Shown here: positions 1 to 64,000 of the stretch, piece by piece | Position numbering within the stretch: position 1 is the first letter of the stretch | How the letters are laid out: every line of letters begins with the position of its first letter | Assembly (NCBI GenBank): GCA_964247055.1 | Contig: OZ176054.1 | Span: forward strand, 8,618,001 to 8,682,000 | Reading direction: 5' to 3' | DNA length: 64,000 bases | Source of the DNA: Paragordius varius | Lineage: Eukaryota; Animalia; Nematomorpha | The notes under the pieces: generated by a model | Told to the model about the DNA's origin: nothing | The model's database searches: none | What the model saw: the letters and a program-made list of their open reading frames with translations, nothing else | Made by a program: the position numbers and the translations under genes

Positions 1-3000
1 TAATCAACTTCAATCTAATATAGAAGAAAATTGCCAACCAACGGAGATGATTTCAGGCATAGTTGATGGGCAAGAGATCTCTGAAATGCCTGAAAATATT
101 ATGCCTGCGGAAAAAATACTTAAAAAATCCACAACAACGAATATTAGCGCAAAAGCTAAGTCCCAGCTTAACAAATACACTTATTCTGTTAAGAAGGGTG
201 CCATGGACACAATTGACTCTAAAAAAATTGTTCAAAGTCCCGAATATATTTTGTCACCAACACAAAAGGTTTTGTAAAACATATTTTAATAAATATATAT
301 AAACCAAGAGCAATTACCATTTCTAATATTTTAGTATGACTTAATTTGCAATACTATTTGATATTGTGCATACTTTTTAATTTAAATAACTTTATCTTTT
401 AGAAAGTTCCAAAGATTAAACGACCTCAACTTCATTTAATTTCCCCCATGGCTGATAGTTTATTTTATGAAGAATTGGTGAATGATGCTCTGAGCATAAA
501 GGATTGGCAAACTATTAATCCCTGGCAATACAGATTAGGTGTCATATTTTTATTAATTACGTTTTAAAATTTTAATGTAAGTGGATATTTGATTTGTCTG
601 TTTTAAACTAACAGAGTAGATATTAAATTATAACCAAATAATTAACTTTTATCTAAAATACCCAAAACTATAACATTTGCAACTCAAATTCACCCTTAAA
701 CAATCTGAAACCACCCTCGAGCAATTCTAATTTACCCTCGAACGTTTCATATTCATTCTTGAGCAATTCAAATCATCTTAAAAAATATGTTTTTGTATAT
801 TAAAATTTTTTATATTTTTTACATTTTTATAAAATATCTAAAATTAATATGATACTAAAATAACCATAAAGAAATTTTCAAATTAATGATAAGTTATTTT
901 AGCCCGAAAAAACATAATTTATTTTAGGTTGAATTTGAATCGCAAGGGTGAATTTGATTAGTTCAATGGTAATTTAATTGTTCAAGGGTGAATTTGGGTG
1001 ATTTTAATTTAATTTTCAGGGTCATATCTTTATTTAATATACATTTAAGTTGGTTAAGTCTCGCCCGCTGAGTTTTATTTTATGCGTAATGGTTGTATGA
1101 GCACCTATTATTTTACTATTGTTGTGATCTAGTTAAGTAAATCCATAACATTGAACCCAAAATTATCTATAATGAATTTGTGTTTTAAATATGTGCGAGT
1201 ATGTAGCTTTGGCATTTAATTATTGTTATCTGTTACCTTTACTGTTTGAGCACTTTTTGTGGACCCAAATACAAGATTTTCTTGAAATATATTAATTTAT
1301 TCGGTGTGACGGATAGATAAAGGATTTAAATAAAATTATAATGTTCCTTTATGAAAATGCAGAAAGCTGCGCTAAAACAACAATCGGTAATATATATTAC
1401 TTTTGTATCAATATTGGCTTCCATCAGGGCTCACAACGTTAAGTCCGTTACTTTTAAAATTATGGCTTCCAACCGGAACCCAGTTTCTGAGATTTTAGCA
1501 GGAACCGGTTCCTGGGTTAGAATTAACCCGGTCCCGCTTCCTCAGAAACCACCCCGGTTAACCAAAATTTTAGGAAACGCCCCGGTTCCATTTTTAAAAT
1601 CTTAGCAACCAGGCCAGTCTTGGTTTCAATTTTTGACTTTGGTTATGTAACTAAAGACATTTCCACCCAAGGAATATGTTACACACAGATGATTTGATAA
1701 TCACAAAAAAACAGCACACGAAGAAGTCAAAAGCTCATTCCTTCAATGGCACTTCTGTTACCGAAAGTATAGATTATGAACCAATGTACCAAAAACAAAA
1801 GTAATGATTATAGGAGATGAATACATAACTGTAAAATATTCATGCTCTATTTCTCACACCAAGATAACAACAAATGTCATTTTATGCATATCTTGTAAAT
1901 TTAATTCCACAAAAGGTGCTCTAAACATTAAAAGAACACAAGATATTATCTAATAATTTATCAATATCAATTCATAGAATATTTGAAGGAAGAACCATCA
2001 ACCTTTTATGTAATAAGCCCAAAAGATGTTATTGTTGGACGCACTCGAACCGAACAAGATCATATTCGGTGGATGGAGAATCATGGACAACTGGGTGAAG
2101 CTTTTAGAAAATCTCTAGCCTTTTATATTAGTATCGTGAATCAATTAGATATTAAAAGTATGTTTTATAATACAATTTATTGTAAATTGTTTAGTTTAAA
2201 GGATAGATTGTAGGTTTACTCTTCGTCAATTTTTTATTTTGGTAAATTCTCGAGACTTTAATGATTAACATAATTATTTTGAGCAGCCATTTCCGTTTGC
2301 TCTGCCATATATTTTATTTAAGATTTTTTAAATTTTTAAAACTGCGTTAATAGGTTTGACACAAATTAATACTTAATTTTAGGTTCTTTTTGTTTAAAAC
2401 TTAATCATCTTAACACTGAATTCAAATATAGTTTATACATATACATTATCGATTCCCTTTTGCAAAAAATTAAATTTTTTTTAATAAGTTTAAATTATAA
2501 TAAAATCAGGATCGCACTATGATTATATTTTGGCATGTATCATGCCATGATTTTGATTGCACTGAATATCAAAGTGCGACATAAGTAGGCTCTTTATAGC
2601 TCGTGTAAGAAAAAATATATATGATTCATCCTTTATTTTTCTAATGATATTTTGTATTTATTGAATGATTTAAGTAAATCAGATAAATATAAGAGGAGGG
2701 GGGCGGATTGAAAAAAAATATGGGGAAGAATCGCCACACAATATAAAAAATATAGTTGAATTTTTAATTTTAAGTCCGTATCCTTTTTGTTTAATTAAAT
2801 TTAGTACTTTATAGCTTACAACAATATTTTAAATATTATATTTTTTTATAAAAATAGTTAAATACCCATTTTTAATTGATTTTCCATTTTTATCTAAAAG
2901 CTCATCAGTTATTTCAATCAAAAAAAATATTTCAATTTTAACATTGGCTCAATATTTATTTCATACAGCCAATTTTTACAATGTTTAGAGACAAATTATA

Positions 3001-5441
3001 TGACTGAAGATATGTATCAAGGCTTGTCATTAGTGTATGAACTTTTAAAAAAATATGTCGAAAACTTGGTTACAATTGATTCCGAATATGATATGGCAGC
3101 TAGCTTAATAATCTATCCTTATTATCGATACCCGTTTATTATGGACTCGGATGAATTTGATACTAAAAGTAAATTGATACCTTATTATATAATTTTTGCT
3201 TTTGAAAGATCCTAAATGCAAATATATATATCTTTTATTCTTTTCCTGAAATCAAATGTAAATTACGCAACACAAGAAAAACTATAGAAAATACTGAAAA
3301 AATACTAACCGGTCTGACAACTCATAGATGTAGTCACCCGTGGTCATAAACGCAGTCATTATTATAAAAAATGTAAAATATATTTTGTAATTACATATAA
3401 AATCAAGTTAACGTTTAAAATGGTTTAAATTTTAAAAAGAGTTGAAACTGATATTTGATATAATTTGAAATATCACAGTTTTGTTTGTATTAAATTTAAT
3501 TTTTAAACTGGTATTTTCTAAAATTCAATCGAAATGTTTAGCTAGTTATTTTTCTAAGGCGTCACGCCATTAAATACTTTCATGACCGGTTAGTCCTAAC
3601 CAACCCACACTCTTCTACTCTAAAATTATTTAACAAGTTATCTACTTAGTCATATCTTGTGTTTTATAAAGCTGTAAATTAAAATAAGTGATTTTGTCTG
3701 TAGGTAAATTTTAGACAAAAAGTTTGAAAAAATGCCGAGATTGAGAAAAATCTTGATTTAAAATAAAAAAAATTATAAGTTTTGGTCAAAAAGTGTTGAG
3801 TTTGAAAAAATATATATAATAATTAAACTTATTCAGACCTTCCCATATTAACACCAAATTATGAAATGAAGATTAGAGACACTTTAATTGATTTGTGGAT
3901 TTGCGTTATACAATTATACGATCAATCAAAAAAATTGCTTAGTCTTGTATCAATAAACGATAATGGACAAAATCATACAGATACAAGCTCTAACATTTTA
4001 AACATTCCACCAATCAATGCTAATAAAAATGTAAATTAATATTTTATATAAACTATTAATCTATATATTTCATGCTTTAATAGCTAGAGAAGAACCATTA
4101 AATTTAGATCCCTTTTATGTTAAATAAGCGCAATTACCCTCATTTTCCATAATAAAAGTACGATTTAACCCAAAGAGTACATTTTTCAGCCATATTTGCC
4201 TTCATAAAAAGGCTTGAATTAATATTTTGTTTTTGTTTTGTGAAAATTGCTTAAAGTCAACATATAAGATTTTTTGTGCATTTTCAATATCAAATGTTTT
4301 AGACAAAACTGTATATTACGATTGAACTCGATGCAAAATGGTATCATTGTATAATTAAACATTGTATAACTCAAAGTCACCAATCGCAATCAATCAAAGC
4401 GACCAAGGTTTACCTTATCATATTTTGAAATGTTGATATTTATTAAATTTCCTTTTATTAATTATCATTTATACATAATTTAGAATTGTATTAAATCAAA
4501 TTTGAATTTGTTTTAATAATATTAACACTTTTTTACCATATTAACAAAAATACAAATTCATAATATTTCCCTTAAAATATTGCACCAAATTGGTGCAATT
4601 AATGTAATTTTTTTTGAATTAAATATATTTTGCCCCTTTTCTAAAATTATTGAAAATATACATATAATCTTACTTACTTACTTGATACTTGATGGCTTTT
4701 TGACTTCATGTTTGAAAGTTTTCATTTGCGGTCTTATTCCAAAGGTCCTTATCTAGACATTTGGTAATGTCGAGGTTTAGTATTTTTATGTCATTTTTAA
4801 TGTTGTCGCTCCAGGAATGTGTTGGGCGCCCTTTGCTGTTGTTTCCAAAGGGTTGTATGTGCTAAATGGTTTGGAGAGGGTGGTCGGTTTTTCTTCTTTC
4901 AATGTGACACAAGTATTTAAACCTGCTTCTTTGTATAAACTTTTCTATTGTGTCATTTTTGTGTTTAAGATGAATATTGTAGTCAGAACAGCAAGCTTTA
5001 ATTATTTTGTTTTCCGTATTTATCATTTTGTCAAGATTTGTTTTATTTAGGGGCCATGTTTCGGTGGCGTAAGTAAGAGCTGGCCTGTCACCTGCTTTGT
5101 ATATTAGCCATCTATAATTTATTTGCTTTTATTAGATGACCATTAATATTATATTATATCTTTTATCACTTAGGTTTTGAAAGATATTATAACAAAACTA
5201 CCAACCAATCTGTATGATACGGGTTACATTATAGAAACCTTGAAAGATACATTACATTCAAATTCCCAAAACTCTCCCGAACTCCTATTATGTTTGGCCC
5301 TATTGTAACTTTTTTTTGAAATTATTGAAAAACAATACATGTAATCGGAACCGGAATAATTTCTTTTCAGGCCGTTTATAAACCGAAACCAGGGTTCTAA
5401 AAATATTTTTATTAGTATTAATACCATGTTAACAATATTAT

Positions 5442-5482
<41 letters not shown>

Positions 5483-8400
5483 TATTTTTAAAAATTCTTT
5501 AAAAAGGTAGCGCACAATAAAATTTTGTTGTGTTAATATCATTTATATTGAATGTATGCTCATTTAGCTACATCGGTATTCAAAATTCAGTAATATTATG
5601 ATTAAACCCTCCCTATCTGCCAAAAACATTTTATCACTTAAATTTTTTGGACTATAATCTTGTTTTATAAGTCTCAAATCGGATTCACAAACAAAAAATT
5701 TTGGATAGCCGGTAGCAGTTCCGGTTTTAATCCCAGAATAATTTGACTTATATCATATGAATTAGATACATTAACAACAAAGATTATATGGACGCTTTGA
5801 AAATATATGTGGAATGTAATTGTAAGCTTGAAACATTTGGAATTTTAGAGCATGATGCTAAAAACCAAATCTTTTTACTTCAAAAATTGGTGAAAGCTGT
5901 CGAGATAGGAGAACAGTGCTCAATTTATTCGCTGTTTGCCATAGACCCTGAGAGAACTATCGGATTGTTAATCAAAAACAGATTTGATGTAAATGAATAT
6001 TTATACCATTATATATTCTTTAATATCATTTATCTTAAACGCCGTATTATTTGATTTTCGATTTATTATAAATTATTTAATCTAATTTTATTGTAAAATT
6101 AGATTAATATACCTAATTATGTGTTAAGTTGAACGATCGATTTAAATCAGTTAAAGTTTTAGTTGAAATACTGTTTCCAAGTTATTTTAAAGATAAAAAA
6201 ATATTTTAACACAAAGTTAATCAATTGGGATCCATGTTAATTTCTATAAAGCAGCATGATTATTAAGTTTTGTCTCAACTTAAGCTTGCTTTTATTTTTT
6301 ATGTTCTCAATATAGTTTTAAATACTTATCTCAATTATTTTATTTTCTTATTATACGTTAATGTTTTGCTGAAATTATATTAATTTAGTTAAACCTAGAT
6401 GATATCCTTCAATTGCTAGCAAAATATGATATCAAATTGGAGCTACAATATTTACATGCCTTGTTTGAAACAGATAATACATTTGGTAAAAGATATCACG
6501 ATTTGCAAGTAATGTTACCTTTGTATAATACAGATTGAGCTTTACATCAAATATGATACATGGAAATTATTAAGTTTCCTAAAACGCAGTCAACATTATG
6601 ATTTACAAAAGGCTTTGGATTTATGCCTCAAACACAAATTGTACCGTGAATCTATTTATATTTATGGTAATTTCTCAATCGGAAATATTTTAATGTTAAA
6701 ATTTTGGTATTGTTAACACGCCGTAAATGTTTAGCAAATTTATAGAAAAAATATACTATATGTTTTATCCTATAAGTTTTTTGGTTTGATTAGGACATTT
6801 TAAGAAAATATTATAATTTTTATCTATAGTAAAAACTGGTAATACAAAGAAAGCTTTGTATCTCCTGGTTAAAAGTCTTAAAGATGTAAACGGTGCTATA
6901 ACATTTTGTAAAGAACATGATGAAATCGAACTTTGGCAGGAACTGATTCAACTTTCAATCGATAACCCTGGTATATTTTAAGTGATTTTTTTAGTAATAA
7001 GCTTAAACTTAAAGTTTTTTTATTGCAATAAGGTAAATAAATGGTAGATTACATGATCAAATTGTAAATATTTGCTATTAAAGGAATTTTTAAAATGCGT
7101 CAGCTAATGGTATATTCAATTATACATTGCTTTTACAGTAAAATATGTAATTATCTGGACGAATTTTTTAACTAACGGACATAATTTTTTTATAAGAGAC
7201 AGAGTGTTAAAATCAAAAGATTAAAATTTTTAATTGGCGGACAAATTTTTTATTATACGGACAAATTTTTTTTTAACGGACAAATTTTTTTTTATACGGA
7301 CAAATTTTCGATTATACGGACAAATTTTTTTTTATACGGACATAAATCCGAAATATAATAGGGTAAAAGGATCACTTATCTATAACACTGGACAACATTT
7401 CTGCCACTCGAGTTTTTTGCATTTTTTGATATTTAGTATCATTCTAACAGTAAGTCTAAAATAAAATTTATAACTCCTTCTAAGAATTTTGTATAATTTG
7501 ATAGTTTTGATTATGCGCCCTCTTTATCAATATTTTACTAAAAAATGTTTTTATTTGAAAATATACAAGTAATGCCCATTTGTAATATAAAAAAGTAATA
7601 AAAACATTATAAAATATATACTAATAGGTATTACATCGACACTTATTATTGGACACAGATAGCTACAAACGCGCGAAGCGAGAACATTTTTTTAAATATT
7701 ATAATTTTAAAACTGGATGAAAATAGCTCAAACTTTGTTTAGTTGGTGATGAATGTCCAAAAAAGATAACACAAGAAAGTTTTTTTGTGTGAAATATTTT
7801 TTTATTGCTTTTATGTCACTCAAAACAGCCATTTTTCGGTTTTTTGTTTTTTAAAAATTACCATCTCATCAATAATAATTTATTTTCTTTACGAGGCTGA
7901 TTATTTCGAAATTTTAAAGATAAAAACAAAGTTTAAGGTATTTTTGATCTTTTATAGCCATTTACAGTTATAATTATGCATTTTAGTATCCACTAGGTAA
8001 AATATTTATGATAATAATAATAATTTTAAAAAGACAAACCAAAAGCTGTTTCAAACATTTTTTTTAATTTAAATTCTTATATAACGCTATTAATTATATT
8101 AAAATAATTTATATGATTTTCAAAATAGTTTGTCTGCGAAAATTCTTGATTTATATAAGGATTGAAAATTTCGACCTTAAATCCAAATAACTTTTATATC
8201 CGATGATATAAATGACTTTCCACCATTAAGATGCAGTGTTTTGCGCACTTTCGAATGATATAAAATTCATGGCTTCATATCTAAAACTTTTAATTTAAAA
8301 ATTCGAGTTTAATGTTAAATCGGGGCTAAAAATTATCGATAAACTCTAATATTAAAAAAATCTTTAATGCTAGACCAATTCTCTTTTAAGATATACTAAT

Positions 8401-11400
8401 TATGTACTTTAATGAAATAAATTTTAAATTTACAAGAATGGCAGTTAAATAAAGTTAAAATTGTTGTCTAGTGTAATATTGATAAATAATAACCCTATGA
8501 ATTCTAGTCGGTTAAATGTTTACTTTGTATTTTATAAGAAGCTTTAAAATTATAACATAGCATTTGATATTCACCGACTTAAGAATAAACCATTTTTGAT
8601 TTAATATTAACTAATATATTAAATGAATAGGATATAATAAATCTCGTATTTAACTAAGGCACAATATTATTTCATTTGCATTCTATTTGTAAAATTAAGA
8701 AAAACCGTATCATTACTATATTCATTTTAAAGAAACCTCTTTACTATTGAAAAATAATAATTCAATTTTTCATCTTATTTTTACAATGTTTCCATTCTTA
8801 TAATAAGGTTTAATCGAAAATATCAATAGTCTGGGCTTCTACACTGACTGTATTATGTAACATATCAACTCTCTTTATTATATTGTTAGGTGGGACAACT
8901 TTCAATTAACGACATGATGGGACTCTTCTTAATATTAAACATCTACCGTATAAGCTCAATAAGCAGACGAGTAAATACTAATCGTCTGCTTTTAACATCA
9001 ATTATAACTGCAATATAATGTAATAGAGACAATAATTTATTAATATAATATTTATATGAAAATAACATCAAAATAAATCGATGGTAAAAAATTCCATATT
9101 TAAATCTTTCTTATTTTGGGCTCGTAATTTGTGTTTAAATTCATGGAAAATACACTCAATAGGGTTTAATTGAGGTGAATATGGTGGCAAAAAAATTAAA
9201 TTTTCGAATTCTTTATTTCGAGAATAACGATGAATAGGGGCATTATCCAAAATTATATAGGATGTTGAAGGTATTATTCTAAAACATTCCTGTAAAAAAT
9301 GATATATATCATCCCCATTGTATGGGTCAGATTTATATTCATATTTTATCATTCTGTTTATTCCAATCATAGCCAAATAGTTTAATTCAGATGAAGATGG
9401 CGATGACGGTGAGAATGATGGTGAGCGTATAATTGAACGATTTTCTGTGCAATCATCATAAAATTCTAAAGGTGAAATAATATATTACCATAGGTGTGAT
9501 CCATTAATAATTACTATAGGCCGAATAAAGAGTATTAAATATAGATAATGTTAAAGTTTATTAAAATTGATTAAATTAAGATGAAAAGATTATGGATACA
9601 CGTAAAAAAATATTAATTAGTTAATAATTTATCATAAATTAAATTTGATTATATTTAAGATGAAAAGACTATGGGTACAAAAAGAACAAAATTATTAATT
9701 AATAAAATTAATAAATTTCGAAATTTGATATGTGTACTAGGTTTTTTGACAGGCGAGCAATAGATTTATACATATATTTAACGTATACATATTATTGGTA
9801 GTCTATTTACTTTATTTTTTGTTCCCGTTTGGCGATAGTTGCGTATTGATTAAAACATCGAATAGTTAAATTTACATTTTTTTTATCTTACAACCATAAC
9901 TAAATATTTAAATACGGCCAAATTTATTTTATGTTATAAACTACTGTATTATCATAAGACATAAGTCAAATATAAAAATGGAATTAGGTACCGAATATGA
10001 GTTCATTTTAATGAACGCCCCTGTCAAAAAACCTAGTACACATATCAAATTTCGAAATTTATTAATTTTATTAATTAATTATTTTGTTCTTTTTGTACCC
10101 ATAGTCTTTTCATCTTAAATATAATCAAATTTAATTTATGATAAATTATTAACTAATTAATATTTTTTTACGTGTATCCATAATCTTTTCATCTTAATTT
10201 AATCAATTTTAATAAACTTTAACATTATCTATATTTAATACTCTTTATTCGGCCTATAGTAATTATTAATGGATCACACCTATGGTAATATATTATTTCA
10301 CCTTTAGAATTTTATGATGATTGCACAGAAAATCGTTCAATTATACGCTCACCATCATTCTCACCGTCATCGCCATCTTCATCTGAATTAAACTATTTGG
10401 CTATGATTGGAATAAACAGAATGATAAAATATGAATATAAATCTGACCCATACAATGGGGATGATATATATCATTTTTTACAGGAATGTTTTAGAATAAT
10501 ACCTTCAACATCCTATATAATTTTGGATAATGCCCCTATTCATCGTTATTCTCGAAATAAAGAATTCGAAAATTTAATTTTTTTGCCACCATATTCACCT
10601 CAATTAAACCCTATTGAGTGTATTTTCCATGAATTTAAACACAAATTACGAGCCCAAAATAAGAAAGATTTAAATATGGAATTTTTTACCATCGATTTAT
10701 TTTGATGTTATTTTCATATAAATATTATATTAATAAATTATTGTCTCTATTACATTATATTGCAGTTATAATTGATGTTAAAAGCAGACGATTAGTATTT
10801 ACTCGTCTGCTTATTGAGCTTATACGGTAGATGTTTAATATTAAGAAGAGTCCCATCATGTCGTTAATTGAAAGTTGTCCCACCTAACAATATAATAAAG
10901 AGAGTTGATATGTTACATAATACAGTCAGTGTAGAAGCCCAGACTATTGATATTTTCGATTAAACCTTATTATAAGAATGGAAACATTGTAAAAATAAGA
11001 TGAAAAATTGAATTATTATTTTTCAATAGTAAAGAGGTTTCTTTAAAATGAATATAGTAATGATACGGTTTTTCTTAATTTTACAAATAGAATGCAAATG
11101 AAATAATATTGTGCCTTAGTTAAATACGAGATTTATTATATCCTATTCATTTAATATATTAGTTAATATTAAATCAAAAATGGTTTATTCTTAAGTCGGT
11201 GAATATCAAATGCTATGTTATAATTTTAAAGCTTCTTATAAAATACAAAGTAAACATTTAACCGACTAGAATTCATAGGGTTATTATTTATCAATATTAC
11301 ACTAGACAACAATTTTAACTTTATTTAACTGCCATTCTTGTAAATTTAAAATTTATTTCATTAAAGTACATAATTAGTATATCTTAAAAGAGAATTGGTC

Positions 11401-14400
11401 TAGCATTAAAGATTTTTTTAATATTAGAGTTTATCGATAATTTTTAGCCCCGATTTAACATTAAACTCGAATTTTTAAATTAAAAGTTTTAGATATGAAG
11501 CCATGTATTTTATATCATTCGAAAGAGCGCAAAACACTGCATCTTAATGGTGGTAAGTCATTTATATCAATCGGATATAAAAGTTATTTGGATTTAAATG
11601 GTCGAAATATTCAATCCTTAAAGAAGTCAAGAATTTTCACAGACAAACTATTTTGAAAATCATATAAATTATTTTAATATAATTATTAGGGTTATATTAG
11701 TATTTAATTTAAAAAAATGTTTGGAAAAGCTTTTGGTTTGCTTTTTTAATAAAAATTATTATTATCATAAATATTTTACCTAGTGGATCCTAAAATGCAT
11801 AGTTATAACTGTAAATGGCTATAAAAGATCAATAATACCTTAAACGTTGGTTTAATCTTTAAAATCTCGAAATAATCAGCCTAAATTATTATTGATGATA
11901 TGGTAATTTTTAAAAAACAAAAAACCGAAAAATGGCTGTTTTGAGTGACATAAAAGAATAAAAAAATTATTTCACAAACAAAAACTTTCTTGGGTTATCT
12001 TTTTGGACATTCATCACCATCTAAACAAAGTTTGAGCTATTTTCATCCATTAGTTTTAAAGATATATTAATTAAAAAAAATGCTCTCGCTTCGCGCGTTT
12101 GTAGCTATCTGTGTCCAATAATAAGTGTCGATGTAATACATTTTAGTATACATTTTAAGTTTTTATTACTTTTTTATATTACAATAGGGCATTACTTGTA
12201 TATTTTCAAATAAAAACATTTTCTAGTAAAATTCTGATAAAGAGGGCGCATAATCAAAACTATCAAATTATACAAAATTCTTAGAAGGAGTATAATTTTT
12301 ATTTTAGACTTACTGTTAAAATGATACTAAATATCAAAAAATGCAAAAAACTCGAGTGGCAGAAATGTTGTCCAGGGTTATAGATAAGTGCTCCTCTTAC
12401 CCTATTATATTTCGGATTTATGTCCGTATAAAAAAAATTTGTCCGTATAATCGAAAATTTGTCCGTATAAAAAAATATTTGTCCGTTGAAAAAAAATTTG
12501 TCCGTATAAAAAAAAATTTGTCCGCCAATTAAAAATTATAATCTTTTGATTTTAACACTCTGTCTCTTATAAAAAAATTATGTCCGTTAGTTAAAAAATT
12601 CGTACGGATAATTACATATTTTACTGTAAATTATAAAATGCGCCCAAAATTGTTGATAATATTGATGGCCTATATTTTGATAGAGTGGAGAGCTATTAAT
12701 TGGGTAAAATTATTTTTAAATCATTTTGATGCAAATATTTTTTTTGTATATAATTTTATTTATAAGCTAAAACAAAAAACTATTTTATTTGTAAGATTTT
12801 GTGACCTTACTTTTACAAAACATTGGATCATACATTGATCCTATACTATTGGTACAACAGATTCCAGATGGTTTGAAAATTAATGGATTACGTAATTCAT
12901 TGATAAAGATAATCAAAGATTATCATTTGCAGGTATGAAATTATTAATATTTTTGAGTTACCATAGGCAGTGTCGCAATTTTTTTAAAAAATATTATGTA
13001 AAACATATGCGGTTAAACTTTGGACCGACATAAAGAGAATATTTGGTTTAATTTTATTATACAATTACAATTAGCGACATCATAAAAAAAGATTAGCAAT
13101 ATTTCGAATACTTTTAATTTGGTTTAACAGCTCGATTAATAAAATATGCTAAAATAAAGTAAAAATAACTTGGTATATGGATTTTATCATATTTTTATTT
13201 ATCCTAATACTATTTTTATTTATTTAAGATGGAATTAAATGAATGTGCAAAAATGATTGTACAAACTGATAGCGACCATTTAGGAAAAAATTGGTACAAA
13301 GCCTTAAAGCAGCCATATAAAATTACCAATTACCCATTTATAGAAGATAACATGATGAATGATCAAAAAAATCGGTTCGACTTTATAATTTTTTACATAA
13401 TGTTCATAGCAATTATATATATTATTTATATATAAAACAATTAGTTCTGTTCAAAATCTCATTTGTGGACTTTGCAATGGAAGCATACACAAACTGCCAA
13501 AGATTTCAATATCAACGGATTTTGTCATAAATCCAAACACGATTAACCCATTTGAGGATAGTCGTGAGGAGATGAACGAAAATAAAAAAAATTTGATCTA
13601 TAAATGTCGCCATATGTATCATTCCGTTTGCTTGAATATGCATAAAGATTCGCTTTTGCAGTCTGAAATAATCAAATCAAAATTGGCAATGAAGGAAAAT
13701 TTAGGACCTAGATCACATAATAAAACTGTTATGGTAAATTTTAGTATTAACTTTAACTAATATATACTTATATTGAATCGCATAAGAGAATCTCAACCGC
13801 TTATCATAAAGAAAATGATTTTTTTTGTTTGTGCATAATATATTTAAATTTTTCCAAATATTTGAAATCATAAATATTTAACCTATAATTATGTAAAAAT
13901 GATGTTTTTATCAAATATACAAAAGTTGTAAGTGTATCCTTCCGGTATAATACAAAGTAACATAAAACACGCTGAAAAATTTAATAATCGATAAAAATGC
14001 ACTTTTTATACTTAATTCAAATAAGGTATCGCCAAGCGTGATCTTTTTGATGTTTATATAAAATCAAATGCATTAATATGCATCCGATGTTTTAGTAGTG
14101 AGATTTATGTTATTTACGATTTGATTTATATTGCTATTATGCATTTTTTTGATTTTTAATATTTTTTCTCACCAGGTTGGGATAATTACAATTTTTATCG
14201 AATAACAGATCACAAACAAAATTTTATATATTCTAGTAGAATGAGGTGCATTTGGTTTATGCACCTAAGAAAGATATTTTCACTTTTATGAAGTAATTGA
14301 TCCATATTAAAATTAGCGCATCCTATCAGAATTTTTTGGTAAAAACTAAAGCTTCACAAAATATTTTATTAATAGAAAACAGTTTTTAATTGGACATAGT

Positions 14401-17400
14401 CTCCAAATGTCTCCTCGGTTGTTGTTAAAATAAACGCAAAAATGCCACAGACCTGGTGTGCATTCGAGAAATATATTGGGCATTTGTGAAAATTTTGGAT
14501 TTTAAACCTAAGTGTATATGATCACAATAAAGGTACTTCTTATTTTACCAATTTTTGCCAGTTTGTTGCCAAACAATCGTATTTAAATAACTAGTTTGAG
14601 AAATACCAATTTTATTAAGTGTCAATAGCATATTTTTGGTAATTATAAAATTCCATATTTATTTGGAATTTCGAATCCGTGGTTATCATAAAATATTTGA
14701 GAGGATCGCATTTCGGACACCTTTGTTCTAGACTATGACATCAAAAAAACTTATTAAGAAATGCATAGTTTGTGAAATTTAAAATTTACTTAAATTTTTT
14801 GTTTTAAAACATGGTGGAAACGGTATAAAAATACTTTTTCTCTATAATAATATAATGCTTCCAAAGATCTATATTAGATGAAAGGGTTCATTAGCTATCA
14901 CCTATAATTAAATTTTTTGAAAAAGCAATATATAATAAATTAAATAAGACGCACAGTTTTTCAATAAAAATTCTGAGGTGTCAGAATCTTCATTAGCATC
15001 GATTTATATAGAAAAGGCGTTTGCTTTCATAATATCATAAAGGGATGTGCCGTTTTTACCATACTTTAATATATCATATACGCTTCAACAAACATTTATC
15101 CAAAATATTTAAGCAACGTATGCATTTTCAGCCATAGATATTTTTGATGTCATTATATAGCATAAATAAAAATTGCTATCTCACATTTTTGCATTTTTAA
15201 GAGCACTAGCCCATTTTTAGGGATCCGAAAACTGGAGATTTAGCTCACGTTTATATTTAATCTATATATTTATAAAAATGGAAAATGCTGGCTTTGTGAT
15301 CTGGTACAGGAAAACCGGTAGACCCATTCAAATCCAAACTTCGAAAAAATATAATCATTAATAAATGCTCCGACAATAGCTTCGCCCTTTTTTTGAAATA
15401 GGCCCCCAGTTTGGGCCAACCCTGTGTGAAAAACAGGTTTTTTTGAAACAGAAGTCCACAAAAATCGTGTCTTTGAGACAATTTTCTGGAGAACGTTTTG
15501 GACCATTCAATTTCAAATATGATTTTTGTTTACTTATTTTCGATTGCGCCGAACATAGTCGAGTCACTTTTTTGATTTAGGCCCTCTTTTTACCCGCTCC
15601 CCCCCCCCCCAAAAAAAATGCCATTTTTTTCAAAAAACAAAGTCCACAAAAATAATTTTTAAATCGATTTTTCGCTCTAGGCATGAGACCGTAAAAATTC
15701 TATATGGATTCCACGTATTTCCTGTTGAAAGGCAAAAATTTTAGTCAGGCGTTTCTTTGATGATAGCTGCTGGGTAAGGAGCTACCCGCTAACTGATTCC
15801 TCATGTAACTTTGTGATCTGTTTCCGGAAAACCGGTGGACCCAATCAAATCCAAACATCAAAAAAATTTAATCATTAATGAATGCCCCGACAATAGCTTC
15901 ACCCTTTTTTGGAATTAGGTCCCCAGTTCGGGCCTACCCCGTGTGAAAAATGGGTTAAGTCAATTTTTTGGAGAACGTGTTGGACCATTCAATTTCAAAT
16001 ATGATTTTTGTTTACTTATTTTCGATTGCGCCGAACATAGTCGAGTCACATTTTTATTTAAACCCTCTTTTTACCCGCTCCCCCCGTAAAATGGCATTTT
16101 TTTCAAAGAACAAAGTCCACAAAAATAATTTTTAAATCGATTTTTCGCCCTAGGTATGAGACCGTAAAAATTCTATATGGATTCCACGTATTCCCTGTTG
16201 AAAGGCAAAAAATTTAGTCAGGCGTTTCTTTGATGATAGCTGCTGGGTAAGGAACTACCCGCTAAAAACTGATTCCTCATGTAACTTTGTGATCTGTTTC
16301 CGAAAAACCGGTAGACCCATTCAAATCCAAACTTCGAAAAAAATAATCATTAATAAATGCCCCGACAATAGCTTCGCCCTTTTTTTGAAATAGGCCCCCA
16401 GTTCGGGCCAACCCCGTGTGAAAAACAGGTTTTTTTTGAAACAGAACTCCACAAAAATCGTGTTTGAGACAATTTTCCGGAGAACGTGTTGGACCATTCA
16501 ATTTCAAATATGATTTTTGTTTACTTATTTTCGATTGCGCCGAACATAGTCCGTCACTTTTTTGATTTAGGCGCTCTTTTTACCCGCTCCCCCCGTAAAA
16601 TGCCATTTTTTTCAAAAAACAAAGTCCACAAAAATAATTTTTAAATCGATTTTTCGCCCTAGGTATGAAACCGTAAAAATTCAATATGGATTCCACGTAT
16701 TTCCTGTTAAAGGGCAAAAATTTTAGTCAGGCGTTTCTTTGATGATAGCTGCTGGGTAAGGAGCTACCCGCTAAAAACTGATTTCTCATGTAACTTTGTG
16801 ATCTGCTACCGGAAAACCGGTAGACCCATTCAAATCCAAACTTCGAACCCCCCCCCCCCCCCCCCAGAAGTCCGAAGGACTTCCTCGGGCTGCTTAGCAG
16901 CACGAGATTTACGCTAGTTTAATATAAATATTGTTTGCTTTTTTTAATATGATACATTTAATATTATATTTTGGATTCAAGAATCAGGTTGTAAAGCATA
17001 AAATTTGCCAAATTTTGATATGGAGCAATAATCTCAAAAGTCTAAATAGTTGTCCAAGATGACTTGAAGCCACGAGTTCTTAAGAGGATCCTGACACAAT
17101 AGTATCTCAGAATATTTTTATTTCATAATATTATTTATTTACCCACCCATTTTGTCCACCTTATAGGAATAGTGTTTTGTCTAAGGGCTTCGAAATACTA
17201 TACCCGCTAAATTTTTTTTCTGATATAAATTTAATGATATCTTAATCCCCTAAATAAAATATTCTTCCCTCGCTTCATTGCATTCCTTATAAACAAACTC
17301 CCTTATCAATCGGTTTTGAAAGCGAGTTAACATACAAATTATGAATATTATTTGATTTTTCAAATATATTTTTGATATATTATATAAAATATTTTGGATT

Positions 17401-18918
17401 CACGCTTTTAGCTCCATCCAAAAAATTAATATAACATAATTTACGAATTCTTTGATATGGAGCAATTATAAAGCTGGATGTTTTAGGTTTCGCAAGACCT
17501 AAATTTTTTTATGCATTTTTATATCAGGAATATATGGGCATTATTAGCTTTGTTTGAGCCGGTGTAACTTTAAAAATTCAACAGAAAGATTACCGTTCTG
17601 TTTATCATGTAAGCTTATAATCGCTCTAAATTTAGTCCATTTTAAATTTTTTGCTCATATTTTATTAATTTCCAACCTTATTAAATAGTTCGAAATCGGG
17701 AGGTTCTAATGAAATATAGATATTCTGATAAGTCAATGTATCAGGATTCTCAAGATGCTCTTGGCACTTATCAATGTTATAAAGAAGTTATTCGCACTTT
17801 TGTAGTAACTGCTTGATAACAAATCGCAAAACGCTAATTATATTTGTTAAAATGGGTAGCTAAATGTTTCATTACGACAAATTTCATAATATTATATTTA
17901 AAAGGTTAAACAAAATTTTTAAATTTGAATTTTTAGATGTGTGTTCCGAAAGTCCCAAATTTTTTAATTACCCCAAAATGGGAAAGTTTTCTAAAATTAA
18001 ACGCGTAAATGCCGATATTTTAAGATATTTTTTTTCCAGATTATATGGCAGCAAATAAACATATGTTGGAAAAGGGCATACTTTGTCAAAATATTAATTT
18101 TTAGCAAATTTTTTTAAAGCGTAATACATGCGATTATAAAGCATGAAACAATATAAACGCTTTCTATATAATTTAAAGTTGCTGAACATTTCTCTCACAT
18201 TTAAATTTTGGTTGAAAAATTGGTACGTCTTCCAATTTATGTTAAATATATATCCCGTTTTTGTAAAACCCCAAATTAAAAAGCAATAAACCTTTAAAAT
18301 TCTGAGTAAATATTTAGCCGAATTCGATTGAAAAAATGTTATAGCGCTCTATACCATTTCCACCATGCTATAACATAAAATTCGCTTCTTCTGAAATTTT
18401 GCTACGAATTAAAGTATCTATTTTTTGAAAAAAATTTTTTTTATGTCAAATACATTTAAAAATTTTATCGTGCAATCTTAGTATGGATTTATTTTAAGTA
18501 AATTTACCCATTTTTAGCCAAAATTTGCGTTTCACCATTTTCTTATATGGAGCATTTATTACAAAATTGGTAATATTTTCTTATGCCCACCAGGAGAATC
18601 CTGATGCATTTACCTTCCGACTCTATATATTCAATATTTTTGAACAATATTCATTGTGTTTTACAATTATTTTTCCAAAATTTTATTATGTACACGCATG
18701 TAGTCAGCTAGCTTTAAAGGAGTATATTATAATAAGCTATATGTACACAACATACATAAAATTTATATGTTAATTATCTTTTTCGGCACTTTAGACTGCA
18801 ATGTTGATTATTTTTCCTATTTTTTTAGGACTTAATCTGCCCTCTTTGTTGGATTATGACAAAGTTTTTGAAAGAATCAGATACCATTCCATTAAATATG
18901 TTGAATACCCCTTCTTAA
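1..18918 (+). CDS. VPS41: Vacuolar protein sorting 41 (HOPS subunit), multi-exon, 5' partial
   Basis: In-phase GT-AG exons: <1-268, 403-538 (KRPQLHLISP..DALSIKDW..YRL), 1978-2157 (EYLKEEPSTFYVISPKDVIVG..DHIRW), 2989-3168, 3837-4030 (3' boundary uncertain), [exons in 4031-5765 unresolved], 5766-5988, 6389-6508, 6534-6666 (IELYIKYD..LQKALDLC), 6830-6970 (GNTKKAL..ELWQELIQLSIDNP), 12796-12932 (LLQNIGSYIDPILLVQQI..LRNSLIKIIKDYHLQ), 13229-13374, 13445-13733 (CGLC..CRHMYHSVC), 18829-18918 (CPLC, stop). Motif order matches the Vps41 propeller end, clathrin repeat and RING-H2 as I recall them. Confidence 0.92.
670..1020. mobile_element. Degenerate MITE, TACCATTTAC-type family with ~21-bp AAATTCACCCT subterminal repeats
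   Basis: Repeated aaattcaccct-like units at the left and agggtgaattt units at the right; same layout as the copies at 56579-56885 and 57798-58123. Ends are eroded and coordinates approximate. Confidence 0.6.
3304..3594. mobile_element. Small MITE-like element
   Basis: Inverted repeat actaaccggtc (3304-3314) / gaccggttagt (3584-3594). No clear target-site duplication. Confidence 0.4.
4669..5050 (-). mobile_element. 5'-truncated RTE-clade non-LTR retrotransposon, 3' end
   Basis: Minus strand translates to ..IQRSRFKYLCHIERR..(stop)..KGRPTHSWSDNIKNDIKILN..DKDLWNK, stop at 4706-4708, followed by a (TAAG)n tail at 4669-4683. This is the typical RTE C-terminal GH..R / GRP..W.D / DR..W pattern. Confidence 0.8.
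7238..7345. repeat. Subterminal ~20-bp tandem repeat (CGGACAAATTTTTTTTTATA-like), left arm
   Basis: cggac starts at 7238, 7258, 7277, 7297, 7317 and 7337. Confidence 0.9.
9068..9504 (-). CDS. IS630/Tc1/mariner-type DDE catalytic-domain ORF, left copy
   Basis: Mirror of 10269-10705 (paired coordinates sum to 19773). YIILDNAPIH and FLPPYSPQLNPIE motifs. Predicted exons 9504-9489 and 9465-9068. Confidence 0.75.
10269..10705 (+). CDS. IS630/Tc1/mariner-type DDE catalytic-domain ORF, right copy (137 aa if the 23-nt intron is spliced)
   Basis: ATG 10269; candidate intron 10285-10307 (gtaatatattatttcacctttag); open frame to 10705. LDNAPIH..LPPYSPQLNPIE are signature motifs of this superfamily. No N-terminal HTH region. 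Confidence 0.75.
12419..12524. repeat. Subterminal ~20-bp tandem repeat, right arm
   Basis: Six gtccg units, the reverse complement of 7238-7345, with some unit differences. Confidence 0.9.
15261..16917 (+). mobile_element. Non-autonomous Helitron in the last VPS41 intron
   Basis: 5' A|TCTATATATTTATAAAAATGG at 15260/15261; 3' hairpin tcgggctgc-tta-gcagcacga, then CTAG (16914-16917)|T. A-T insertion site, no TSD, no Rep/helicase ORF. Confidence 0.85.
15292..16847. repeat. Tandem array of ~500-bp units inside the Helitron (3 full + 1 partial)
   Basis: Units begin with ctttgtgatct at 15292, 15809, 16285 and 16794 (517, 476 and 509 bp). Unit 2 carries a ~40-bp deletion. Confidence 0.95.
17700..18250. 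repeat. Old dispersed repeat family (ttagatgt..ccgaaagt..caaatttt core)
   Basis: Similar core near 17935, 29187 and 37384, with inverted copies near 30080-30350 and 37730-38010. Highly diverged; boundaries approximate. Confidence 0.5.
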
Positions 18919-19014
18919 TTATAATAAATTATTAATATCTCATAATAAATTATTAAATATTTCATATGTTTACATTATAAAGTTTGGCTGTAAAGATATG
19001 AGCTTGATCCAGAA

Positions 19015-19445
19015 ATGTTTGGGTCTTTTTATTTTCCTATTACATTAAACTATGCAACATGCTCACAAATAATTTTACACCCTGATAACAAAGTCAATGC
19101 AAATATCTCTACAAATGGAATTATACATAAACCTAAATATAGGGCTAAACAATGCAAATACAAAAAATCATCTTTACACGAAATTATTGATTTAATTAAT
19201 AAACAACCTAAAGAAGCGCCCCCTTATACAGCTTCTATTAAATATGAATGGAAGCGTTTGAAAAGCAAGTCTGGGAAAATTTTTTACAAGAAGTAAATTA
19301 TAAATTATGTTTTAGTCATTTGGGTAAAAGGTTTTTTTCGATGGAAGAAATTGAAACATATATAACTAGTCCTAACACCTGTAAATGTGGTCTTCCCAGT
19401 CCTTTAATAATAGAAAAATATTTTGATTTTAAACCCGGTTTTTAA
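19015..19445 (+). CDS. Compact MBD5/MBD6 (sba)-like methyl-CpG-binding-domain protein, ~135 aa from ATG 19015
   Basis: Exons 19015-19292 and 19316-19445 joined by a 23-nt GT-AG intron give EWKRLKSKSGKIFYKNHLGKRFFSMEEIETYITSPNTCKCGLPSPLIIEKYFDFKP. This matches the MBD5/6 pattern W.R....G..Y....G......E....Y......CKCGL..PL......F.F.P. True start is uncertain. Confidence 0.8.
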
Positions 19446-19755
19446 CAATTATGCACAAATATAGTTTATTTTAAAATTATTTACAAATTAATATAATAAA
19501 TTATTTTATCAATATATATATATATATATAATGTTAGCAATTATTTTTGCCTTATTTATCCTGTTTTAAATTTGCACTAACAAACAACAATACTGATGAA
19601 AATTAAAACACCTCAATTGCATGCGGTATGCGCGAATCAAACTAAGCTATGGAATGTATTTAAAGTCCGTCTGTTTTTAATATATAATGCTAATATTTTA
19701 TTAGTTATCAGCGCGACTGTGTTTTTGACCATCTATAGAACTAAGTATGCCGAAT

Positions 19756-20040
19756 CAGTGGTTCCCAACCTTATTTTATTCACGCCCCACCAAATTGAAA
19801 AAAAATCTTGCGCCTCCCCACCCTCTCTTTCAAAAAAAAACAAAGATACAAAGGCAAAAATTATTATAATATTAAATCTATATAATCCTTGTATCTGCGA
19901 TTGTTATATTTTTTCCATATCAGGGACGAATCTTAATAATTTGCATCAGAGATCCTCATTAACCTTCAATTTGTTTTTTTTAAATTTTATTTTCCAAATT
20001 TTTCGCGCGCCCCTATTAGATTTTTCTACGCCCTCTTTTG
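19756..20040 (+). mobile_element. Truncated hAT-like element end
   Basis: Begins CAGTGGTTCCCAACCTT, a typical hAT/Charlie terminal repeat. The matching right terminal repeat was not found. Confidence 0.4.
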
Positions 20041-21260
20041 GAAAAGACGTTCCTAGACACATCGTTTCATTAAATAAATATACTCTGATATTTCTCCCAA
20101 TAAGATGTTAAATCTACGGCTTCCATTGTCAAAAGCGATATATCAACTCATTTATAAATCTGACTTGGATGGGATAAATTAAGTAGATAATGATTACTCA
20201 GTTAATTTGTCGCGAATGACTCCTAAGCAGACAATCAAACATGGCCATTTATATTTGGTTCAATTTTTTTATTGCGGTTGAAGACTTTAGCGTTTGTGGC
20301 AAAGAGTATTATACGTTTAAAAAACTCACTTGATCAAAGCCATTGTCTTGTCATTACCTCTAGTGCATAAATAAGACAGGTGATATGGTGTTTGTCTGTA
20401 GCAGGGGTGTCTAACACAAATATCTTCGAAGCTACTTTGTTATTTTTTGGTTTTTTATAGTTTTTTGGCCCAATTTTGGAATATCTAAATAATGATAAGT
20501 TTTTGACTGATATCCAATTTTTTAACATTTTTTACAGCACTTTTGCGTACACAAAGCGTGTTGGGTATCCCTGGCTCTATATCATTCTTAATTATGATTT
20601 GAACGAAATGTATCAATTTTTATATAATTTTTTGGATCAAACAACTTAATTACTTTAATAAAACTCAAAATTTTTCCAGTGCTTATGACACCCCCCAAAA
20701 TGTAAAAAAATTTGATGATAAGAAGTTTATATTTCACAATTTTGCCATTGGATATTGTTGATTTTCTTCGCTTAACGTTGGGCAACGACATAATGAATTG
20801 TATTATTGATGAATTTGTTTTATCAACCTTATTTTAAAACATTAAAATTAATTCACTACCCAATTTCTCTGAATTCTATCAGGTGCTCTTTTCACTGTTT
20901 GCTATTAAAACCGATTTATTTGCAATATATTGTATGGTAGACTCGGATTTAAATCATCATCTCTTCCATATTCAGAATACATATAGATTGGCTTAATAGC
21001 TGGCCTGATGTAATCCAAATTGTGTTATTGGATTTTTTAACAAAATTTCAATGGTTTCATTTGCATATACCCTAAATTTAATCTTTAAATTGTTTTTGCG
21101 ACCCATTCAGTAAATTTTCTAAATGAGAAAGCCTAAGGAGTATCCTACTTTAATCCAAATCTGATTATCCGAATTCCAAATATTCTATAGCTATAACTTT
21201 TTAAGCTTTTGATTAGCTTCCTTTTATTTATTTAAGCCTTTCTGACTTTTTAGTTTTGCA

Positions 21261-21297
<37 letters not shown>

Positions 21298-23590
21298 AAG
21301 CAAACATTAAAAATATTACAGTGTTATACGGGTTATTCATGATAAATATAAATTTAAACTGAAAAATATGTGGATTATAATCCATTAAAAACGGAATACT
21401 CATAATAGCATTACATTTAAAATATATTTTTTCCTTACTATTTCAATGCCATATAAAGAAACTCATGAACTTTGGACTTTTACATTAAGGCAAAAACCAT
21501 GATTGTCGCATAATCCAATTTAACACATATTTCGTTTTGACGGGTTTAAACCTTTATGTGACACCATTGTTCAGGAGTTACTATAAATTTTTTGTATATA
21601 ACAGGATTTTTATAATCATTTTGGTAGCATTGTGTTTAAAAAAAGTATCTAATAAATTTATTTACAGGTGCCCGTGTGTTCCAAATCTAATATTGCATGT
21701 ATCTAAATAAATTTGAGACAAAAATTATACCTTTTCAATTCATATACATAAATTAGCGATTGATCCTTTAAAGCACTCATGTTTGTCGGTGTATTTATAT
21801 TTACCTCGATTCGTTTAAAAAAATACTTCCATAGTATGCATTTGCCATGATAAAATTTTATTCAAAAATGGGAAAGTTAATACACCTGTAGAGATTCGTA
21901 AATTATAATAAAAGCATCATATAAACATTTACATTTATATATCAAATGTTTCTATCATAAAATATACCCTTTTAATAAGGTAAACATTTTTACATTTTTG
22001 CTGATAAAAGTCAGGACCACAACCACTAAAATTAGGTTTCTGATTTAAAGATATATTTTTTTCTGATTATACCAAATCAATCCTTAAAAATACAATTGAG
22101 TAAAAAAATATATTTAGAAATCAAGTTAAATAGTTCTTACATTAAGAATTAAAATTGGAACTGATTTAGAGAAGCGAAACTTACAAGTTTTTGTCACAGC
22201 GGTTTTGTAACCAAAAACTTTTTTAAAAATGGTTCCAATCGAAATAGACTTTATTCGTTTATTACAATGTTAAACCTTTTTATATTGTCCTCCAATTTAT
22301 ATAAAAGATTATATTTATCCCTAAATTTTGAGAGAAGAAAGTTTACATGCTTATATTTTTAGGCGATTTCATACTGTTATCAATTTAAATGAAACCGACA
22401 TTATTTGGTAACCATTTTTAAAGAAAAATGCACTGATTATAAAAATCTATATATTTAATTATCTTTCTCACATTTTATTAATTATATAGTGCCAAAAATC
22501 AGGCATACTGTAACACCTCACCTTTTCACTTTTTTGTCCGCGATATCATATTCGGCTAATTTTATATCCCAGAGCTCAATCTTCTAAATAAACTACTGTT
22601 TTGAAAGTTATTTTAGTTTATTCTCCTGTATTAGATCAAAAAGCTTATATTTTTACAGTGTAATTTCCAAAGTCTAAAGTGGGAACAGCTCCGAAACAAG
22701 AAATAAATAGACAGCTAAATCAATAAATACAAGTTTTTCTGGTTAAATATAATCTGAAAGTTATAATTATATACATTTTCTAACCATAATATATACATTT
22801 ATTTCCCTATATAATAAGCGACTAAAAAAATTTAAAAAAAATGGCGGCGAAAAAGTTTGAATTGATGATTTTTTCACAATTTTAAATTTTTAAATATGAA
22901 GCTTGGGCCTTAAAAGCTAGAGAAAGCATTATAAATTCGGCCTAATATAAATACTTTTTTAAGAAAGTCGTATTTCGAATCGCTTTGGGATATAAAATCA
23001 CTCAAAAAGGTTATGAGGCGTTAATATTGGATGTAAATGAACTTTCAATTTGAAATTAGAGCAAACCATACCTTACCAATATAAAGTAAAACTCATTTTA
23101 AAAAGGCAACGTGGAATCATGATGGTTATGGTTTTTAAATTCTCTATCGCGATATCGCAAACTTGGATACTTGTAATAAAAATACAAAATGATCGAAAAT
23201 ATAAATATGAGCAATGTATTTATTTATTGCAGTAATTATTGATAATTCAATCAAATCAGTAAAATTTAATTCTACCACTTATTTTTATTTTCAATTCTGT
23301 TGCTCGTTAAGTTTTACTTGCAGTACTGTTCATTTTCATTAATTGTTTCATTTTTTGTTAAAAACCGTTACCTGCTATTAGCGTTAGTGAAATTGTGATA
23401 AGCGAAACCTGAACTTTTAAAAAAATGATTTTGCGCATTGAAACGTAATAAAAAAGCATAAATTAAAATATATTTTTTTATTCATTAAGGATTGAGTAGA
23501 TATAAAATCATTTGACAAAAAATGTTGACTATCGTTTATTTCATCAATATAAGAAATATAATTTTAGAAATAAAAAATTTCAGATTTTAT

Positions 23591-23592
<2 letters not shown>

Positions 23593-23656
<64 letters not shown>
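23593..23656. repeat. (AT)n microsatellite, the longest of about ten in the window
   Basis: Pure AT dinucleotide run. Others near 5446, 21265, 26921, 42457, 43746, 46581, 46790 and 52249. Confidence 0.95.
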
Positions 23657-23658
<2 letters not shown>

Positions 23659-25416
23659 ATTTTTGGAAATTTCCAAATTTTAGGTAAATAAATAATTCAT
23701 GTTTTATTAAAATATGACAATACATTTTATCCTTAGTCACTTTATGTATACATTGTTTTTAAAAAGGTATTTATTATATTTACTATATGTAAACTAAAGG
23801 TTATTGTCCCATACCTGTACAACATTTGAAATAAATCTGATCATTATTTTTAATCTTTCTTTCACATAGAAAATAAAAAATAATGTTGGAAAAATACGGT
23901 ATATTGCACGTATATAATTAATTATTTGTCCTTAATCAATAATATAATAATTTTATGACGATTTAAAATTTTATTAAAACAACACAATTTTTATGAAATC
24001 AATCCATGTATTAATCATTTTATACAATTTTTTGCAATGCATCGACCCATAAAAAAGTTAATGGTGATAAATAGAATATTATTTAAAGTAAAAGACAATA
24101 ACTGATCGAGATAATAACTTTGGCTAGCAAATCACATAATATTAAAGAGTATTTTAATATATTCAAAGAATGGAAAATAAATCACAACAAAGACTATAAT
24201 TTAAGAGTGATCATGTACTCCTTATAAGTCAAATGATGAGGTAAAAATTTTAAGGTGATGTCTACGTACTGTACTGTTATATATATTTACGCTCTATTCT
24301 ATTTATGTAGAAATTCACGATTTCCATATTATAGCAGTAAAGAAATTGCTTAGTAATCATCATATCAAGAAGCAGTAAATAAAGATAAATGTCGCATAAC
24401 TTTTTTTGCTTCTCTGTTCTTCATTTTCTTCCACGTTATTTCATTTCCTGGTTTATTAGTTGTTTAGTTATTATACTATTCGTTTTTTTATTATCAACCA
24501 CTACTGTTTATGATTATGTTAAAGGTTGTGAATCTTCATATAAAGAAGCACTGTATGTAGATAGACAGTTTTTTTATATGATAAAAAATGAAAATATTGT
24601 TGGTGTGTAATGTAATTTAAATAAAAAAAAATGTTTGAAACGTTACCTTTTATATGCAACTAATGTACTATAATATTGCTAATTTTTCTCTGATTAAAAG
24701 TGGATTTCGTTTTCCTTTATCATTTCATTACATTCGATAATTTTATTTTCCAATCCTAATAAATGTTTATCATTAAATAATGATATTTTACCTAATTAAT
24801 TTATTTTCATATCAATTTTGGTAATTTAAATAATTAAAAAAAATATTTATCCATAGTTTGTGTGAAACGTATTGTTAAATATTTGGGCTACAATACATGT
24901 AAAATTGACATTTTTTAAATATTTTTTGTCATCATTTAAATCGTATGAAGAAAGATCAGAATTAATTTTTTTGATTCATCACTGGTTATTCCTAATATAT
25001 CCTAGTCATTAAGCATTCCTACCACATTTCAATTCCGTCCAAAAGGTATATAAATATTGATATGGTTTTTGGGATTTTAAATGTTTTACTTTAAATTTTA
25101 AACCTATATTTATTCTCCGCGGTACTATGGTACTGCGTGGACATTATAATTATCGCCTTAATCAAAAAGTTTTAAAATATTGGATATTTTAATATTTTTT
25201 GCACAAAAGGGGTCGAAGGGTAAGATACACTCTTAATTTAAAGATCTTTAATTTTAAGGGCCTTATATCTGCAATAGACATATATATATATAGAATACCG
25301 CTAGAATATGCTATTTTTTCTCATTCATTCTTATTATAAAATGAATCATTCGTGTTTTTTTGGCGTTCCATAACCTTTTATCACATGTGTTTGAAATTGA
25401 CAGTTTTTAGCATTAA

Positions 25417-25971
25417 CACTTCGATTCAAATTGGGGTATCTAAATACCCCAGACTAAATTAAAATTAGAAGTTTTAAAAAACTACTGAAGGAAACGGTCC
25501 CAATTTAAATTTATGCTTCTATCCTGATAAATATAATATAAATATGCCAAAATATCTTGATAATATTTTGTTTTAAAAAAAAAGTTCCATCTCAAACTAC
25601 TTCGACGCCATTTTTATTTTACAAAAATTTTGCAAAATATCGTTTCATTTAATTTTAAGGGTAAAACTGAAGCTAATTTTTTATATAAATTACATTCAAC
25701 ATTGATTCAAATAGAAAAAGCGGTTTATTTTGTATTATTTTTTAATTTTACAATTTGACACATGTCACGTTGTCTGAATTTTTTACCTTTCAGTTTTAGC
25801 TTAAAATAAGTAATATCAAGTATTTTTGAATAAAATTTTTTATATATTTCGGTTTATTGATGTTACATAAGTGCAAAATTTTGCCATAGTTTCGATTGCT
25901 TCCATACTTTTTAAAGTATTTGATTTTAAACAGGCCTGGGGTATCCAACTACCCCAATTTGAATCGAAGGA
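25417..25971. mobile_element. piggyBac-type MITE
   Basis: TTAA (25413-25416)|cacttcgattcaaattggggta ... taccccaatttgaatcgaagga|TTAA (25972-25975); ~40-bp imperfect terminal inverted repeats. Confidence 0.75.
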
Positions 25972-27922
25972 TTAAAATGAGTGTGTTGTATCCAAGTGTT
26001 AAGGGTACTCTATTTTGATTATTAATTATGTTTGTATCTTTAAACACCTGTTTGAAAAATAATGACTAATTTTTTATTAAAATATTATAAATAAAAATTA
26101 ATAGCGGTTAGTTACTAATACTCAATTTAGTTATTTTTTGAAGTAATTTTATTTGGGAAGAAACATCACGATTTTATCACTGGATTTGATTTCTATTTTA
26201 AGATCAAGAGTCAATCACCTTTGAAAAAGAATTTTCTCACAATTATACAATATTTAGTATTTAAAAATTTATCTAAAAAATATTAAATATTAATATAAAA
26301 TACATTTAATATTCCTAAGATATTCCCCATATATCATAATATGCTGAGAAAATCTTATTGTTATGCGCGAATGCACTGCACATTTGTTATCTAATAACGG
26401 AACAGAGGGGTTAATAACTAACAACCAAAGACAACATTTTTTAAATGGTATCTATTAGATAGAGCTTCAAAAAGATAAAATTTAACCACACATATGCAAA
26501 AAACGAATAATTTCTTTTGGTTTAAACTCAAAGAAATGGAATATAGATACATACATGTAGGAAAAGGCATATTTAAATGTTTGAATTTTTTTCTGGATTC
26601 CATCAGAAAATGTGTTTCTTTTTGGAGTACTAAACGATAATTAAGATAAAACTGTTTTATACTATAATCCAGACTTAGAGAAAGTTGCTTAACCTAACCA
26701 TAATACGCTTCATAGTGAGAGATTTTGTAAGGTTCAAATTTAAAAATGTTTTGTATGAAATAAAGGTTGTTTTATGTAATTAATTAAAAGCGCCAATCTC
26801 GCAAATATTGTAGAACTACTGGAATTAATTAATCGATTTTAAATTTTATATTTTTTGATAAAAATATCCCTACGTTCAGCGTTTTGTATAAATTCTCTTC
26901 CAAATGTTTCAAAAATTAAATATATATATATATATATATATATATCAAATGATTTTGGGTTGAAATTGATTGAAAAATTATATGTAAACTTAAACAATCA
27001 AGAGTAAAATATTATAAATAAAAAATGTCAATGACCTATGAAAGATGTAAAATATAATATAATAAATAATCAAATCAGGTATATTAGGAAAAATCTTCTT
27101 CACTTTTGCATAAAGTCTTGTTTATGGATATATATATTGATTGTTAGTTTAATAATACAATATTTACGTACAATAAACACACCTTTACCTTTTTCACCTT
27201 TCTGTATCTAGATAAAACTTTTTAAGTATATATATATATAACAGTAAAATTAAAAGATACTTTTTATGTTAAAACAGTTAGCCACAAATATAAATTATAT
27301 ATTTTTAATAACAAATGTACTCGATTATTTTCGAAAAACTTTCATTTTGAAAACCGAAAATATTTTATTTTTTTTATTTAACAATGCTAAAAAAATTTTG
27401 ATTTTCATATAGAGCTGTTAAGGTAAATACTCTGATATAACCTATCTATACCTATATGGCATTAACAAAGTTAAAAAAGTTAGAAATTTTGTGCTTTATA
27501 ACTTTGTATAACGTTGAACTGAAACTACCTCTTTTCCGTATTTAGATATATTATATATTAATACATAAAAATGTTAAGTTGTGAGCAGAAAAGCACATAT
27601 ACATCTAACTTTGTAGTTCACATATTTTGCTATCTCACTCTAATATGTAACCTTAAATATTCAACAATAATAATTTTGCCATGAAGCATTATATGGTAAG
27701 AAGCAAAAGGCATTTAATAGACAAGACAACTCTTTATTTTTAATCATATTCACAGTTTTATTATTGTTGAAGAGGCTACTTCCACTTTTTCATAGAGTTT
27801 ATATATTAATCTAATAAGGTCATTATGCAGATATTACACATAACATTTCTTGTCATATCATCAAATGATGAACTCCAAATCCGATAACAAGTAATAATAA
27901 AATATTCCCAAAAAAGAGGGTT

Positions 27923-28994
27923 AATTTAAATATTTTTTTCCATGAAATAGCTTATGACCAGCGAATTCAATTACCGCAAAAAATTTGATTTGTTGGCGGG
28001 CACAAAGTGAAGATTAATGATAAAAGTTATTATGGTTTATTATCATTTGCCTAAATTCATATAGTTAATATTTTTATAAAATCTCAGTTCAAAAGATAGC
28101 GTTTTTCTTTTAAAACACTTAAAAGACAAAAAAATTTTTATGGAACTATATTAAAATAATTTTTTTTAATTATTTACTAGATAATCTCACTATTAAATTC
28201 TTAACATTTATATTTTATTCAGTAAAAAAACTTACACATCCAAAACTAAAAATATTGTTTTTTTCATTTTTTCGCCTTCTGGTTTATAAGTGTTTAAAAA
28301 AATTTTCAATGTTTTATTTTGGAATCTTACATGAGTGGGATTTATAAAGTATATAATTTATGCAAAATAGGATTTAAAAGTAGCTGAATATAATCCATAC
28401 AAGTCCCTGTAAAAAGTTTGTTTCAACATAAACTATTATTTTTACTGGGATATGTACAGATATCTGGTTGATTTTTACACCACTTGTAAATTTTATTTTG
28501 TATTAATTATACTATGTGATTTCCGCTCGTGTGAATTTCCAAAATAAAACAGTAAGTTTTTTATACCATCATAGACCAGATGACAAAAAAATGAAAAATA
28601 AAAAACAATATTTTTTAGTTTTATTTGGATTAAGTTTTTTTTACTGAATAAAATATAAATGTTAAAATTTTAAAAATGAGTTTAGATAGTGTAAAAAAAT
28701 TATTTTAATTAAGTCTCATAAAAATTTGCTTTAGAGTATGTTAAAAGAAAAACGCCATTTGAACTGAGATTTTGTATAAACCGTAACTATATTATTTTAG
28801 GCTATTTATATATTAAAAATATCTCCTATGATAATAAACCATAATATCTCAACTTTTATTATTTATTTTCACTTTTTGCCCGATATCGATTTCTCTTAAA
28901 ATTTCAAAAACTCGGTTGTAAACAAATATAATTTTTTACGGCAAATGAATACGCTGGTCATAAGTTATCTCATGAATAAAATTATTTTGTTAAA
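27923..28994. mobile_element. ~1.07-kb diverged foldback palindrome
   Basis: Arms pair throughout, e.g. cttatgaccagcg/cgctggtcataag, aaatctcagttcaaa/tttgaactgagattt and tattttattcagtaaaaaa/tttttactgaataaaata. Centre near 28420. Confidence 0.65.
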
Positions 28995-29149
28995 TTTTTT
29001 TTGCACATAGATAGATAAATTATTCTAATACTTTTAGTTTTGGGGCTTATGAGTAATATAAGTACGTTATTTCCACTTTAGTGATTGCTCAGTATAATCG
29101 CAATGTGAGCGCTAGTGAAAGCTAAAGGATTCATTTCAAATATCGCTAA

Positions 29150-30350
29150 AATATATATAAAAAGCCAAAATTTTTATTTTAAATTTTAGATGTAGTCTCC
29201 GAAAGTCTCAAATTTTTGGACTCATCTAATATGGATATATCGTTTTACACTTAACACAAAATCCGATAAAAAATTAATATAAGTGCTAAAATTTGACATA
29301 AAAAATCCGAAAAAAACGTATATTTTACTTACAAATTTAATTTATAGCAATTTGGTAAAGCGAGGTTTACCGTGTTTTATGGTATGGTGGAAACTTATAA
29401 AAACTTTAAAATAAAATAAAAACACCATTTTTATATAATTTGATGAAGCTAAAAATTTTTCCTACCCCAGAATATTGATTCAGACTTAACTTTTTGGGGT
29501 AGTTTTCCTAAGGCCATTTAAAATATCTTAAAAAATATTTTTAGCATCTAGTCAAATTTAAATATATGCTTTCCTTAGCCTTTTTTGGCGCATGATTGCA
29601 ATCTTTTCTCATCTCAAACTTTTTCGCCGCCATTTTTTTCTTAATTTTCTAACAGTAAAAACAACATGCAAATAAATTTATATTATGAGTAAAATTATAA
29701 ATAATTAACTTGGTGCTATCTTACAATCTATTTGATTTTTTATATAATTTTAGTATCAGCTGTTTCAATTTTGTTTTGACTATTTAAATTTGATACTCTA
29801 TTATTAAACAAAAATGCTAAGTTTTGTATCTACTCCAGGAGAGTAGGGTTTGATAAGTAAATTTTAATCAAAAAAATTTTCGAAATCATTTCTTGCTTAC
29901 TATTTACTGTGTAGTCTGGAAAACCCCAAATGTCATCTAGTACAAAAGAATAAAAATGTATTAAAGCGTTAAAACATTTGTTCGTCTTAAATTTTAAATA
30001 GATTTTTTGTAAAAACAAATTTATCTAACTTAAAAATGAAGCCGATCAAATCTTTTTATTAGAATTATGAGTTGAATGTTCGGCATCATGAATTATAAAA
30101 AAAGTTTTTTATAATATTTTTTTATATCGTTTCCACAATGTTTAAAAACACGGTAAAACTCGCTTTAGGAAAATTTTGATGTGAATTAACTTTTAATAAA
30201 AAGATTTCCGGATTTATTATGTCAAGTTTTAGCACATATATTCATTTTTTATCGCGCAATATCAGCGATTTTGCCTTGAGTTTTTAAAAACTTGCCCATT
30301 TTATGGGTCAAAAATACGACTATCGGATCTACTTCCAATATCTAGATTTT
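29150..30350. repeat. Inverted pair of the old repeat family (foldback-like)
   Basis: 29187-29460 pairs in reverse complement with about 30080-30345 (e.g. ggtaaagcgaggtttaccgtg vs cacggtaaaactcgcttta). Highly diverged. Confidence 0.5.
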
Positions 30351-31332
30351 ATAAAAATATTGTTTTGCTTTTTATATATAGTTTATGATATATTTAAGCG
30401 ATATTTGTTGAATTGAAGCATTTCATTTTCACTAAATCAGCATCGTGTGCGCTAATTTTGCGATTTTACAATATCGAGTAATTAAAAAATGTAACCCATC
30501 TTATATTACTCGTAAGACCCAAAACCTAAATCAACACGAGAATCATGATACATTGACCCATCAGAATATCTATTAGGATATAATTCCCCCCTTCCGATTT
30601 TGTGCGCAGTTTTATGAGAGATCCAATTACACACCAACTAGTAAGATGGAATCCAATTTTAAACGAATACTTACATATTATTTTGAAAAATTGGAATTTG
30701 CATACTGGTCAGCATGCGCTAATTAGTATATAAGCGCTGTTCATTGTAAAAAGCTTATTATGAAATTGAAGGGGTCCTTTATGGATCTATATATAAAGTG
30801 AAATTCCTGGCTTAAAGTTATTTTTTAAGCCTTAATTTGCTATTCGCCAATAATAAGGCTATTTGCTATATGTGTTATCTTGCATAATTCAATGAAAAAC
30901 TAGCAATATTTTAATATTAATAACTATGATAATGACAAGCATATATATAGCCTGAACATTTTCTATCATTATGCCACTACTTTACTAATTAAAATCTATC
31001 ATTATAAAAATAATAAAGAAACGATTAAGTAATGTATAGATCAATATGTATATTCTAGATACGACAGCGATTAATTTTTTATTATACAAAGAAAATACGG
31101 TTTATCTAAAAAGATACATGATGCCTTAAAGAATAATCGTCGTAAGGTATGAAATATAGCAAATGTTATGATTAGAAATATATGAGCTGCAACGCCTAAA
31201 GGATGGTTCGTAGCAAAATATATACCATAATATGACTTTAACTATAGATATATAAATATAGATAGATCGTTTGTTATATACTCTTAGGTTAAAAAGAAAC
31301 AAATGAACAGGACAAACTTATAATCATTATAT

Positions 31333-34300
31333 ATGCCAATGGAGGCAGAATGTTGCCTAGAATTAACGGGCTTGTCGGAGGAAAAATATGAAGAAATTTG
31401 CGTTTACAAAGTTTCTGACCGACCTATAGTCTTGTTGCCAGATGGAAGTTGTATGGTACAAACGGATTCAGTTGTGTGTTCCAGCTGGGGATTTCTAAAA
31501 GCCAAGAGGTCGTTTGCAACTTTGCCGAGAATACTCGAAATCCGAGAATCCTCATCGTTTTTGAATGTAATTATTATTTTTACAATGAAAAAATTAGCAT
31601 CATATGAAAAAAATACAGTTGTGAAAGTTTGTCATTTTTATTAACAAAACTACCATATGAATATAATTATGGATCCGTTCCATTCTAAAACAATAAAAAA
31701 ATAATATTTATAATTCAGCTTTTTTAAAGTTTCTTAATATGAACAAATTAATCTATCACAAGTAATGACTTTGTAAAATATTTGATATTAATTTCATAAT
31801 AACATTTTTTTTATTTTAATTTATTTTATAAAAATACCAAAAAATATAAATCAAATACATCTAGGGTTTGACGGGTCATGAAATAGCTCTCAAATTTAAC
31901 ATATGTTTTTCACATGGTATAACCAAATAATAATATAACGGTATAACTAAATATTAATTTAATAACTACACTAGTCGACAAATTTGGACATTTTTAAGCA
32001 CCACCACTCAAACTTTTTAAATTATGACTATTTTCAGTGTTTTAAAACCGAATTTGAAAAAAATTTTGATCCCGCCAATCAGAATTTTGAAATATTATAG
32101 GTTTTTCAATTTTTCAAAAACAAGAGAAAATCGAGAGAAAATTAAATATAACTTTATAATAAAATGTTATTATATTATAAACTTAATATCATTTAATAAA
32201 GCGTTTTAAACTCTATCTTTTGAATATAAATATGTCATTTAAATATCAGAGAGAAAAAAATAGTACGGACTTAAACGTCAAAATTTAGTCCTTTTCTTTC
32301 AAGTGAATTTTTAATACGTATAAAAATTTTTTAAAAAAATACTAAAAAAGGGATTCTATGGTTTAAACCTTCGGCTTTCAGATAGGCTATATTTATTTGT
32401 TAGTTTTCGTTCTTTCGAGTACTTATTAGACTTTTTCTCTTGAGTTGGTTCTTATAAAAAATTCTTTATTTATACCTAGTGGATATACCTTATTTTTTTA
32501 AAATTATTGGTTGTTTTGTATTTTGAATTTCAGATGGATGTTGTTTAGCCACTTTTAGTAGAATTTACTGTTATGGGGTTGGACCATTTGTATTTACCTA
32601 ATTTATATTCAATTTAATTGTATTTATCTAACTTTATTCTGTAAATTGGTTAATTTAACATGTCAATTTGCCTGGATTTTGCTTGCAAGTCTCTCTTATC
32701 GGACTTTACGATTACTTATTGTTATCTTTGCCATATCTGGCATAATTGGATCGCTTGGGGGATATGCAGAACTTGTGCAGCCGCCCGGATCTATCACACT
32801 ATACATAAACCCCTTTTAGATTTTTAATACTTTGGCTCTTAGCTTGTTTAGTATCTTATTTAATGCCTAGAATTTGTTATCCATGCATGAAAAATTACTT
32901 GTATCGACTTGCTTGTTTGAATATTTAAACATATGTACACGAGGAATGATTGTTATTTTTGAATTAAATACAAATTTAAAAATTAAATTTTGGAAAAATC
33001 CTATTGGTGGCCTTAATTTTCTTTTTTGTTTTGGCCTATCCATGCCATTAGGTATCAGAAAATGCAAAAATAATGGGGTGGTGCAAAACCTTGTTGATCA
33101 GTGCTATGTAGGATTATGTATTATTTATGATTGCCTTTAAGATTCATAACGCAATATTAGTTGATTGGTTATGACCACGAAAATAATTATTAAATTTGAT
33201 TTAAGCCGTTAAAATCAACGAACAGTCTATCATCCGATCTTTCAGATTTATCTCACTCGTCCTTAATTAGTTAGTCAAATCATCCAAACATCGATAATCG
33301 CAAATGACATTTTACTCAGTTTAAAAATAATATATTATTTTATATTAAACATGCACACAGTGACAAATATAAAACGTAATAGGATTATTATGGCGCTTTG
33401 GGTTTTGGGTCTTACGTCAAATTTAAGAAAGTTATTTTTACTTTTATGGTAATTGCCTTATATCGTATTATAAAAATAACAAGCATAAGTTATAAGTAGC
33501 TTCAAAAAATATTTTATTAATATATATTATAAAATATATTAAAATAAAAAAATTATTTTTTTTACATTTAACTAATATAAGCTCCACTCTACTTCTCTTT
33601 TTAGAAATTTAAGCAAAAAAGCCGATATTGCGCGATAAGAATTTTAATTATGTGAGGACATCAAAATAAATATCCTAAAACGCTTACTTTCAGCCAAATC
33701 TTTTTTTAAATATTTTAAAATTAAATTTCGTTTTCAATTTAAAAATATAATTTATTTGAAGGCGAACAATTTTGCCGTATTTTGAGGTTTCAGCTGTAAA
33801 ATACCTATAAACTTCAATAGATTTTGCCAAAATTTAAATGTTGAAGCAAAAAAGCTTTTTCCAAAATTATTTAAGTAGTGCAATTTGTTTTTTTGCGTTC
33901 ATTTTATTAAAACTGATCCGTTTTAGCGGTGTCCTAAAATGTGAGACTGCTCACATATTAAATCTAAATTTAACTAAATGATATTTTGCTTTTGTGTTAT
34001 ATTTTATATTATATAACATAAATATTTTTAAACGGTGGTCAATTTTATCCCCAATGGCATTTTTGCGTTTATTTTAAGAAAACTAGCCTATTTTAGAAGG
34101 GGACAAACATTTAGCACCTTCGGACGCCACATTAAAAAAAAGTATAAAACTATTGTTGTGCTTTTTTTGTTGTTTATGATATATTAAAGTGATTTTTTTA
34201 AAAAAATCATTTAGCTCTTACCATAAAAATTTATTTAACAAAACGTTCGCAAATTTGCCATTTTCTGAGATGGAGCAGTTTGTACAAAAGTGTAAATAAC

Positions 34301-37300
34301 TTAAATCAACAGGGGCCAAAACCAAAAGCTTTATGATAATCCTGATACTATTTATACCAGAATATATATAAAATATCATCAGGATATATTAATACCCCGG
34401 AATTTCGGGCGCAGTGAAGAGCCATTGCGTGAAATTTAGCTTAATTATTGAATGTGACTTAATTATATTAAAAGTACCATGAATGACAGATATTTTAAGG
34501 GAATCAAATTTTTTGAAAACGATAATTATAAATATGATGATGGGGTGAAATGCCAAAAATTACAATGCGAAACGATCATTAATTTGAACCACGATTTACC
34601 TTATTTCCATAAACTAAATAGGCCGAGAGATTTTTTACTTTAGAATCACACTCGAATTTTTCTTTGTAAAAAACACATAGTAAATATATATTCTTAATAC
34701 AAGTTCCGTTTCGTAAATATAAATCTAAATTTTATAAAATTTACAACTTATAAAAAGCTCTTAAAATTTGATTATCCTACATTTAATTTCCGTTTTCTAT
34801 ATTACTACATTCAATCGTTTACATAAGCTTTAACTGCTAAAGGTAAAAATTTGCAAAATTTCTACTTTTCTTCATACAGATTTCGTAAATTAAAATCTTT
34901 CGATTAGGAAATGGGCATCTGGAGCAAGGATTACATTCCAAAAGGCACTCGGTTTGGACCTTTGGAAGGCAAAATCTTTGAAATTCGAGACGTTCCAAGA
35001 AATGTTACTAGAAAATATTTTTGGAGGGTATTTTTTTAGATTTTGAAGGCATTAATATGAAATCGATCACACATATTTTCAATATATTATCTTATCATTA
35101 GATATATGAGGAAATGGGCTTCATAAAATCCAACATATTGAAACATTACATTGATGCATGTGATGAGGGAAATAGTAATTGGATGCGTTATGTCAATCCC
35201 GCTCGTAATATCAAGGATCAAAATCTAGTGGCCTGTCAATTAAATTACAAGATATTTTTCTATACAATAAAACCCATATATCCCGGAACCGAATTATTGG
35301 TTTGGTATTGTCGGGATTTTGAAAAGCGATTAAATGCATCCATGTTTCTCTATCTTCCAAACACAGATCTTATAGGTCTTCATGGCATAAATGCCGTTTA
35401 TACTTGCAGTCAAAACAGTGGGAACAATGCTCATTCAACCATTCACACATTTTTGTGTGATGACAATACCAGTTTGGTTCCAGCCACGACAAGATCAATC
35501 TTTTTTGAGCGGTTACACAAAATGGATGCAAATTTACTTTCTGGCAATGCTAGTAGTAATTATATATACCCTATCCCGCCAACAACTAATACCGAACTTT
35601 GTCTAAATAGAAGAAGAGATGGCACAAGCCATTTGAGATCACCTAAAGTACATAATTTTTCGGACACTATACCAATTTTGAGCTTGGGTCTGACAACAGC
35701 TCAACATGCTTGGGATTCTATCTACCAAAATCAATATCAAAGATTGATGAAGTTGACAACCCTTACCACACTCACTATGCCAGATCAAACAAAGAAACTT
35801 TTTTCCTCCCCATTGTTTCATTCTCAATTAAATGGATTGATTATTACGCAAGGTTATACAAATACCACATCCACAAACAATTTATATAGCAGTGAATATG
35901 CTGGGCTATATGTAACTACTCTCTTTAATGCTATGCAAAGTAAATTTTACTTGTTATTATCGAATCCGAATATTTTAATATTATAGATATTGTAAAAACA
36001 TAAAGGGAGACTTTTAAGGTTGCCAATACATCAAGTGTATAAAATACATTTAAAATAGTCAATGCACAAATTGTGATATAGATAAGAAGCAAATATTATT
36101 GACAATCATTAATTTTAACATAAAATTCATAATTTTTGTTGCTAGTATACATCAATGATATTGAAAATTTTATATAAAACTACTCAAGGCAGGATATTAT
36201 TGTTAAATTTATGAACCTACGGTATAATGCCCTAAAAAATATTTTTTACATTTACGGAATATTAACTAAATCAAAAAATCGCATTTTTTCGCATATTACG
36301 TCAGAAATAAAACTTTTGGGAAAAGCAATAAAGATTACAATTTATTTACCTTTAAAGATATAATTAAATAACTTATTCTCCAATGTATAAAACTATCAAC
36401 TCAATTTTTTGAGGTTAAGATAAGCGAAAATTTAAGACTAAATATTTTTTGGCGGTATTGATTTGGATGTACTAACTAAAAACTATATTTTGTTATTCTG
36501 ATCAAATCGTGCAGCACAAGGCACAAAATAAGGTTAATAAAATTATTCTGTTAAAATTTATACATTTCGTAGAAAAATTTATCGGAATGATGCTTTTGGT
36601 TAAACCCTTACGAGTTATACTTTTTGCCAATTGTTCCATATCGTAATTCGTATATTCGCGCACACATGTTTTTTTCGGTGAAAGCTAAATTATTTTATCA
36701 AAAAATTTATAAAAATATATGACAACCTATATTTAATCGCACAATATCTAAATTAAATTTGGATTTTATATACCAGGCAAAATTTAATCATTAAGGCATA
36801 TTATACCATTAAAATACAGTTTATTTTATTATCAAAATCCAGAAAGTATTAAATATTATTGCAAAATTAGATTTGATGGGACTTTCTAGATCTTATATAA
36901 AAATTAAAATTTAATATAAATCCTGTTTTGCCTATATATATATTATATTATTTCAATAAATTTATGCAATTAGCTTCCATTAAAATAAATATTTCATAAT
37001 ATGCGCTAATTTTGCTATTTTCGATACTTATTTATTATCATGAAATTAATAACTTGACCTGTAAGGTTAAAACCAAAAGCAACGCAAGCCTCTATCTATC
37101 AAAATATTTTTACGTGCACTTTTATGCAGTGTCTATATAAAATACACTGATGAAATAAATATATTCTGATAGAAAATTGTATCAGGATTAACATGGTGCT
37201 TTTGGCTTTGTGGCGAGTGATTTAAGAAATTACACTTTTTGATAACTGTTCCATATCAGAAAAATGATTTGCGCAGATTTTTTTAAAATTTTTAGTGAAA

Positions 37301-40300
37301 TCCAGCTAATTCCCTCGAATATCACTAAAATTGACCATACACTACATGTAAAAATCTAAACATTATTTTAAAATTTTTACTTTTAGATGTGGGCTCCGAA
37401 AGTGTCAAATTTTTGGACCCATCCAAAATGAGCAAGTTCTTTTAATATAAAGGCGGGGCCGAGATTGTGCATTAAAAAATAAAAAAAATATACCGAATTT
37501 TTAAATACAGCAAAATTTTGGTAAAGCGAGTTTTATGGTATTATGAAGCAGGGGAATGAAAACACTTTAAGATTATATATGAACACTTTTTCTATATAAT
37601 CGATGATGCTGAACAATTTTATCACCTCGGAATTCAATAAAGTTCGTATGCTTTTGAATTTGGGTTAATTTTAATAAAAAAATAATATGTGCATAAATTT
37701 GGAGATCAACGATTTGATTCTAACTTCTGAAGTCATAGATGTGTTCAGCATCATCAAATTATATAGAAAAATGTTTATAATAGCGTTTTTATACTGTTTC
37801 TGTCATGCAAAATAATACGGAGTACAATAAAATTTCGCTAAAAATAATTTTGAACAAAGTGTGTATTTTTTCGAAAATATGTTTTTTATTCCAAAATTCA
37901 GCATATTAATTTTTATCGCAACTCGGATTTGCGTATATTACAAGAGCTAAAAAGGCATCACTATAATCCTGATATTTTTCTCTCAGAATTTATATATTTC
38001 ATTGGGATATTATTTTATGCACCCCGATATGACACAATGTAACTATATAACACTTTATATTCACTTCCCTTAGAAATATTAAAAATGTTCTTAATATGAG
38101 GCATATCAAAAACTAAATATTCTTTTTAATGTATTATAATTTTAACAAAAATTAACATTTGACTGCATAGTTTCATATGTATTTCGACTCGTCCTAATGT
38201 GTAAAATTTGGCTAATGCTTTATAGTTACTAATTTAATCTTTACTAAACTAAAGCTTTTAGCTATTAAATGATATACCTTAATTATAGTGTAAATATTAA
38301 TTAATGATAAAATATGGGTTGTTGTAGACACTTAATTAAGTTTTGTAATCAAATCACCATACATTATGATTTTTGACCTTGCGCGGTACCATGTTCAAAT
38401 AAAATTAATATTTGTTTTAGATAATGCACACAAAACATCATGTGTTAATCACTTAATTGAGCCATTGATGCCAAAATCGGCGATAGCTAAAAACTGTCAA
38501 GACAATGATACACACCTTGCCCCATCAGAAGAAGGTAAAGACACCTGTAAAAGTTTTAAACAATCCGATTATGGAGTGGTGACAACTATAAAACAAAAAA
38601 TTTTATCCATCATAACAACTTTATCTCACCCTACTACCGTTTTTACAAACTTGTTAACTAACAATTATAATAATAATAATAGTAATGAGAATAAAACTAA
38701 GCATACTAGAGTATTAAGCGATTCAGATGATAGTGTTGTCGATTCTAAAAGTACAGTAAATCATGATGTAGAAGAAGGAGTAATTGATTACAGCCTGAAG
38801 GGTAATAAGAAAAGATTGATTACAACAAAAACGAATTCACATGCAGCAAAACCACAAGAGGATCCAAAGTTAGATGGTTTACTCTCCCTTTCGACACTAA
38901 ACTCCAACTATAGAAGTGTGGGTGATATACCGATGCAATTCAAAATATCAGAAATAAATGCTATATCTTTTCCAATCATAAATCCGGTTTTAGGTTCTTC
39001 TCCCCATTATATATTCATGAACAATTTATGGCAATACACAAGGCATTCACCATTATATAATTTAAACTTTCTTAAAACTGCCACTAAAACTTCCAATGTC
39101 CATAGACAAATATCTTTTTTAAATAACACAATCACAACAGAAAGTTTATTAATAAAAAACGAAACTGTCACAAGTGAATCACCTGACGGAAGTTTCAAAA
39201 ACGCAATTAACCCTCAAACCAATTTTCATGAAAGCGATTTTATCAATCATAAAAGCTTTGAATCCAAATTTAATCCCTTGTTGGGGAGAGATCAACTTTT
39301 TTATATTAATAACAATAAGCAAAACTATGGAAGCGAAATTTCACCACTATCTGATTTTACTCATCAATCCAACGACGGCTCATTTGGTGAGAATAGTCCT
39401 AATCGCAATGAATTAATTATAAAAGAGGGTATAAATTTTCTAAAACAATTTTCTAACTCTGATCATTCAACTCCTGACAAATTTGAAAATTCTAAAGAAA
39501 TGCAATTGCCTTTAAAAGACACCATTCAAATAAATAAATTAAAAAATGGTTACAATGATAAAACTCAATTCAATCCTCCATCAACATTATCCGCTTTACA
39601 TAGAGCTAAATATGGGGAGTTATATTCTGAAAAAGACCAAAGCTCTTCCGCAAACAATTCAACCCAATTGATTCCAAAAAAACGCGCCTCAATTAATGAA
39701 CCCAAAAAAACAATTTACAATTGCCATATATGCTCCAAAACATTTGGACAATTATCCAACCTAAAGGTACATTTGCGTACACATTCTGGTGAACGTCCCT
39801 TTAAATGTGATCAATGTGGTAAAGGATTCACTCAATTGGCCCATTTGCAAAAACATAACCTTGTACATACCGGTGAAAGGCCTCATGAATGTTCTTTATG
39901 TCAAAAGCGGTTTTCTAGCACGAGTAATCTTAAAACACACCTACGATTACATAGTGGTCAAAAGCCGTTTCAATGCACTGACTGTCCAGCTAAATTTACG
40001 CAATTCGTTCATTTAAAATTGCACAGAAGGTTGCACACAAATGAACAAGGGGATGATTTGTCAACCTATAACGAGACTAAAAATTTTGGTAAAAGCTTTC
40101 ATTATCAGCATTCTCGATCAAACTCAATGAGTTCGAATTCACCCAATAAATCAGATGAAGGATTAGGAACTACAGACACCGAGAAAACATTATCGCCACA
40201 AAATGGGATGTTCTTAAAAAATCCAGTAACAAGGTAATTTAAGAGTTTTATTCACACTTTTGTAAATATAGAGAAATAATACAGAAAATTTTTATTATTT

Positions 40301-42453
40301 TATAATAAGAATTGTTAAATGTAAAATTCCCTTTATAAATTTATAAAAAAGGACCTAAACATTAATTAAATTAGGTTACCAGTTTGACCGCCTAAAAATG
40401 CAGCCTTATAGTTATAACCAGTCAAGTATACTAAGTTACAACTAAATAACAATAAAACGAATCAATTTGAATATAATAGGATATGTAATATTCAGACAAT
40501 TTACAATTATCATGATAAAATCAATTTTTATTTTTTGTAAATTTAATATAAGCATATGTTAAATATGGATATTTTTTCATTGCTACATTTAAATGCGGTT
40601 AAAGTCATGGTACCCATATTATTCATATTGTATCAAACATAAAATAATATATTTTTTAATTTATAAGTTTATTTAAGGTTGATTATTATTGTATCCATTT
40701 AATACTTTGTATACGAAATTGTGTAGCCAGCCTCAAAGCTTTAATAATTATGAAATGCAATCAAACAAAGAAATAATCAATTTAGAGGATATAATCAGGT
40801 CTCAACTCTTTAATACTAGCAAAAAGGGGAGCCTGACTTCTTCAAATGATAATATTATAAAAGTAAATGATGAGCTTTGTAATCCAAAAAAGATGGGAAC
40901 AAATCATAAAACTATAATACAACCACATATGGAAAACAGTAAATCACCCATTTATAACCATGAAAAAACAATAATATCGTTATTACACAATAAGCAGAAA
41001 CCTTTGAAACAAGGTATCTATGGAGATTTTGAGGATACGAATTCACAAACAGGTATTAATAACATTAAAGTCACAAAGGTAATGTATTCCAAAACAATAA
41101 TGTTAATTTGCTATGCAGAGATGGTATATCAATTTCAATATTAAATGGAAAAAATTGAAAAATATAAGTTAAGTCAAAGTTCAACGCAATGCTTAGATCA
41201 TTAAATATAGGACTTAATTTTATTTTATTTACCTGATGAGTTGGAAAATGTAGATTAATTACTCCAAATTTACTTATCTAAATATGATAATTAAGCAAAA
41301 ATGATGGACAAAATAATTTAACTTAATAAATATTTATAGGAATAGGGATAATGTTCATATATTTACAAATTATGTCAAATAAAATAAGAAAATACTCTTT
41401 CCTCCATCGTTTCAGGTGCCAGTTCTTTATTTGTCACACCTATTTTTGATCTTTTATGTTGTAGCAATTACTTTCAACTTACTCTAAATAACAGCTAATC
41501 CCAATGGATTTTTTTAAGAATACATTTTTGGTTATTTGGCACATCGATTTAAGGTTGCAATCATTGCTCAAAATTCTCTTTATTATGATAATCCATCATT
41601 AAATCAATATGTTATACAAAAATGCTTTTCTTCTACCGTCTAAAATTTTCGAAATAAACAGCTGACTTTCCGATAAACTATCTATTGTTTTATAAATAAT
41701 TGCAGTGTTAAGTTTTAAAAATTATTTTCCTAAAATAAAGGAAAAAAAGAGAAAAATTAAAAGTGAAGAAAATTAAAATCACATTTATATACATTTTCTT
41801 CTAAAGTAAGTTGTAGTGTAATTTGCAAATTTTATATGCCAATCTCCAAAATGTAAAAAATATTTGGCGGTAAAAAATGTCTGATGATCATTTTTTACCA
41901 TTTAAATTTTTTGAAGATGGCGCCTTAAAGGCTATAGAATGCATGTTTTGGATTTAAGCCAAATATCACCGGTATTCGTAAGGTATTCATGTTTAATATT
42001 GCTTGGGAAATTTACCCCAAGCTTGAATTTTAATTTTCCCCTTATATTATCAAAAAGGGACAAGGTTTATAATGTAAAACATAGCATATTTTTTTATATT
42101 CATTCATAAAATTTTGAAAAAATCATTAGCTTTTCTCATACGGTAAATCTATATTTAGATTCTTACATAAAGAGTTATTGAAGGGTTAAACTAATATGAA
42201 CCATTTGGATAGCATAAACATACTAAAACCAATATTTTAATTGGCATATTATCTCAAAATACAACATCCTTATTTTATAAACTGCTACTTTTTAAAAAAG
42301 ACTCAGGTCATTTATTTTATAGTCAATAACTTGGTTATTATCTGAAAGAACATTCAAGTGTTAATAATCAAATATTTTTATAATTTAATATTTTTTTATC
42401 ACTTTACACAACATACATCATGTGGTTACTTAACCAAAAGTAGTGAATTTGTA

Positions 42454-42492
<39 letters not shown>

Positions 42493-44169
42493 GGCGATTG
42501 GAAGTGGGTTAATGGCGGAACCATTATTTTTTTTAAACCGTTTTAGACCAAAACTTTCAAAAACTTGATTAAAATCAATTAGAACCCGTTGACCACAATG
42601 GAACTGAAACTGCTTTATTAAAAATATAGTGAATTAGAACCAAAATGAATTGGAAAATCAACACTATTATTTAAAATATTACCAGTCTTATCTTATATCT
42701 CCGATATTCTATTGAATTTATATTTTTTTAAAAAAATTGCTTAAAAAATTTATTAATTTACACTTGTAATATGGTTTTATTCACAAATTTTAGCGATTAC
42801 ACAAAAAATTGACAAAAAGTTTAAGAATAGCATTTTTTGGAATTATTCCGTAAAATGATAAAGATAATTAAATAGGTGAGCATTGGGTGTCTTTAATTAT
42901 TTATTTGTAAAACCTTAAACGTATTGAATTACTAGGAACACTTATTTACTGATTGATCCATCGTGATACCATGATTTGCCTTAAAACGAAGTTAAACCTT
43001 AATATCTGGAAATTCGAACACAGCTTGAAATTGTAAAAAAGGCCAAATGCTTTTTTAACTTGCAGAGAATGTATTATACCATTTACACTTCATGAGTGTC
43101 TTTAAGCATTTAAAGTTTGTCCTTGAACACTTCAAATTGGTCCTTAAATTATTTTGTTTGTTTTAACTTTTACAATCGAATCGTATATCATTCTTCCTTT
43201 TTAACATAATTGCATATAAATTTTAGATCGATATCAACTCTTAATCATTCTGAAACCTCATATCTTTATTATTTTTTAAAAATTATTTTAAATATTTATA
43301 ATAACACGTAATTAACAAGATGCATGGGTTATTATTTAAAATTTTGTATTAAAAACATTTAAATAATTTTTTATGTTGGAAAAAATTAGTTAATAAAAAA
43401 ATGGTTTTTAAATAAATTTTTTATTTTATAATAAATAAATAAAGAAAATTAGGTTAAAAAACAATAAAATAAAAATGTAAATGCAAAAATTATGGTTAAA
43501 TTAATACCTAAAAGTTTGAAGGACCAACTTTAAGTGTTCCAAAAGACCAACTTGAAATGTTCAGAACCAATTTAAAGTGATGTCTAACTTGAAGTGTTCA
43601 AGGATCTTGATGTGTAAATGGTATATTTAATATTTAAAACCAGGGTTTGTATTCGTTTGTAAAGATGAAACAGATTTTAGGCTGTTAACCAGAAATTATC
43701 AAGTTTTAAATTTGAATGCCTTAAATTTATAATTTTCTTGCCTATTTATATATATATATATATATATTCCGTGATTTGAGTTAGAAAGCTGATAATATTA
43801 AATAAACTTAACTCACTTTTTAGGGTGAAATTCAGACTTAAGATTTTCGATGTAGTCAAATATACCGGATAATTATATTTGAAATATGGAAAAACAAATA
43901 AATTTAGTTAATTATTTATTTATGAATTTTTGTTATACACAGCTAACTGTTTAAATAATTTTCATATGCAGAGTTTTTTGTTTAAAATTACAAATTCAAC
44001 TCCTTAACTACTATATTTGTTTCCTATTTTTTTTGGGGGAATTTAAAATTTTAATATATATTATTCAGGTACAATTAAAAGTGATAAGGATGGAAATAAT
44101 CAGGATTACGAATCAATCAATCTGCGAAAAGAAAAAAGTGATTCAATTTACCGTCTTAAAGTCCACTGA
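31333..44169 (+). CDS. PRDM1: PR-domain zinc-finger protein 1 / Blimp-1
   Basis: Exons 31333-31566 ([15 protein letters not shown]), 34908-35027 ([16 protein letters not shown]), 35102-35939 ([37 protein letters not shown]), 38421-40233 ([40 protein letters not shown] fingers), 40727-41052 or 41078, and a probable last exon from 44069 (stop 44169 in the phase-1 option). Identity is secure; the last two exons are less so. Confidence 0.93.
37145..38010. repeat. Imperfect ~870-bp palindrome of the old repeat family, in a PRDM1 intron
   Basis: tattctgatagaaaattgtatcaggatt pairs with aatcctgatatttttctctcagaat; ctatataatcgatgatgctgaaca pairs with tgttcagcatcatcaaattatatag. Confidence 0.6.
43077..43623. 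mobile_element. MITE, TA-flanked, TACCATTTACAC terminal repeats
   Basis: TA|TACCATTTACAC ... GTGTAAATGGTA|TA, with ~20-bp subterminal repeats (cttgaacacttcaaattggtc / gaccaacttgaaatgttc). Confidence 0.7.
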
Positions 44170-44989
44170 ATAGGGGACATTCATTGAAAGAAAGTCGTGT
44201 TTGGCAAACGATTACACACTATGCAACTTGTATTTAATTAATTCAATTTTTATGATATCAAACCTGATATGTTTTTATGTGATGAATTGTGGATAATTTC
44301 TTTAATTCAACTATATGCACTATTTAAATTAGTTATTATTATTTAATATATATATATATATATACAATGCAAATTATTGTATTAATAAATTAAAATAATT
44401 AAAATAATAGTAATCCCAACATCCTAGGACAGATTAAGAGACAAACTGAAATTAATTAATAGGAATGTTAGTTTTAACAGAATAATTCTATTAGCATATT
44501 ATGGTCAGACATATCTTTGATTCCTTGAGATTAGCACCAGTAGTATACGTTAGATAACTATAAAGTCGCTTAATTTAAGTGAAATTTTTTGATATGCAAT
44601 GATGCGAAATTATATAAAATATCGCTTTTCGGTATCAATTAAAAGTTTTGAAGGTTTTGACATCTAGGCAAGTTAAGGGTCGTCGTAGCACACTTCTTTC
44701 TGGGTACCGGCTTAGTGTAAAAATATGTAATAGCATAAAGTAGAATTTAAATGAACCCATAATTTTCTACCCTTATTTTACGATCATTAGTGTCGACCCA
44801 ATCATAAACTCCAATTTTTATTAGCTATTATTTATTATTTTTAGCAAAATTATCTAATATAATTTTAATTTGCATCCCACTGTCTCCGTATAATGAAATT
44901 TAATTCCTTTGTTTGAATAAATTTTGCGGCGATATTAAATTTTTAACTAAAGATTTATTTGGTGCATTTGTGAAAGTTGTGATGCCAAC

Positions 44990-45130
44990 TGATGTGTATA
45001 ATTTTGATTTGATCGACAAAATATAATTTAACCGTTCCTTTTTCACGTGCTTCTACCATTGTCCTTTCCATGCTATTCGACATCATCAGATGTCTTAAAC
45101 AACAATGTATGTCCTCTGGAGTTATTTTAA
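44990..45130 (-). mobile_element. Degenerate RTE LINE 3' relic
   Basis: Minus strand gives HLMMSNSMERTMVEAREKGTVKLYFVDQIK, resembling the RTE C-terminal GH.MR..SLEK....G.R.RGR....W.D.I pattern. Confidence 0.35.
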
Positions 45131-46576
45131 ATTATGAGTGATTTTGAGTAATTTGCTCGTTGTTTCCAATATATGTTTAACATGCAATTATACGATCATT
45201 GTTTAAGGGCAATGCTTATTTATAGTTTCTTAAAGTTTATGATCCAATATAAACTACAAATATTTACTTTCGAACTCTTTTTCTTTTAGTATGTTAAGTT
45301 TTATTATTGAATATGTCCACAGATGATGACACCCCGTTTTAAATGTTAGAATCCTAAGGCGTGTTCGTGAATAAATAAATAAACTCCATGATATGAATGA
45401 AATGCCTTCTAATTTATACTTAAAATCCTTTGTATTCCAAATAATATCATAAGGATTGTTCTTTAGTTAGTGTTATTTATTGATTTAAAATAATTTAATC
45501 AAACGATGTTTCATAGAATAAAACTCCATAACACGTGTCTAGCTCCCCTATTTAAAACAAAATCATTTATATAAGTAAAAAAATGGACAATTTATGGATT
45601 TAAGTCTATTAAGCTTAAGTTGACCTCCGGTATTTGTTTAAGCCCTAAACGCGGTCTCGGTTATATTTAAACGACAGACAATGCATAAACAAATTACCTT
45701 TCTTCTTTTGCTCCTTAATGTACATATAACAAAACATTTTGTAAAAAAATATGTGTAAAATAACATTTGATTTCGAAAACAGTCGAAATCTTTCAGCGGT
45801 TTACCGAATTAGCATTTTTTTAAATTCAAATTAAACAGTACTTGTACCATATATTTTTTTCTAAGCCCCAATTAGTTTTATTAAAATAAATAAAAATAAA
45901 TTTTTATTATAAATGGGCTATAAAACCTTATATTAATCGTCCGCACGGCCGCAAAAAATGATTAACCTATTCTGTGCATCATTTATTGTATGTAGAGAAA
46001 AATGAAATAAAGGGTATTAAAATATATTATATTCAATATTTGACATTTAAAATAAAAAATAATAGCATACTAATAATTACTAATAAATACATTTTTAAAA
46101 CTTGGCGCATAGTAGAATATGCCATTTATAACCAATAAATTAATAGAATAATGTTATATTACTAATATGTTTATTTTTAAAATAATTTTCCACATAAGCC
46201 ACATTAGCTAATGGGTTAGGGGTTCCCCAAACGTAAACATTGAAAATTTTCATAATAATCAAAAATTGATTATAGGCATTAGTATAAAATATCTTTTTAC
46301 ATATTTTAAACATGGATGAAATCGCAGCTTTCTTATTTAGCGATTGTGACAAAATGGTTAAAGGTTTAAATATGCACAACTTAACTAACTAAATAGTCCA
46401 AAAATGGTGGAAGGATTTTAACAGTTTTTATGTAATCCAGATGGTCTGTCTGAACCTAATATTTGTATGATACTGCCAACTTTTTATTAACTTATATAGC
46501 AAGCAATTATTTATATTAATTTAATATTAATTAATTGTTTTTGCGTTAATATGTGCTCAAAGCATTTACTTAAGAT

Positions 46577-46623
<47 letters not shown>

Positions 46624-46786
46624 CAAGATATTATTAATTTTGTTATTATAATTATTGTACACATTTGCCAAAATGTATGTGAATGTCAAAAAATATCGAT
46701 TTTTAGGGCCGTGTTGTTAAATTTATACAGGTAAAAAATGAAAATAATCACAATTTAATTCTATAGAAATAATTATAAATGCAAAA

Positions 46787-46820
<34 letters not shown>

Positions 46821-47264
46821 CATGAATATTTTGCTCAACGGTATAAAAAATACAATAATTCTAGATGAAATAGAAAAGTTAATTTAAAATCTACTAAATT
46901 AGATATTAGTAATTAAACATTGTAGACATTCCCACCACAGAAATAAATATACAACCTAAGGAAATAAAGGACAAAATTTATAATGCTCTAACTCTAAAAA
47001 ATTTTTACCTTAATATATTTTTCTGTTTTCATTTTGTTTCCAAACATTTTATGTGTATGTTAAAACGGTAATGTTTTTCCTTATATTTCGCTTAAAATAA
47101 TTTTTGGAAATAGCAAGCAAGAACTAAAATGTAATTTTGTGTTTTTTTAACTTAAATATGTACACCTTAAATACATAAAATTGGAGGATACATTAAATTA
47201 ATCATAATTTTGTGGAACCATCTTAAACTTCGTTTCAGCTCTGCTTATTTAATTCATCTTAATT

Positions 47265-50200
47265 ATGGGATGCGGCAATTCTAAAAACCAACAATATGAT
47301 GTAAACCCCAGAGAGGCTCCAGGTAGATATTTGAATATTATATATTCTTTTTATGTAGGAAAAATTTTAAACAAGTAATTTTAGATTATACAGTTTTTAC
47401 CATTAAATGTGTTATATATAATTTGATTAACTTTTAGAATTTACCTAACTTTAATTAAGCATTAGCACTCAAAAAACCGAGATAAATATTTTACTTGTCT
47501 CAAGAGCCATAATACCAAATATTTCGTAAATATTTGACACATTTGCAGATATTTATAATCCAAATAAGTACACCACGAAGTTAATAAATAATTTAGGGCT
47601 ATAAAAAACACTTTTAGGACGCGGTTTAAGTATCTCTGCCATAATCTATAGGTATATATATATATATTCAATTATACGTCCATATTATTTAGGTAATGGT
47701 CCTACTACAAAAGACAACATACCGAAAACGGCGGCTTTACGAACACAAAAATCAATTGATGTCGATGATAAAAATCAATCCAATCAGGATGCGGATGGAC
47801 GAGGAATGAGCAAATCCATAAAATCATTGGATAAAGCTCACAATTTTGATGGTGCATATTTAAATGAAGGTGACTCATGCAAATTGGATAAACGACCCTC
47901 TGTAAAATCCACAACCAACAAAGAACCACCTCTTTCACCTTCATCACCTTTGACCCCCAGGAATCCGGTTGTTGAAGTAAATTATAAAATGTTTTGATAA
48001 AAAATATGTAAATAAAAATTTGGGTAGAAATAGTATACAGACCAACCTAATGGGGTTTTAAACAGCAAAAATTGAAATAAAAACTATTAAATAGGTTTTA
48101 ATAGCGCAAATATAAAATTTTATTGAAAAGTATTGGATTCCCAAATATATATTTGTTTCCTTAACATTCGATGTCTCTTTAAAAAAATGACACTGCAAAA
48201 TAATAATCAGAGGCCGAAAAATATAAATTTTAATATTTTTAATCTTATGCTGCTTGAGCTGTAGGGCTTATGAGTCATTTAAAACATTCTTTAGGCTCCA
48301 AAAATACAAAAAAAGAATTTTTTCATTACTATAAATACTTACAAACATCCACAAAACATCTAACCATGTACACTACACAACAATTGATATTATTATATAT
48401 ATACTGATAGAAAAGAGTACTACAAGTTATTGAGTAATATAAATCCATTTTTATCGTAATAATTTTATTTATTGGACATTATGTTAGTTTTTGGTTAGAT
48501 GCTTCAACCCAAATCGTTGTGTTAATTATATGCATTATAAATTTATATATTATAATAGCTATAAAAATGTTCCTTAATTGTTATTTGATGAACTCTGTTT
48601 TTAAAAATATATTATGTTTTCAACACATCGGCAAATTTGAAGGTAAACGATAAAACTCATAAGTGAGGAAAATCTCAGCATGTAATATGTTTAAATGATT
48701 TTTTGATCGTTTTCACTCTGCTTTATTATGCCACTTAATATACTTTAACAAAATTTTGCCAAAATTTAAATAATTATGATTTGTTTTTAGCTTTTACAAC
48801 AAAAGCCAAATTTCAGCGGAGTTAATGATACTTTCGGAGTCCATATACAAAAATTTACAGATACTGTTTTGCTTTTACAGCTGATAACATTTAACAAAAG
48901 AAATAACTAAATTATTTTATTTTTTATATGTTAATAACATATTTAAAGATAATATTTTCGAAAGAAGCTACCTTCCACTAAAAAAATTTTATTTTCTATG
49001 ATGTGCGCTTATTTACAAAAGTGATAAATTTCTTAAATGGCTAGTGAGCCTTAACACCAAAAGCTTCATTATTTTCTCAAAACATTTTTTATCAGTATAC
49101 TTATTTCATCAGAATTTTTTTGGTGTCCACTTTGAAATATTATATTGTTATTTGGATAGGAAAATCGTCAATTTGAAAACAATAAAGAAACGGCATCTAA
49201 ACGAAATTCACTCAAGCAGGAGGACAAAAATATAGATTTGCAAGGTGAAAATGCTCCCGATACAAAAAGATCATCATTAACGGGTAAGAATGGTAGAAAA
49301 TCGAGTGCACGAAAGAGTTTGATCGAATTAGAAAAAGAAGCAAACTTAAGGAATGACTCAAAATCCGGTAATGAAAATGCTAATGGCGATGAATCACCCA
49401 CGATTAATGATAAAGGTTACATATTTTTTGATATGAATAAAAATTTGACTAGTAAAAGAATACTACGGTAAGTCCGTCCACATAATGAGTTTTTTTAGTA
49501 AGCACGCTTAAAACTAACCCACTAAGATTTTCTGATTTTTAAACAAGATCCTATAACCGTAAAAAATTATGCGTTTTTATAAACAATCGTATATAAAAAA
49601 TAATATTTTTTTAAAAAAATCACTATGTGTCTACAGAATAATAATAATAATAATATATAATTTATAGATTTAATTTGAACAATCATTTTCTGTTTAAAAA
49701 AGGGCCATGATGCGGATAATGAGCCATTAGTTTTGGAATTATGAGTGTACACTCCATATACTTAAAAATTATTTAATTACAAGAAATGGATGTTAATTTA
49801 AGAGCATTTTAGAGTTATATGTAGACTATTTTGTTAAAAATCTGTATCAAAATCTTAAGGAAATGGTTTCAATTTATATTAGCAAACGATTAAAAATCAA
49901 AATTATAATCTGATATATGATAAATGGCTTAAAATATATAAATTTGGTTCATATTAATTATTAACACCCTTAACTATATAATTTATAGGGTATATTGTAA
50001 AAGAATTTACCGAATCCCTTCGAGATTTGCATGTTATAGGAACAACACCACGGTCTTCTATCAAACCAACCCCAAACTCACCCAATAACAATCAGCCAGA
50101 AGAGATTGAAAAACAAATACTGTCTCCAAGACCCTCTCAATCAATCCTTCAACCTTTAGAGGCAGACACAAATCAAAAAAGTGGTGAGAATGAAAATTTA

Positions 50201-52244
50201 GAGGGCGAAAGTGTGTTCACACAACCAAACTCTCCCAGTGCTGTGACAAAGGAGGAATTTAAAGAAGATGCTTGGGATGAAAAAAAGGATGAAAGCAACT
50301 ATATTAAAGCTATCGATACAATAATCCCCACAAATAACAATAATATAAATGAAAATAATGAAAAAAATGATAGCGAAGAATTGAATCGCAACGTTTCACC
50401 AATTAGCCGTGAATCGCTGAAAAATGAAAGTAATGCGAACGATACTAACATAGAAAAAGCAACCACGCCTCAACTATTAAGTCCTTCAAAAATGACAAAT
50501 GAAATTGAAGGTTCTCAACAAGCAACTAATCAGTAAGCATTTTAATATTATATAACATTCTTATACTTGGATTACATCACTAAATTTTTTTATTATTCAA
50601 CGCTACATAAATAATAAATGTAAATAATCTTTTTTTGTTTTATTAAAAACATAAAATATTTATTGTGATATAATTTAAATTTTATTTGATATATAAAATT
50701 TTACATTCGTAATGGCATAGGAGTTAACAGCAATTTACGGAACTATAACAGTTTTTTAACATAATTAATAAATTGATTTCTTTTTAATTATTTTAAGTAA
50801 AAATTATTTTATTTGAATAAAAAGGGTATTTGTTTGGATTTTTATAAACTTGTACCTTCTATTAATGTTAAATTATATCACAATGGTTTCTTGAACTATG
50901 CGGGGCTAAAGTACATAACTAATATATGACTAAAAACAATATATACGTGTTTTAAGATATAATTTCAAATTTAACCCAGTAAACGGAGATAAATAATTAT
51001 ATAATAAATGTTACATTTATTATAAACTTTCAATAAATATACAGCGAAGATGAATGCACGCTTAACGACAATGCTGACACTTTTCCTTTGCCACACGATA
51101 CGCGTAATTTGATTGGAAAAATCTTAACACCAAACCTTTATAGTCAATATAATAATATCATTTCCAAGAATGGAATTTCATTGGATAAATGTATTAGACC
51201 TGGAGTTGATAACACTCAATTAGTTGATCCGTTTTCACCAGGTTATAATTATTTTGTTTTTAAAAATTGAAATTGTACACGTAAAACGAAAAAAAATAAT
51301 ATATTTTTATTACTTATAATTTAGGTTTAAATGTTAAATCGGTTCGGAAATGTTTAATAATGAAATTTTTAAAACAATATTAAGTTCATACAAATACAGT
51401 TTAGAGTCTCTTTTTTGCTTTTTATTATAAGGACTTAAATTGTATCCGGACTTGTGAAGGCTTTAACACTTGCCTTCCCAGGGCTGACAGTGATGATGGA
51501 AAAATTGCGTAATTTCGGGATTCGAATGCCTACCCTATTATACCATCACGCCTTCAGAAATTTCTTTAATATCAATTATTAGATATTCAAAACGTGTATA
51601 TTTGAGATATTTATAAAGGCAATTATATAGTCCAATTTTCTTGGCTAGTGTTTTCCTCGCCTCTTCTTATATTGATTATTAATACAACTTTTATACTCAC
51701 TTTTAATATTTTAAAGTTGGTTATGTACATATTCATATCATAATATTATTTTTTATTTTTTGATTATCGTTAGACTTAATAGCACTTGAAGCGGATTGTT
51801 ATTATACGTTCAAATCAGTTTTTGATGAATACATCAGAGCCCAACAACCTAAATTTCAACAAAATCTTGACCAGCGTCCTAACCTAAACCATGTACCTTT
51901 ATTGGCTTTGGACACTCTCCCGCCCATCAGATCTGCCAAAAGGATTTCCATATCATTTTCAAGAAATATTGCTGGTTTTGCATTTCCAGCGGGCACAAGC
52001 CGAATCGAAAGGAGACAAGTTGAAAATATTATTTGTTACGCGGTCAATAGCATTGGACAAACAAAAGGTATTTTGTTTTTTTCATTATGAAGTGGCAACC
52101 AATACAATAAGAAAAATTTTAATTTTTGCCGCAATCTTTTTTATTTAGCAATATCTGAAAAAAACTTTAAAATATAAATTATTTTTTAAAAATACACTTC
52201 TTACATGGATTATTATATGTTTTTTTTCACTTACCATAAAATTT

Positions 52245-52280
<36 letters not shown>

Positions 52281-55200
52281 CGTCTTTGATCTTAGGGACC
52301 TATTACTCCTTCATGCATATGAATGATGATTTACGACAAAAACTAAATCTTTTCAATATAACGAATATTGCACCGCCTCTCTCATATGAAACATCTCAAG
52401 TTTGGTCTGATTGGCCAGATTCACGCGGCATTTGGATAAACGAAGACGAAAATTTAGCCATGTTAGTAAATATAATTGATCATATGCAAGTGCTGGCTTT
52501 TAACAAGGGTATTTATTTCCCCATCATATATATATAATATATATTAATGTGACCAGATAAGCTTTTTTTCGCAGTACAGTACTGAGTTTTCGAAAAAAAC
52601 CTGCGCCTGTACTGCCCTGACTTTTGTACTGTTTTTAATTTTTTTGAAATATATTAATTACCTTTATTTATATGAAAAAATTAATGTAGAATTTTATATA
52701 GTATTTAAAAAATTTTTTTTGGTAAATATTAAGATTGACCTATTTTTAATTGGTTTAAATTCTATTTTTGATTGAGTTATACATGAAATCGGGTTTCAAA
52801 CCGGTAAAACCGCTTAAAGGCAATCGAGCAGTGGCGGAAATAATTCTTTCAACTGTAAGATTTAAGCTAACGACCCTTTAACTCAGGGTTTCCGCAAAAG
52901 CAGCCTCAAAATATAAAATAAACAGAAAATGAATTCATAATATTTTAATAATAATTTGACCAAATTTAAAAGTTCGATGTTAGTTTCATTTGTTTCGGTT
53001 AATTGTGGGATATTTTAATTGTTTCCAATAAGCTAATAAATAGTAAATAACTATATCATCTGATAAACACCGCAGCAAAGATCTGGTTTAAAAATAGGCA
53101 AGGTATTTTTTAATTTTGCACTGCGCCAGGGTTCTAAATATCTGGTCACATTATTAAGAAAGCTGTTATTATAGGCCATTTGAGTATATTAAATGGCTAT
53201 GGGATTTGTGTTAAATTTCTGTTGCCATGTTAAAGATTTTTTGTTATTATTAGTAAATTTAGAAAATTGAGGATTAAAAACAACATGTTCAATTAAATAT
53301 ATAACTTATAATATGAATCTCATGGATAGCACCAGACACCTAAATCAAATCTACTTTTAGCCGCTTAAAATACTGAAATGTCTTATAATAATCTCTCATG
53401 TATTTTATTGCCTTATGATTAACTAAAGTTTAAAAAATTTTAATGTTTTAATAGATTACTCCATATCTCAACCGTTTGTCCAAGCTAGTCAATTCGTGAC
53501 ATCGATGGAAAACGCTTTGTTACAATTAGGTTACTGTTATGTGTGGAGCTTTGAAAAGGGCTTTCTAACAACCAATCCCAACCTGACTGGTACAGCTATG
53601 GTTTGTCAAGCAGCCATTGTAGAAAATGGGCCAACCATCGATGAACTCTGTACATTGTACAATAATACGGGCTTGATTAATGAAAAGATGAGGCTTCATT
53701 TTAGCTGTAATAATGATCAAACATGTGTTCACTCTTTACCATTTATGCCGATTCAAGAGTTAGAACAATATTACAACTTTATTATATTATTGGCTTGTCA
53801 CCTATCGCAATCATCGAATGAAACATCAAATGGATGGGAATTTGTCAAGGATTACAACTTATGCTTGAATGAAAATACTGAAAATGAGTACAATATGCAA
53901 TATCCTCTTCTAGTTCGCCAAAACAATATTTTAGCCACCATACTTACCGTGCAAAATTATAAGGAAGCTAAATTGTTGTCGCGAGAAAATTCTAACAATC
54001 GTCATTTAAATTTTGACACTCTAATTCTACTGGGTAAAGAGGATATATTAAACCAATCGCCTTATCCCGACGGAATGTTATGTAGTAATTTAAGGGCATA
54101 TACCATCTATGAAGATTTGATCAATCAACTTATGGATCAAAAAGAGCTTAGGGCCTATGAATTCTGGAAAAAATTCCAAGATTTATCCAACATAGACCTT
54201 GATATGAAATTTCCATTCGATAATTTTATTTCCGATTGCTTTATAATGTCTGTTGCCAACTTGGAAAATTTTTCATTTGTGCCTTTTATGAGTGAAGAGG
54301 AATTGCTGCAGATATCCTCTGATTCTGAAGTTATTTTTTCATCTATTGAACCTAAGATTGATGGAACATTTTATGATAATATTGACCATAAAAGTATCAA
54401 TAAATTGGGTGCAAAGACATTCTTTGAACCATATTGGGACGAATCAAAGCTTTTATTTAACAATTGGCCAAAAGGGAGATGCGTTTGGATATCTAAAGAT
54501 GAATCCATAGTTTGTTGGATTAATGAAACAGATCATTTTAAAATGTTTGCTTTATCACAAAACCAAGGAATATATAAATTATGGGAACGTTACACTCTTA
54601 TTACAAATGTACTTAGACAAAAATTGATAACGGAAAAAGCAGGCAAAACCGAAATTTTATCAACTTTCCCCTCAACAGCTACCGCTGAATATTATGTTGG
54701 TTTCATTGTTAAAGCCAAAAACCAGAATATAAATTATCTAAAAAATATCTTCTACTTCACAGGATTTCAGGTTGTGAATGAACACGTAAGTAATGGAATG
54801 ATAGAAATTTGGCTAATTGATCAGGCCACTGAACTTCCAGAAGATGCCAACGAGGAAGACAAAGCCCAAAATTATCTTAAACGCATGAATCTTATGCTCA
54901 CAAAAATTTCATATTTGCGATTTATGATTAAACATAGTCATAGTGCAGAAATACTCGATGATGCATTCCGTGAACTTAAAGTAACCTGTAACACTATGGA
55001 ACAAACAGAAAATAAACCAATGTGTAAAGACTTATTGATAAAAAACTTTAATAACTTTCCAACCATTACAAACAAACGTACGGCTTTGGCCAAATCATTA
55101 ACTCCTGAATTATATGCAGAGTTAAGTGAGTTTAAAACTTCGCACGATTTCACGCTTGATGATTGTATCCAAGTTGGTCTTAACAATCAAAACACATATT

Positions 55201-56225
55201 TTTCGGGTTTTATCGCTTTCGACGAGGAATGTTATGATTTATTTGGCGAGATAGTTGATAAAATATTGGAAGTTTACACCAAAGATAGAGTCACCACACA
55301 TCACATAATAAAGGAATTATCCTTTTATCCGGACACACTTGAATCCTTTGATGATGAATATGTATTTTACATTGAACTTGGTGTTATTAGAAACTATGAG
55401 GGGTTCCCTTTAATAGCGGGTTGTAAGTTAGGCCACTTTCACAAAATGGAAGAAATGACAAATAGTATTTTGAAAGGCATTTCTTCACAAATAAAATGTA
55501 CGCCATTTTCATCGATTCCCGAGGAATCGATTGATACGTTTCTAACCGAATATTATGGTACTAACTCAATCATTCATTTTTCCCCGCAACTCAAAAAATA
55601 TTGGCCACGATGTCGCGCAAAGCAGGCCATTGTATCAAAATGTTTTTCACAAAGAGACCTAGAAACAAATAAAATATATACATTGTTTGCTAATGTAGAG
55701 GATCATGTACAATGTTTTAGCACATTACAAAACATGGATATCTGGACACAGTTCAGGGAATTCCATAAATTCATTTATGCACTTGAGAATGAGCTTATGG
55801 CCCAGTATAAACTTTCATTTATGAAGCATGATAAATATGGTTACGTAACAAGTGACCCTATAAACTTAGGTGCAGGTTTTATCCTCCGTTTAAGGCTAAA
55901 ATTACCCAATTTCATAAATGTTAACCCAGCGAATTCTAATACCAAAATAATGCCAAACAATAACTTGGACTATGATATTACCAATATGAATGATATTAGC
56001 AATGAAAAAATGGATAGTATAACAGTAATTAAACGTATCGTAAGCCATTACAATATTAGAATAGTGAGCTGGGATGATCCAATATTAGAAATTATAAATA
56101 GTACATGTTTTGGTTATTCAGAAGTTGAAATAATACAACAAATGATAGATTGTTGCAAAGATCTCATACGTAAAGATATGGAATCTCAATTAACCAATGA
56201 ATCATCAAACGATAATCAAAAATAA
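47265..56225 (+). CDS. Three-domain creatine-kinase-like (ATP:guanido phosphotransferase) protein, predicted catalytically inactive, ~1538 aa
   Basis: Exons 47265-47322, 47693-47976, 49160-49415, 49989-50532, 51045-51241, 51774-52067, 52296-52508 and 53455-56225 join in phase (4617 nt). CK-type motifs: ILTPNLY..ISLDKCIRPGVDN, SRIERRQVE, DWPDSRGIW, SLTPELY..FTLDDCIQVG, GYSEVE. Confidence 0.88.
52545..53153. mobile_element. MITE-like element in the last intron of the kinase-like gene
   Basis: 15-bp perfect inverted repeat taatgtgaccagata (52545-52559) / tatctggtcacatta (53139-53153). Target-site duplication ambiguous. Confidence 0.5.
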
Positions 56226-56578
56226 TAGTGATTAAATTATAATTTTTATCATTACAATATTAGGTTAAAAGGTGTGAATTAATAACTGTGGTACAAAAAT
56301 AATTATTAAATAAATTTTGCCCTAGTATTTTGAAAATATTGTGGAAACAGAATTTAATCCTACAATTTAAAATCCCTTGGTTCAAATTATTTCCCAATGT
56401 CGGAAACGGCGAATACGCTAACTCTTAAAATTTTACAAAAACTATAAACTAGATGCAATTTATTAATTAAAATATTTTTGTAAATTAAATTTCCCATTCC
56501 CATCTTAGGCTTCCAGCTTTTGCAAGAGTTCATCTAAAAAATTCACAAAATAAACAATTAGTTTAATTTCAACCAGTA

Positions 56579-56885
56579 TATCCATTTACAGTTCAAATTC
56601 ACCCTTGAACAATATAAATTCACCCTTGAACAATTAAAATTCACCCTCAAACAATTCGAATTCACCCTCAAATAAATAACATGTTTTTTAAGATTTAAAA
56701 TAACCTATATTTTAATATATTTTTAAAAAATAAAATTTTTTAAAAATAATAAATTATACCTAAAGATATATTTTATATTAGTAATTATATTAGTTCGAAA
56801 ACACATAATTTATTTTTAGGGTGAATTTGAAATGTTCAAGGGTGAATTTGAATTGTTTAAGGGTGAATTTGAACTGTAAATGGTA
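56579..56885. mobile_element. MITE, TACCATTTACAG family
   Basis: TA-flanked ccatttacagttcaaattcaccctt / aagggtgaatttgaactgtaaatgg with ~21-bp subterminal repeats. Confidence 0.8.
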
Positions 56886-57797
56886 TATAAATATTATCAA
56901 ATTATTTAAATATATATTACCCCATAACCCTATTCACAAATCTAATTTTTGACCCAACGTAACTTAAATGAGATTTTAAATAAATAAGGGCACAAAAAGT
57001 TAAATTAGTGATTTTGGCTCATAAAACGACATGCCGACTCTCATTAAATAAAACTTTGTATTGGTATAAAATTATTTTTGTATATTCTATTTAATTATAT
57101 ACTTTTTAATCCCACATATATTTATTTAAATAGGAATTTTTCGCTAAAAAACTGACACAATTTTATTTAGTCACACAAATGGTGGGAAAATAATTAAATT
57201 CATATTTTCATTACGTTTCTAGTCAAGAAGATTCTAACCAAATTTAATATAAAAAGAAAGATTAGAACGGTTAAAAATAACATTATATTTTTATAAATTT
57301 CATCACAAACTAATAAAGGGGGCGCCATCATTAAGTCTCAGGCACCACAAATGCTTGGCATGCCAGGATTTATTGCTATGTATAAATGATTAATTTAAAT
57401 CTACAAGTATTAGCCAACATGGTCATAAAACAATAATAAATAAATAATTGTTTGTCCAATATTTATAGTTATGTAAAAAATAATTACTATAAAATTCAAA
57501 AATATCTGATGTTTGGCACTAAGATACAGATTTTTCCAGAGATTTCATAAGTAGTCAGCAAATTACCTTCTGTGACTTTGTATAATTTTTAGATAAAAAA
57601 GGTATGGAAGTCATCAGTTAAATTAAGTTTAATATTTTAAAGAGAGTTTTGCACGTATAAAATAAAATACATATAACAATGACAAAAAATTAACCTAACC
57701 CATATATTTTGCCGCAAATAAACATGAATATTATACATTATATCGTTCGAATAGTTAATATCTATTTAATTTAACTACCAGTTCTGATTCCAAAATT

Positions 57798-58123
57798 TAT
57801 CATATACAGTTCAAATTCACCCTTAAACAATTCAAATTCACCCTCGAACAATTCAAATTCACCCTAAAATAAGTTATGTTTTTTAAGATTAAAAATTACC
57901 TATATTTTTTATATTTTTTAAAAAAGAAATTACGTTTAAAATTAATATAATACTTAAAAAATAATAAACTATGCCATAAGATTATATTTCTTATTAATAA
58001 TGAGTTATATTAGGCCGAAAACACATAATTTATTTTTAGGGTGAATTTGAATTCAAGGATGAATTTGAATTGTTCGAGGGTGAATTTAAATTGTTTAAGA
58101 GTGAATTTGAATTGTAAATGGTA
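57798..58123. mobile_element. MITE, TACCATTTACAG family (close relative of 56579-56885)
   Basis: Same terminal and subterminal repeats, and the same internal cataatttatttttagggtgaatttg segment. Confidence 0.8.
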
Positions 58124-58285
58124 TATATCGTTCCGATACAATTATTGGAAAATAAACGGCCTAATAATAAGGGATTGAGTTTTAAGGAATTTTACTAAAA
58201 AAACTCATGCAAGGCTCAGGTTGCATAATATTTGGTCAGAGTGATTTCCAACGGTTTCATTTATCTGAATATTCGGATAGCCTAA

Positions 58286-59879
58286 TTATTTAACCCTATC
58301 GAAAAAAAAACAAAAAATATACCTTCCTGCTAAAAAATTTAATATCCCTGCTATTTTCTTAAAAAAATCATCATTTATAAAATATGTAAAATAAGGTTAA
58401 CATCGTATCAAACATTGCAAAAAATAATAAAATAAAAAAAATGTAATCAATAAAACCGGTTCCGGAACCGTTTTCGAAATTTTCGGTTTTATATCGATCG
58501 GTAGCATAATAAAGTTAATGATGGGTTTCGTAAATGTTGGCGGTTCTAATTATTAAATATATTTTAATAAATTATTCAAAAATTATCATAAAATTTGGAA
58601 TATTATCATAAAAACAAATATTATAATTACCTTGTGTCAAAAATCCTTCATTGTCGTATACTTGTTGACCGTCCCGATATATTCTTATGTTTGGAACGCC
58701 ATTAATACCCAAGTTCTCACATGTTTGCAAATGTTCATCACAATCAATCTATTTATTTAAAGTTTAAACGAATTCAGTAAAATAAAAATTTATTGATTTC
58801 AACTTAGCTAAAACCAATCAATGGCAATCTCTAAGAAATCTATTTGATGATTTTAAACTATTTTTGTTGGAACAAAATAATTTCTGCTTCCGAATCAAAT
58901 CTAAATTATATTTTAAAAAATGTTCTACCCTTCAAATAACATTCCTTGTCAAATGTACAAAAGGTGCAACCATGTTACAATATATAATATAAAAATTACT
59001 ATACTTCGGCACAATCATCACGACTGGCACATATATCATGGAAAATAGGCAAAAAATCTTGACTATACTGGCAGCTAAAATATGTAATATGCATGGGTTG
59101 ATAAAAAATAAAAAAAATCATTATTGCTTTTTAGAAAATGCTATCGCGACTGAAACCTAAACTTTTACCTTAACTTTTATGAAAATTGTAAAGTTGTCAT
59201 TCTTTTTGTCGACAGAGTGGTTGAATGATATACGTTACTGAATAAAATTGCATTCTTAATTATGGAAAAAGGATTTGTTTTTAAATAAAGCAGATCATTA
59301 TATTTTATAATAGAAACGCAACATATTTAGCCACCACTGAGTGTTAAACCCACAACGGTTTGACAAAATACATTTTTTTTGCAATATGTAAGCGTGATAT
59401 AAGTCGAATATATAATTCTTCACATTTGATAAACAAATAAATATTTCCCAGGTTTAAATTGACAGCTAGTTTCAAATTCTCACAGTATACTTTTATTAAA
59501 AAAAGGGGATTAGATTTAAAAAATAAATTTTAAGCCTGAAATAAAAAAACGTTCAAGCTCATTATTGAGCTTTCTTCGTATAATAATAACAGAAAAAAAG
59601 ACAAAACATATGTTTTTGGTAAAAAAAACAGCCCCCTAACTTAGATTTTCGCTCTGACATAACAAATTTTACCATATATTATAATTAATTAAAATAAATA
59701 AGAAATAAATAGCTTAAAAGTTACAACAAATACCTTTCTCCATAGAATAATACGATGGCTTTTGCATTGTTTGCTATAAAATTTTCCAAATTTGATCTTG
59801 TATCCAATTTAGTAATCGTACCATCAATTCTCTGTAATAGCAGAATAACTAAAAAACAACCAAAATGCCAAGAAACCAT
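58286..59879 (-). CDS. Signal-peptide, single-domain thioredoxin/PDI-family protein with CxxS site, 123 aa
   Basis: Exons 59879-59734, 59074-59005, 58748-58631, 58350-58323 and 58295-58286 join in phase: MVSWHFGCFLVILLLQRIDG-TITKLDTRSNLENFIANNAKAIVLFYGESCQYSQDFLPIFHDICASRDDCAEIDCDEHLQTCENLGINGVPNIRIYRDGQQVYDNEGFLTQAGILNFLAGRVK. Confidence 0.82.
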
Positions 59880-62244
59880 GATTAAAAATTATTGTTAAAT
59901 ATTATTTGATTACATTTAGCTTTATTAACAAAGAACATTAAATTAAGAATTATTGGCAGAACGATCAAGGGCACATAAACCATAAAATTTATATAACCGA
60001 CTTCGATTCATTTTTTGCAGTTTGTTTTTTGGGTCACACGTTTATTCACACTATATAATGTATAACCATAAATTTTTATGATTGAAATAAAGTATAAATC
60101 CAAAAAATCATAAGTTATTAATTTTACTCGTCAATTTGTTAACATGAGTACGATTAATTTTGTCATACTTCATAACTTAAAATAGCATAATACAATCATA
60201 TTTAATTACTTTTTAGCAATAGGGAGTTAAAAATCTTAGCCATATTGGCAAAGGGGCATTTTAATAATTTTAAATAGAAATTTAGGAAAATTAAAAATTG
60301 TATAACAGCGAAAATAAAGATAGCCGATGATATGGCTGATATTGTCTAAAGCTTATACATTTATGAATGTGTAGCCATCACTGACAAAGTTAAAAAATAA
60401 ACTGAACTAAAACTTAGAAAAAGGTATAAACGACATTTCAGAAGTACTGAAAACGTGTAGCCCCATTCAAATTAAATTAAAGCCTTTTATGTTTACCCAG
60501 AGCCTAACAAAAGTTAACCTCTGGGTTTAGTACCACTCGGAGTTAGAGACGCATAAAATGCCACAAAAGGCAAATTCTAAATTCCTAACCATAAGTATAT
60601 TATTCTTACACTTGGATAATTACATTTGAGAGAACGGGTAATTAAAACGATTTTTTGGAGACTAGACTTTTATAAATTAAAGAATGACTATTTAATTTTG
60701 AGCAGAGCGTTAAACTCCAGAGTCTATCCGAACTCAGAGATGGAACTGGGAAAAAAATTAAAGCGCCACTGAAAATTGTTAAATGAAACAATTTAGCATA
60801 TAGAAGGTTTTTAAATTCAATTTTTATTAACCAAATTGGTCATCTTAATCACATAAGTATCAAAAATATGTAATTAATATCCGTTTTTTATGCGTGGTAT
60901 ATAAATATTAATGTGCACTGCCCCTAAATTAAATTAATACAATTTTAGGCATGTTTGGGTATGTCAAATAATCTGTTCAAATTTAAGATTTATATTTTTT
61001 CTTTACTTATAAATGCGTCGGCCGTGGTCGAGTCCTTTTTTAAATTAGTCCCTTTGTTTAACACCTCCATCAAAAATAACAAAAATTTTATTTGAAGCAA
61101 TTTTTCGGTAAGCATATTAAACCAAATGTATTATTGGTCATAAATATTTTTATAAAGGTGATAACCTCTTTCTCATAAATTATCCCTTTCACATAAAAAA
61201 TCTTGTCATTGAGTTATTGGGAAAATGTTTAGGCGCATCAAATTTAAAAGTGGACTATGTAGGAATAAACGTCGGGGATTTTGAATTAGCCGCTATGTTG
61301 AAACACTACCAGGTAGAATATGAGCTTTGCTCAATTTTCATAAGGTTAAAATAGTATATTTGTTATAAATATTTTAAATAAAGGAGCTGAGATTATCAAC
61401 AATAATGAATATAATATTCCGATAAATATATATATTTTGCTTTCATGACTTTTTTGATTTAGGATACATTTAACGTAATATTAGCGCACGCGGTTAATTT
61501 ATTATTTAAAAATGCTTGCGCCATATCAATTTATATGTTATATAAATATTATAAAAAAAATTATTATATTGACTTTTTAATCCGAAAGTTAAAAACCCTT
61601 TAAAATCGAAAGTTTTTTTAGAAAAATTTAAAAAACCCGACATCGAGAGATAGAATTAAATCTAGATTTCATCGCTTAATTGCAATTAAAGCGGAATTAT
61701 CTCAAAAATATTTCTTATATTTACACTAAAAGTCGTATTATGCGCTCTTCCTAAACAAAATGAATGTATTTTACAATGATTTGCTATTTTTTGTTATATA
61801 TAAAATATTTTTAAAAATGAATAAAAAATTAATTTTTCAAAAAGGATATTTTTTATTTTTTCATTTTTAACAAAAATTTAATAAAATATTATAAGGGATT
61901 AAAACTGTTTTAGCTGGTAGCTTGATCCTATACAAATAAAGCCGCAGCATGAAATCCCCATTGGAATATTTTACGGGAGTATTAAAATTTTAATTTTTCA
62001 AAATATTATTTATTTTTTGGGATTCGGCCTTCCGAATTTTAAAGGTAAAATAAAAAATAATATTTTATTTTTAAAAAATAAAATTTTTTTATTAAATAAT
62101 TTTGAATAATTTTTAAAACTCTGAACAAGCATCCAAAACTTTTTTGTAGATTGTTATGGAAAAGAAATTGAGTTAATATGTTATTTTAAAACACTTGCTT
62201 ATAAATTTATAAATGCGCTATGACTGTTAATTGTATAATCTAAG

Positions 62245-63812
62245 GTGTGCGTTATTCCTTTTAATAAGGTAAAAATTGTTAACCAGAGATTTATTTCATT
62301 ATTGTATTTTGGACCATATTATTACTTTAACATGTTTGCCGAAACTTTGGTATACAGATTCAAATCCAGAAAAAATGCTGAAATTAATAAAAGTTTAATT
62401 ACTGATGTATATGGTCAATCTGTCATTATTTTGTAAATTATTTTTAATTTTAGATGTACAAACGATATTTTGTTTATATATTTCAATAATAACATTTACA
62501 CTTGCTCAATCAATTGTAAAAATCAGTCAACATATGTGAATAAAGAATGTACACTTTACCGTTTTACGGTAAATGGTAATTCTTTATCATTGGAAAACGT
62601 TGGAAAATTTGAAAACAATAAAGTTAATAATTTTTTATTTTAGTTTTATTTTGAATATTTTATCATTACAAAACATGAATTTGGGTCTAATATAATTCAA
62701 TTGTCGTCGGTTAACAATCCTGATAAACTTGGTTGTTTTGCTTGTAATACGGACAATAATATATTTTTGATTGATTGGGATGGTAATAATTTAACTCAAA
62801 ATAATTTTTCTGTTGTTTCACTGAAACCTTCTACGACTTTTATGCAAAATATTTTCAAAAGGTAAAATATTATTTAAATTTTTTAGTTTAAATTATTGGC
62901 CCATTTTTGATAAACATTGTATTGTTACAACTTGTGTGTCTCCCTGTACCACCCTAATTGGACTTATTACAATGACAGTTGCTGATCTATCCTTAAATAT
63001 CACCACAATAATTGGTAAAAAATCCGAACAAAAGGGGACCCTATGTCAAATAAAATGCATATCCAACCCCAATAATTCCATTTCGGCATCAATTAAATTA
63101 TCCGAATTTATACCTGAACTATTTTCGGATCAAACTGTGGCCGATACCAAATCCATGTTATCAGATTTGAGCGAAAACATTATACTTAAATGTGAACAGT
63201 TGCATAATATGTTAATCATTGTTTTACCATTGTTTGTACAAAAACAAAATTTGTTGAATGATATTGATGTGGATAATAACGATACACTGTCAAACATCAT
63301 ACTGCTTTTTAAAATAAGGAGGGTATCCCTTACAACTACTGTTTCCGAAGATAATTTTATGCCGTACACTTTGGAACATTATCAAACGCTAGAATACCCA
63401 AATGATGTAAAAAGATTTTTTTAGTTTAGTTTAACTATTGATTCTTTTTCGAAACAGTTTGCTTCGGCAAAATTATTATATGATATAATATTTTTATTGG
63501 GGTGTGACAGACATATTTTAGTGTATTTGTAGATTTTTTAAAAAAGTTAAAGTGTATATTGTATCGCCTTTGAAGTATACAAAGAATATGAAAAAATTAT
63601 ATGGCATGGCTTTAAACACTTTTAATCCGTACTTTTATTTGATTTCTCTCATTTTCGCACAAAATATTTTTAAAATCATATATTTCCTATAAATTATTTT
63701 TTTAGATTGATTGCATAGACGTATCGTTAATAGATGACAAATCTGAGCTCAAATTATGTATACTAGCCTTAGCTTCCAATGGAAGGAATATTACATTAAC
63801 TATACCGATTAG
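62245..63812 (+). CDS. Beta-strand-rich (propeller-like) protein, possibly divergent Nup155/Nup170; both ends uncertain
   Basis: Stop-free exons 62245(or 62332)-62432, 62454-62622, 62644-62861, 62887-63406, 63425-63520 and 63706-63812 join in phase. GCFACNTDNNIFLIDWD and IDCIDVSLIDDKSELKLCILALASNGRNITL loosely resemble Nup155 propeller segments. The coding status is strong; the family call is weak. Confidence 0.6.
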
Positions 63813-64000
63813 GTATCTACTATATAGTATCTTTATAAAATTATAATTTAAACATTTAATTATTGTTAAATATGAAAAATAACGATATGATGATCACGAT
63901 TTTGCTTTGAGCTCATGACTGAAACGAAACTATTAACTGATCTATTTTTTATTTTTTTTATAAAATATTTGATATATATTAACTATTTTTGTAATATTTT

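Follow-up and report, generated by a model that had tools for sequence, protein, structure and literature searches.

What is the large palindrome lodged in the VPS41 gene, and how did transposase coding sequence come to lie inside its inverted arms? In the window (the entire 64-kb stretch of DNA analyzed), an inverted-repeat search delimited a 5,491-bp palindromic element at 7136-12626, made up of two inverted arms around a 266-nt spacer (Table 1). The earlier note had described ~2.6-kb arms around a 266-bp spacer, and the repeat search and alignment bear this out: the arms measure 2618 and 2607 nt and together account for 5225 of the 5491 nt (95%). The ends are also as had been described, with TA followed by CAGT on one side and ACTG followed by TA on the other. 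The left boundary reads ...GCTTT TA, after which the element begins CAGTAAAATATG..., and the right boundary reads ...ACTG followed by TA AATTAT. The terminal 20 nt, CAGTAAAATATGTAATTATC, are the same at both ends and, in a terminus search, were absent from the rest of the window. At the center the arm tips read ...GACAGG and CCTGTC..., a short inverted microhomology.

Table 1 Positions in the window of the element, its parts, and the intron that holds it.
Feature	Position	Strand	Evidence
VPS41 intron with the element (333 nt without it)	6971-12795	+	GT at 6971, AG at 12794-12795, exon reading frames
Left copy of the TA target-site duplication	7134-7135		Sequence; single TA in the length-exact X3 empty-site contig
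Left arm, 2618 nt, beginning with the CAGT terminus	7136-9753	+	Repeat search, global arm alignment, terminus search
Left subterminal array, 7 CGGACA plus one degenerate copy, 20-21 nt apart	7154-7342	+	TRF, motif positions
High-depth module, roughly 1.1 kb, limits accurate only to about 200 nt; inverted ACACTRGACAACA-like motifs on both flanks; lowest arm similarity	7290-8486		Four-run depth bins
Inner tier of the left arm (partner 10020-11505)	8268-9753		Arm alignments
Left transposase remnant: ATG exon 9504-9489, predicted intron 9488-9466, exon 9465-9068	9068-9504	-	Pfam, profile, alignment
~79-nt direct repeat pair by the inner arm end	9560-9729 (mirror copy 10044-10213)		Repeat searches
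Central spacer or loop, non-palindromic, 266 nt	9754-10019		Repeat search
Right arm, 2607 nt, ending ...ACTG	10020-12626	-	Repeat search, arm alignment, terminus search
Right transposase remnant, identical to the left; predicted intron 10285-10307	10269-10705	+	ORF list, profile, spliced-ORF check
Right subterminal CGGACA array	12421-12608	-	TRF, motif positions
Right copy of the TA duplication	12627-12628		Sequence and read contigs

The 20-bp subterminal repeats reported previously were recovered by TRF at 5.3 copies per arm, together, in the left array, with a period of 21 nt at 2 copies. Each arm carries 7 exact CGGACA motifs, located 40, 102, 122, 141, 161, 181, and 200/201 nt from the terminus, and 14 of the 19 occurrences within the 64 kb fall in the arms. 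These arrays most probably serve as a series of binding sites for a transposase provided in trans. Long arms with subterminal tandem repeats are the hallmarks of the foldback class, whereas the TA duplication on both sides and the inverted ends with Tc1-type 5'-CAGT termini are those of the IS630/Tc1/mariner superfamily. The assignment to Tc1/mariner made in the earlier note holds, given the CAGT termini together with the length-exact empty site for the TA duplication and the DDE_3 transposase remnant described below. The element is an IS630/Tc1/mariner-superfamily DNA transposon with foldback architecture. Terminal repeats in Tc1/mariner elements normally span tens to hundreds of bases. MITEs are under about 800 bp and without coding sequence; a Stowaway-like MITE was rejected because the element is 5,491 bp long and carries DDE remnants. 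Within the 64-kb window there were no other copies of the element save one 28-nt chance match. Scanning the element for Rfam families and tRNAs gave no match, and neither did two metagenome scans in which the terminus and the module motif were the queries.

The gene is VPS41, and the intron is thus that of a housekeeping gene as originally proposed. The upstream exons are collinear with the Vps41 TPR-like profile, matching its positions 196-221, 223-265, and 266-312 of 333, the exons at 6537-6668 and 6817-6969 corresponding to TPR_Vps41 positions 223-265 and 266-312. The exon downstream of 12795, compared by eye with VPS41 sequence, presumably belongs to the same gene. The 5.8-kb intron that bears the element adjoins a 25-nt intron of VPS41. 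Intron size suggested a myxobolid myxozoan or a dicyemid as the host, and thus an animal lineage noted for extreme reduction of the genome and for the shortest animal introns (PMC13644364); phosphagen kinase look-alikes were uninformative on the host. The intron flanks (6971-7135 versus 12629-12795) showed similarity no greater than that of shuffled sequences, and the notion that the rest of the intron is an older foldback was therefore discarded.

The search for empty sites that had been suggested gave one X3 contig, which joins 7124 to 12627 with a single TA and has exactly the expected length (28 nt versus 28 nt). This contig has 9 substituted letters and a depth of about 250 versus a total of about 450. 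The filled form is represented by an X2 contig (12606-12810) that crosses the right junction without any difference, has a depth of 132 versus 272, about half, and connects the right flank with a base specific to that arm at 12606. The element is a genuine insertion that is still polymorphic, being absent from some chromosomes. As the insertion is still segregating, the family must have been active recently. It is thus a recent insertion whose form, though unusual, can be explained.

The coding sequence of the element is confined to twin identical 102-residue ORFs that face outward, at 9068-9376 on the minus strand and 10397-10705 on the plus strand of the ORF list, and match Pfam DDE_3 (PF13358) with an E value of 2.8e-14. 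The two outward-pointing DDE ORFs of the earlier note are thus correct in orientation and in family. However, they are parts of 137-residue remnants that match only positions 177-285 of 325 and have no DNA-binding domain. A 23-nt GT-AG intron in phase 1 is predicted in each remnant, and the spliced ORF of 137 residues would contain the D, D, and E residues. The profile, built from 58 full-length relatives, scored 113.8 bits with either arm over that segment alone. The catalytic D, D73, and E103 align with those of the relatives to give the DDE triad, with a spacing of 29 residues between the second D and the E, about 6 below that of the aligned relatives. We found 785 relatives at E<=0.001, the best of which are about 40% identical. 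Full-length relatives have 320-345 residues, and the remnant aligns with their last 130 residues, its C terminus falling about 40 residues short. An exact look-up of the 100-residue ORF in public collections found nothing, and in a word-based protein search of public collections the best matches had <=39% identity across most of the query.

The N-terminal paired HTH domain had no match in any frame of the element by tblastn and six-frame profile search, and the profile search found no significant coding signal in the spacer. Three weak tblastn matches at 9769-9887 on the minus strand (E 2-6) raised the idea of N-terminal coding sequence in the inner arm or spacer, which was rejected when the six-frame profile search gave no support. 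Because it carries DDE remnants lacking a DNA-binding domain, the element is non-autonomous. Coding sequence does lie within the inverted arms, as had been proposed.

Global alignment showed the arms to be 96.7% identical overall, but this identity is distributed in tiers. The terminal 387 nt (7136-7522) are 97.1% identical between arms and a middle tier (7523-8267) is 93.3% identical, or 90.2% with gaps counted, whereas the inner tier has 1 mismatch (9693/10080) in 1486 nt (99.9%). The step at 8268 is sharp: 10 differences in 8137-8267 are followed by 1 over the next 1486 nt. Arm-to-arm substitutions comprise 16 transitions and 45 transversions, 30 of the latter A/T, and this spectrum gave no editing-like or deamination-like bias. 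The step at 8268 shows that duplication or homogenization affected the inner 1.5 kb of the arms far more recently than the outer part. An X4 contig (8147-8297) crosses the step without differences at single-copy depth, and the step is therefore not an element terminus. A nested insertion, in which a young palindrome (8268-11505) landed at the exact center of an older 2.3-kb foldback, would yield two-tier identity. We consider this scarcely credible: neither 8268 nor 11505 bears the marks of an element end or of a TA duplication, the arms align without a break and leave no residual loop of an outer element, and both the high-depth module and the X4 contig span the boundary.

The k-mer depths indicate a family of many members. 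In X1 the flank has a depth of about 790, the termini and DDE segment about 12,000-19,000, and the spacer 1,900-2,600. By k-mer depth the termini and DDE segment are multi-copy, at roughly 12-24 times the flank. The module is far more abundant, at about 70-630 times the X1 flank and up to 740,000, and a repeat search found an inverted pair at its edges (7523-7553/8456-8486). Read contigs contain many internal-deletion joints in other copies, and relatives of the spacer that are 95-99% alike were found in read contigs at a few times the flank depth. The element belongs to a multi-copy family with deletion derivatives. Exact words of the central 326 nt were present at 0.22 and 0.13 in two runs and were not in the sample that gave the right junction; both arm-spacer junctions come from the assembly alone. 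Loss of short reads is expected at hairpin centers and could explain the missing exact center.

That the inner perfect palindrome (8268-11505) might be an assembly or read artefact, the inner region truly being present once, was weighed against these data. The inner arms are nearly perfect, the exact center was found in none of the runs searched, and contigs of sample S1 show T instead of C at 9900. However, the inner arms line up exactly with the outer arms, the reality of which is established independently by their 3-7% divergence, their indels, and the link of each to a unique flank of its own, and a spurious fold-back would neither center on the element nor have a 266-nt loop. Moreover, the inner arms are distinguished by their one mismatch, exact inner-arm contigs were found in X1 at a depth of about 520-1150, as two arm copies on one haplotype could give, and absence of the center from short reads is expected of a hairpin. 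An artefact is highly improbable.

The earlier note had offered two origins, a head-to-head dimer of one half of a parent element or a distinct foldback family. A one-step origin would have made such a dimer, either by fold-back of a broken or excised half-element on microhomology with primed synthesis or by alternative (sister-chromatid) transposition, so that the arms were identical at birth and the outer part diverged by ectopic conversion. The 266-nt non-palindromic loop is the residue expected of snap-back priming, the zone in which the arms are least alike (7523-8267) falls on the high-copy module, and alternative transposition is known to make inverted duplications of Ac (bioRxiv 10.1101/2020.01.07.897926). 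The extra divergence in 7523-8267 may reflect ectopic conversion from the many genomic module copies rather than age. However, the terminal 387 nt lie outside the zone of strongest depth, yet differ by 2.9% versus 0.07% in the inner tier. Over the innermost 219 nt of the module the arms show 100% identity, and so module membership alone is not the cause of divergence. A simple one-step origin also does not predict a sharp step at 8268, and we regard it as very unlikely.

A more serious alternative, although still an unlikely one, is a long-standing palindromic family in which the whole 5.5-kb unit including the spacer transposes and arm conversion spreads outward from the center once the element is inserted, the course seen in large genomic palindromes. 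In its favor, three runs show the spacer and inner arms at a depth several times that of the flank. The haplotypes differ at 8 sites in about 150 nt of intron, a high allelic divergence for the species, and arm divergence of 3-7% could thus have accrued in place, in which case the outer tier could be no older than the insertion itself. Against this, within the element the depth of the DDE segment exceeds that of its neighbors on each side by a factor of 3-6, which suggests that most relatives have other neighbors.

The reading we favor, and consider somewhat probable, is that of a polymorphic, non-autonomous 5,491-bp IS630/Tc1/mariner foldback in a VPS41 intron, with a palindrome made by extension of its terminal inverted repeats (TIRs). 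The starting point would have been a deletion-derivative relative with already long inverted ends. One half of this derivative would then have been copied, inverted, over the other half by homology-directed break repair or by gene conversion primed within those ends. In this "TIR extension" the tract that was copied would start at about 8268 and run inward through the transposase remnant. A tract beginning there would account for the 99.9% identity of the inner 1.49 kb versus 93-97% for the outer 1.13 kb. Since the step lies inside a module crossed unbroken by other copies and by the X4 contig, it has the character of a conversion-type boundary. Each arm consists of the CAGT terminus next to its TA, the CGGACA array, the abundant ~1.1-kb module, and the 3' part of a transposase gene encoding the DDE core but no HTH. 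Such an element would be mobilized by transposase acting in trans.

Several known systems resemble the element in part. The Galileo "2RT" copies of Drosophila mojavensis, members of the P superfamily, have a TIR1-F1-F1'-TIR2 layout attributed to break repair templated by the other TIR with a tract that reached internal sequence (PMC3573991). Galileo "2RT" copies and the present element are alike in being foldback-like, in having long TIRs with tandem repeats and inverted internal sequence recruited in non-autonomous copies, and in the many deletion derivatives. However, Galileo has a P/THAP transposase and a 7-bp duplication rather than DDE_3 and TA, and its TIRs extend to about 1.26 kb with the recruited pieces as spacer, whereas the present 2.6-kb arms include the transposase part. 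In the germline of Paramecium, the IS630/Tc1 transposons Thon and Sardine are TA-bounded with TIRs of 425-700 bp (PMC3464196). They share with the present element an IS630/Tc1 DDE_3-type transposase, a short spacing between the second and third catalytic residues, TA bounds, and long complex TIRs. In contrast, they are autonomous-type elements of 6-7 kb in a ciliate with several ORFs between the TIRs, whereas the present element resides in an animal and its sole coding sequence is truncated and lies inside the arms.

Mu killer of maize (Mutator superfamily) is a partial inverted duplication of a transposase gene, the silencing activity of which was shown genetically (PMC3440606). The present element similarly has twin transposase remnants and like termini placed where host read-through would give a multi-kb hairpin RNA. 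Unlike Mu killer, it has kept both termini and the target duplication and may still move. The RNA runs searched, all of them tiny, contained none of its words. Drosophila FB elements and the palindromic TA-flanked non-autonomous elements of nematodes likewise consist mainly of a pair of long inverted arms that bear subterminal tandem repeats, with scant or no coding sequence, although they are not known to carry transposase remnants in both arms. FB elements have 9-bp duplications and arms composed almost wholly of short repeats, and the nematode elements are MITE-sized. Membership in the FB family proper was rejected because the element has a TA duplication and arms in which a transposase remnant accompanies mostly unique sequence.

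The ends and transposase remnant directly link a multi-kilobase foldback to Tc1/IS630; to our knowledge, the mobilizing enzyme of most foldback elements is unclear. The identity step would be a record of inverted ends growing by swallowing internal sequence in a superfamily with normally short repeats. In VPS41 read-through RNA the arms could form a 2.6-kb stem, perfect over its inner 1.49 kb, that (a) loops out the 5.5-kb insert for splicing and (b) gives silencing double-stranded RNA, a proposal we think improbable. Were (a) true, a spliceosome adapted to introns of roughly 22-27 nt could still join the VPS41 exons, which would explain tolerance of foldback-shaped elements in the introns of the host genome. 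Were (b) true, double-stranded RNA containing transposase sequence would silence the family, which would make the element a naturally occurring equivalent, in animals, of maize Mu killer. The 5.8-kb hairpin intron beside a 25-nt intron offers a natural test of splicing around a large insert and of whether such hairpins feed RNA silencing.

The junction of TA with CAGT resembles the end consensus of Paramecium IESs, and this likeness together with the tiny introns raised the idea of a ciliate IES. The idea was rejected: a 932-codon ORF has zero TAA/TAG together with 33 CAA and 7 CAG codons, consistent with the standard genetic code, an ORF scan with code 6 gave only noise, and the window contains a PRDM-type PR/SET gene. 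Somatic excision of an IES was likewise rejected because the empty form is on a different haplotype, marked by 4 substitutions within 28 nt and by SNPs in the flanks. Given the PRDM-type PR/SET gene and the standard genetic code, the host is an animal.

The features that an earlier note had read from the sequence, inverted arms around a 266-nt spacer, TA-flanked ends, 20-bp subterminal repeats and two outward-pointing DDE ORFs, were all present, and its observation was therefore correct in every element. The left end is TA followed by CAGTAAAATATGTAATTATC, and the right end is the reverse complement of this 20-mer followed by TA; the 20-mer occurs at only two places in the 64 kb, both of them element ends. 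Each arm carries two 21-nt units followed by 5.3 tandem copies of a 20-nt unit. Exact CGGACA motifs occur seven times per arm (40, 102, 122, 141, 161, 181 and 200/201 nt from the terminus) in a single orientation relative to the terminus, and just five more are found in the AT-rich window (about 26% G+C) outside the element, counting both strands. Near the inner end of each arm lies a pair of ~79-nt direct repeats, 79% alike (9560-9729 and 10044-10213).

Features of the element and its host intron. Depths are k-mer depths in public sequencing run X1 and do not equal copy number.
Feature	Coordinates	X1 depth	Arm-to-arm identity	Remarks
VPS41 micro-intron	6509-6533			25 nt, GT-AG
VPS41 intron holding element	6971-12795			next but one after the 25-nt intron
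Left arm	7136-9753			inverted repeat
Right arm	10020-12626			inverted repeat
Spacer between arms				266 nt
Outward-pointing ORFs	9068-9376 (-), 10397-10705 (+)			identical to each other
Micro-intron in remnant	9466-9488 (-), 10285-10307 (+)			23 nt, GT-AG, phase 1
Outer tier	7136-7522		97.1%	11 substitutions, 2 gap columns
Middle tier	7523-8267		93.3%	90.2% with gaps
Inner tier	8268-9753			one mismatch, 9693/10080
Flank		~790
Terminal 150 nt		~12,000-15,000
Module	7290-8485 and mirror	56,000-740,000
Segment between module and DDE	8486-8885	2,800-5,300
DDE segment and 3' flank	8886-9485	9,900-18,900
Spacer bins		1,900-2,600

The piece at 9068-9463 (-) matched Pfam DDE_3 (E 2.8e-14, profile positions 31-138 of 146), and its best matches among 1.84 billion representative proteins were just ~40% identical. 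Full-length relatives are 320-345 residues long, have HTH domains ahead of DDE_3 and align with the remnant over approximately residues 170-300. When 58 of these were combined into a profile, its sole match in each arm was to positions 177-285 of 325 (113.8 bits), with no other transposase coding detected in any frame of the element, spacer included. When the remnant was aligned with full-length relatives, all three catalytic residues were seen to be kept (FYDD, D73 and E103). The second D and the E are 29 residues apart, a distance shorter by about six than that in the relatives, and ~40 residues are missing from the C-terminus. Removal of the 23-nt intron gives an ATG-initiated 137-residue ORF that is open in both arms; if genuine, this intron would make the remnant a transposon gene with host-style micro-introns. 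Except for an intact transposase, the hallmarks of the Tc1/mariner superfamily are all present in the element. It has no DNA-binding domain and is incapable of autonomous transposition. It would be a passenger, mobilized by TA-site cut-and-paste by a related full-length Tc1/IS630 transposase, which in trans would recognize the CAGT termini and the CGGACA arrays.

The contrasts in k-mer depth were large and reproducible over all four public runs (X1-X4). Termini and DDE segment have similar X1 depths, and these parts are thus comparably multi-copy. The 3-6-fold greater depth of the DDE segment relative to adjoining sequence in the element hints at longer, possibly full-length relatives of at least 95% identity elsewhere in the genome. 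The ~1.1-kb module of each arm (about 7290-8486 and 11287-12480) belongs to a very abundant repeat, its depth being 70- to 900-fold the flank depth in every run; no further copies of the module or of the element's repeat were found elsewhere in the 64-kb window. Contigs from other copies contain many internal-deletion joints, such as 8115 to 12466 and 11686 to 12025. The module is flanked by inverted ACACTRGACAACA-like motifs (~7385 and ~8465) resembling the subterminal unit CGGACAAATTTT, and another copy has an inverted joint centered near 11756 (11717 joined to 11795). Together, the inverted motifs and joint suggest an abundant short foldback relative.

Contigs from the four runs were placed on 6886-12880. 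A contig from X3 (sample S2) joins 7124 to 12627 across nine substituted letters; when rebuilt, it has 28 nt versus the 28 nt expected without the element and one TA, with four substitutions. Its depth was ~250 versus ~450 for a shared exon contig, and six further differences occur in the flank contig next to it on this haplotype (depth 221). The X3 contig belongs to a different haplotype, whose allele is unoccupied and lacks a footprint. From X2 (sample S1), a contig at 12606-12810 with zero differences joins the right-arm-specific base 12606 to the right flank at a depth of 132 versus 272 for the neighboring shared contig; the left near-flank contig (7004-7115) is likewise at half depth (152 versus 295). 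Given the empty allele in X3 and the half-depth filled junction in X2, the insertion segregates in these samples, and it is real and polymorphic. Empty and filled alleles differ at 8 positions in ~150 nt of intron (6886-7135 and 12629-12880), a very high haplotype diversity. X1 and X2, although registered under a single sample, have unlike major alleles at 6918 and 6948, and more than one genotype may be pooled in the samples.

An assembly artefact is an unlikely source of the palindrome, as the inner arms line up exactly with outer arms shown to be distinct, each of which joins its own flank, and a 266-nt loop is present. The exact center was in none of the public runs examined (0.22 and 0.13 of 32 words in two of them), the junctions 9753/9754 and 10019/10020 coming from the assembly only. 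Identity between the arms changes sharply, with ten differences in 8137-8267 followed by 1,425 nt without any. This step lies inside the abundant module, the innermost 219 nt of which are identical between arms, and is spanned by an X4 contig (8147-8297, zero differences, single-copy depth). These findings make the step a boundary of recombination or conversion rather than the terminus of a nested element. The simplest account, by analogy, is repair of the type proposed for Galileo ('2RT'), in which one inverted end is broken and the other end serves as repair template (PMC3573991). Had one long inverted end of the element been broken, the tract copied from the other end would have overrun the old repeat into internal sequence, which would thereby have joined the inverted repeat. 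On this account the copying would begin near 8268 and extend over the 3' part of a transposase gene that was truncated already. The pattern would also fit arm-to-arm conversion that spread from the center of an older palindrome. Several per cent separate the haplotypes of the species, so even the outer arms may have diverged in place. Less likely is a snap-back dimer formed in one step, since arm divergence is 2.9% in the terminal 387 nt, beyond the zone of greatest depth, versus 0.07% inside.

Although a foldback structure is present, the element falls outside both the Drosophila FB family and Galileo. The terminal repeats of Thon and Sardine are 425-700 bp (PMC3464196) versus 2.6 kb here, and 2.6-kb terminal repeats enclosing the sole coding remnant are well beyond those described for Tc1/mariner elements. 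The host intron would be 333 nt without the element and is 5,825 nt with it, the insert lying 165 nt from the 5' and ~168 nt from the 3' splice site. As this intron is transcribed, a 2.6-kb inverted repeat containing transposase sequence must be part of the VPS41 pre-mRNA. In maize Mu killer, an inverted repeat with transposase sequence in a transcript is what makes a silencer (PMC3440606); the arrangement here matches, and silencing is a possibility by analogy.

The VPS41 exons at 6404-6508, 6537-6668 and 6817-6969 match Vps41 TPR-like profile positions 196-221, 223-265 and 266-312 of 333. Micro- and ordinary introns coexist in the gene (25 nt, ~130-150 nt at about 6669-6816, and 333 nt). Among animals, introns as short as 25 nt are reported only from myxobolid myxozoans and Dicyema (PMC13644364); intron length suggested a host from one of these two groups. 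A ciliate host was considered and rejected. Nearby coding sequence includes a PRDM-type PR/SET domain (E 3e-28) with C2H2 zinc fingers, and a 932-codon phosphagen-kinase ORF has zero TAA/TAG, 33 CAA and 7 CAG codons; the PR/SET gene and the codon usage both indicate an animal host that uses the standard code. This uninterrupted phosphagen-kinase-like ORF (53427-56222) contains two ATP-gua_Ptrans stretches and one N-terminal domain (Pfam) and ends in TAA TAG TGA in succession. Three to four tandem units of ~475-517 nt, 69-94% alike and with no Rfam match found, lie at 15290-16850, where the window has its single stretch of higher G+C (36-38%).

What the first reader, a model, noticed from the sequence alone, without database searches (positions are those of the whole stretch)
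6509..6533. 25-nt GT-AG intron inside the conserved VPS41 clathrin repeat
Seen: gtaatgttacctttgtataatacag separates RYHDLQ from IELYIKYD; unspliced it frameshifts to a stop. Known: Vps41 has RYH..Q-I.LY..YD as one contiguous motif, and introns this short are reported for Paramecium, nucleomorphs and dicyemids but fall below the usual animal minimum. Inference: this animal splices 21-25 nt introns while the same gene also has 5-6 kb introns. The class recurs at 19293, 62433, 62623, 62862 and probably 10285.
Basis: partly seen in the sequence, partly recalled or inferred. Interest (0 to 1): 0.85.

Follow-up and report, generated by a model that had tools for sequence, protein, structure and literature searches.

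The report
25-base intron in hairworm VPS41
An ordinary housekeeping gene (VPS41) of a horsehair-worm-like animal is interrupted by a 25-base intron at the codon boundary where a related hairworm has a 589-base intron. That is strong indirect evidence that a third animal group has introns under 30 bases, but I could not get RNA reads showing the cut.

Summary
Window 6509-6533 is a 25-nt GT..AG segment between two VPS41 exons, and reading through it hits a stop after 9 codons.

Evidence that it is an intron:
- The upstream exon ends at position 221 of Pfam's TPR_Vps41 profile and the downstream exon starts at 222.
- The exon ends align to residues 856 and 857 of the annotated VPS41 of Gordionus sp. 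m RMFG-2023, a horsehair worm.
- In the Gordionus genome, a 589-nt phase-0 GT..AG intron sits at that same codon boundary. The three neighbouring intron positions also match.
- Short-read DNA contigs from three runs (two samples) contain the 25 nt, so it is not an assembly error.

Limits:
- No RNA run holding this gene was available, so excision is inferred, not shown.
- The sites at 19293, 62433, 62623 and 62862 are plausible on reading-frame logic only.
- The site at 10285 is weak.
- The 5.8-kb intron is mostly a 5.5-kb palindromic transposon.

I found no paper reporting introns under 30 nt in Nematomorpha. A 2026 survey lists only myxobolid myxozoans and Dicyema. The scan has already noted the same class on other pieces of this genome and just upstream in this gene.

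The parts
5766..5988 (+). VPS41 exon (aligns to Gordionus P0031 residues ~756-820)
   Evidence: tblastn and boundary inspection
5989..6388 (+). ordinary GT..AG intron, 400 nt
   Evidence: gtaaatga...aatttag; Gordionus has an intron of about 1.5 kb at the same position
6389..6508 (+). VPS41 exon, 40 codons, ends ...GKRYHDLQ
   Evidence: Pfam TPR_Vps41 profile positions 195-221; last Q aligns to P0031 residue 856
6509..6533 (+). the 25-nt micro-intron, phase 0: gtaatgttacctttgtataatacag
6534..6666 (+). VPS41 exon, starts IELYIKYD, 44 codons plus 1 base (phase 1 at its end)
   Evidence: Pfam profile positions 222-265; first I aligns to P0031 residue 857; PDB 7zu0_F Vps41 residues 805-850
6667..6829 (+). 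ordinary GT..AG intron, 163 nt
   Evidence: same phase-1 boundary (tat g|gtaatttc) in Gordionus L006
6830..6970 (+). VPS41 exon (VKTGNTKKAL...SIDNP)
   Evidence: Pfam profile positions 266-314; 57-60% identical to P0031 residues 901-947
6971..12795 (+). 5825-nt intron; 7132-12630 is a palindromic Tc1/mariner-type element
   Evidence: inverted repeats, inner arms 100% complementary; DDE_3 ORF; read depth 15-40 times the background at 7000-7399
12796..12932 (+). VPS41 exon (FVTLLLQNIG...DYHLQ)
   Evidence: 67-69% identical to P0031 residues 949-993
19293..19315 (+). candidate 23-nt micro-intron gtaaattataaattatgttttag joining a 99-codon and a 42-codon ORF in different frames
   Evidence: no family match for the gene; other GT..AG pairs of 35-38 nt also fit
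62433..62453 (+). candidate 21-nt micro-intron (length a multiple of 3) that holds the only in-frame stop (TAA)
62623..62643 (+). candidate 21-nt micro-intron (length a multiple of 3); its acceptor TAG is the only in-frame stop
62862..62886 (+). candidate 25-nt micro-intron; the only GT..AG of 18-40 nt that joins the 73-codon and 199-codon ORFs, which lie in different frames
10285..10307 (+). 23-nt GT..AG in the transposase remnant of the palindromic element; weak candidate
   Evidence: the ORF 10289-10702 is open through it and the upstream piece is only 5 codons from an ATG

Best explanation
Window 6509-6533 is a genuine U2-type (GT-AG) spliceosomal intron of 25 nt in the VPS41 gene of a nematomorph-like animal. 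It is the shrunken counterpart of an ordinary intron that the common ancestor with Gordionus already had at this codon boundary. Removing it joins ...RYHDLQ to IELYIKYD... in frame and restores the conserved helical repeat of VPS41. Shown here: the sequence, the frame logic, exact contiguity with the family profile and with the ortholog, the orthologous intron in Gordionus, and presence of the 25 nt in genomic DNA of two samples. Inferred: that the spliceosome excises it. U1 would pair with GUAAUG. U2 would pair at an adenosine either at intron position 9 (gUuAc, followed by CCUUUGU) or at positions 17-20 (uAuAAu). The acceptor is ACAG. With only about 16 nt between the two splice-site motifs, both ends must be recognised across the intron as one unit (intron definition).
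For: GT..AG ends, and frame restored only by removing the 25 nt. Pfam TPR_Vps41 positions 221|222 fall on the two exon ends. The exon ends align to residues 856|857 of Gordionus VPS41 P0031 and to 535|536 of P0042, without a gap. Gordionus locus L006 has a 589-nt GT..AG phase-0 intron at FHGLQ|VKLYAKYE, and the three neighbouring intron positions are shared too. An unrelated eukaryote contig, L001, has a 134-nt intron at YHGLQ|VELYADYE. DNA contigs of X1, X2 and X4 carry the 25 nt and none shows the joined form. GT..AG-bounded 25-mers occur at only 0.15% of positions. Four further 21-25-nt GTAA/GTTA...TTTAG segments in two other genes of the window are each needed to join long ORFs. The positional-conservation criterion is the one used to validate myxozoan micro-introns (PMC13644364).
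Against: There is no RNA evidence. All four runs laid on the window were DNA contigs, and the runs guessed to be RNA under the same species label hold none of the sampled words. The species' own spliced VPS41 protein is in neither protein collection. The polypyrimidine tract is poor next to the acceptor (ATACAG), and no branch point can be assigned. A 31-nt alternative (6509-6539) also keeps the frame, but it deletes two conserved residues.
Confidence: 0.88

Rival explanations
1. The intron is real but is spliced inefficiently or in a regulated way. Many transcripts would keep the 25 nt, meet the stop after 9 codons and be degraded, so the micro-intron would act as a dosage valve.
For: Weak pyrimidine tract next to the acceptor and very small size. 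The length is not a multiple of 3, so retention is immediately nonsense. All three multiple-of-3 candidates in the window carry an in-frame stop. That pattern is known from Paramecium, where it is taken as a sign of selection against translated retained introns (my own knowledge).
Against: No expression data of any kind. VPS41 is a single conserved housekeeping gene with intact exons.
Confidence: 0.05
2. The 25 nt is a frameshifting insertion in a decaying or allelic copy of VPS41 (a pseudogene) and is not removed.
For: Without RNA, a broken gene cannot be formally excluded. The region is transposon-rich.
Against: The insertion would have to be bounded by GT..AG (0.15% of positions) and land on the exact codon boundary where Gordionus has an intron. 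All other exons are open and conserved at 45-69% identity to Gordionus. The segment is present in contigs from two samples.
Confidence: 0.04
3. The 25 nt is removed by a route other than the spliceosome: IRE1/tRNA-ligase-type cleavage as in the 23-26-nt XBP1 intron, or excision from somatic DNA as with ciliate IES.
For: The size matches XBP1-type introns and the shortest Paramecium IES (my own knowledge).
Against: There are no twin hairpins: the fold of 6484-6558 is no better than shuffles (z = -1.3). The ends are GT..AG, not TA..TA. The site is a spliceosomal intron position in Gordionus. None of four DNA runs holds an excised form.
Confidence: 0.02
4. The 25 nt is an assembly or sequencing artefact.
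For: AT-rich long-read assemblies can carry indels. The window differs from the read contigs at other places in intronic sequence, for example 5701-5754.
Against: The X1 contig covers 6422-6690 with no gaps. The gap totals of the X2 and X4 contigs are too small to hide a 25-nt deletion. X4 is a second sample.
Confidence: 0.01

Closest known systems
Ultra-short introns of myxobolid myxozoans (Henneguya, Thelohanellus, Myxobolus; median 22-27 bp) - PMC13644364
   Same: Animal spliceosomal GT-AG introns under 30 nt that sit at conserved intron positions between conserved exons, in a parasite with an AT-rich genome.
   Different: In myxobolids nearly all introns are short, the genomes are compact (about 75 Mb) and the motifs are reduced to GTa / AG. 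Here the micro-intron lies between introns of 400, 163 and 5825 nt in a transposon-rich gene, and the candidates keep GTAA and mostly TTTAG. The lineage is also different (Ecdysozoa).
Dicyema japonicum short introns (about 26 bp) - PMC13644364, PMC6736024
   Same: A bilaterian parasite with introns under 30 nt.
   Different: A genome-wide, single-peak short-intron regime in a reduced genome, not a discrete class beside long introns.
Ciliate and nucleomorph micro-introns (Paramecium about 25 nt, Stentor 15-16 nt, Bigelowiella nucleomorph 18-21 nt) - PMC5014332 and my own knowledge
   Same: The same size range. The pattern of in-frame stops in introns whose length is a multiple of 3 is seen in the three such candidates here.
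   Different: These are not animals, and all their introns are short.
Orthologous VPS41 intron of Gordionus sp. m RMFG-2023 (GCA_954871325.2, L006 10726-11314)
   Same: Same gene, same codon boundary (after ...HxLQ), same phase 0, GT..AG.
   Different: 589 nt against 25 nt. The shortest Gordionus VPS41 introns seen are 44-51 nt.
Flatworm micro-introns (Schistosoma, Opisthorchis; about 30-40 nt in a two-peak length distribution) - my own knowledge; PMC6530080 was listed in a search but not read
   Same: A discrete short class beside long introns in parasite genomes.
   Different: As far as I know, that class does not drop to 21-25 nt.

Membership tests
U2-type (major) spliceosomal intron | GT at the 5' end and AG at the 3' end | tested here: met
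   gtaatg...acag
U2-type (major) spliceosomal intron | Removal restores the reading frame and gap-free contiguity with homologues | tested here: met
U2-type (major) spliceosomal intron | Position and phase shared with an accepted intron in a related species | tested here: met
   Gordionus L006 10726-11314, 589 nt, phase 0; also L001 633-766
U2-type (major) spliceosomal intron | Absent from mature mRNA | not testable with these tools
   No RNA run holds the stretch, and the single read-laying run returned DNA contigs only
U2-type (major) spliceosomal intron | Branch-point adenosine and pyrimidine tract upstream of the AG | tested here: inconclusive
   Candidates are A9 (gttAc followed by cctttgt) or A17-A20 (tataat). 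No consensus can be drawn from 5-7 examples
U2-type (major) spliceosomal intron | Present in genomic DNA | tested here: met
   Contigs of X1, X2 and X4
Genome-wide ultra-short intron regime (Myxobolidae / Dicyema type) | Intron length under 30 nt | tested here: met
   25 nt
Genome-wide ultra-short intron regime (Myxobolidae / Dicyema type) | Short introns are the norm and neighbouring introns are also short | tested here: not met
   Neighbouring introns are 400, 163 and 5825 nt
Genome-wide ultra-short intron regime (Myxobolidae / Dicyema type) | Splice motifs reduced to GTa and AG | tested here: inconclusive
   6 of 7 candidates start GTAA and 6 of 7 end TTTAG, but the sample is tiny and 5 of the 7 are unverified
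IRE1-cleaved unconventional intron (XBP1/HAC1 type) | Twin stem-loops presenting the two cleavage sites | tested here: not met
   Fold of 6484-6558: -12.2 kcal/mol, z = -1.3, no twin hairpins
Ciliate-type internal eliminated sequence | TA-bounded and missing from part of the DNA reads | tested here: not met
   The ends are GT..AG, and none of four DNA runs shows a 6508>6534 joint
U12-type (minor) intron | Conserved /RTATCCTT 5' motif | tested here: not met
   The 5' end is GTAATGTT
VPS41 (HOPS subunit) gene | Beta-propeller, TPR/clathrin-repeat and C-terminal RING regions in that order | tested here: met
   Pfam Beta-prop_Vps41 at 403-564, TPR_Vps41 at 6389-6978, RING hits at 13410-13757; collinear with P0031

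The most novel reading that the evidence does not exclude
After splitting from the Gordionus lineage, this hairworm lineage collapsed many ordinary introns into a discrete class of 18-29 nt while keeping, and even inflating with transposons, kilobase introns in the same transcripts. Its spliceosome would therefore handle both extremes. Standard aligners and gene finders, which have minimum intron lengths of about 20-40 nt, break such genes. If so, part of the 'rampant loss of universal metazoan genes' reported for Nematomorpha would be an annotation artefact.
Probability: 0.3. Interest if true: 0.85.

Novelty: new member of a known kind. Interest (0 to 1): 0.7.

Why it matters
A 2026 survey of 51 animal genomes found introns under 30 nt only in myxobolid myxozoans and Dicyema, both with compact genomes (PMC13644364). 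A nematomorph-like lineage would be a third, independent origin.

It would also be the first case where such introns sit beside introns of 0.2-6 kb in the same pre-mRNA. That gives a natural system for asking what sets the lower size limit of animal splicing.

There is a practical side too. Introns of 21-25 nt are read as deletions, or are forbidden, by common RNA aligners and gene predictors. Hairworm gene sets, BUSCO scores (71.6% for Gordionus) and claims of gene loss should therefore be re-examined with tools that allow micro-introns.

Tried and rejected
- RNA evidence: the look-up of sequencing runs gave five holders, and the four I laid were all DNA contigs. The five runs guessed to be RNA under the same species label hold none of the sampled words.
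- Fragment search: the search for homologous proteins with the 67-aa ORF 6513-6713 found no candidate.
- Kinase-like ORF: the 932-aa ORF gave nothing at E <= 1e-10 among proteins of matching length.
- Other hairworms: the Gordionus VPS41 region 780-1000 found no second nematomorph VPS41 and no protein from the window's own species.
- Synteny: 10-kb flanks of the Gordionus VPS41 locus hold no counterpart of the window's neighbouring genes, so the other candidates could not be compared.
- Gene families at 19.2 kb and 62 kb: Pfam, PDB and ESM Atlas gave nothing usable for either gene. The 'MBD-like' look of the 19.2-kb gene is my reading by eye only.
- Lingula and two arthropod-like contigs have no intron at the site, so the position is not universal in animals.
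- Rfam and tRNA scans of the window found nothing, and no snRNA gene to inspect.
- Rejected explanations: U12-type intron, IRE1-type intron, IES-type excision and assembly error (see the membership table).
- The 31-nt alternative 6509-6539 is rejected because it removes two residues that all relatives have.

Full report
**Observation.** Window 6509-6533 reads gtaatgttacctttgtataatacag, 25 nt bounded by GT and AG. Upstream, 6389-6508 is an open 40-codon stretch ending GKRYHDLQ. Downstream, 6534 onward reads IELYIKYDTWKLLSFLKRSQHYDLQKALDLCLKHKLYRESIYIY. Reading straight through gives HDLQVMLPLYNTD and then a stop. The window is 25-27% G+C, and only 0.15% of its 25-nt windows are bounded by GT..AG. 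Its last G joins TA at 6830-6831 to make a valine codon.

**The gene is VPS41 and the two exons abut exactly.**
- Pfam's TPR_Vps41 profile (PF23556) aligns the upstream exon up to profile position 221 and the downstream exon from position 222. The next exon (6830-6970) continues from 266.
- The downstream exon matches the solved Vps41 chain 7zu0_F at residues 805-850.
- A search of 1.84 billion representative proteins with the 45-residue exon returned only VPS41 fragments. In those that extend upstream of the match, YH-x5-LY is uninterrupted.
- BLASTP puts the last Q of the upstream exon on residue 856 and the first I of the downstream exon on residue 857 of P0031. On another animal VPS41, P0042, they fall on 535 and 536, with no gap.
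- A 31-nt alternative (6509-6539) also keeps the frame, but it would delete two residues that all relatives have.

**Organism.** P0031 is the annotated VPS41 of 'Gordionus sp. m RMFG-2023'. It is encoded on OX940783.2 of GCA_954871325.2, and version 1 of that assembly is listed under the same name in 10.1101/2024.07.29.605683. By my reading this is the Montseny horsehair worm, whose genome paper reports 26.9% G+C and 64% repeats. Among 11 longer VPS41 proteins compared with the window (419-1282 aa), P0031 covers the most exons. It has the highest identity on most of them: 56-67% at 421-552, 57-60% at 6830-6970 and 67-69% at 12796-12932. The window therefore most likely comes from a nematomorph other than Gordionus. 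Earlier notes of this scan gave me that lead, and I checked it as just described.

**The decisive comparison.** In the Gordionus locus L006 the exon ending ...FHGLQ stops at 10725 and the exon starting VKLYAKYE begins at 11315. Between them lies a 589-nt intron, gttataatt...gtatattag, in phase 0. That is the codon boundary of the 25-nt segment. The three neighbouring intron positions are shared as well, with very different lengths:

| Position | Window | Gordionus |
|---|---|---|
| Intron before exon 6389-6508 | 400 nt | about 1.5 kb |
| The site in question | 25 nt | 589 nt |
| Intron after exon 6534-6666 | 163 nt | about 0.9 kb |
| Next intron (6971-12795) | 5825 nt | about 0.4 kb |

 An unrelated eukaryote contig from a JGI metagenome, L001, whose VPS41 looks plant- or alga-like to me, has a 134-nt intron at YHGLQ|VELYADYE. 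Lingula and two arthropod-like contigs have none there. Positional conservation between conserved exons is the same criterion used to validate myxozoan micro-introns (PMC13644364).

**DNA support.** Four public runs that hold the stretch all turned out to be DNA contigs.
- The X1 contig covers 6422-6690 with no gaps.
- The X2 contig covers 6196-6690 with 14 gap letters in total.
- The X4 contig, from a second sample, covers 6360-6981 with 27 gap letters and a net gain of 19 letters.
- None of these can hide a 25-nt deletion, and no 6508>6534 joint was reported.

So the segment is in the genome and is not an assembly error, and no excised DNA form was seen.

**What is missing.** No RNA run held the stretch, and the runs guessed to be RNA under the same species label held none of the sampled words. 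The species' own spliced protein is in neither protein collection. Excision is therefore inferred, not shown.

**Mechanism (inferred).**
- The signals are those of the major spliceosome: GUAAUG at the 5' end and ACAG at the 3' end. Possible branch adenosines are at position 9 (gUuAc, followed by CCUUUGU) or at positions 17-20.
- The ordinary introns of the same gene use similar ends: gtaaat, gtaatt and gtatat at the 5' side, and ttag, atag and aag at the 3' side.
- The surrounding RNA has no significant structure (z = -1.3). That argues against an IRE1/XBP1-type intron.

**Recurrence in the window.**
- 62862-62886 (25 nt) is the only GT..AG of 18-40 nt that joins a 73-codon and a 199-codon ORF lying in different frames.
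- 62433-62453 and 62623-62643 (21 nt each) lie in frame. Each holds the single stop that separates long ORFs.
- An 18-nt candidate at 63407-63424 behaves the same way. All three candidates whose length is a multiple of 3 carry an in-frame stop.
- 19293-19315 (23 nt) joins ORFs of 99 and 42 codons, but GT..AG pairs of 35-38 nt also fit.
- These two genes matched nothing in Pfam, PDB or the ESM Atlas, so these cases are plausible but unverified.
- 10285-10307 lies in the transposase remnant of a palindromic element. The ORF is open through it and the upstream piece is five codons, so I do not count it.

**The long intron.** Intron 6971-12795 holds a palindrome spanning 7132-12630. Its inner arms of 1550 nt are 100% complementary. 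It carries DDE_3 ORFs, and read depth at 7000-7399 is 15-40 times the background, so it belongs to a high-copy family. The 5.8-kb length is thus largely one transposon insertion.

**Literature.** PMC13644364 (2026) states that introns under 30 bp occur, among 51 animal genomes, only in myxobolid myxozoans and Dicyema japonicum. Its main text does not mention nematomorphs. The Gordionus genome paper and a comparative hairworm preprint never use the word intron. Searches combining nematomorph or hairworm terms with intron terms found nothing relevant. The first hairworm genome paper (Cunha et al. 2023) is not in the library, so I could not check it.

**Verdict.** It is a new lineage for a known kind of feature, with the twist that micro-introns and kilobase introns share one transcript. 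The scan has flagged the same class on other pieces of this genome and just upstream in this gene.

Noticed in passing
window 7132-12630: A 5.5-kb palindrome inside the VPS41 intron. The inner arms (8204-9753 and 10020-11569) are 100% complementary, the outer arms 76-97%. Each arm carries a truncated DDE_3 transposase ORF. Read depth at 7000-7399 is 15-40 times the background, so it belongs to a high-copy family.
   Followed up: partly
window 4600-5199: A very high-copy repeat inside another VPS41 intron. Summed contig depth is about 41,000-69,000 in run X1, against about 700 for the flanks.
   Followed up: no
window 5701-5754: In all four DNA runs the contigs replace these 54 nt with another 19 nt (AGAATAATTTGATTTATAT). 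This is either an intronic allele or an assembly difference.
   Followed up: no
window 15290-16850: About 3.5 tandem copies of a 475-515-nt unit, 69-94% alike, richer in G+C (31-33%) than the surroundings and with open frames on both strands.
   Followed up: no
window 51037-56222: A gene with several ATP:guanido phosphotransferase (creatine/arginine kinase-like) domains, including one 932-codon exon. No protein of comparable length scored E <= 1e-10.
   Followed up: no
window 35102-35983 and 38336-40234: By eye, a PR/SET-like domain ORF followed by a 633-codon ORF with C2H2 zinc-finger repeats. It is probably one PRDM-type gene, but I did not test this.
   Followed up: no
window 62433-62453, 62623-62643, 63407-63424: All three micro-intron candidates whose length is a multiple of 3 contain an in-frame stop. 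In two of them the stop is the acceptor TAG itself. This would be expected if retained introns are selected to be nonsense.
   Followed up: partly
window 13375-13409: A 35-nt GT..AG segment could link the two frames of the VPS41 C-terminal part just before the RING motif (ICGLCNGS). Other acceptors are possible and this is unresolved.
   Followed up: no
L006 750-1392 (Gordionus VPS41): The 5' introns of the Gordionus ortholog are about 44-51 nt. That is short, but roughly twice the size of the window's micro-introns.
   Followed up: partly
L001 633-766: A eukaryotic VPS41 gene, plant- or alga-like by my reading, on a JGI metagenome contig has a 134-nt phase-0 intron at the same YHxLQ|VELY boundary. 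Several database 'proteins' start exactly at VELY/MELY. At least some of these are ORF calls that begin at an internal GTG rather than at an exon edge, as L004 and L005 showed.
   Followed up: partly
window 6517-6533 and L006 11300-11314: The 3' ends of the 25-nt intron (tgtataatacag) and of the 589-nt Gordionus intron (tgtatattag) share tgtata. In DNA this AT-rich, that may well be chance.
   Followed up: no

What the first reader, a model, noticed from the sequence alone, without database searches (positions are those of the whole stretch)
51045..56225. Triple pseudo-phosphagen kinase: all three domains lack catalytic residues
Seen: the NEED motif reads NIID, NETD and NVED; TCPSNLGT reads TNPNLTGT, TFPSTATA and SDPINLGA, so the reactive Cys is lost three times; the SSRVRTGR arginines are replaced in each domain. 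The ORF is nonetheless intact over ~1150 aa. Known: these residues are essential in creatine and arginine kinases, and DWPDxRG and ERRxVE point to the creatine-kinase branch. Inference: a flagellar-type CK trimer repurposed as a non-enzymatic scaffold or sensor. I know of no described example.
Basis: partly seen in the sequence, partly recalled or inferred. Interest (0 to 1): 0.86.

Follow-up and report, generated by a model that had tools for sequence, protein, structure and literature searches.

The report
Triple dead creatine-kinase protein, hairworm
A horsehair-worm-type genome carries an intact, conserved gene for three creatine-kinase-like domains in a row, all of which have lost the residues needed to bind ATP and transfer phosphate. 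It most likely no longer works as an enzyme, and it may be a leftover of the sperm-tail creatine kinase in animals that have lost cilia.

Summary
Window 51045-56225 (+) is a four-exon gene with GT-AG, phase-1 introns. It encodes at least 1157 aa with three phosphagen-kinase folds. The NEED motif reads NIID, NETD and NVED. The reactive Cys is N, F and D. The phosphate-binding arginines (CK R130, R132, R236, R292, R320, R341) are lost or unalignable in all three domains.

It is not a decaying pseudogene:
- The 922-codon last exon has no in-frame stop, against 47-111 in the other frames.
- A colinear homologue in Gordionus (41% identity) shows the same losses.
- Of 11 listed polymorphisms, 7 are synonymous.

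Domain 1 is clearly creatine-kinase type, domain 3 moderately so, and domain 2 cannot be placed. Descent from the metazoan three-domain flagellar CK is plausible. Support comes from the shared architecture, one intron shared in position and phase with cnidarian flagellar CK, a near-intronless layout and a weak positional score signal. Trees and AU tests cannot confirm it.

No RNA evidence could be obtained, the 5' end is unresolved and activity is untested. I found no paper on pseudo-phosphagen kinases. However, many degenerate PK-like proteins, including arrays with every domain dead, already sit in the public databases. The earlier notes I retrieved from this scan held nothing on this gene.

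The parts
51045..51241 (+). Exon B. Start of domain 1 (N-terminal helical PK domain). The acceptor is ...ATACAG|C, and the first base completes a codon, so the intron before it is phase 2.
   Evidence: Pfam PF02807, E 1.7e-09. Splice contexts. Translation.
51774..52067 (+). Exon C. Domain 1 from the guanidino-specificity region to 'IGQTK', including the degenerate RVRTGR stretch (ISISFSRN).
   Evidence: tblastn of Gordionus P0001 residues 3-119, 45% identity, E 9e-28. Splice sites.
52296..52508 (+). Exon D. Domain 1 core with SDWPDSRGIW and the NEED-equivalent NIID.
   Evidence: Pfam PF00217, E 2.3e-08. tblastn. Motifs.
53455..56225 (+). Exon E (2771 nt, stop codon included). End of domain 1 (TNPNLTGT), then all of domain 2 and all of domain 3.
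   Evidence: 909-aa ORF. Pfam PF00217, E 8e-28, and PF02807, E 1.5e-17. No in-frame stop in 922 codons. No GT-AG micro-intron at the window-specific insertions.
53787..54947 (+). Domain 2 (model aa 346-732), the most diverged: NETD, TFPSTATA, and none of the six phosphate-binding arginines nor R135.
   Evidence: HMM score 74.6 bits. Residues. AlphaFold2 pLDDT 83.0; Foldseek hits CK, lombricine kinase (LK) and AK at E about 1e-16, TM 0.6-0.69.
54948..56222 (+). Domain 3 (model aa 733-1157): NVED, SDPINLGA. The 320s lid loop is replaced by a low-complexity insert.
   Evidence: HMM score 116 bits. Residues. AlphaFold2 pLDDT 83.5, with a low-confidence stretch at about residues 320-350 of the model. 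Foldseek hits CK and AK at E about 1e-24, TM 0.77-0.83.
51242..51773 (+). Intron 1 (phase 1, GT-AG). Holds a very high-copy repeat at about 51428-51526.
   Evidence: Splice contexts. DNA contigs run through the introns, and word depth reaches about 2e5 against about 400 for unique DNA.
52068..52295 (+). Intron 2 (phase 1, splits the Gly codon of K|G-YY). Same alignment column and phase as an intron in D1 and D3 of Nematostella and Hydractinia flagellar CK.
   Evidence: alignment column 243, phase 1.
52509..53454 (+). Intron 3 (phase 1, GT-AG). Holds high-copy repeats at about 52545-52768 and 53004-53153.
50027..50532 (+). Candidate upstream exon A. An open low-complexity frame ending in the donor CA|GTAAGC, whose phase (2) fits exon B. 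It is either an N-terminal extension or the end of a separate upstream gene.
   Evidence: 169-codon ORF. Donor context. No Pfam hit. Listed polymorphisms 3 synonymous to 4 non-synonymous. No RNA or homologue evidence.

Best explanation
This is a real, spliced gene of a very AT-rich animal genome related to horsehair worms. Its product, at least 1157 aa, is three tandem phosphagen-kinase folds of creatine-kinase ancestry, and each has lost the residues that do the chemistry.

Shown: the lost residues are the arginines that clamp the ATP phosphates, the catalytic glutamates of NEED and the reactive cysteine. The fold-building residues are kept. The same architecture and the same losses occur in Gordionus, so inactivation predates the split of the two lineages. 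The gene has stayed open and colinear since then.

Inferred: with the positively charged phosphate pocket gone, and the 320s lid loop deleted or replaced, none of the domains can bind MgATP in the canonical way or phosphorylate a guanidino substrate. The protein therefore works non-catalytically, most likely as a rigid three-module binding or scaffolding protein.

Inferred, less certain: it descends from the metazoan three-domain flagellar (sperm-tail) creatine kinase. On this reading it was freed from catalytic constraint when the lineage lost cilia and flagella, and was kept for a secondary role.
For: - **Gene model and fold:**
- **Residue table** against 11 flagellar CKs, other CKs and AK/taurocyamine-kinase (TK) sequences.
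- **Homologue:** Gordionus P0001 is the only close relative among 1.84e9 representatives (741 bits, 39-41% identity, colinear). It carries NDVD/NETD/NVQD and lacks the same arginines. D2 is only 12-20% identical to active kinases but 40% identical between the two worms, as conserved as D1 (39%) and D3 (44%).
- **Pattern of decay:** Cys283 survives only in the Gordionus D3 and Glu232 only in the window's D3. This is expected if catalysis was already lost in the ancestor and these residues then drifted.
- **Constraint:** 0 in-frame stops against 47-111 in other frames. Of 11 listed exon-E polymorphisms, 7 are synonymous and 4 are conservative changes (binomial p 0.008 against 25% expected).
- **Fold kept:** AlphaFold2 pLDDT is 83 for D2 and D3, and both match CK and AK structures.
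- **CK ancestry:**, and the ML tree.
- **Flagellar-CK link:** the intron at K|G-YY, phase 1, is shared with D1 and D3 of two cnidarian flagellar CKs and is absent from shark cytosolic-type and tardigrade CK genes. Acanthaster and Saccoglossus flagellar CKs have all three domains in one exon, as D2 and D3 are here. The cognate flagellar domain scores best in about 18 of 33 species-by-domain comparisons, where 11 are expected (my tally).
- **Cilia loss:** Nematomorpha are reported to lack most ciliary genes (PMC12094185, citing Cunha et al. 2023).
Against: - No RNA evidence. The runs that hold the locus are DNA, and the presumed RNA runs of the same species hold none of it.
- The 5' end and start codon are not defined.
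- Activity and ATP binding are inferred from sequence only. Pseudoenzymes sometimes keep activity through relocated residues.
- The AlphaFold models were built on alignments dominated by canonical kinases, so they lean towards the family fold.
- The polymorphism sample is small, is only the 'best supported' subset, and the 25% expectation is approximate.
- AU tests reject neither monophyly of the six nematomorph domains (p 0.42), which would mean an independent triplication, nor a position outside the CK clade (p 0.40).
- All six branches are very long, with odd amino-acid composition.
- The positional score signal is weak. Only one of six tests reaches p 0.04.
- Whether mitochondrial CK genes also carry the shared intron was not tested.
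- Whether this genome keeps an active CK or AK is unknown.
Confidence: 0.7

Rival explanations
1. The protein is a conserved pseudoenzyme, but it does not come from the flagellar CK. A single-domain, cytosolic-type CK-like gene triplicated within the hairworm lineage, before or after losing activity.
For: In the ML tree D1 and D2 are sisters (99/98), next to tardigrade CK and a shark CK-like protein rather than inside the flagellar-CK group. The AU test does not reject monophyly of all six nematomorph domains (p 0.42). No ecdysozoan appears among the 120 best relatives of a flagellar CK.
Against: The D1+D2 grouping joins the two longest stems (4.7 and 10 changes per site), so long-branch attraction is likely. 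The catalytic motifs differ between the three domains, so the domains were already separate when they degenerated. The shared phase-1 intron, the one-exon layout of D2-D3 and the weak cognate-domain score trend all point to the flagellar gene. Flagellar CK occurs in Cnidaria, Deuterostomia and Spiralia, so the ecdysozoan ancestor probably had it.
Confidence: 0.2
2. One or more domains still catalyse a phosphotransfer or bind a nucleotide or guanidino ligand by non-canonical residues. The protein would then be an unusual enzyme or a metabolite sensor, not a pure scaffold.
For: The window's D3 keeps Glu232, and the Gordionus D3 keeps the CPS cysteine. D3 has a well-conserved N-terminal substrate-side domain (LDDCIQVG, DEECYDL). 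D2 keeps Glu231 and has Lys at position 236. Pseudoenzymes with relocated catalytic residues are known in other families (PMC10211241 abstract).
Against: Nearly all of the six phosphate-binding arginines are gone in every domain of both species; by the alignment only R130 in the Gordionus D1 and a doubtful R at 320 in the window's D3 remain. The 320s lid loop is missing or replaced. The residues that do remain are not the same in the two species, which looks like drift rather than a preserved alternative site.
Confidence: 0.1
3. It is a decaying pseudogene or an annotation artefact that merely looks intact.
For: There is no RNA evidence. Divergence from active kinases is extreme.
Against: A 922-codon exon with no stop in a 33% GC sequence, where shuffles give at least 48 stops. 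Three clean phase-1 GT-AG introns. A colinear 41%-identical homologue without stops in Gordionus. An excess of synonymous polymorphism.
Confidence: 0.03

Closest known systems
Flagellar (sperm-tail) three-domain creatine kinase of sea urchins, tunicates, annelids and cnidarians (for example P0191 Lytechinus, P0205 Chaetopterus, P0200 Nematostella)
   Same: Three contiguous CK-type domains in one polypeptide of about 1150 aa. The gene is intron-poor. A phase-1 intron at K|G-YY in D1 is shared with the cnidarian genes. A phase-2 intron lies just before domain 1.
   Different: Only about 15-28% identity. Every catalytic motif is degenerate in all three domains, whereas the flagellar CKs keep NEED, CPSNLGT and all the arginines three times over. 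The host phylum is reported to lack most ciliary genes. The N-terminal myristoylation exon has not been identified. Positional orthology is not resolved by the trees.
[quoted passage not shown]
   Same: The best solved-structure match by sequence and by fold for D2, D3 and the Gordionus D1. It is also a contiguous multi-domain phosphagen kinase.
   Different: It has two domains and was crystallised with arginine and nucleotides bound (entry titles). Its high rank here comes partly from two domains adding up their scores.
Pseudoenzymes and pseudokinases as a general class
   Same: The fold is kept, the catalytic residues are lost, and the sequence is still under constraint. This is the working definition used in the field (abstracts of PMC10211241 and PMC5106787).
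   Different: Those reviews concern mainly protein kinases. None of the papers listed in that search held the term 'phosphagen kinase', and my other searches found no phosphagen-kinase example either.
Unnamed multi-domain PK-like proteins with degenerate motifs on metagenome or eukaryote-like contigs (P0005, P0008, P0009, P0042)
   Same: Three or four tandem PK folds, each keeping 0-2 of the 8 key residues.
   Different: No specific relationship to the hairworm protein was shown (about 25% identity). Their genes are intronless on contigs of unknown organisms. Nothing is published on them that I could find.
Shark 'creatine kinase M-type-like' (P0069)
   Same: An animal CK-lineage protein with Q130, S132, K231 and K320 in place of the canonical residues. 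It is one of the better matches to D1.
   Different: It has a single domain and keeps Cys283, Glu232, R236, R292 and R341. Its gene has the standard vertebrate cytosolic-CK exon pattern.

Membership tests
Phosphagen (ATP:guanidino) kinase superfamily | N-terminal helical domain (PF02807) followed by an alpha/beta catalytic domain (PF00217) | tested here: met
   Pfam hits above the curated cut-offs. Three domains found by HMM. AlphaFold2 models of D2 and D3 superpose on CK, AK, LK and glycocyamine kinase (GK) structures.
Phosphagen (ATP:guanidino) kinase superfamily | Catalytic set: arginines R130, R132, R236, R292, R320 and R341 (CK numbering), Glu231/232 of NEED, and the reactive Cys283 of CPSNLGT | tested here: not met
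   The window's domains keep 0, 0 and 1 of 8 key residues; the Gordionus domains keep 1, 0 and 2 of 8.
Phosphagen (ATP:guanidino) kinase superfamily | Guanidino-kinase activity | not testable with these tools
   Needs recombinant protein and enzyme assays.
Creatine-kinase lineage (CK, GK, LK and CK-derived AKs), as opposed to the arginine-kinase lineage | Closer in sequence to CKs than to AKs | tested here: met
   Gordionus D1: solved CKs 120-140 bits, arthropod AKs 66-86. Window D1: flagellar CKs average 106-113 bits, AK/TK 63. D3: CKs about 70-87, AKs 43-65. D2: no clear preference.
Creatine-kinase lineage (CK, GK, LK and CK-derived AKs), as opposed to the arginine-kinase lineage | Placement inside the CK clade in a phylogeny | tested here: inconclusive
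   The best ML tree nests all six domains on the CK side. The AU test does not reject moving them to the AK side (p 0.40).
Flagellar three-domain creatine kinase | Three contiguous CK domains in one polypeptide | tested here: met
   The homologue in Gordionus is colinear.
Flagellar three-domain creatine kinase | Each domain orthologous to the domain at the same position (D1, D2, D3) | tested here: inconclusive
   The tree gives no positional grouping, and the flagellar domains themselves are poorly resolved. Pairwise scores favour the cognate domain in about 18 of 33 comparisons against 11 expected, and only one of the six single tests reaches p 0.04.
Flagellar three-domain creatine kinase | Shared gene structure | tested here: met
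   The phase-1 intron at K|G-YY is shared with D1 and D3 of Nematostella and Hydractinia flagellar CK and is absent from shark cytosolic-type and tardigrade CK. D2 and D3 sit in one exon, as in Acanthaster and Saccoglossus. Mitochondrial CK genes were not examined.
Flagellar three-domain creatine kinase | N-terminal myristoylation signal (MG...) and flagellar location | not testable with these tools
   The 5' exon(s) are unresolved and no RNA is available. Nematostella's protein starts MGCGASK. That flagellar CK is myristoylated is from my own knowledge.
Flagellar three-domain creatine kinase | Three catalytically competent sites | tested here: not met
   For this reason I do not file it as a flagellar CK, only as a probable derivative of one.
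Pseudoenzyme | Catalytic residues lost while the fold and purifying selection are kept | tested here: met
   Residues. Fold. Constraint. A formal dN/dS could not be run because no Gordionus coding DNA was available.

The most novel reading that the evidence does not exclude
An enzyme of a lost organelle survives as a non-enzyme. On this reading the three-domain sperm-flagellum creatine kinase was kept in hairworms, which have lost cilia and flagella, as a conserved catalytically dead protein with a new binding or structural role. It would be the first characterised member of a much wider, undescribed class of dead phosphagen-kinase arrays that is also seen in microbial eukaryotes.
Probability: 0.4. 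Interest if true: 0.7.

Novelty: new variant of a known kind. Interest (0 to 1): 0.55.

Why it matters
Phosphagen kinases are textbook energy-buffering enzymes, and I could find no described pseudoenzyme member of the family. This gene gives a clean case. All three active sites of a multi-domain kinase are dismantled in different ways, yet the 1157-residue frame is conserved between two divergent hairworm lineages.

If the flagellar-CK origin holds, it links organelle loss (cilia and flagella in Nematomorpha) to the repurposing of an orphaned enzyme. It would also show a CK-lineage gene surviving in Nematomorpha, an ecdysozoan phylum.

It also flags that many PK-like proteins annotated as 'creatine kinase' or 'arginine kinase' in databases are probably not kinases. 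That matters for annotation and for work that treats parasite phosphagen kinases as drug targets.

Tried and rejected
- **RNA support.** The one run search found only DNA holders. The presumed RNA runs of the same species hold none of the locus, and the contigs laid on it run through the introns. Expression, splice junctions and the 5' end therefore stay unproven.
- **Gordionus DNA.** Fetching it for intron comparison and dN/dS failed, because there is no exact record. Lineus, Watersipora and Branchiostoma flagellar-CK loci also failed.
- **Trees.** The careful ML tree and two AU tests were inconclusive for both the CK/AK question and the triplication question.
- **ESM Atlas.** The feature search with D2 gave only scores of 0.81 or below to unrelated small proteins.
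- **Calibration.** I tried to gauge the divergence between the two species with the neighbouring PRDM-like gene. No Gordionus orthologue was returned.
- **Micro-introns.** Earlier notes on this genome report 20-30 nt introns. I found no GT-AG candidate at the window-specific insertions in exon E.
- **Intron repeats.** No Rfam family or tRNA was found anywhere in the window, so none explains them.
- **Literature.** Searches for pseudo or inactive phosphagen kinases and for hairworm phosphagen systems found nothing relevant.
- **Readings rejected.** A bacterial-style single ORF, since it is a spliced gene. A decaying pseudogene. Arginine-kinase ancestry for D1.

Full report
**What is there**

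The window is about 26% GC. Earlier notes of this scan place the genome near horsehair worms. This fits my finding that the only close relative of the protein is an unnamed protein of Gordionus sp. (P0001).

It is a gene of at least four exons on the + strand: 51045-51241, 51774-52067, 52296-52508 and 53455-56225. Its three introns are GT-AG and phase 1. Spliced, the exons read 1157 codons with a single terminal stop.

Pfam recognises the N-terminal and catalytic phosphagen-kinase domains in the pieces. An HMM built from canonical kinases finds three full domains: D1 at aa 1-345, D2 at 346-732 and D3 at 733-1157. They score 133, 75 and 116 bits. Each domain of a genuine flagellar creatine kinase scores about 480 bits.

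I aligned the domains to 11 named flagellar CKs, other CKs and AK/TK sequences.

| Site (CK numbering) | D1 | D2 | D3 |
|---|---|---|---|
| NEED | NIID | NETD | NVED |
| CPSNLGT | NPNLTGT | FPSTATA | DPINLGA |
| R130, R132 | S, S | F, M | E, G |
| R236 | Q | K | Q |
| R292 | V | Y | I |
| R341 | F | E | C |

R320 is lost or unalignable, and in D3 its loop is replaced by a low-complexity insert. The residues that survive are the fold-building ones: N230, D233, H234, P284, the W and R of DWPxxRG, and R135 (kept in D1 and D3, Ala in D2).

**It is a constrained gene, not a wreck**

- Exon E has no stop in 922 in-frame codons. The other five frames have 47-111 stops, and 1000 shuffles give a mean of 71 and never fewer than 48.
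- The Gordionus protein aligns colinearly over 1060 positions at 41% identity, with few indels.
- The Gordionus protein shows the same losses: NDVD/NETD/NVQD, with nearly all the same arginines gone.
- D2 is only 12-20% identical to active kinases. Yet it is as conserved between the two worms (40%) as D1 (39%) and D3 (44%). Its radical divergence therefore happened before the two lineages split and then slowed.
- Cys283 survives only in the Gordionus D3, and Glu232 only in the window's D3. This is the pattern expected if the ancestor's D3 had already lost its arginines, and so its activity, and the remaining catalytic residues then drifted independently.
- DNA contigs from other individuals give 11 listed differences in exon E. 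Seven are synonymous and four are conservative replacements (R>H, I>L, K>R, T>A). The binomial p is 0.008 against a rough 25% synonymous expectation. This is a small, pre-filtered sample.

**The fold is kept**

AlphaFold2 models of D3 (pLDDT 83.5, pTM 0.85) and D2 (83.0, 0.83) have the complete two-lobed kinase architecture. Both match CK, AK, LK and GK crystal structures. D3 matches at E about 1e-24 with TM 0.77-0.83, and D2 at E about 1e-16 with TM 0.6-0.69.

The input alignments were mostly canonical kinases, so these models lean towards the family fold. The low-confidence stretch in D3 is the insert that replaces the 320s lid loop.

**Which branch of the family**

D1 is clearly creatine-kinase type.
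- The Gordionus D1 scores 120-140 bits against solved CKs and 66-86 against arthropod AKs.
- The window's D1 averages 106-113 bits against flagellar-CK domains and 63 against AK/TK domains.

D3 prefers CKs more mildly. D2 cannot be placed by score.

The best ML tree (LG+C20, careful search) nests all six hairworm domains on the CK side. However, their stems are 4.7-10 changes per site, their composition is deviant, and an AU test does not reject moving them to the AK side (p 0.40).

**Is it the flagellar CK?**

Named three-domain flagellar CKs occur in echinoderms, hemichordates, tunicates, amphioxus, cnidarians, an annelid, a nemertean and a bryozoan. No ecdysozoan appears among the 120 best hits.

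The tree gives no positional orthology. It groups D1 with D2, which are the two longest branches. An AU test does not reject a hairworm-only triplication (p 0.42).

Three other lines favour the flagellar gene.
- **A shared intron.** I mapped exons exactly for five CK genes. The window's intron 2 splits the Gly codon of K|G-YY after its first base. Introns in D1 and D3 of both Nematostella and Hydractinia flagellar CK do exactly the same (alignment column 243, phase 1). The shark cytosolic-type and tardigrade CK genes have no intron there.
- **Layout.** Acanthaster and Saccoglossus flagellar CKs carry all three domains in one exon of about 3.3 kb. Nematostella has one 1.8-kb exon from the end of D1 into D3. 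Here D2 and D3 share a 2.8-kb exon. In all of these genes a phase-2 intron precedes domain 1.
- **Scores.** In pairwise scores the cognate flagellar domain is best in about 18 of 33 species-by-domain comparisons, where 11 are expected. The single tests are weak, with only one of six reaching p 0.04.

I rate flagellar-CK descent as more likely than not, but unproven.

**Context**

Nematomorpha are reported to lack most ciliary genes (PMC12094185, citing Cunha et al. 2023). That flagellar CK shuttles energy along sperm tails is established knowledge; the Tombes and Shapiro papers are listed in PMC6429109. A sperm-tail enzyme orphaned by loss of the flagellum and kept for something else is therefore a coherent story, but it is an inference.

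**How it probably works**

Shown: the folds are present, the catalytic and phosphate-binding residues are absent, and the sequence is conserved.

Inferred: there is no canonical MgATP binding and no phosphoryl transfer. The protein would act by binding, for instance as a rigid three-module scaffold, perhaps keeping partners of the ancestral enzyme. Nothing here tells which partners, which tissue, or whether a small ligand is still bound.

**How new**

I found no paper describing a pseudo-phosphagen kinase. The sequence databases, however, are full of degenerate relatives.
- Of the 142 nearest PK-like proteins, 44 keep 3 or fewer of 8 key residues in every detected domain.
- These include 3-4-domain arrays on unnamed contigs (P0005, P0008, P0009, P0042).
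- A shark 'CK M-type-like' protein lacks R130 and R132.

This gene is therefore a new, well-supported variant of a known enzyme kind and of the pseudoenzyme concept, not a new category.

**Limits**

- There is no RNA evidence.
- The start codon is unknown. A 169-codon low-complexity ORF at 50027-50532 ends in a donor whose phase fits exon B, and it may be an N-terminal extension.
- No Gordionus DNA was available for a formal dN/dS.
- I could not check whether the genome keeps an active CK or AK.

Noticed in passing
window 51428-51526, 52545-52768, 53004-53153: The introns of the gene carry very high-copy repeats. Contig word depth is 1e4-2e5 against about 400 for unique DNA, with many loose ends at the repeat borders. 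No tRNA or Rfam family matches.
   Followed up: partly
window 47806-47997, 49238-49471, 50027-50536 (+): A chain of low-complexity (S/N/E/K-rich) open frames lies upstream on the same strand. The last one ends in the donor CA|GTAAGC, in the phase that exon B needs. It is either an N-terminal extension of the pseudo-kinase or a separate gene. No Pfam hit.
   Followed up: partly
window 35114-35986 and 38366-40237 (+): A PRDM1-like gene: a PR/SET-domain ORF followed by a C2H2 zinc-finger ORF. The best named hits include PR domain zinc finger protein 1-like of Priapulus.
   Followed up: partly
P0069 (locus L006): A shark 'creatine kinase M-type-like' protein with the standard vertebrate CK exon pattern has Q130, S132, K231 and K320. 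It may be a vertebrate pseudo-CK paralogue.
   Followed up: no
L001:3001-7338, L002:2184-6467 (P0008, P0005): Intronless genes of about 4.3 kb on unnamed ENA contigs encode multi-domain phosphagen-kinase-like arrays (four detected domains in P0005, three scored in P0008), and each scored domain keeps 0-1 of the 8 key catalytic residues. In all, 44 of the 142 nearest PK-like proteins are degenerate in every domain.
   Followed up: partly
window 50226-56225: Nucleotide diversity is high. One individual shows two haplotypes at about half depth each. Another individual differs at about 2% in exon E (31 differences in 1578 bases) and far more in intron DNA (12 differences within 55 bases at 50922-50976).
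   Followed up: no
window 58572-58730 (-): A short ORF with a weak thioredoxin-domain match (E 0.009, below Pfam's cut-off), possibly an exon of a thioredoxin-fold or PDI-like gene downstream on the other strand.
   Followed up: no

Follow-up and report, generated by a model that had tools for sequence, protein, structure and literature searches.

Three segments of 21, 21 and 25 nt in a gene of the hairworm Paragordius varius are very probably real ultra-short introns. We put at about 0.8 the probability that they are genuine U2-type GT-AG introns. The gene would then be protein-coding, with four exons or more on the + strand of the window (the whole 64-kb stretch of DNA that was analysed), and would have these three introns grouped within its 5′ third. 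At these lengths, and in an animal nuclear gene, they fall within the animal class of introns shorter than 30 nt.

Intron 1 (62433-62453, +; 21 nt) has the donor GTAAAT and the acceptor TTTTAG, while intron 2 (62623-62643, +; 21 nt, phase 0) combines the same acceptor with the donor GTTAAT, in which the T at +3 is unusual. Intron 3 (62862-62886, +; 25 nt) has the donor GTAAAA and the acceptor TTTTTTAG. All three carry the ends of U2-type introns, GT at the 5′ side and AG at the 3′ side, around interiors that are 100% A/T, for a GC content of 8-10%. Since such an interior contains no competing G, each intron offers a single possible GT and a single possible AG. An earlier sequence-only reading had placed the segments at these positions, with the same letters and lengths, and had called them nearly pure A/T; both statements agree with our inspection.

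That reading had also proposed that each segment breaks the frame if it is kept, which is what we find. Intron 1 lies within a split codon, two bases of which are upstream, and its retention brings an in-frame TAA directly past the donor G. Retention of intron 2 gives an in-frame TAG at its 3′ end, and retention of intron 3 causes a frameshift (25 nt is not a multiple of 3) together with an in-frame TAA. When the three segments are removed, a script count gives 341 codons from the ATG at 62332 to the TAG at 63422-63424, with 0 internal stops.

The four exons of this model are all on the + strand. Exon 1 (62332-62432) begins with its only in-frame ATG, at 62332 and not at 62333, and hence has 101 nt, corresponding to 33 codons and the two bases of the split codon. 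It is required for the start, because exon 2 (62454-62622, 169 nt) and exon 3 (62644-62861, 218 nt) have no in-frame ATG before the end of exon 3. Exon 4 (62887-63424) comprises 535 nt, to 63421, followed by the TAG, and lies inside a stop-free frame of 199 codons, which is by a wide margin the longest open frame in its part of the window and, by arithmetic, far beyond chance at the local composition. This frame is open for 49 codons 5′ of its first ATG, which fits an acceptor at 62886.

To evaluate the linkage of the exons we used a dynamic-programming chain search, which starts at the first codon of exon 4 and extends in the 5′ direction to an ATG, with at most three GT..AG segments, each 18-32 nt long, skipped on the way. 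The search returns exactly the three introns described above and the ATG at 62332, with 489 coding nt. It also yielded a fourth upstream "intron" (62226-62244, 19 nt, with a first exon of 6 nt), which is probably spurious. Chains of at least 489 nt occurred in 0 of 1,000 and 2 of 10,000 sequences simulated with a Markov-3 model trained on the window, and in 0 of 10,000 sequences simulated with a Markov-2 model trained on the local region 62100-62886. This indicates a chance probability of about 2e-4 or less for an open three-intron chain. In the real window, where 14,373 AG anchors on both strands were evaluated, this length is reached only here and in four long ORFs (at 19.9, 35, 38-40 and 54-56 kb); no other chain exceeds 414 nt.

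The composition of the segments leads to the same reading. Segments of 18-33 nt with the form GT[A/T-only]AG number 27 on the two strands of the window, against 21 expected, and only three of these, against 0.65 expected, have at least 30 open codons on both flanks in a continuous frame; these are the three introns. From the ATG to the stop, the longest A/T-only runs (23, 19 and 19 nt) are the three intron interiors, and the next one has 14 nt. The chance that all three runs would be bounded by GT..AG on the + strand is, by arithmetic, about (1/16)^3.

Exons 1-3 taken singly mean little, because DNA of 27% GC is rich in stop-free frames of 45-85 codons; outside the known genes of this AT-rich window there are 249 of them. 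It could thus be argued that exon 4 alone is a gene (for example with 150 codons from the ATG at 62972), or that the locus is silent, and that the upstream exons and their GT..AG links arose by chance. Chains of 300-414 nt with two or three pseudo-introns do arise by chance in about 15 places of the window, and exons 1-3 have no homolog behind them. Against this, the chain test argues directly against a chance linkage of the upstream exons, open flanks are found at no other of the pure-A/T GT..AG segments, and the exon 4 frame continues well 5′ of its first ATG. Codon usage, scored as a log-likelihood trained on four identified exons of two neighbouring genes (a PRDM1-like gene and a kinase gene), points the same way. 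Exons 1-3 combined score +0.017 per codon. The null, into which real exons also enter, is −0.09 ± 0.078, and the combined score exceeds 91% of it, while each exon alone is only in its top 6-11% (exon 2, +0.03 per codon). For exon 4 the score is +0.074 per codon, a value reached by only the top 3.6% of the null and close to the 0.10-0.12 of the training genes. The codon-usage signal is modest, with a direction that favours coding, and we regard chance linkage of the upstream exons as quite improbable.

The reading with three mini-introns also has to be weighed against other splice sites for the same gene. At junction 1 the pair that defines intron 1 is the single frame-keeping GT..AG pair within 12-80 nt. 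At junction 2, two other donors, 62599 (45 nt) and 62569 (75 nt), can be joined to the acceptor of intron 2 with the frame open, and at junction 3 a 79-nt segment (62783-62861) also leaves the frame open, with the poor acceptor CAAAAG. The gene could therefore be a real spliced gene in which one or two junctions use longer introns (62569-62643 or 62599-62643; 62783-62861), so that only some of the mini-introns would exist. These longer pairs preserve the open frame just as the short ones do, and ordinary introns of 74-166 nt, with a GC content of 16-22%, are indeed present in the neighbouring genes; the GC content of the extra stretches (24%) is uninformative between exon and intron. However, the extra stretches are stop-free in the exon frame over 18 and 26 codons, for which the joint chance is about 0.02 by arithmetic, and the 18 codons that would be lost at junction 2 with the 75-nt alternative have a coding score (+0.115 per codon). 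The 79-nt alternative, besides its weak acceptor, would turn a 23-nt pure-A/T run into coding sequence, whereas A/T-only runs in exon 4 and in the kinase ORF do not exceed 12-14 nt. Junction 1 has no longer-intron alternative in the range tested. From these features we judge the longer introns at junctions 2 and 3 less likely than the mini-introns, and unlikely overall, although they are the strongest of the competing proposals.

A further explanation is that the segments are not removed from RNA. The locus could be a recent pseudogene, damaged by two stops and a frameshift, or the segments could be excised from the DNA, as are the internal eliminated sequences of ciliates. Frame logic alone would be compatible with DNA excision, given that at each of the three junctions a TA..TA deletion of 15-39 nt can restore the frame. 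Yet all three defects fall exactly within pure-A/T islands bounded by GT..AG, with the frame intact everywhere else, and we know of no precedent in animals for the precise excision of short DNA segments. We therefore consider this explanation very improbable, and retain the reading as spliced mini-introns.

The product of the gene was searched for in several ways. No match was obtained for any exon in Pfam at E values up to 10, for exon 4 in a word search, in the ESM Atlas, among PDB sequences, or with phmmer (exhaustive HMMER) against 1.84 billion representative proteins. With tblastn and blastn, neither the exons nor the gene had a paralog or repeat copy elsewhere in the window, which also gave no Rfam or tRNA hit. 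The single-sequence AlphaFold model of exon 4 has a pLDDT of 30 and is unusable. By these searches, the gene is an orphan or is evolving very fast. The sequencing runs that contain the stretch look DNA-like, whereas its words are almost absent from small runs that are putatively RNA. The case is weaker than cases found in conserved genes, because it has neither orthology nor RNA support. The sequence-only reading had presented the three introns as the strongest internal evidence for a minimal-intron class, which is overstated for an orphan gene. Its proposal that they are minimal introns is nevertheless supported by the chain statistics, the uniqueness among pure-A/T GT..AG segments, the longest A/T runs, the single solution at junction 1 and the coding-like codon score.

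The length of 341 codons holds if translation ends at 63424. A phase-0 GTAAAA donor at 63407 can be paired with the AG at 63424 (18 nt) or with the AG at 63705 (299 nt), or may stay unused. The 299-nt pairing leads to an open exon of 36 codons (63706-63813, +), which closes at a GT donor and has a score of +0.003. We rejected the 18-nt candidate intron (63407-63424), since the 35-codon extension that follows it scores as non-coding (−0.124 per codon). No AATAAA or ATTAAA is present in 63400-64000, and the gene may extend past the end of the window.

The window has a GC content of 26.8% and is animal in content, encoding PR-domain/C2H2 (PRDM) and phosphagen-kinase proteins. It uses the standard genetic code, and a Paramecium-type code is excluded, because there are long open frames here without TAA or TAG. 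The multi-domain phosphagen-kinase-like gene (51767-56183, +) has a 909-aa ORF and introns of about 166 and 900 nt. Its best match is an unnamed protein of 1106 aa from Gordionus sp. m RMFG-2023 (40% identity, 98% coverage), the only match with E ≤1e-10 among 8,000 candidates scored, and alignment of the gene to this protein reveals ordinary introns only. The PRDM1/Blimp-1-like gene (34908-35983 and 38336-40234, +) has a PR-domain exon at 34908-35027, followed by a 74-nt intron (35028-35101) and by 35102-35983, with its large C2H2 zinc-finger exon 2.3 kb downstream. The ERp44-like thioredoxin-domain gene (about 58575-59888, −) has introns of about 660 and 250 nt, and its protein has a signal peptide and, where CxxC would be expected, a CxxS-type motif (Cys-Gln-Tyr-Ser).

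In these three conserved genes, whose introns range from 74 to about 900 nt, no mini-introns were found, for the PRDM1-like gene from its PR-domain exon onwards. The typical intron of the window thus does not have a median below 30 nt, and mini-introns are a minority class here. Two other places in the window have short GT..AG segments. Head-to-head inverted, near-identical ORFs of 138 aa (9071-9504, −, and 10269-10702, +) are DDE_3 (PF13358) transposase fragments, and the 23-nt GT..AG near the start of each, identical in the two, is probably coincidental. At 19293-19315 (+) there is a 23-nt GT..AG candidate with two interior G and no C, between 99 and 42 open codons; its retention leads to a frameshift and a stop, and its flanks have no Pfam match.

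As to how such introns might be processed, we propose that the whole mini-intron would be recognised as one unit by U2-type splicing. The short donor would consist of GTA or GTT followed by AA, the branch point would be the adenosine that follows the donor at about 15 nt and precedes the 3′ end of the intron by 7-11 nt, and a T run of just 4-6 would precede the TAG acceptor. All three introns do have an A at +15 from the donor, then T4-6 and AG, although in only three A/T-only sequences this arrangement is indistinguishable from chance. The sequence-only reading was accordingly fair in reporting no obvious branch-point consensus. Between the A at +15 and the 3′ end there are 7, 7 and 9-11 nt in introns 1, 2 and 3, so that the distance from this A to the AG rises with intron length. 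We infer that unspliced mRNA would be non-productive, as any retained intron would bring an immediate in-frame stop, at the TAA of the donor in introns 1 and 3 and at the TAG of the acceptor in intron 2. The principle of in-frame stops on intron retention has been described for the tiny introns of Paramecium.

If the three introns are real, one spliceosome would handle a distance of about 13 nt from the 5′ splice site to the branch point alongside normal introns, and the gene would provide a system for asking how the metazoan spliceosome copes with this spacing. It would also add a lineage-specific gene to the class of introns below 30 nt. Common aligners and gene finders have a minimum intron length near or above 20-40 nt, and such genes would consequently be split, truncated or dropped in hairworm annotations. 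Standard tools would then systematically truncate or miss genes of this kind, lineage-specific ones included, and this may contribute to the low BUSCO scores and the apparent gene loss that have been reported for the phylum. The genome paper of Gordionus montsenyensis reports a GC content of 26.9%, similar to that of the window, and a BUSCO completeness of 71.6%, and makes no mention of introns.

In a survey of 51 animal genomes (2026), introns below 30 bp were observed only in myxobolid myxozoans and in Dicyema japonicum, both with compact parasite genomes, and Nematomorpha are absent from its main text (PMC13644364). In the literature we found no report of introns below 30 nt in hairworms. 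On balance, we lean towards the view that horsehair worms, or a close lineage, represent a third independent animal origin of spliceosomal introns below 30 nt. Unlike dicyemids and myxobolids, they would keep such introns as a discrete 5′-proximal class, next to ordinary and kilobase-sized ones, and would do so in a genome that is large and rich in repeats. Such a lineage would make it possible to ask whether introns can become this short only in compacted genomes, all the more as the mini-introns would share 64 kb with introns of 74 nt up to about 900 nt.

Tiny introns are also found in Paramecium (about 20-34 nt), Stentor (15-16 nt) and the nucleomorph of Bigelowiella natans (18-21 nt). The introns described here share with them the size range, the very AT-rich interior, the GTA..TAG ends and the in-frame stop on retention. 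In contrast, Paramecium and Stentor are protists and the nucleomorph is the reduced nucleus of an endosymbiont, and tiny introns are the only kind that they have. A Paramecium-type code is excluded for the window, which uses the standard one. The introns of Stentor are also cited in the survey of animal genomes (PMC13644364).

Among animals, there are two published cases of comparable introns. The myxobolids with ultra-short introns (Henneguya salminicola, Thelohanellus kitauei and Myxobolus) have medians of 22-27 bp, and their short introns are the genomic norm, are clustered within genes and have a few A residues that lie further upstream of the AG in longer introns (PMC13644364). Like these, the three introns are animal GT-AG introns below 30 nt, with a donor cut to about GTA, no real polypyrimidine tract and clustering within a gene. 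The longer distance from the A to the AG in the longer intron is also a feature of the myxobolid and Dicyema mini-introns, though the likeness is drawn from three sequences, too few for a consensus. In the myxobolids, however, the acceptor is a bare AG, whereas here a clear T4-6 precedes the AG; short introns are the norm there in a compact genome, whereas this window is gene-poor and its other genes have introns of 74 nt up to about 900 nt; and the lineage is cnidarian there and an ecdysozoan hairworm here. Dicyema japonicum, the second published animal lineage with introns below 30 nt, has reduced splice-site motifs (PMC13644364; PMC6736024). Compared by description, it differs from the hairworm in being a spiralian with a compact genome and uniformly short introns.
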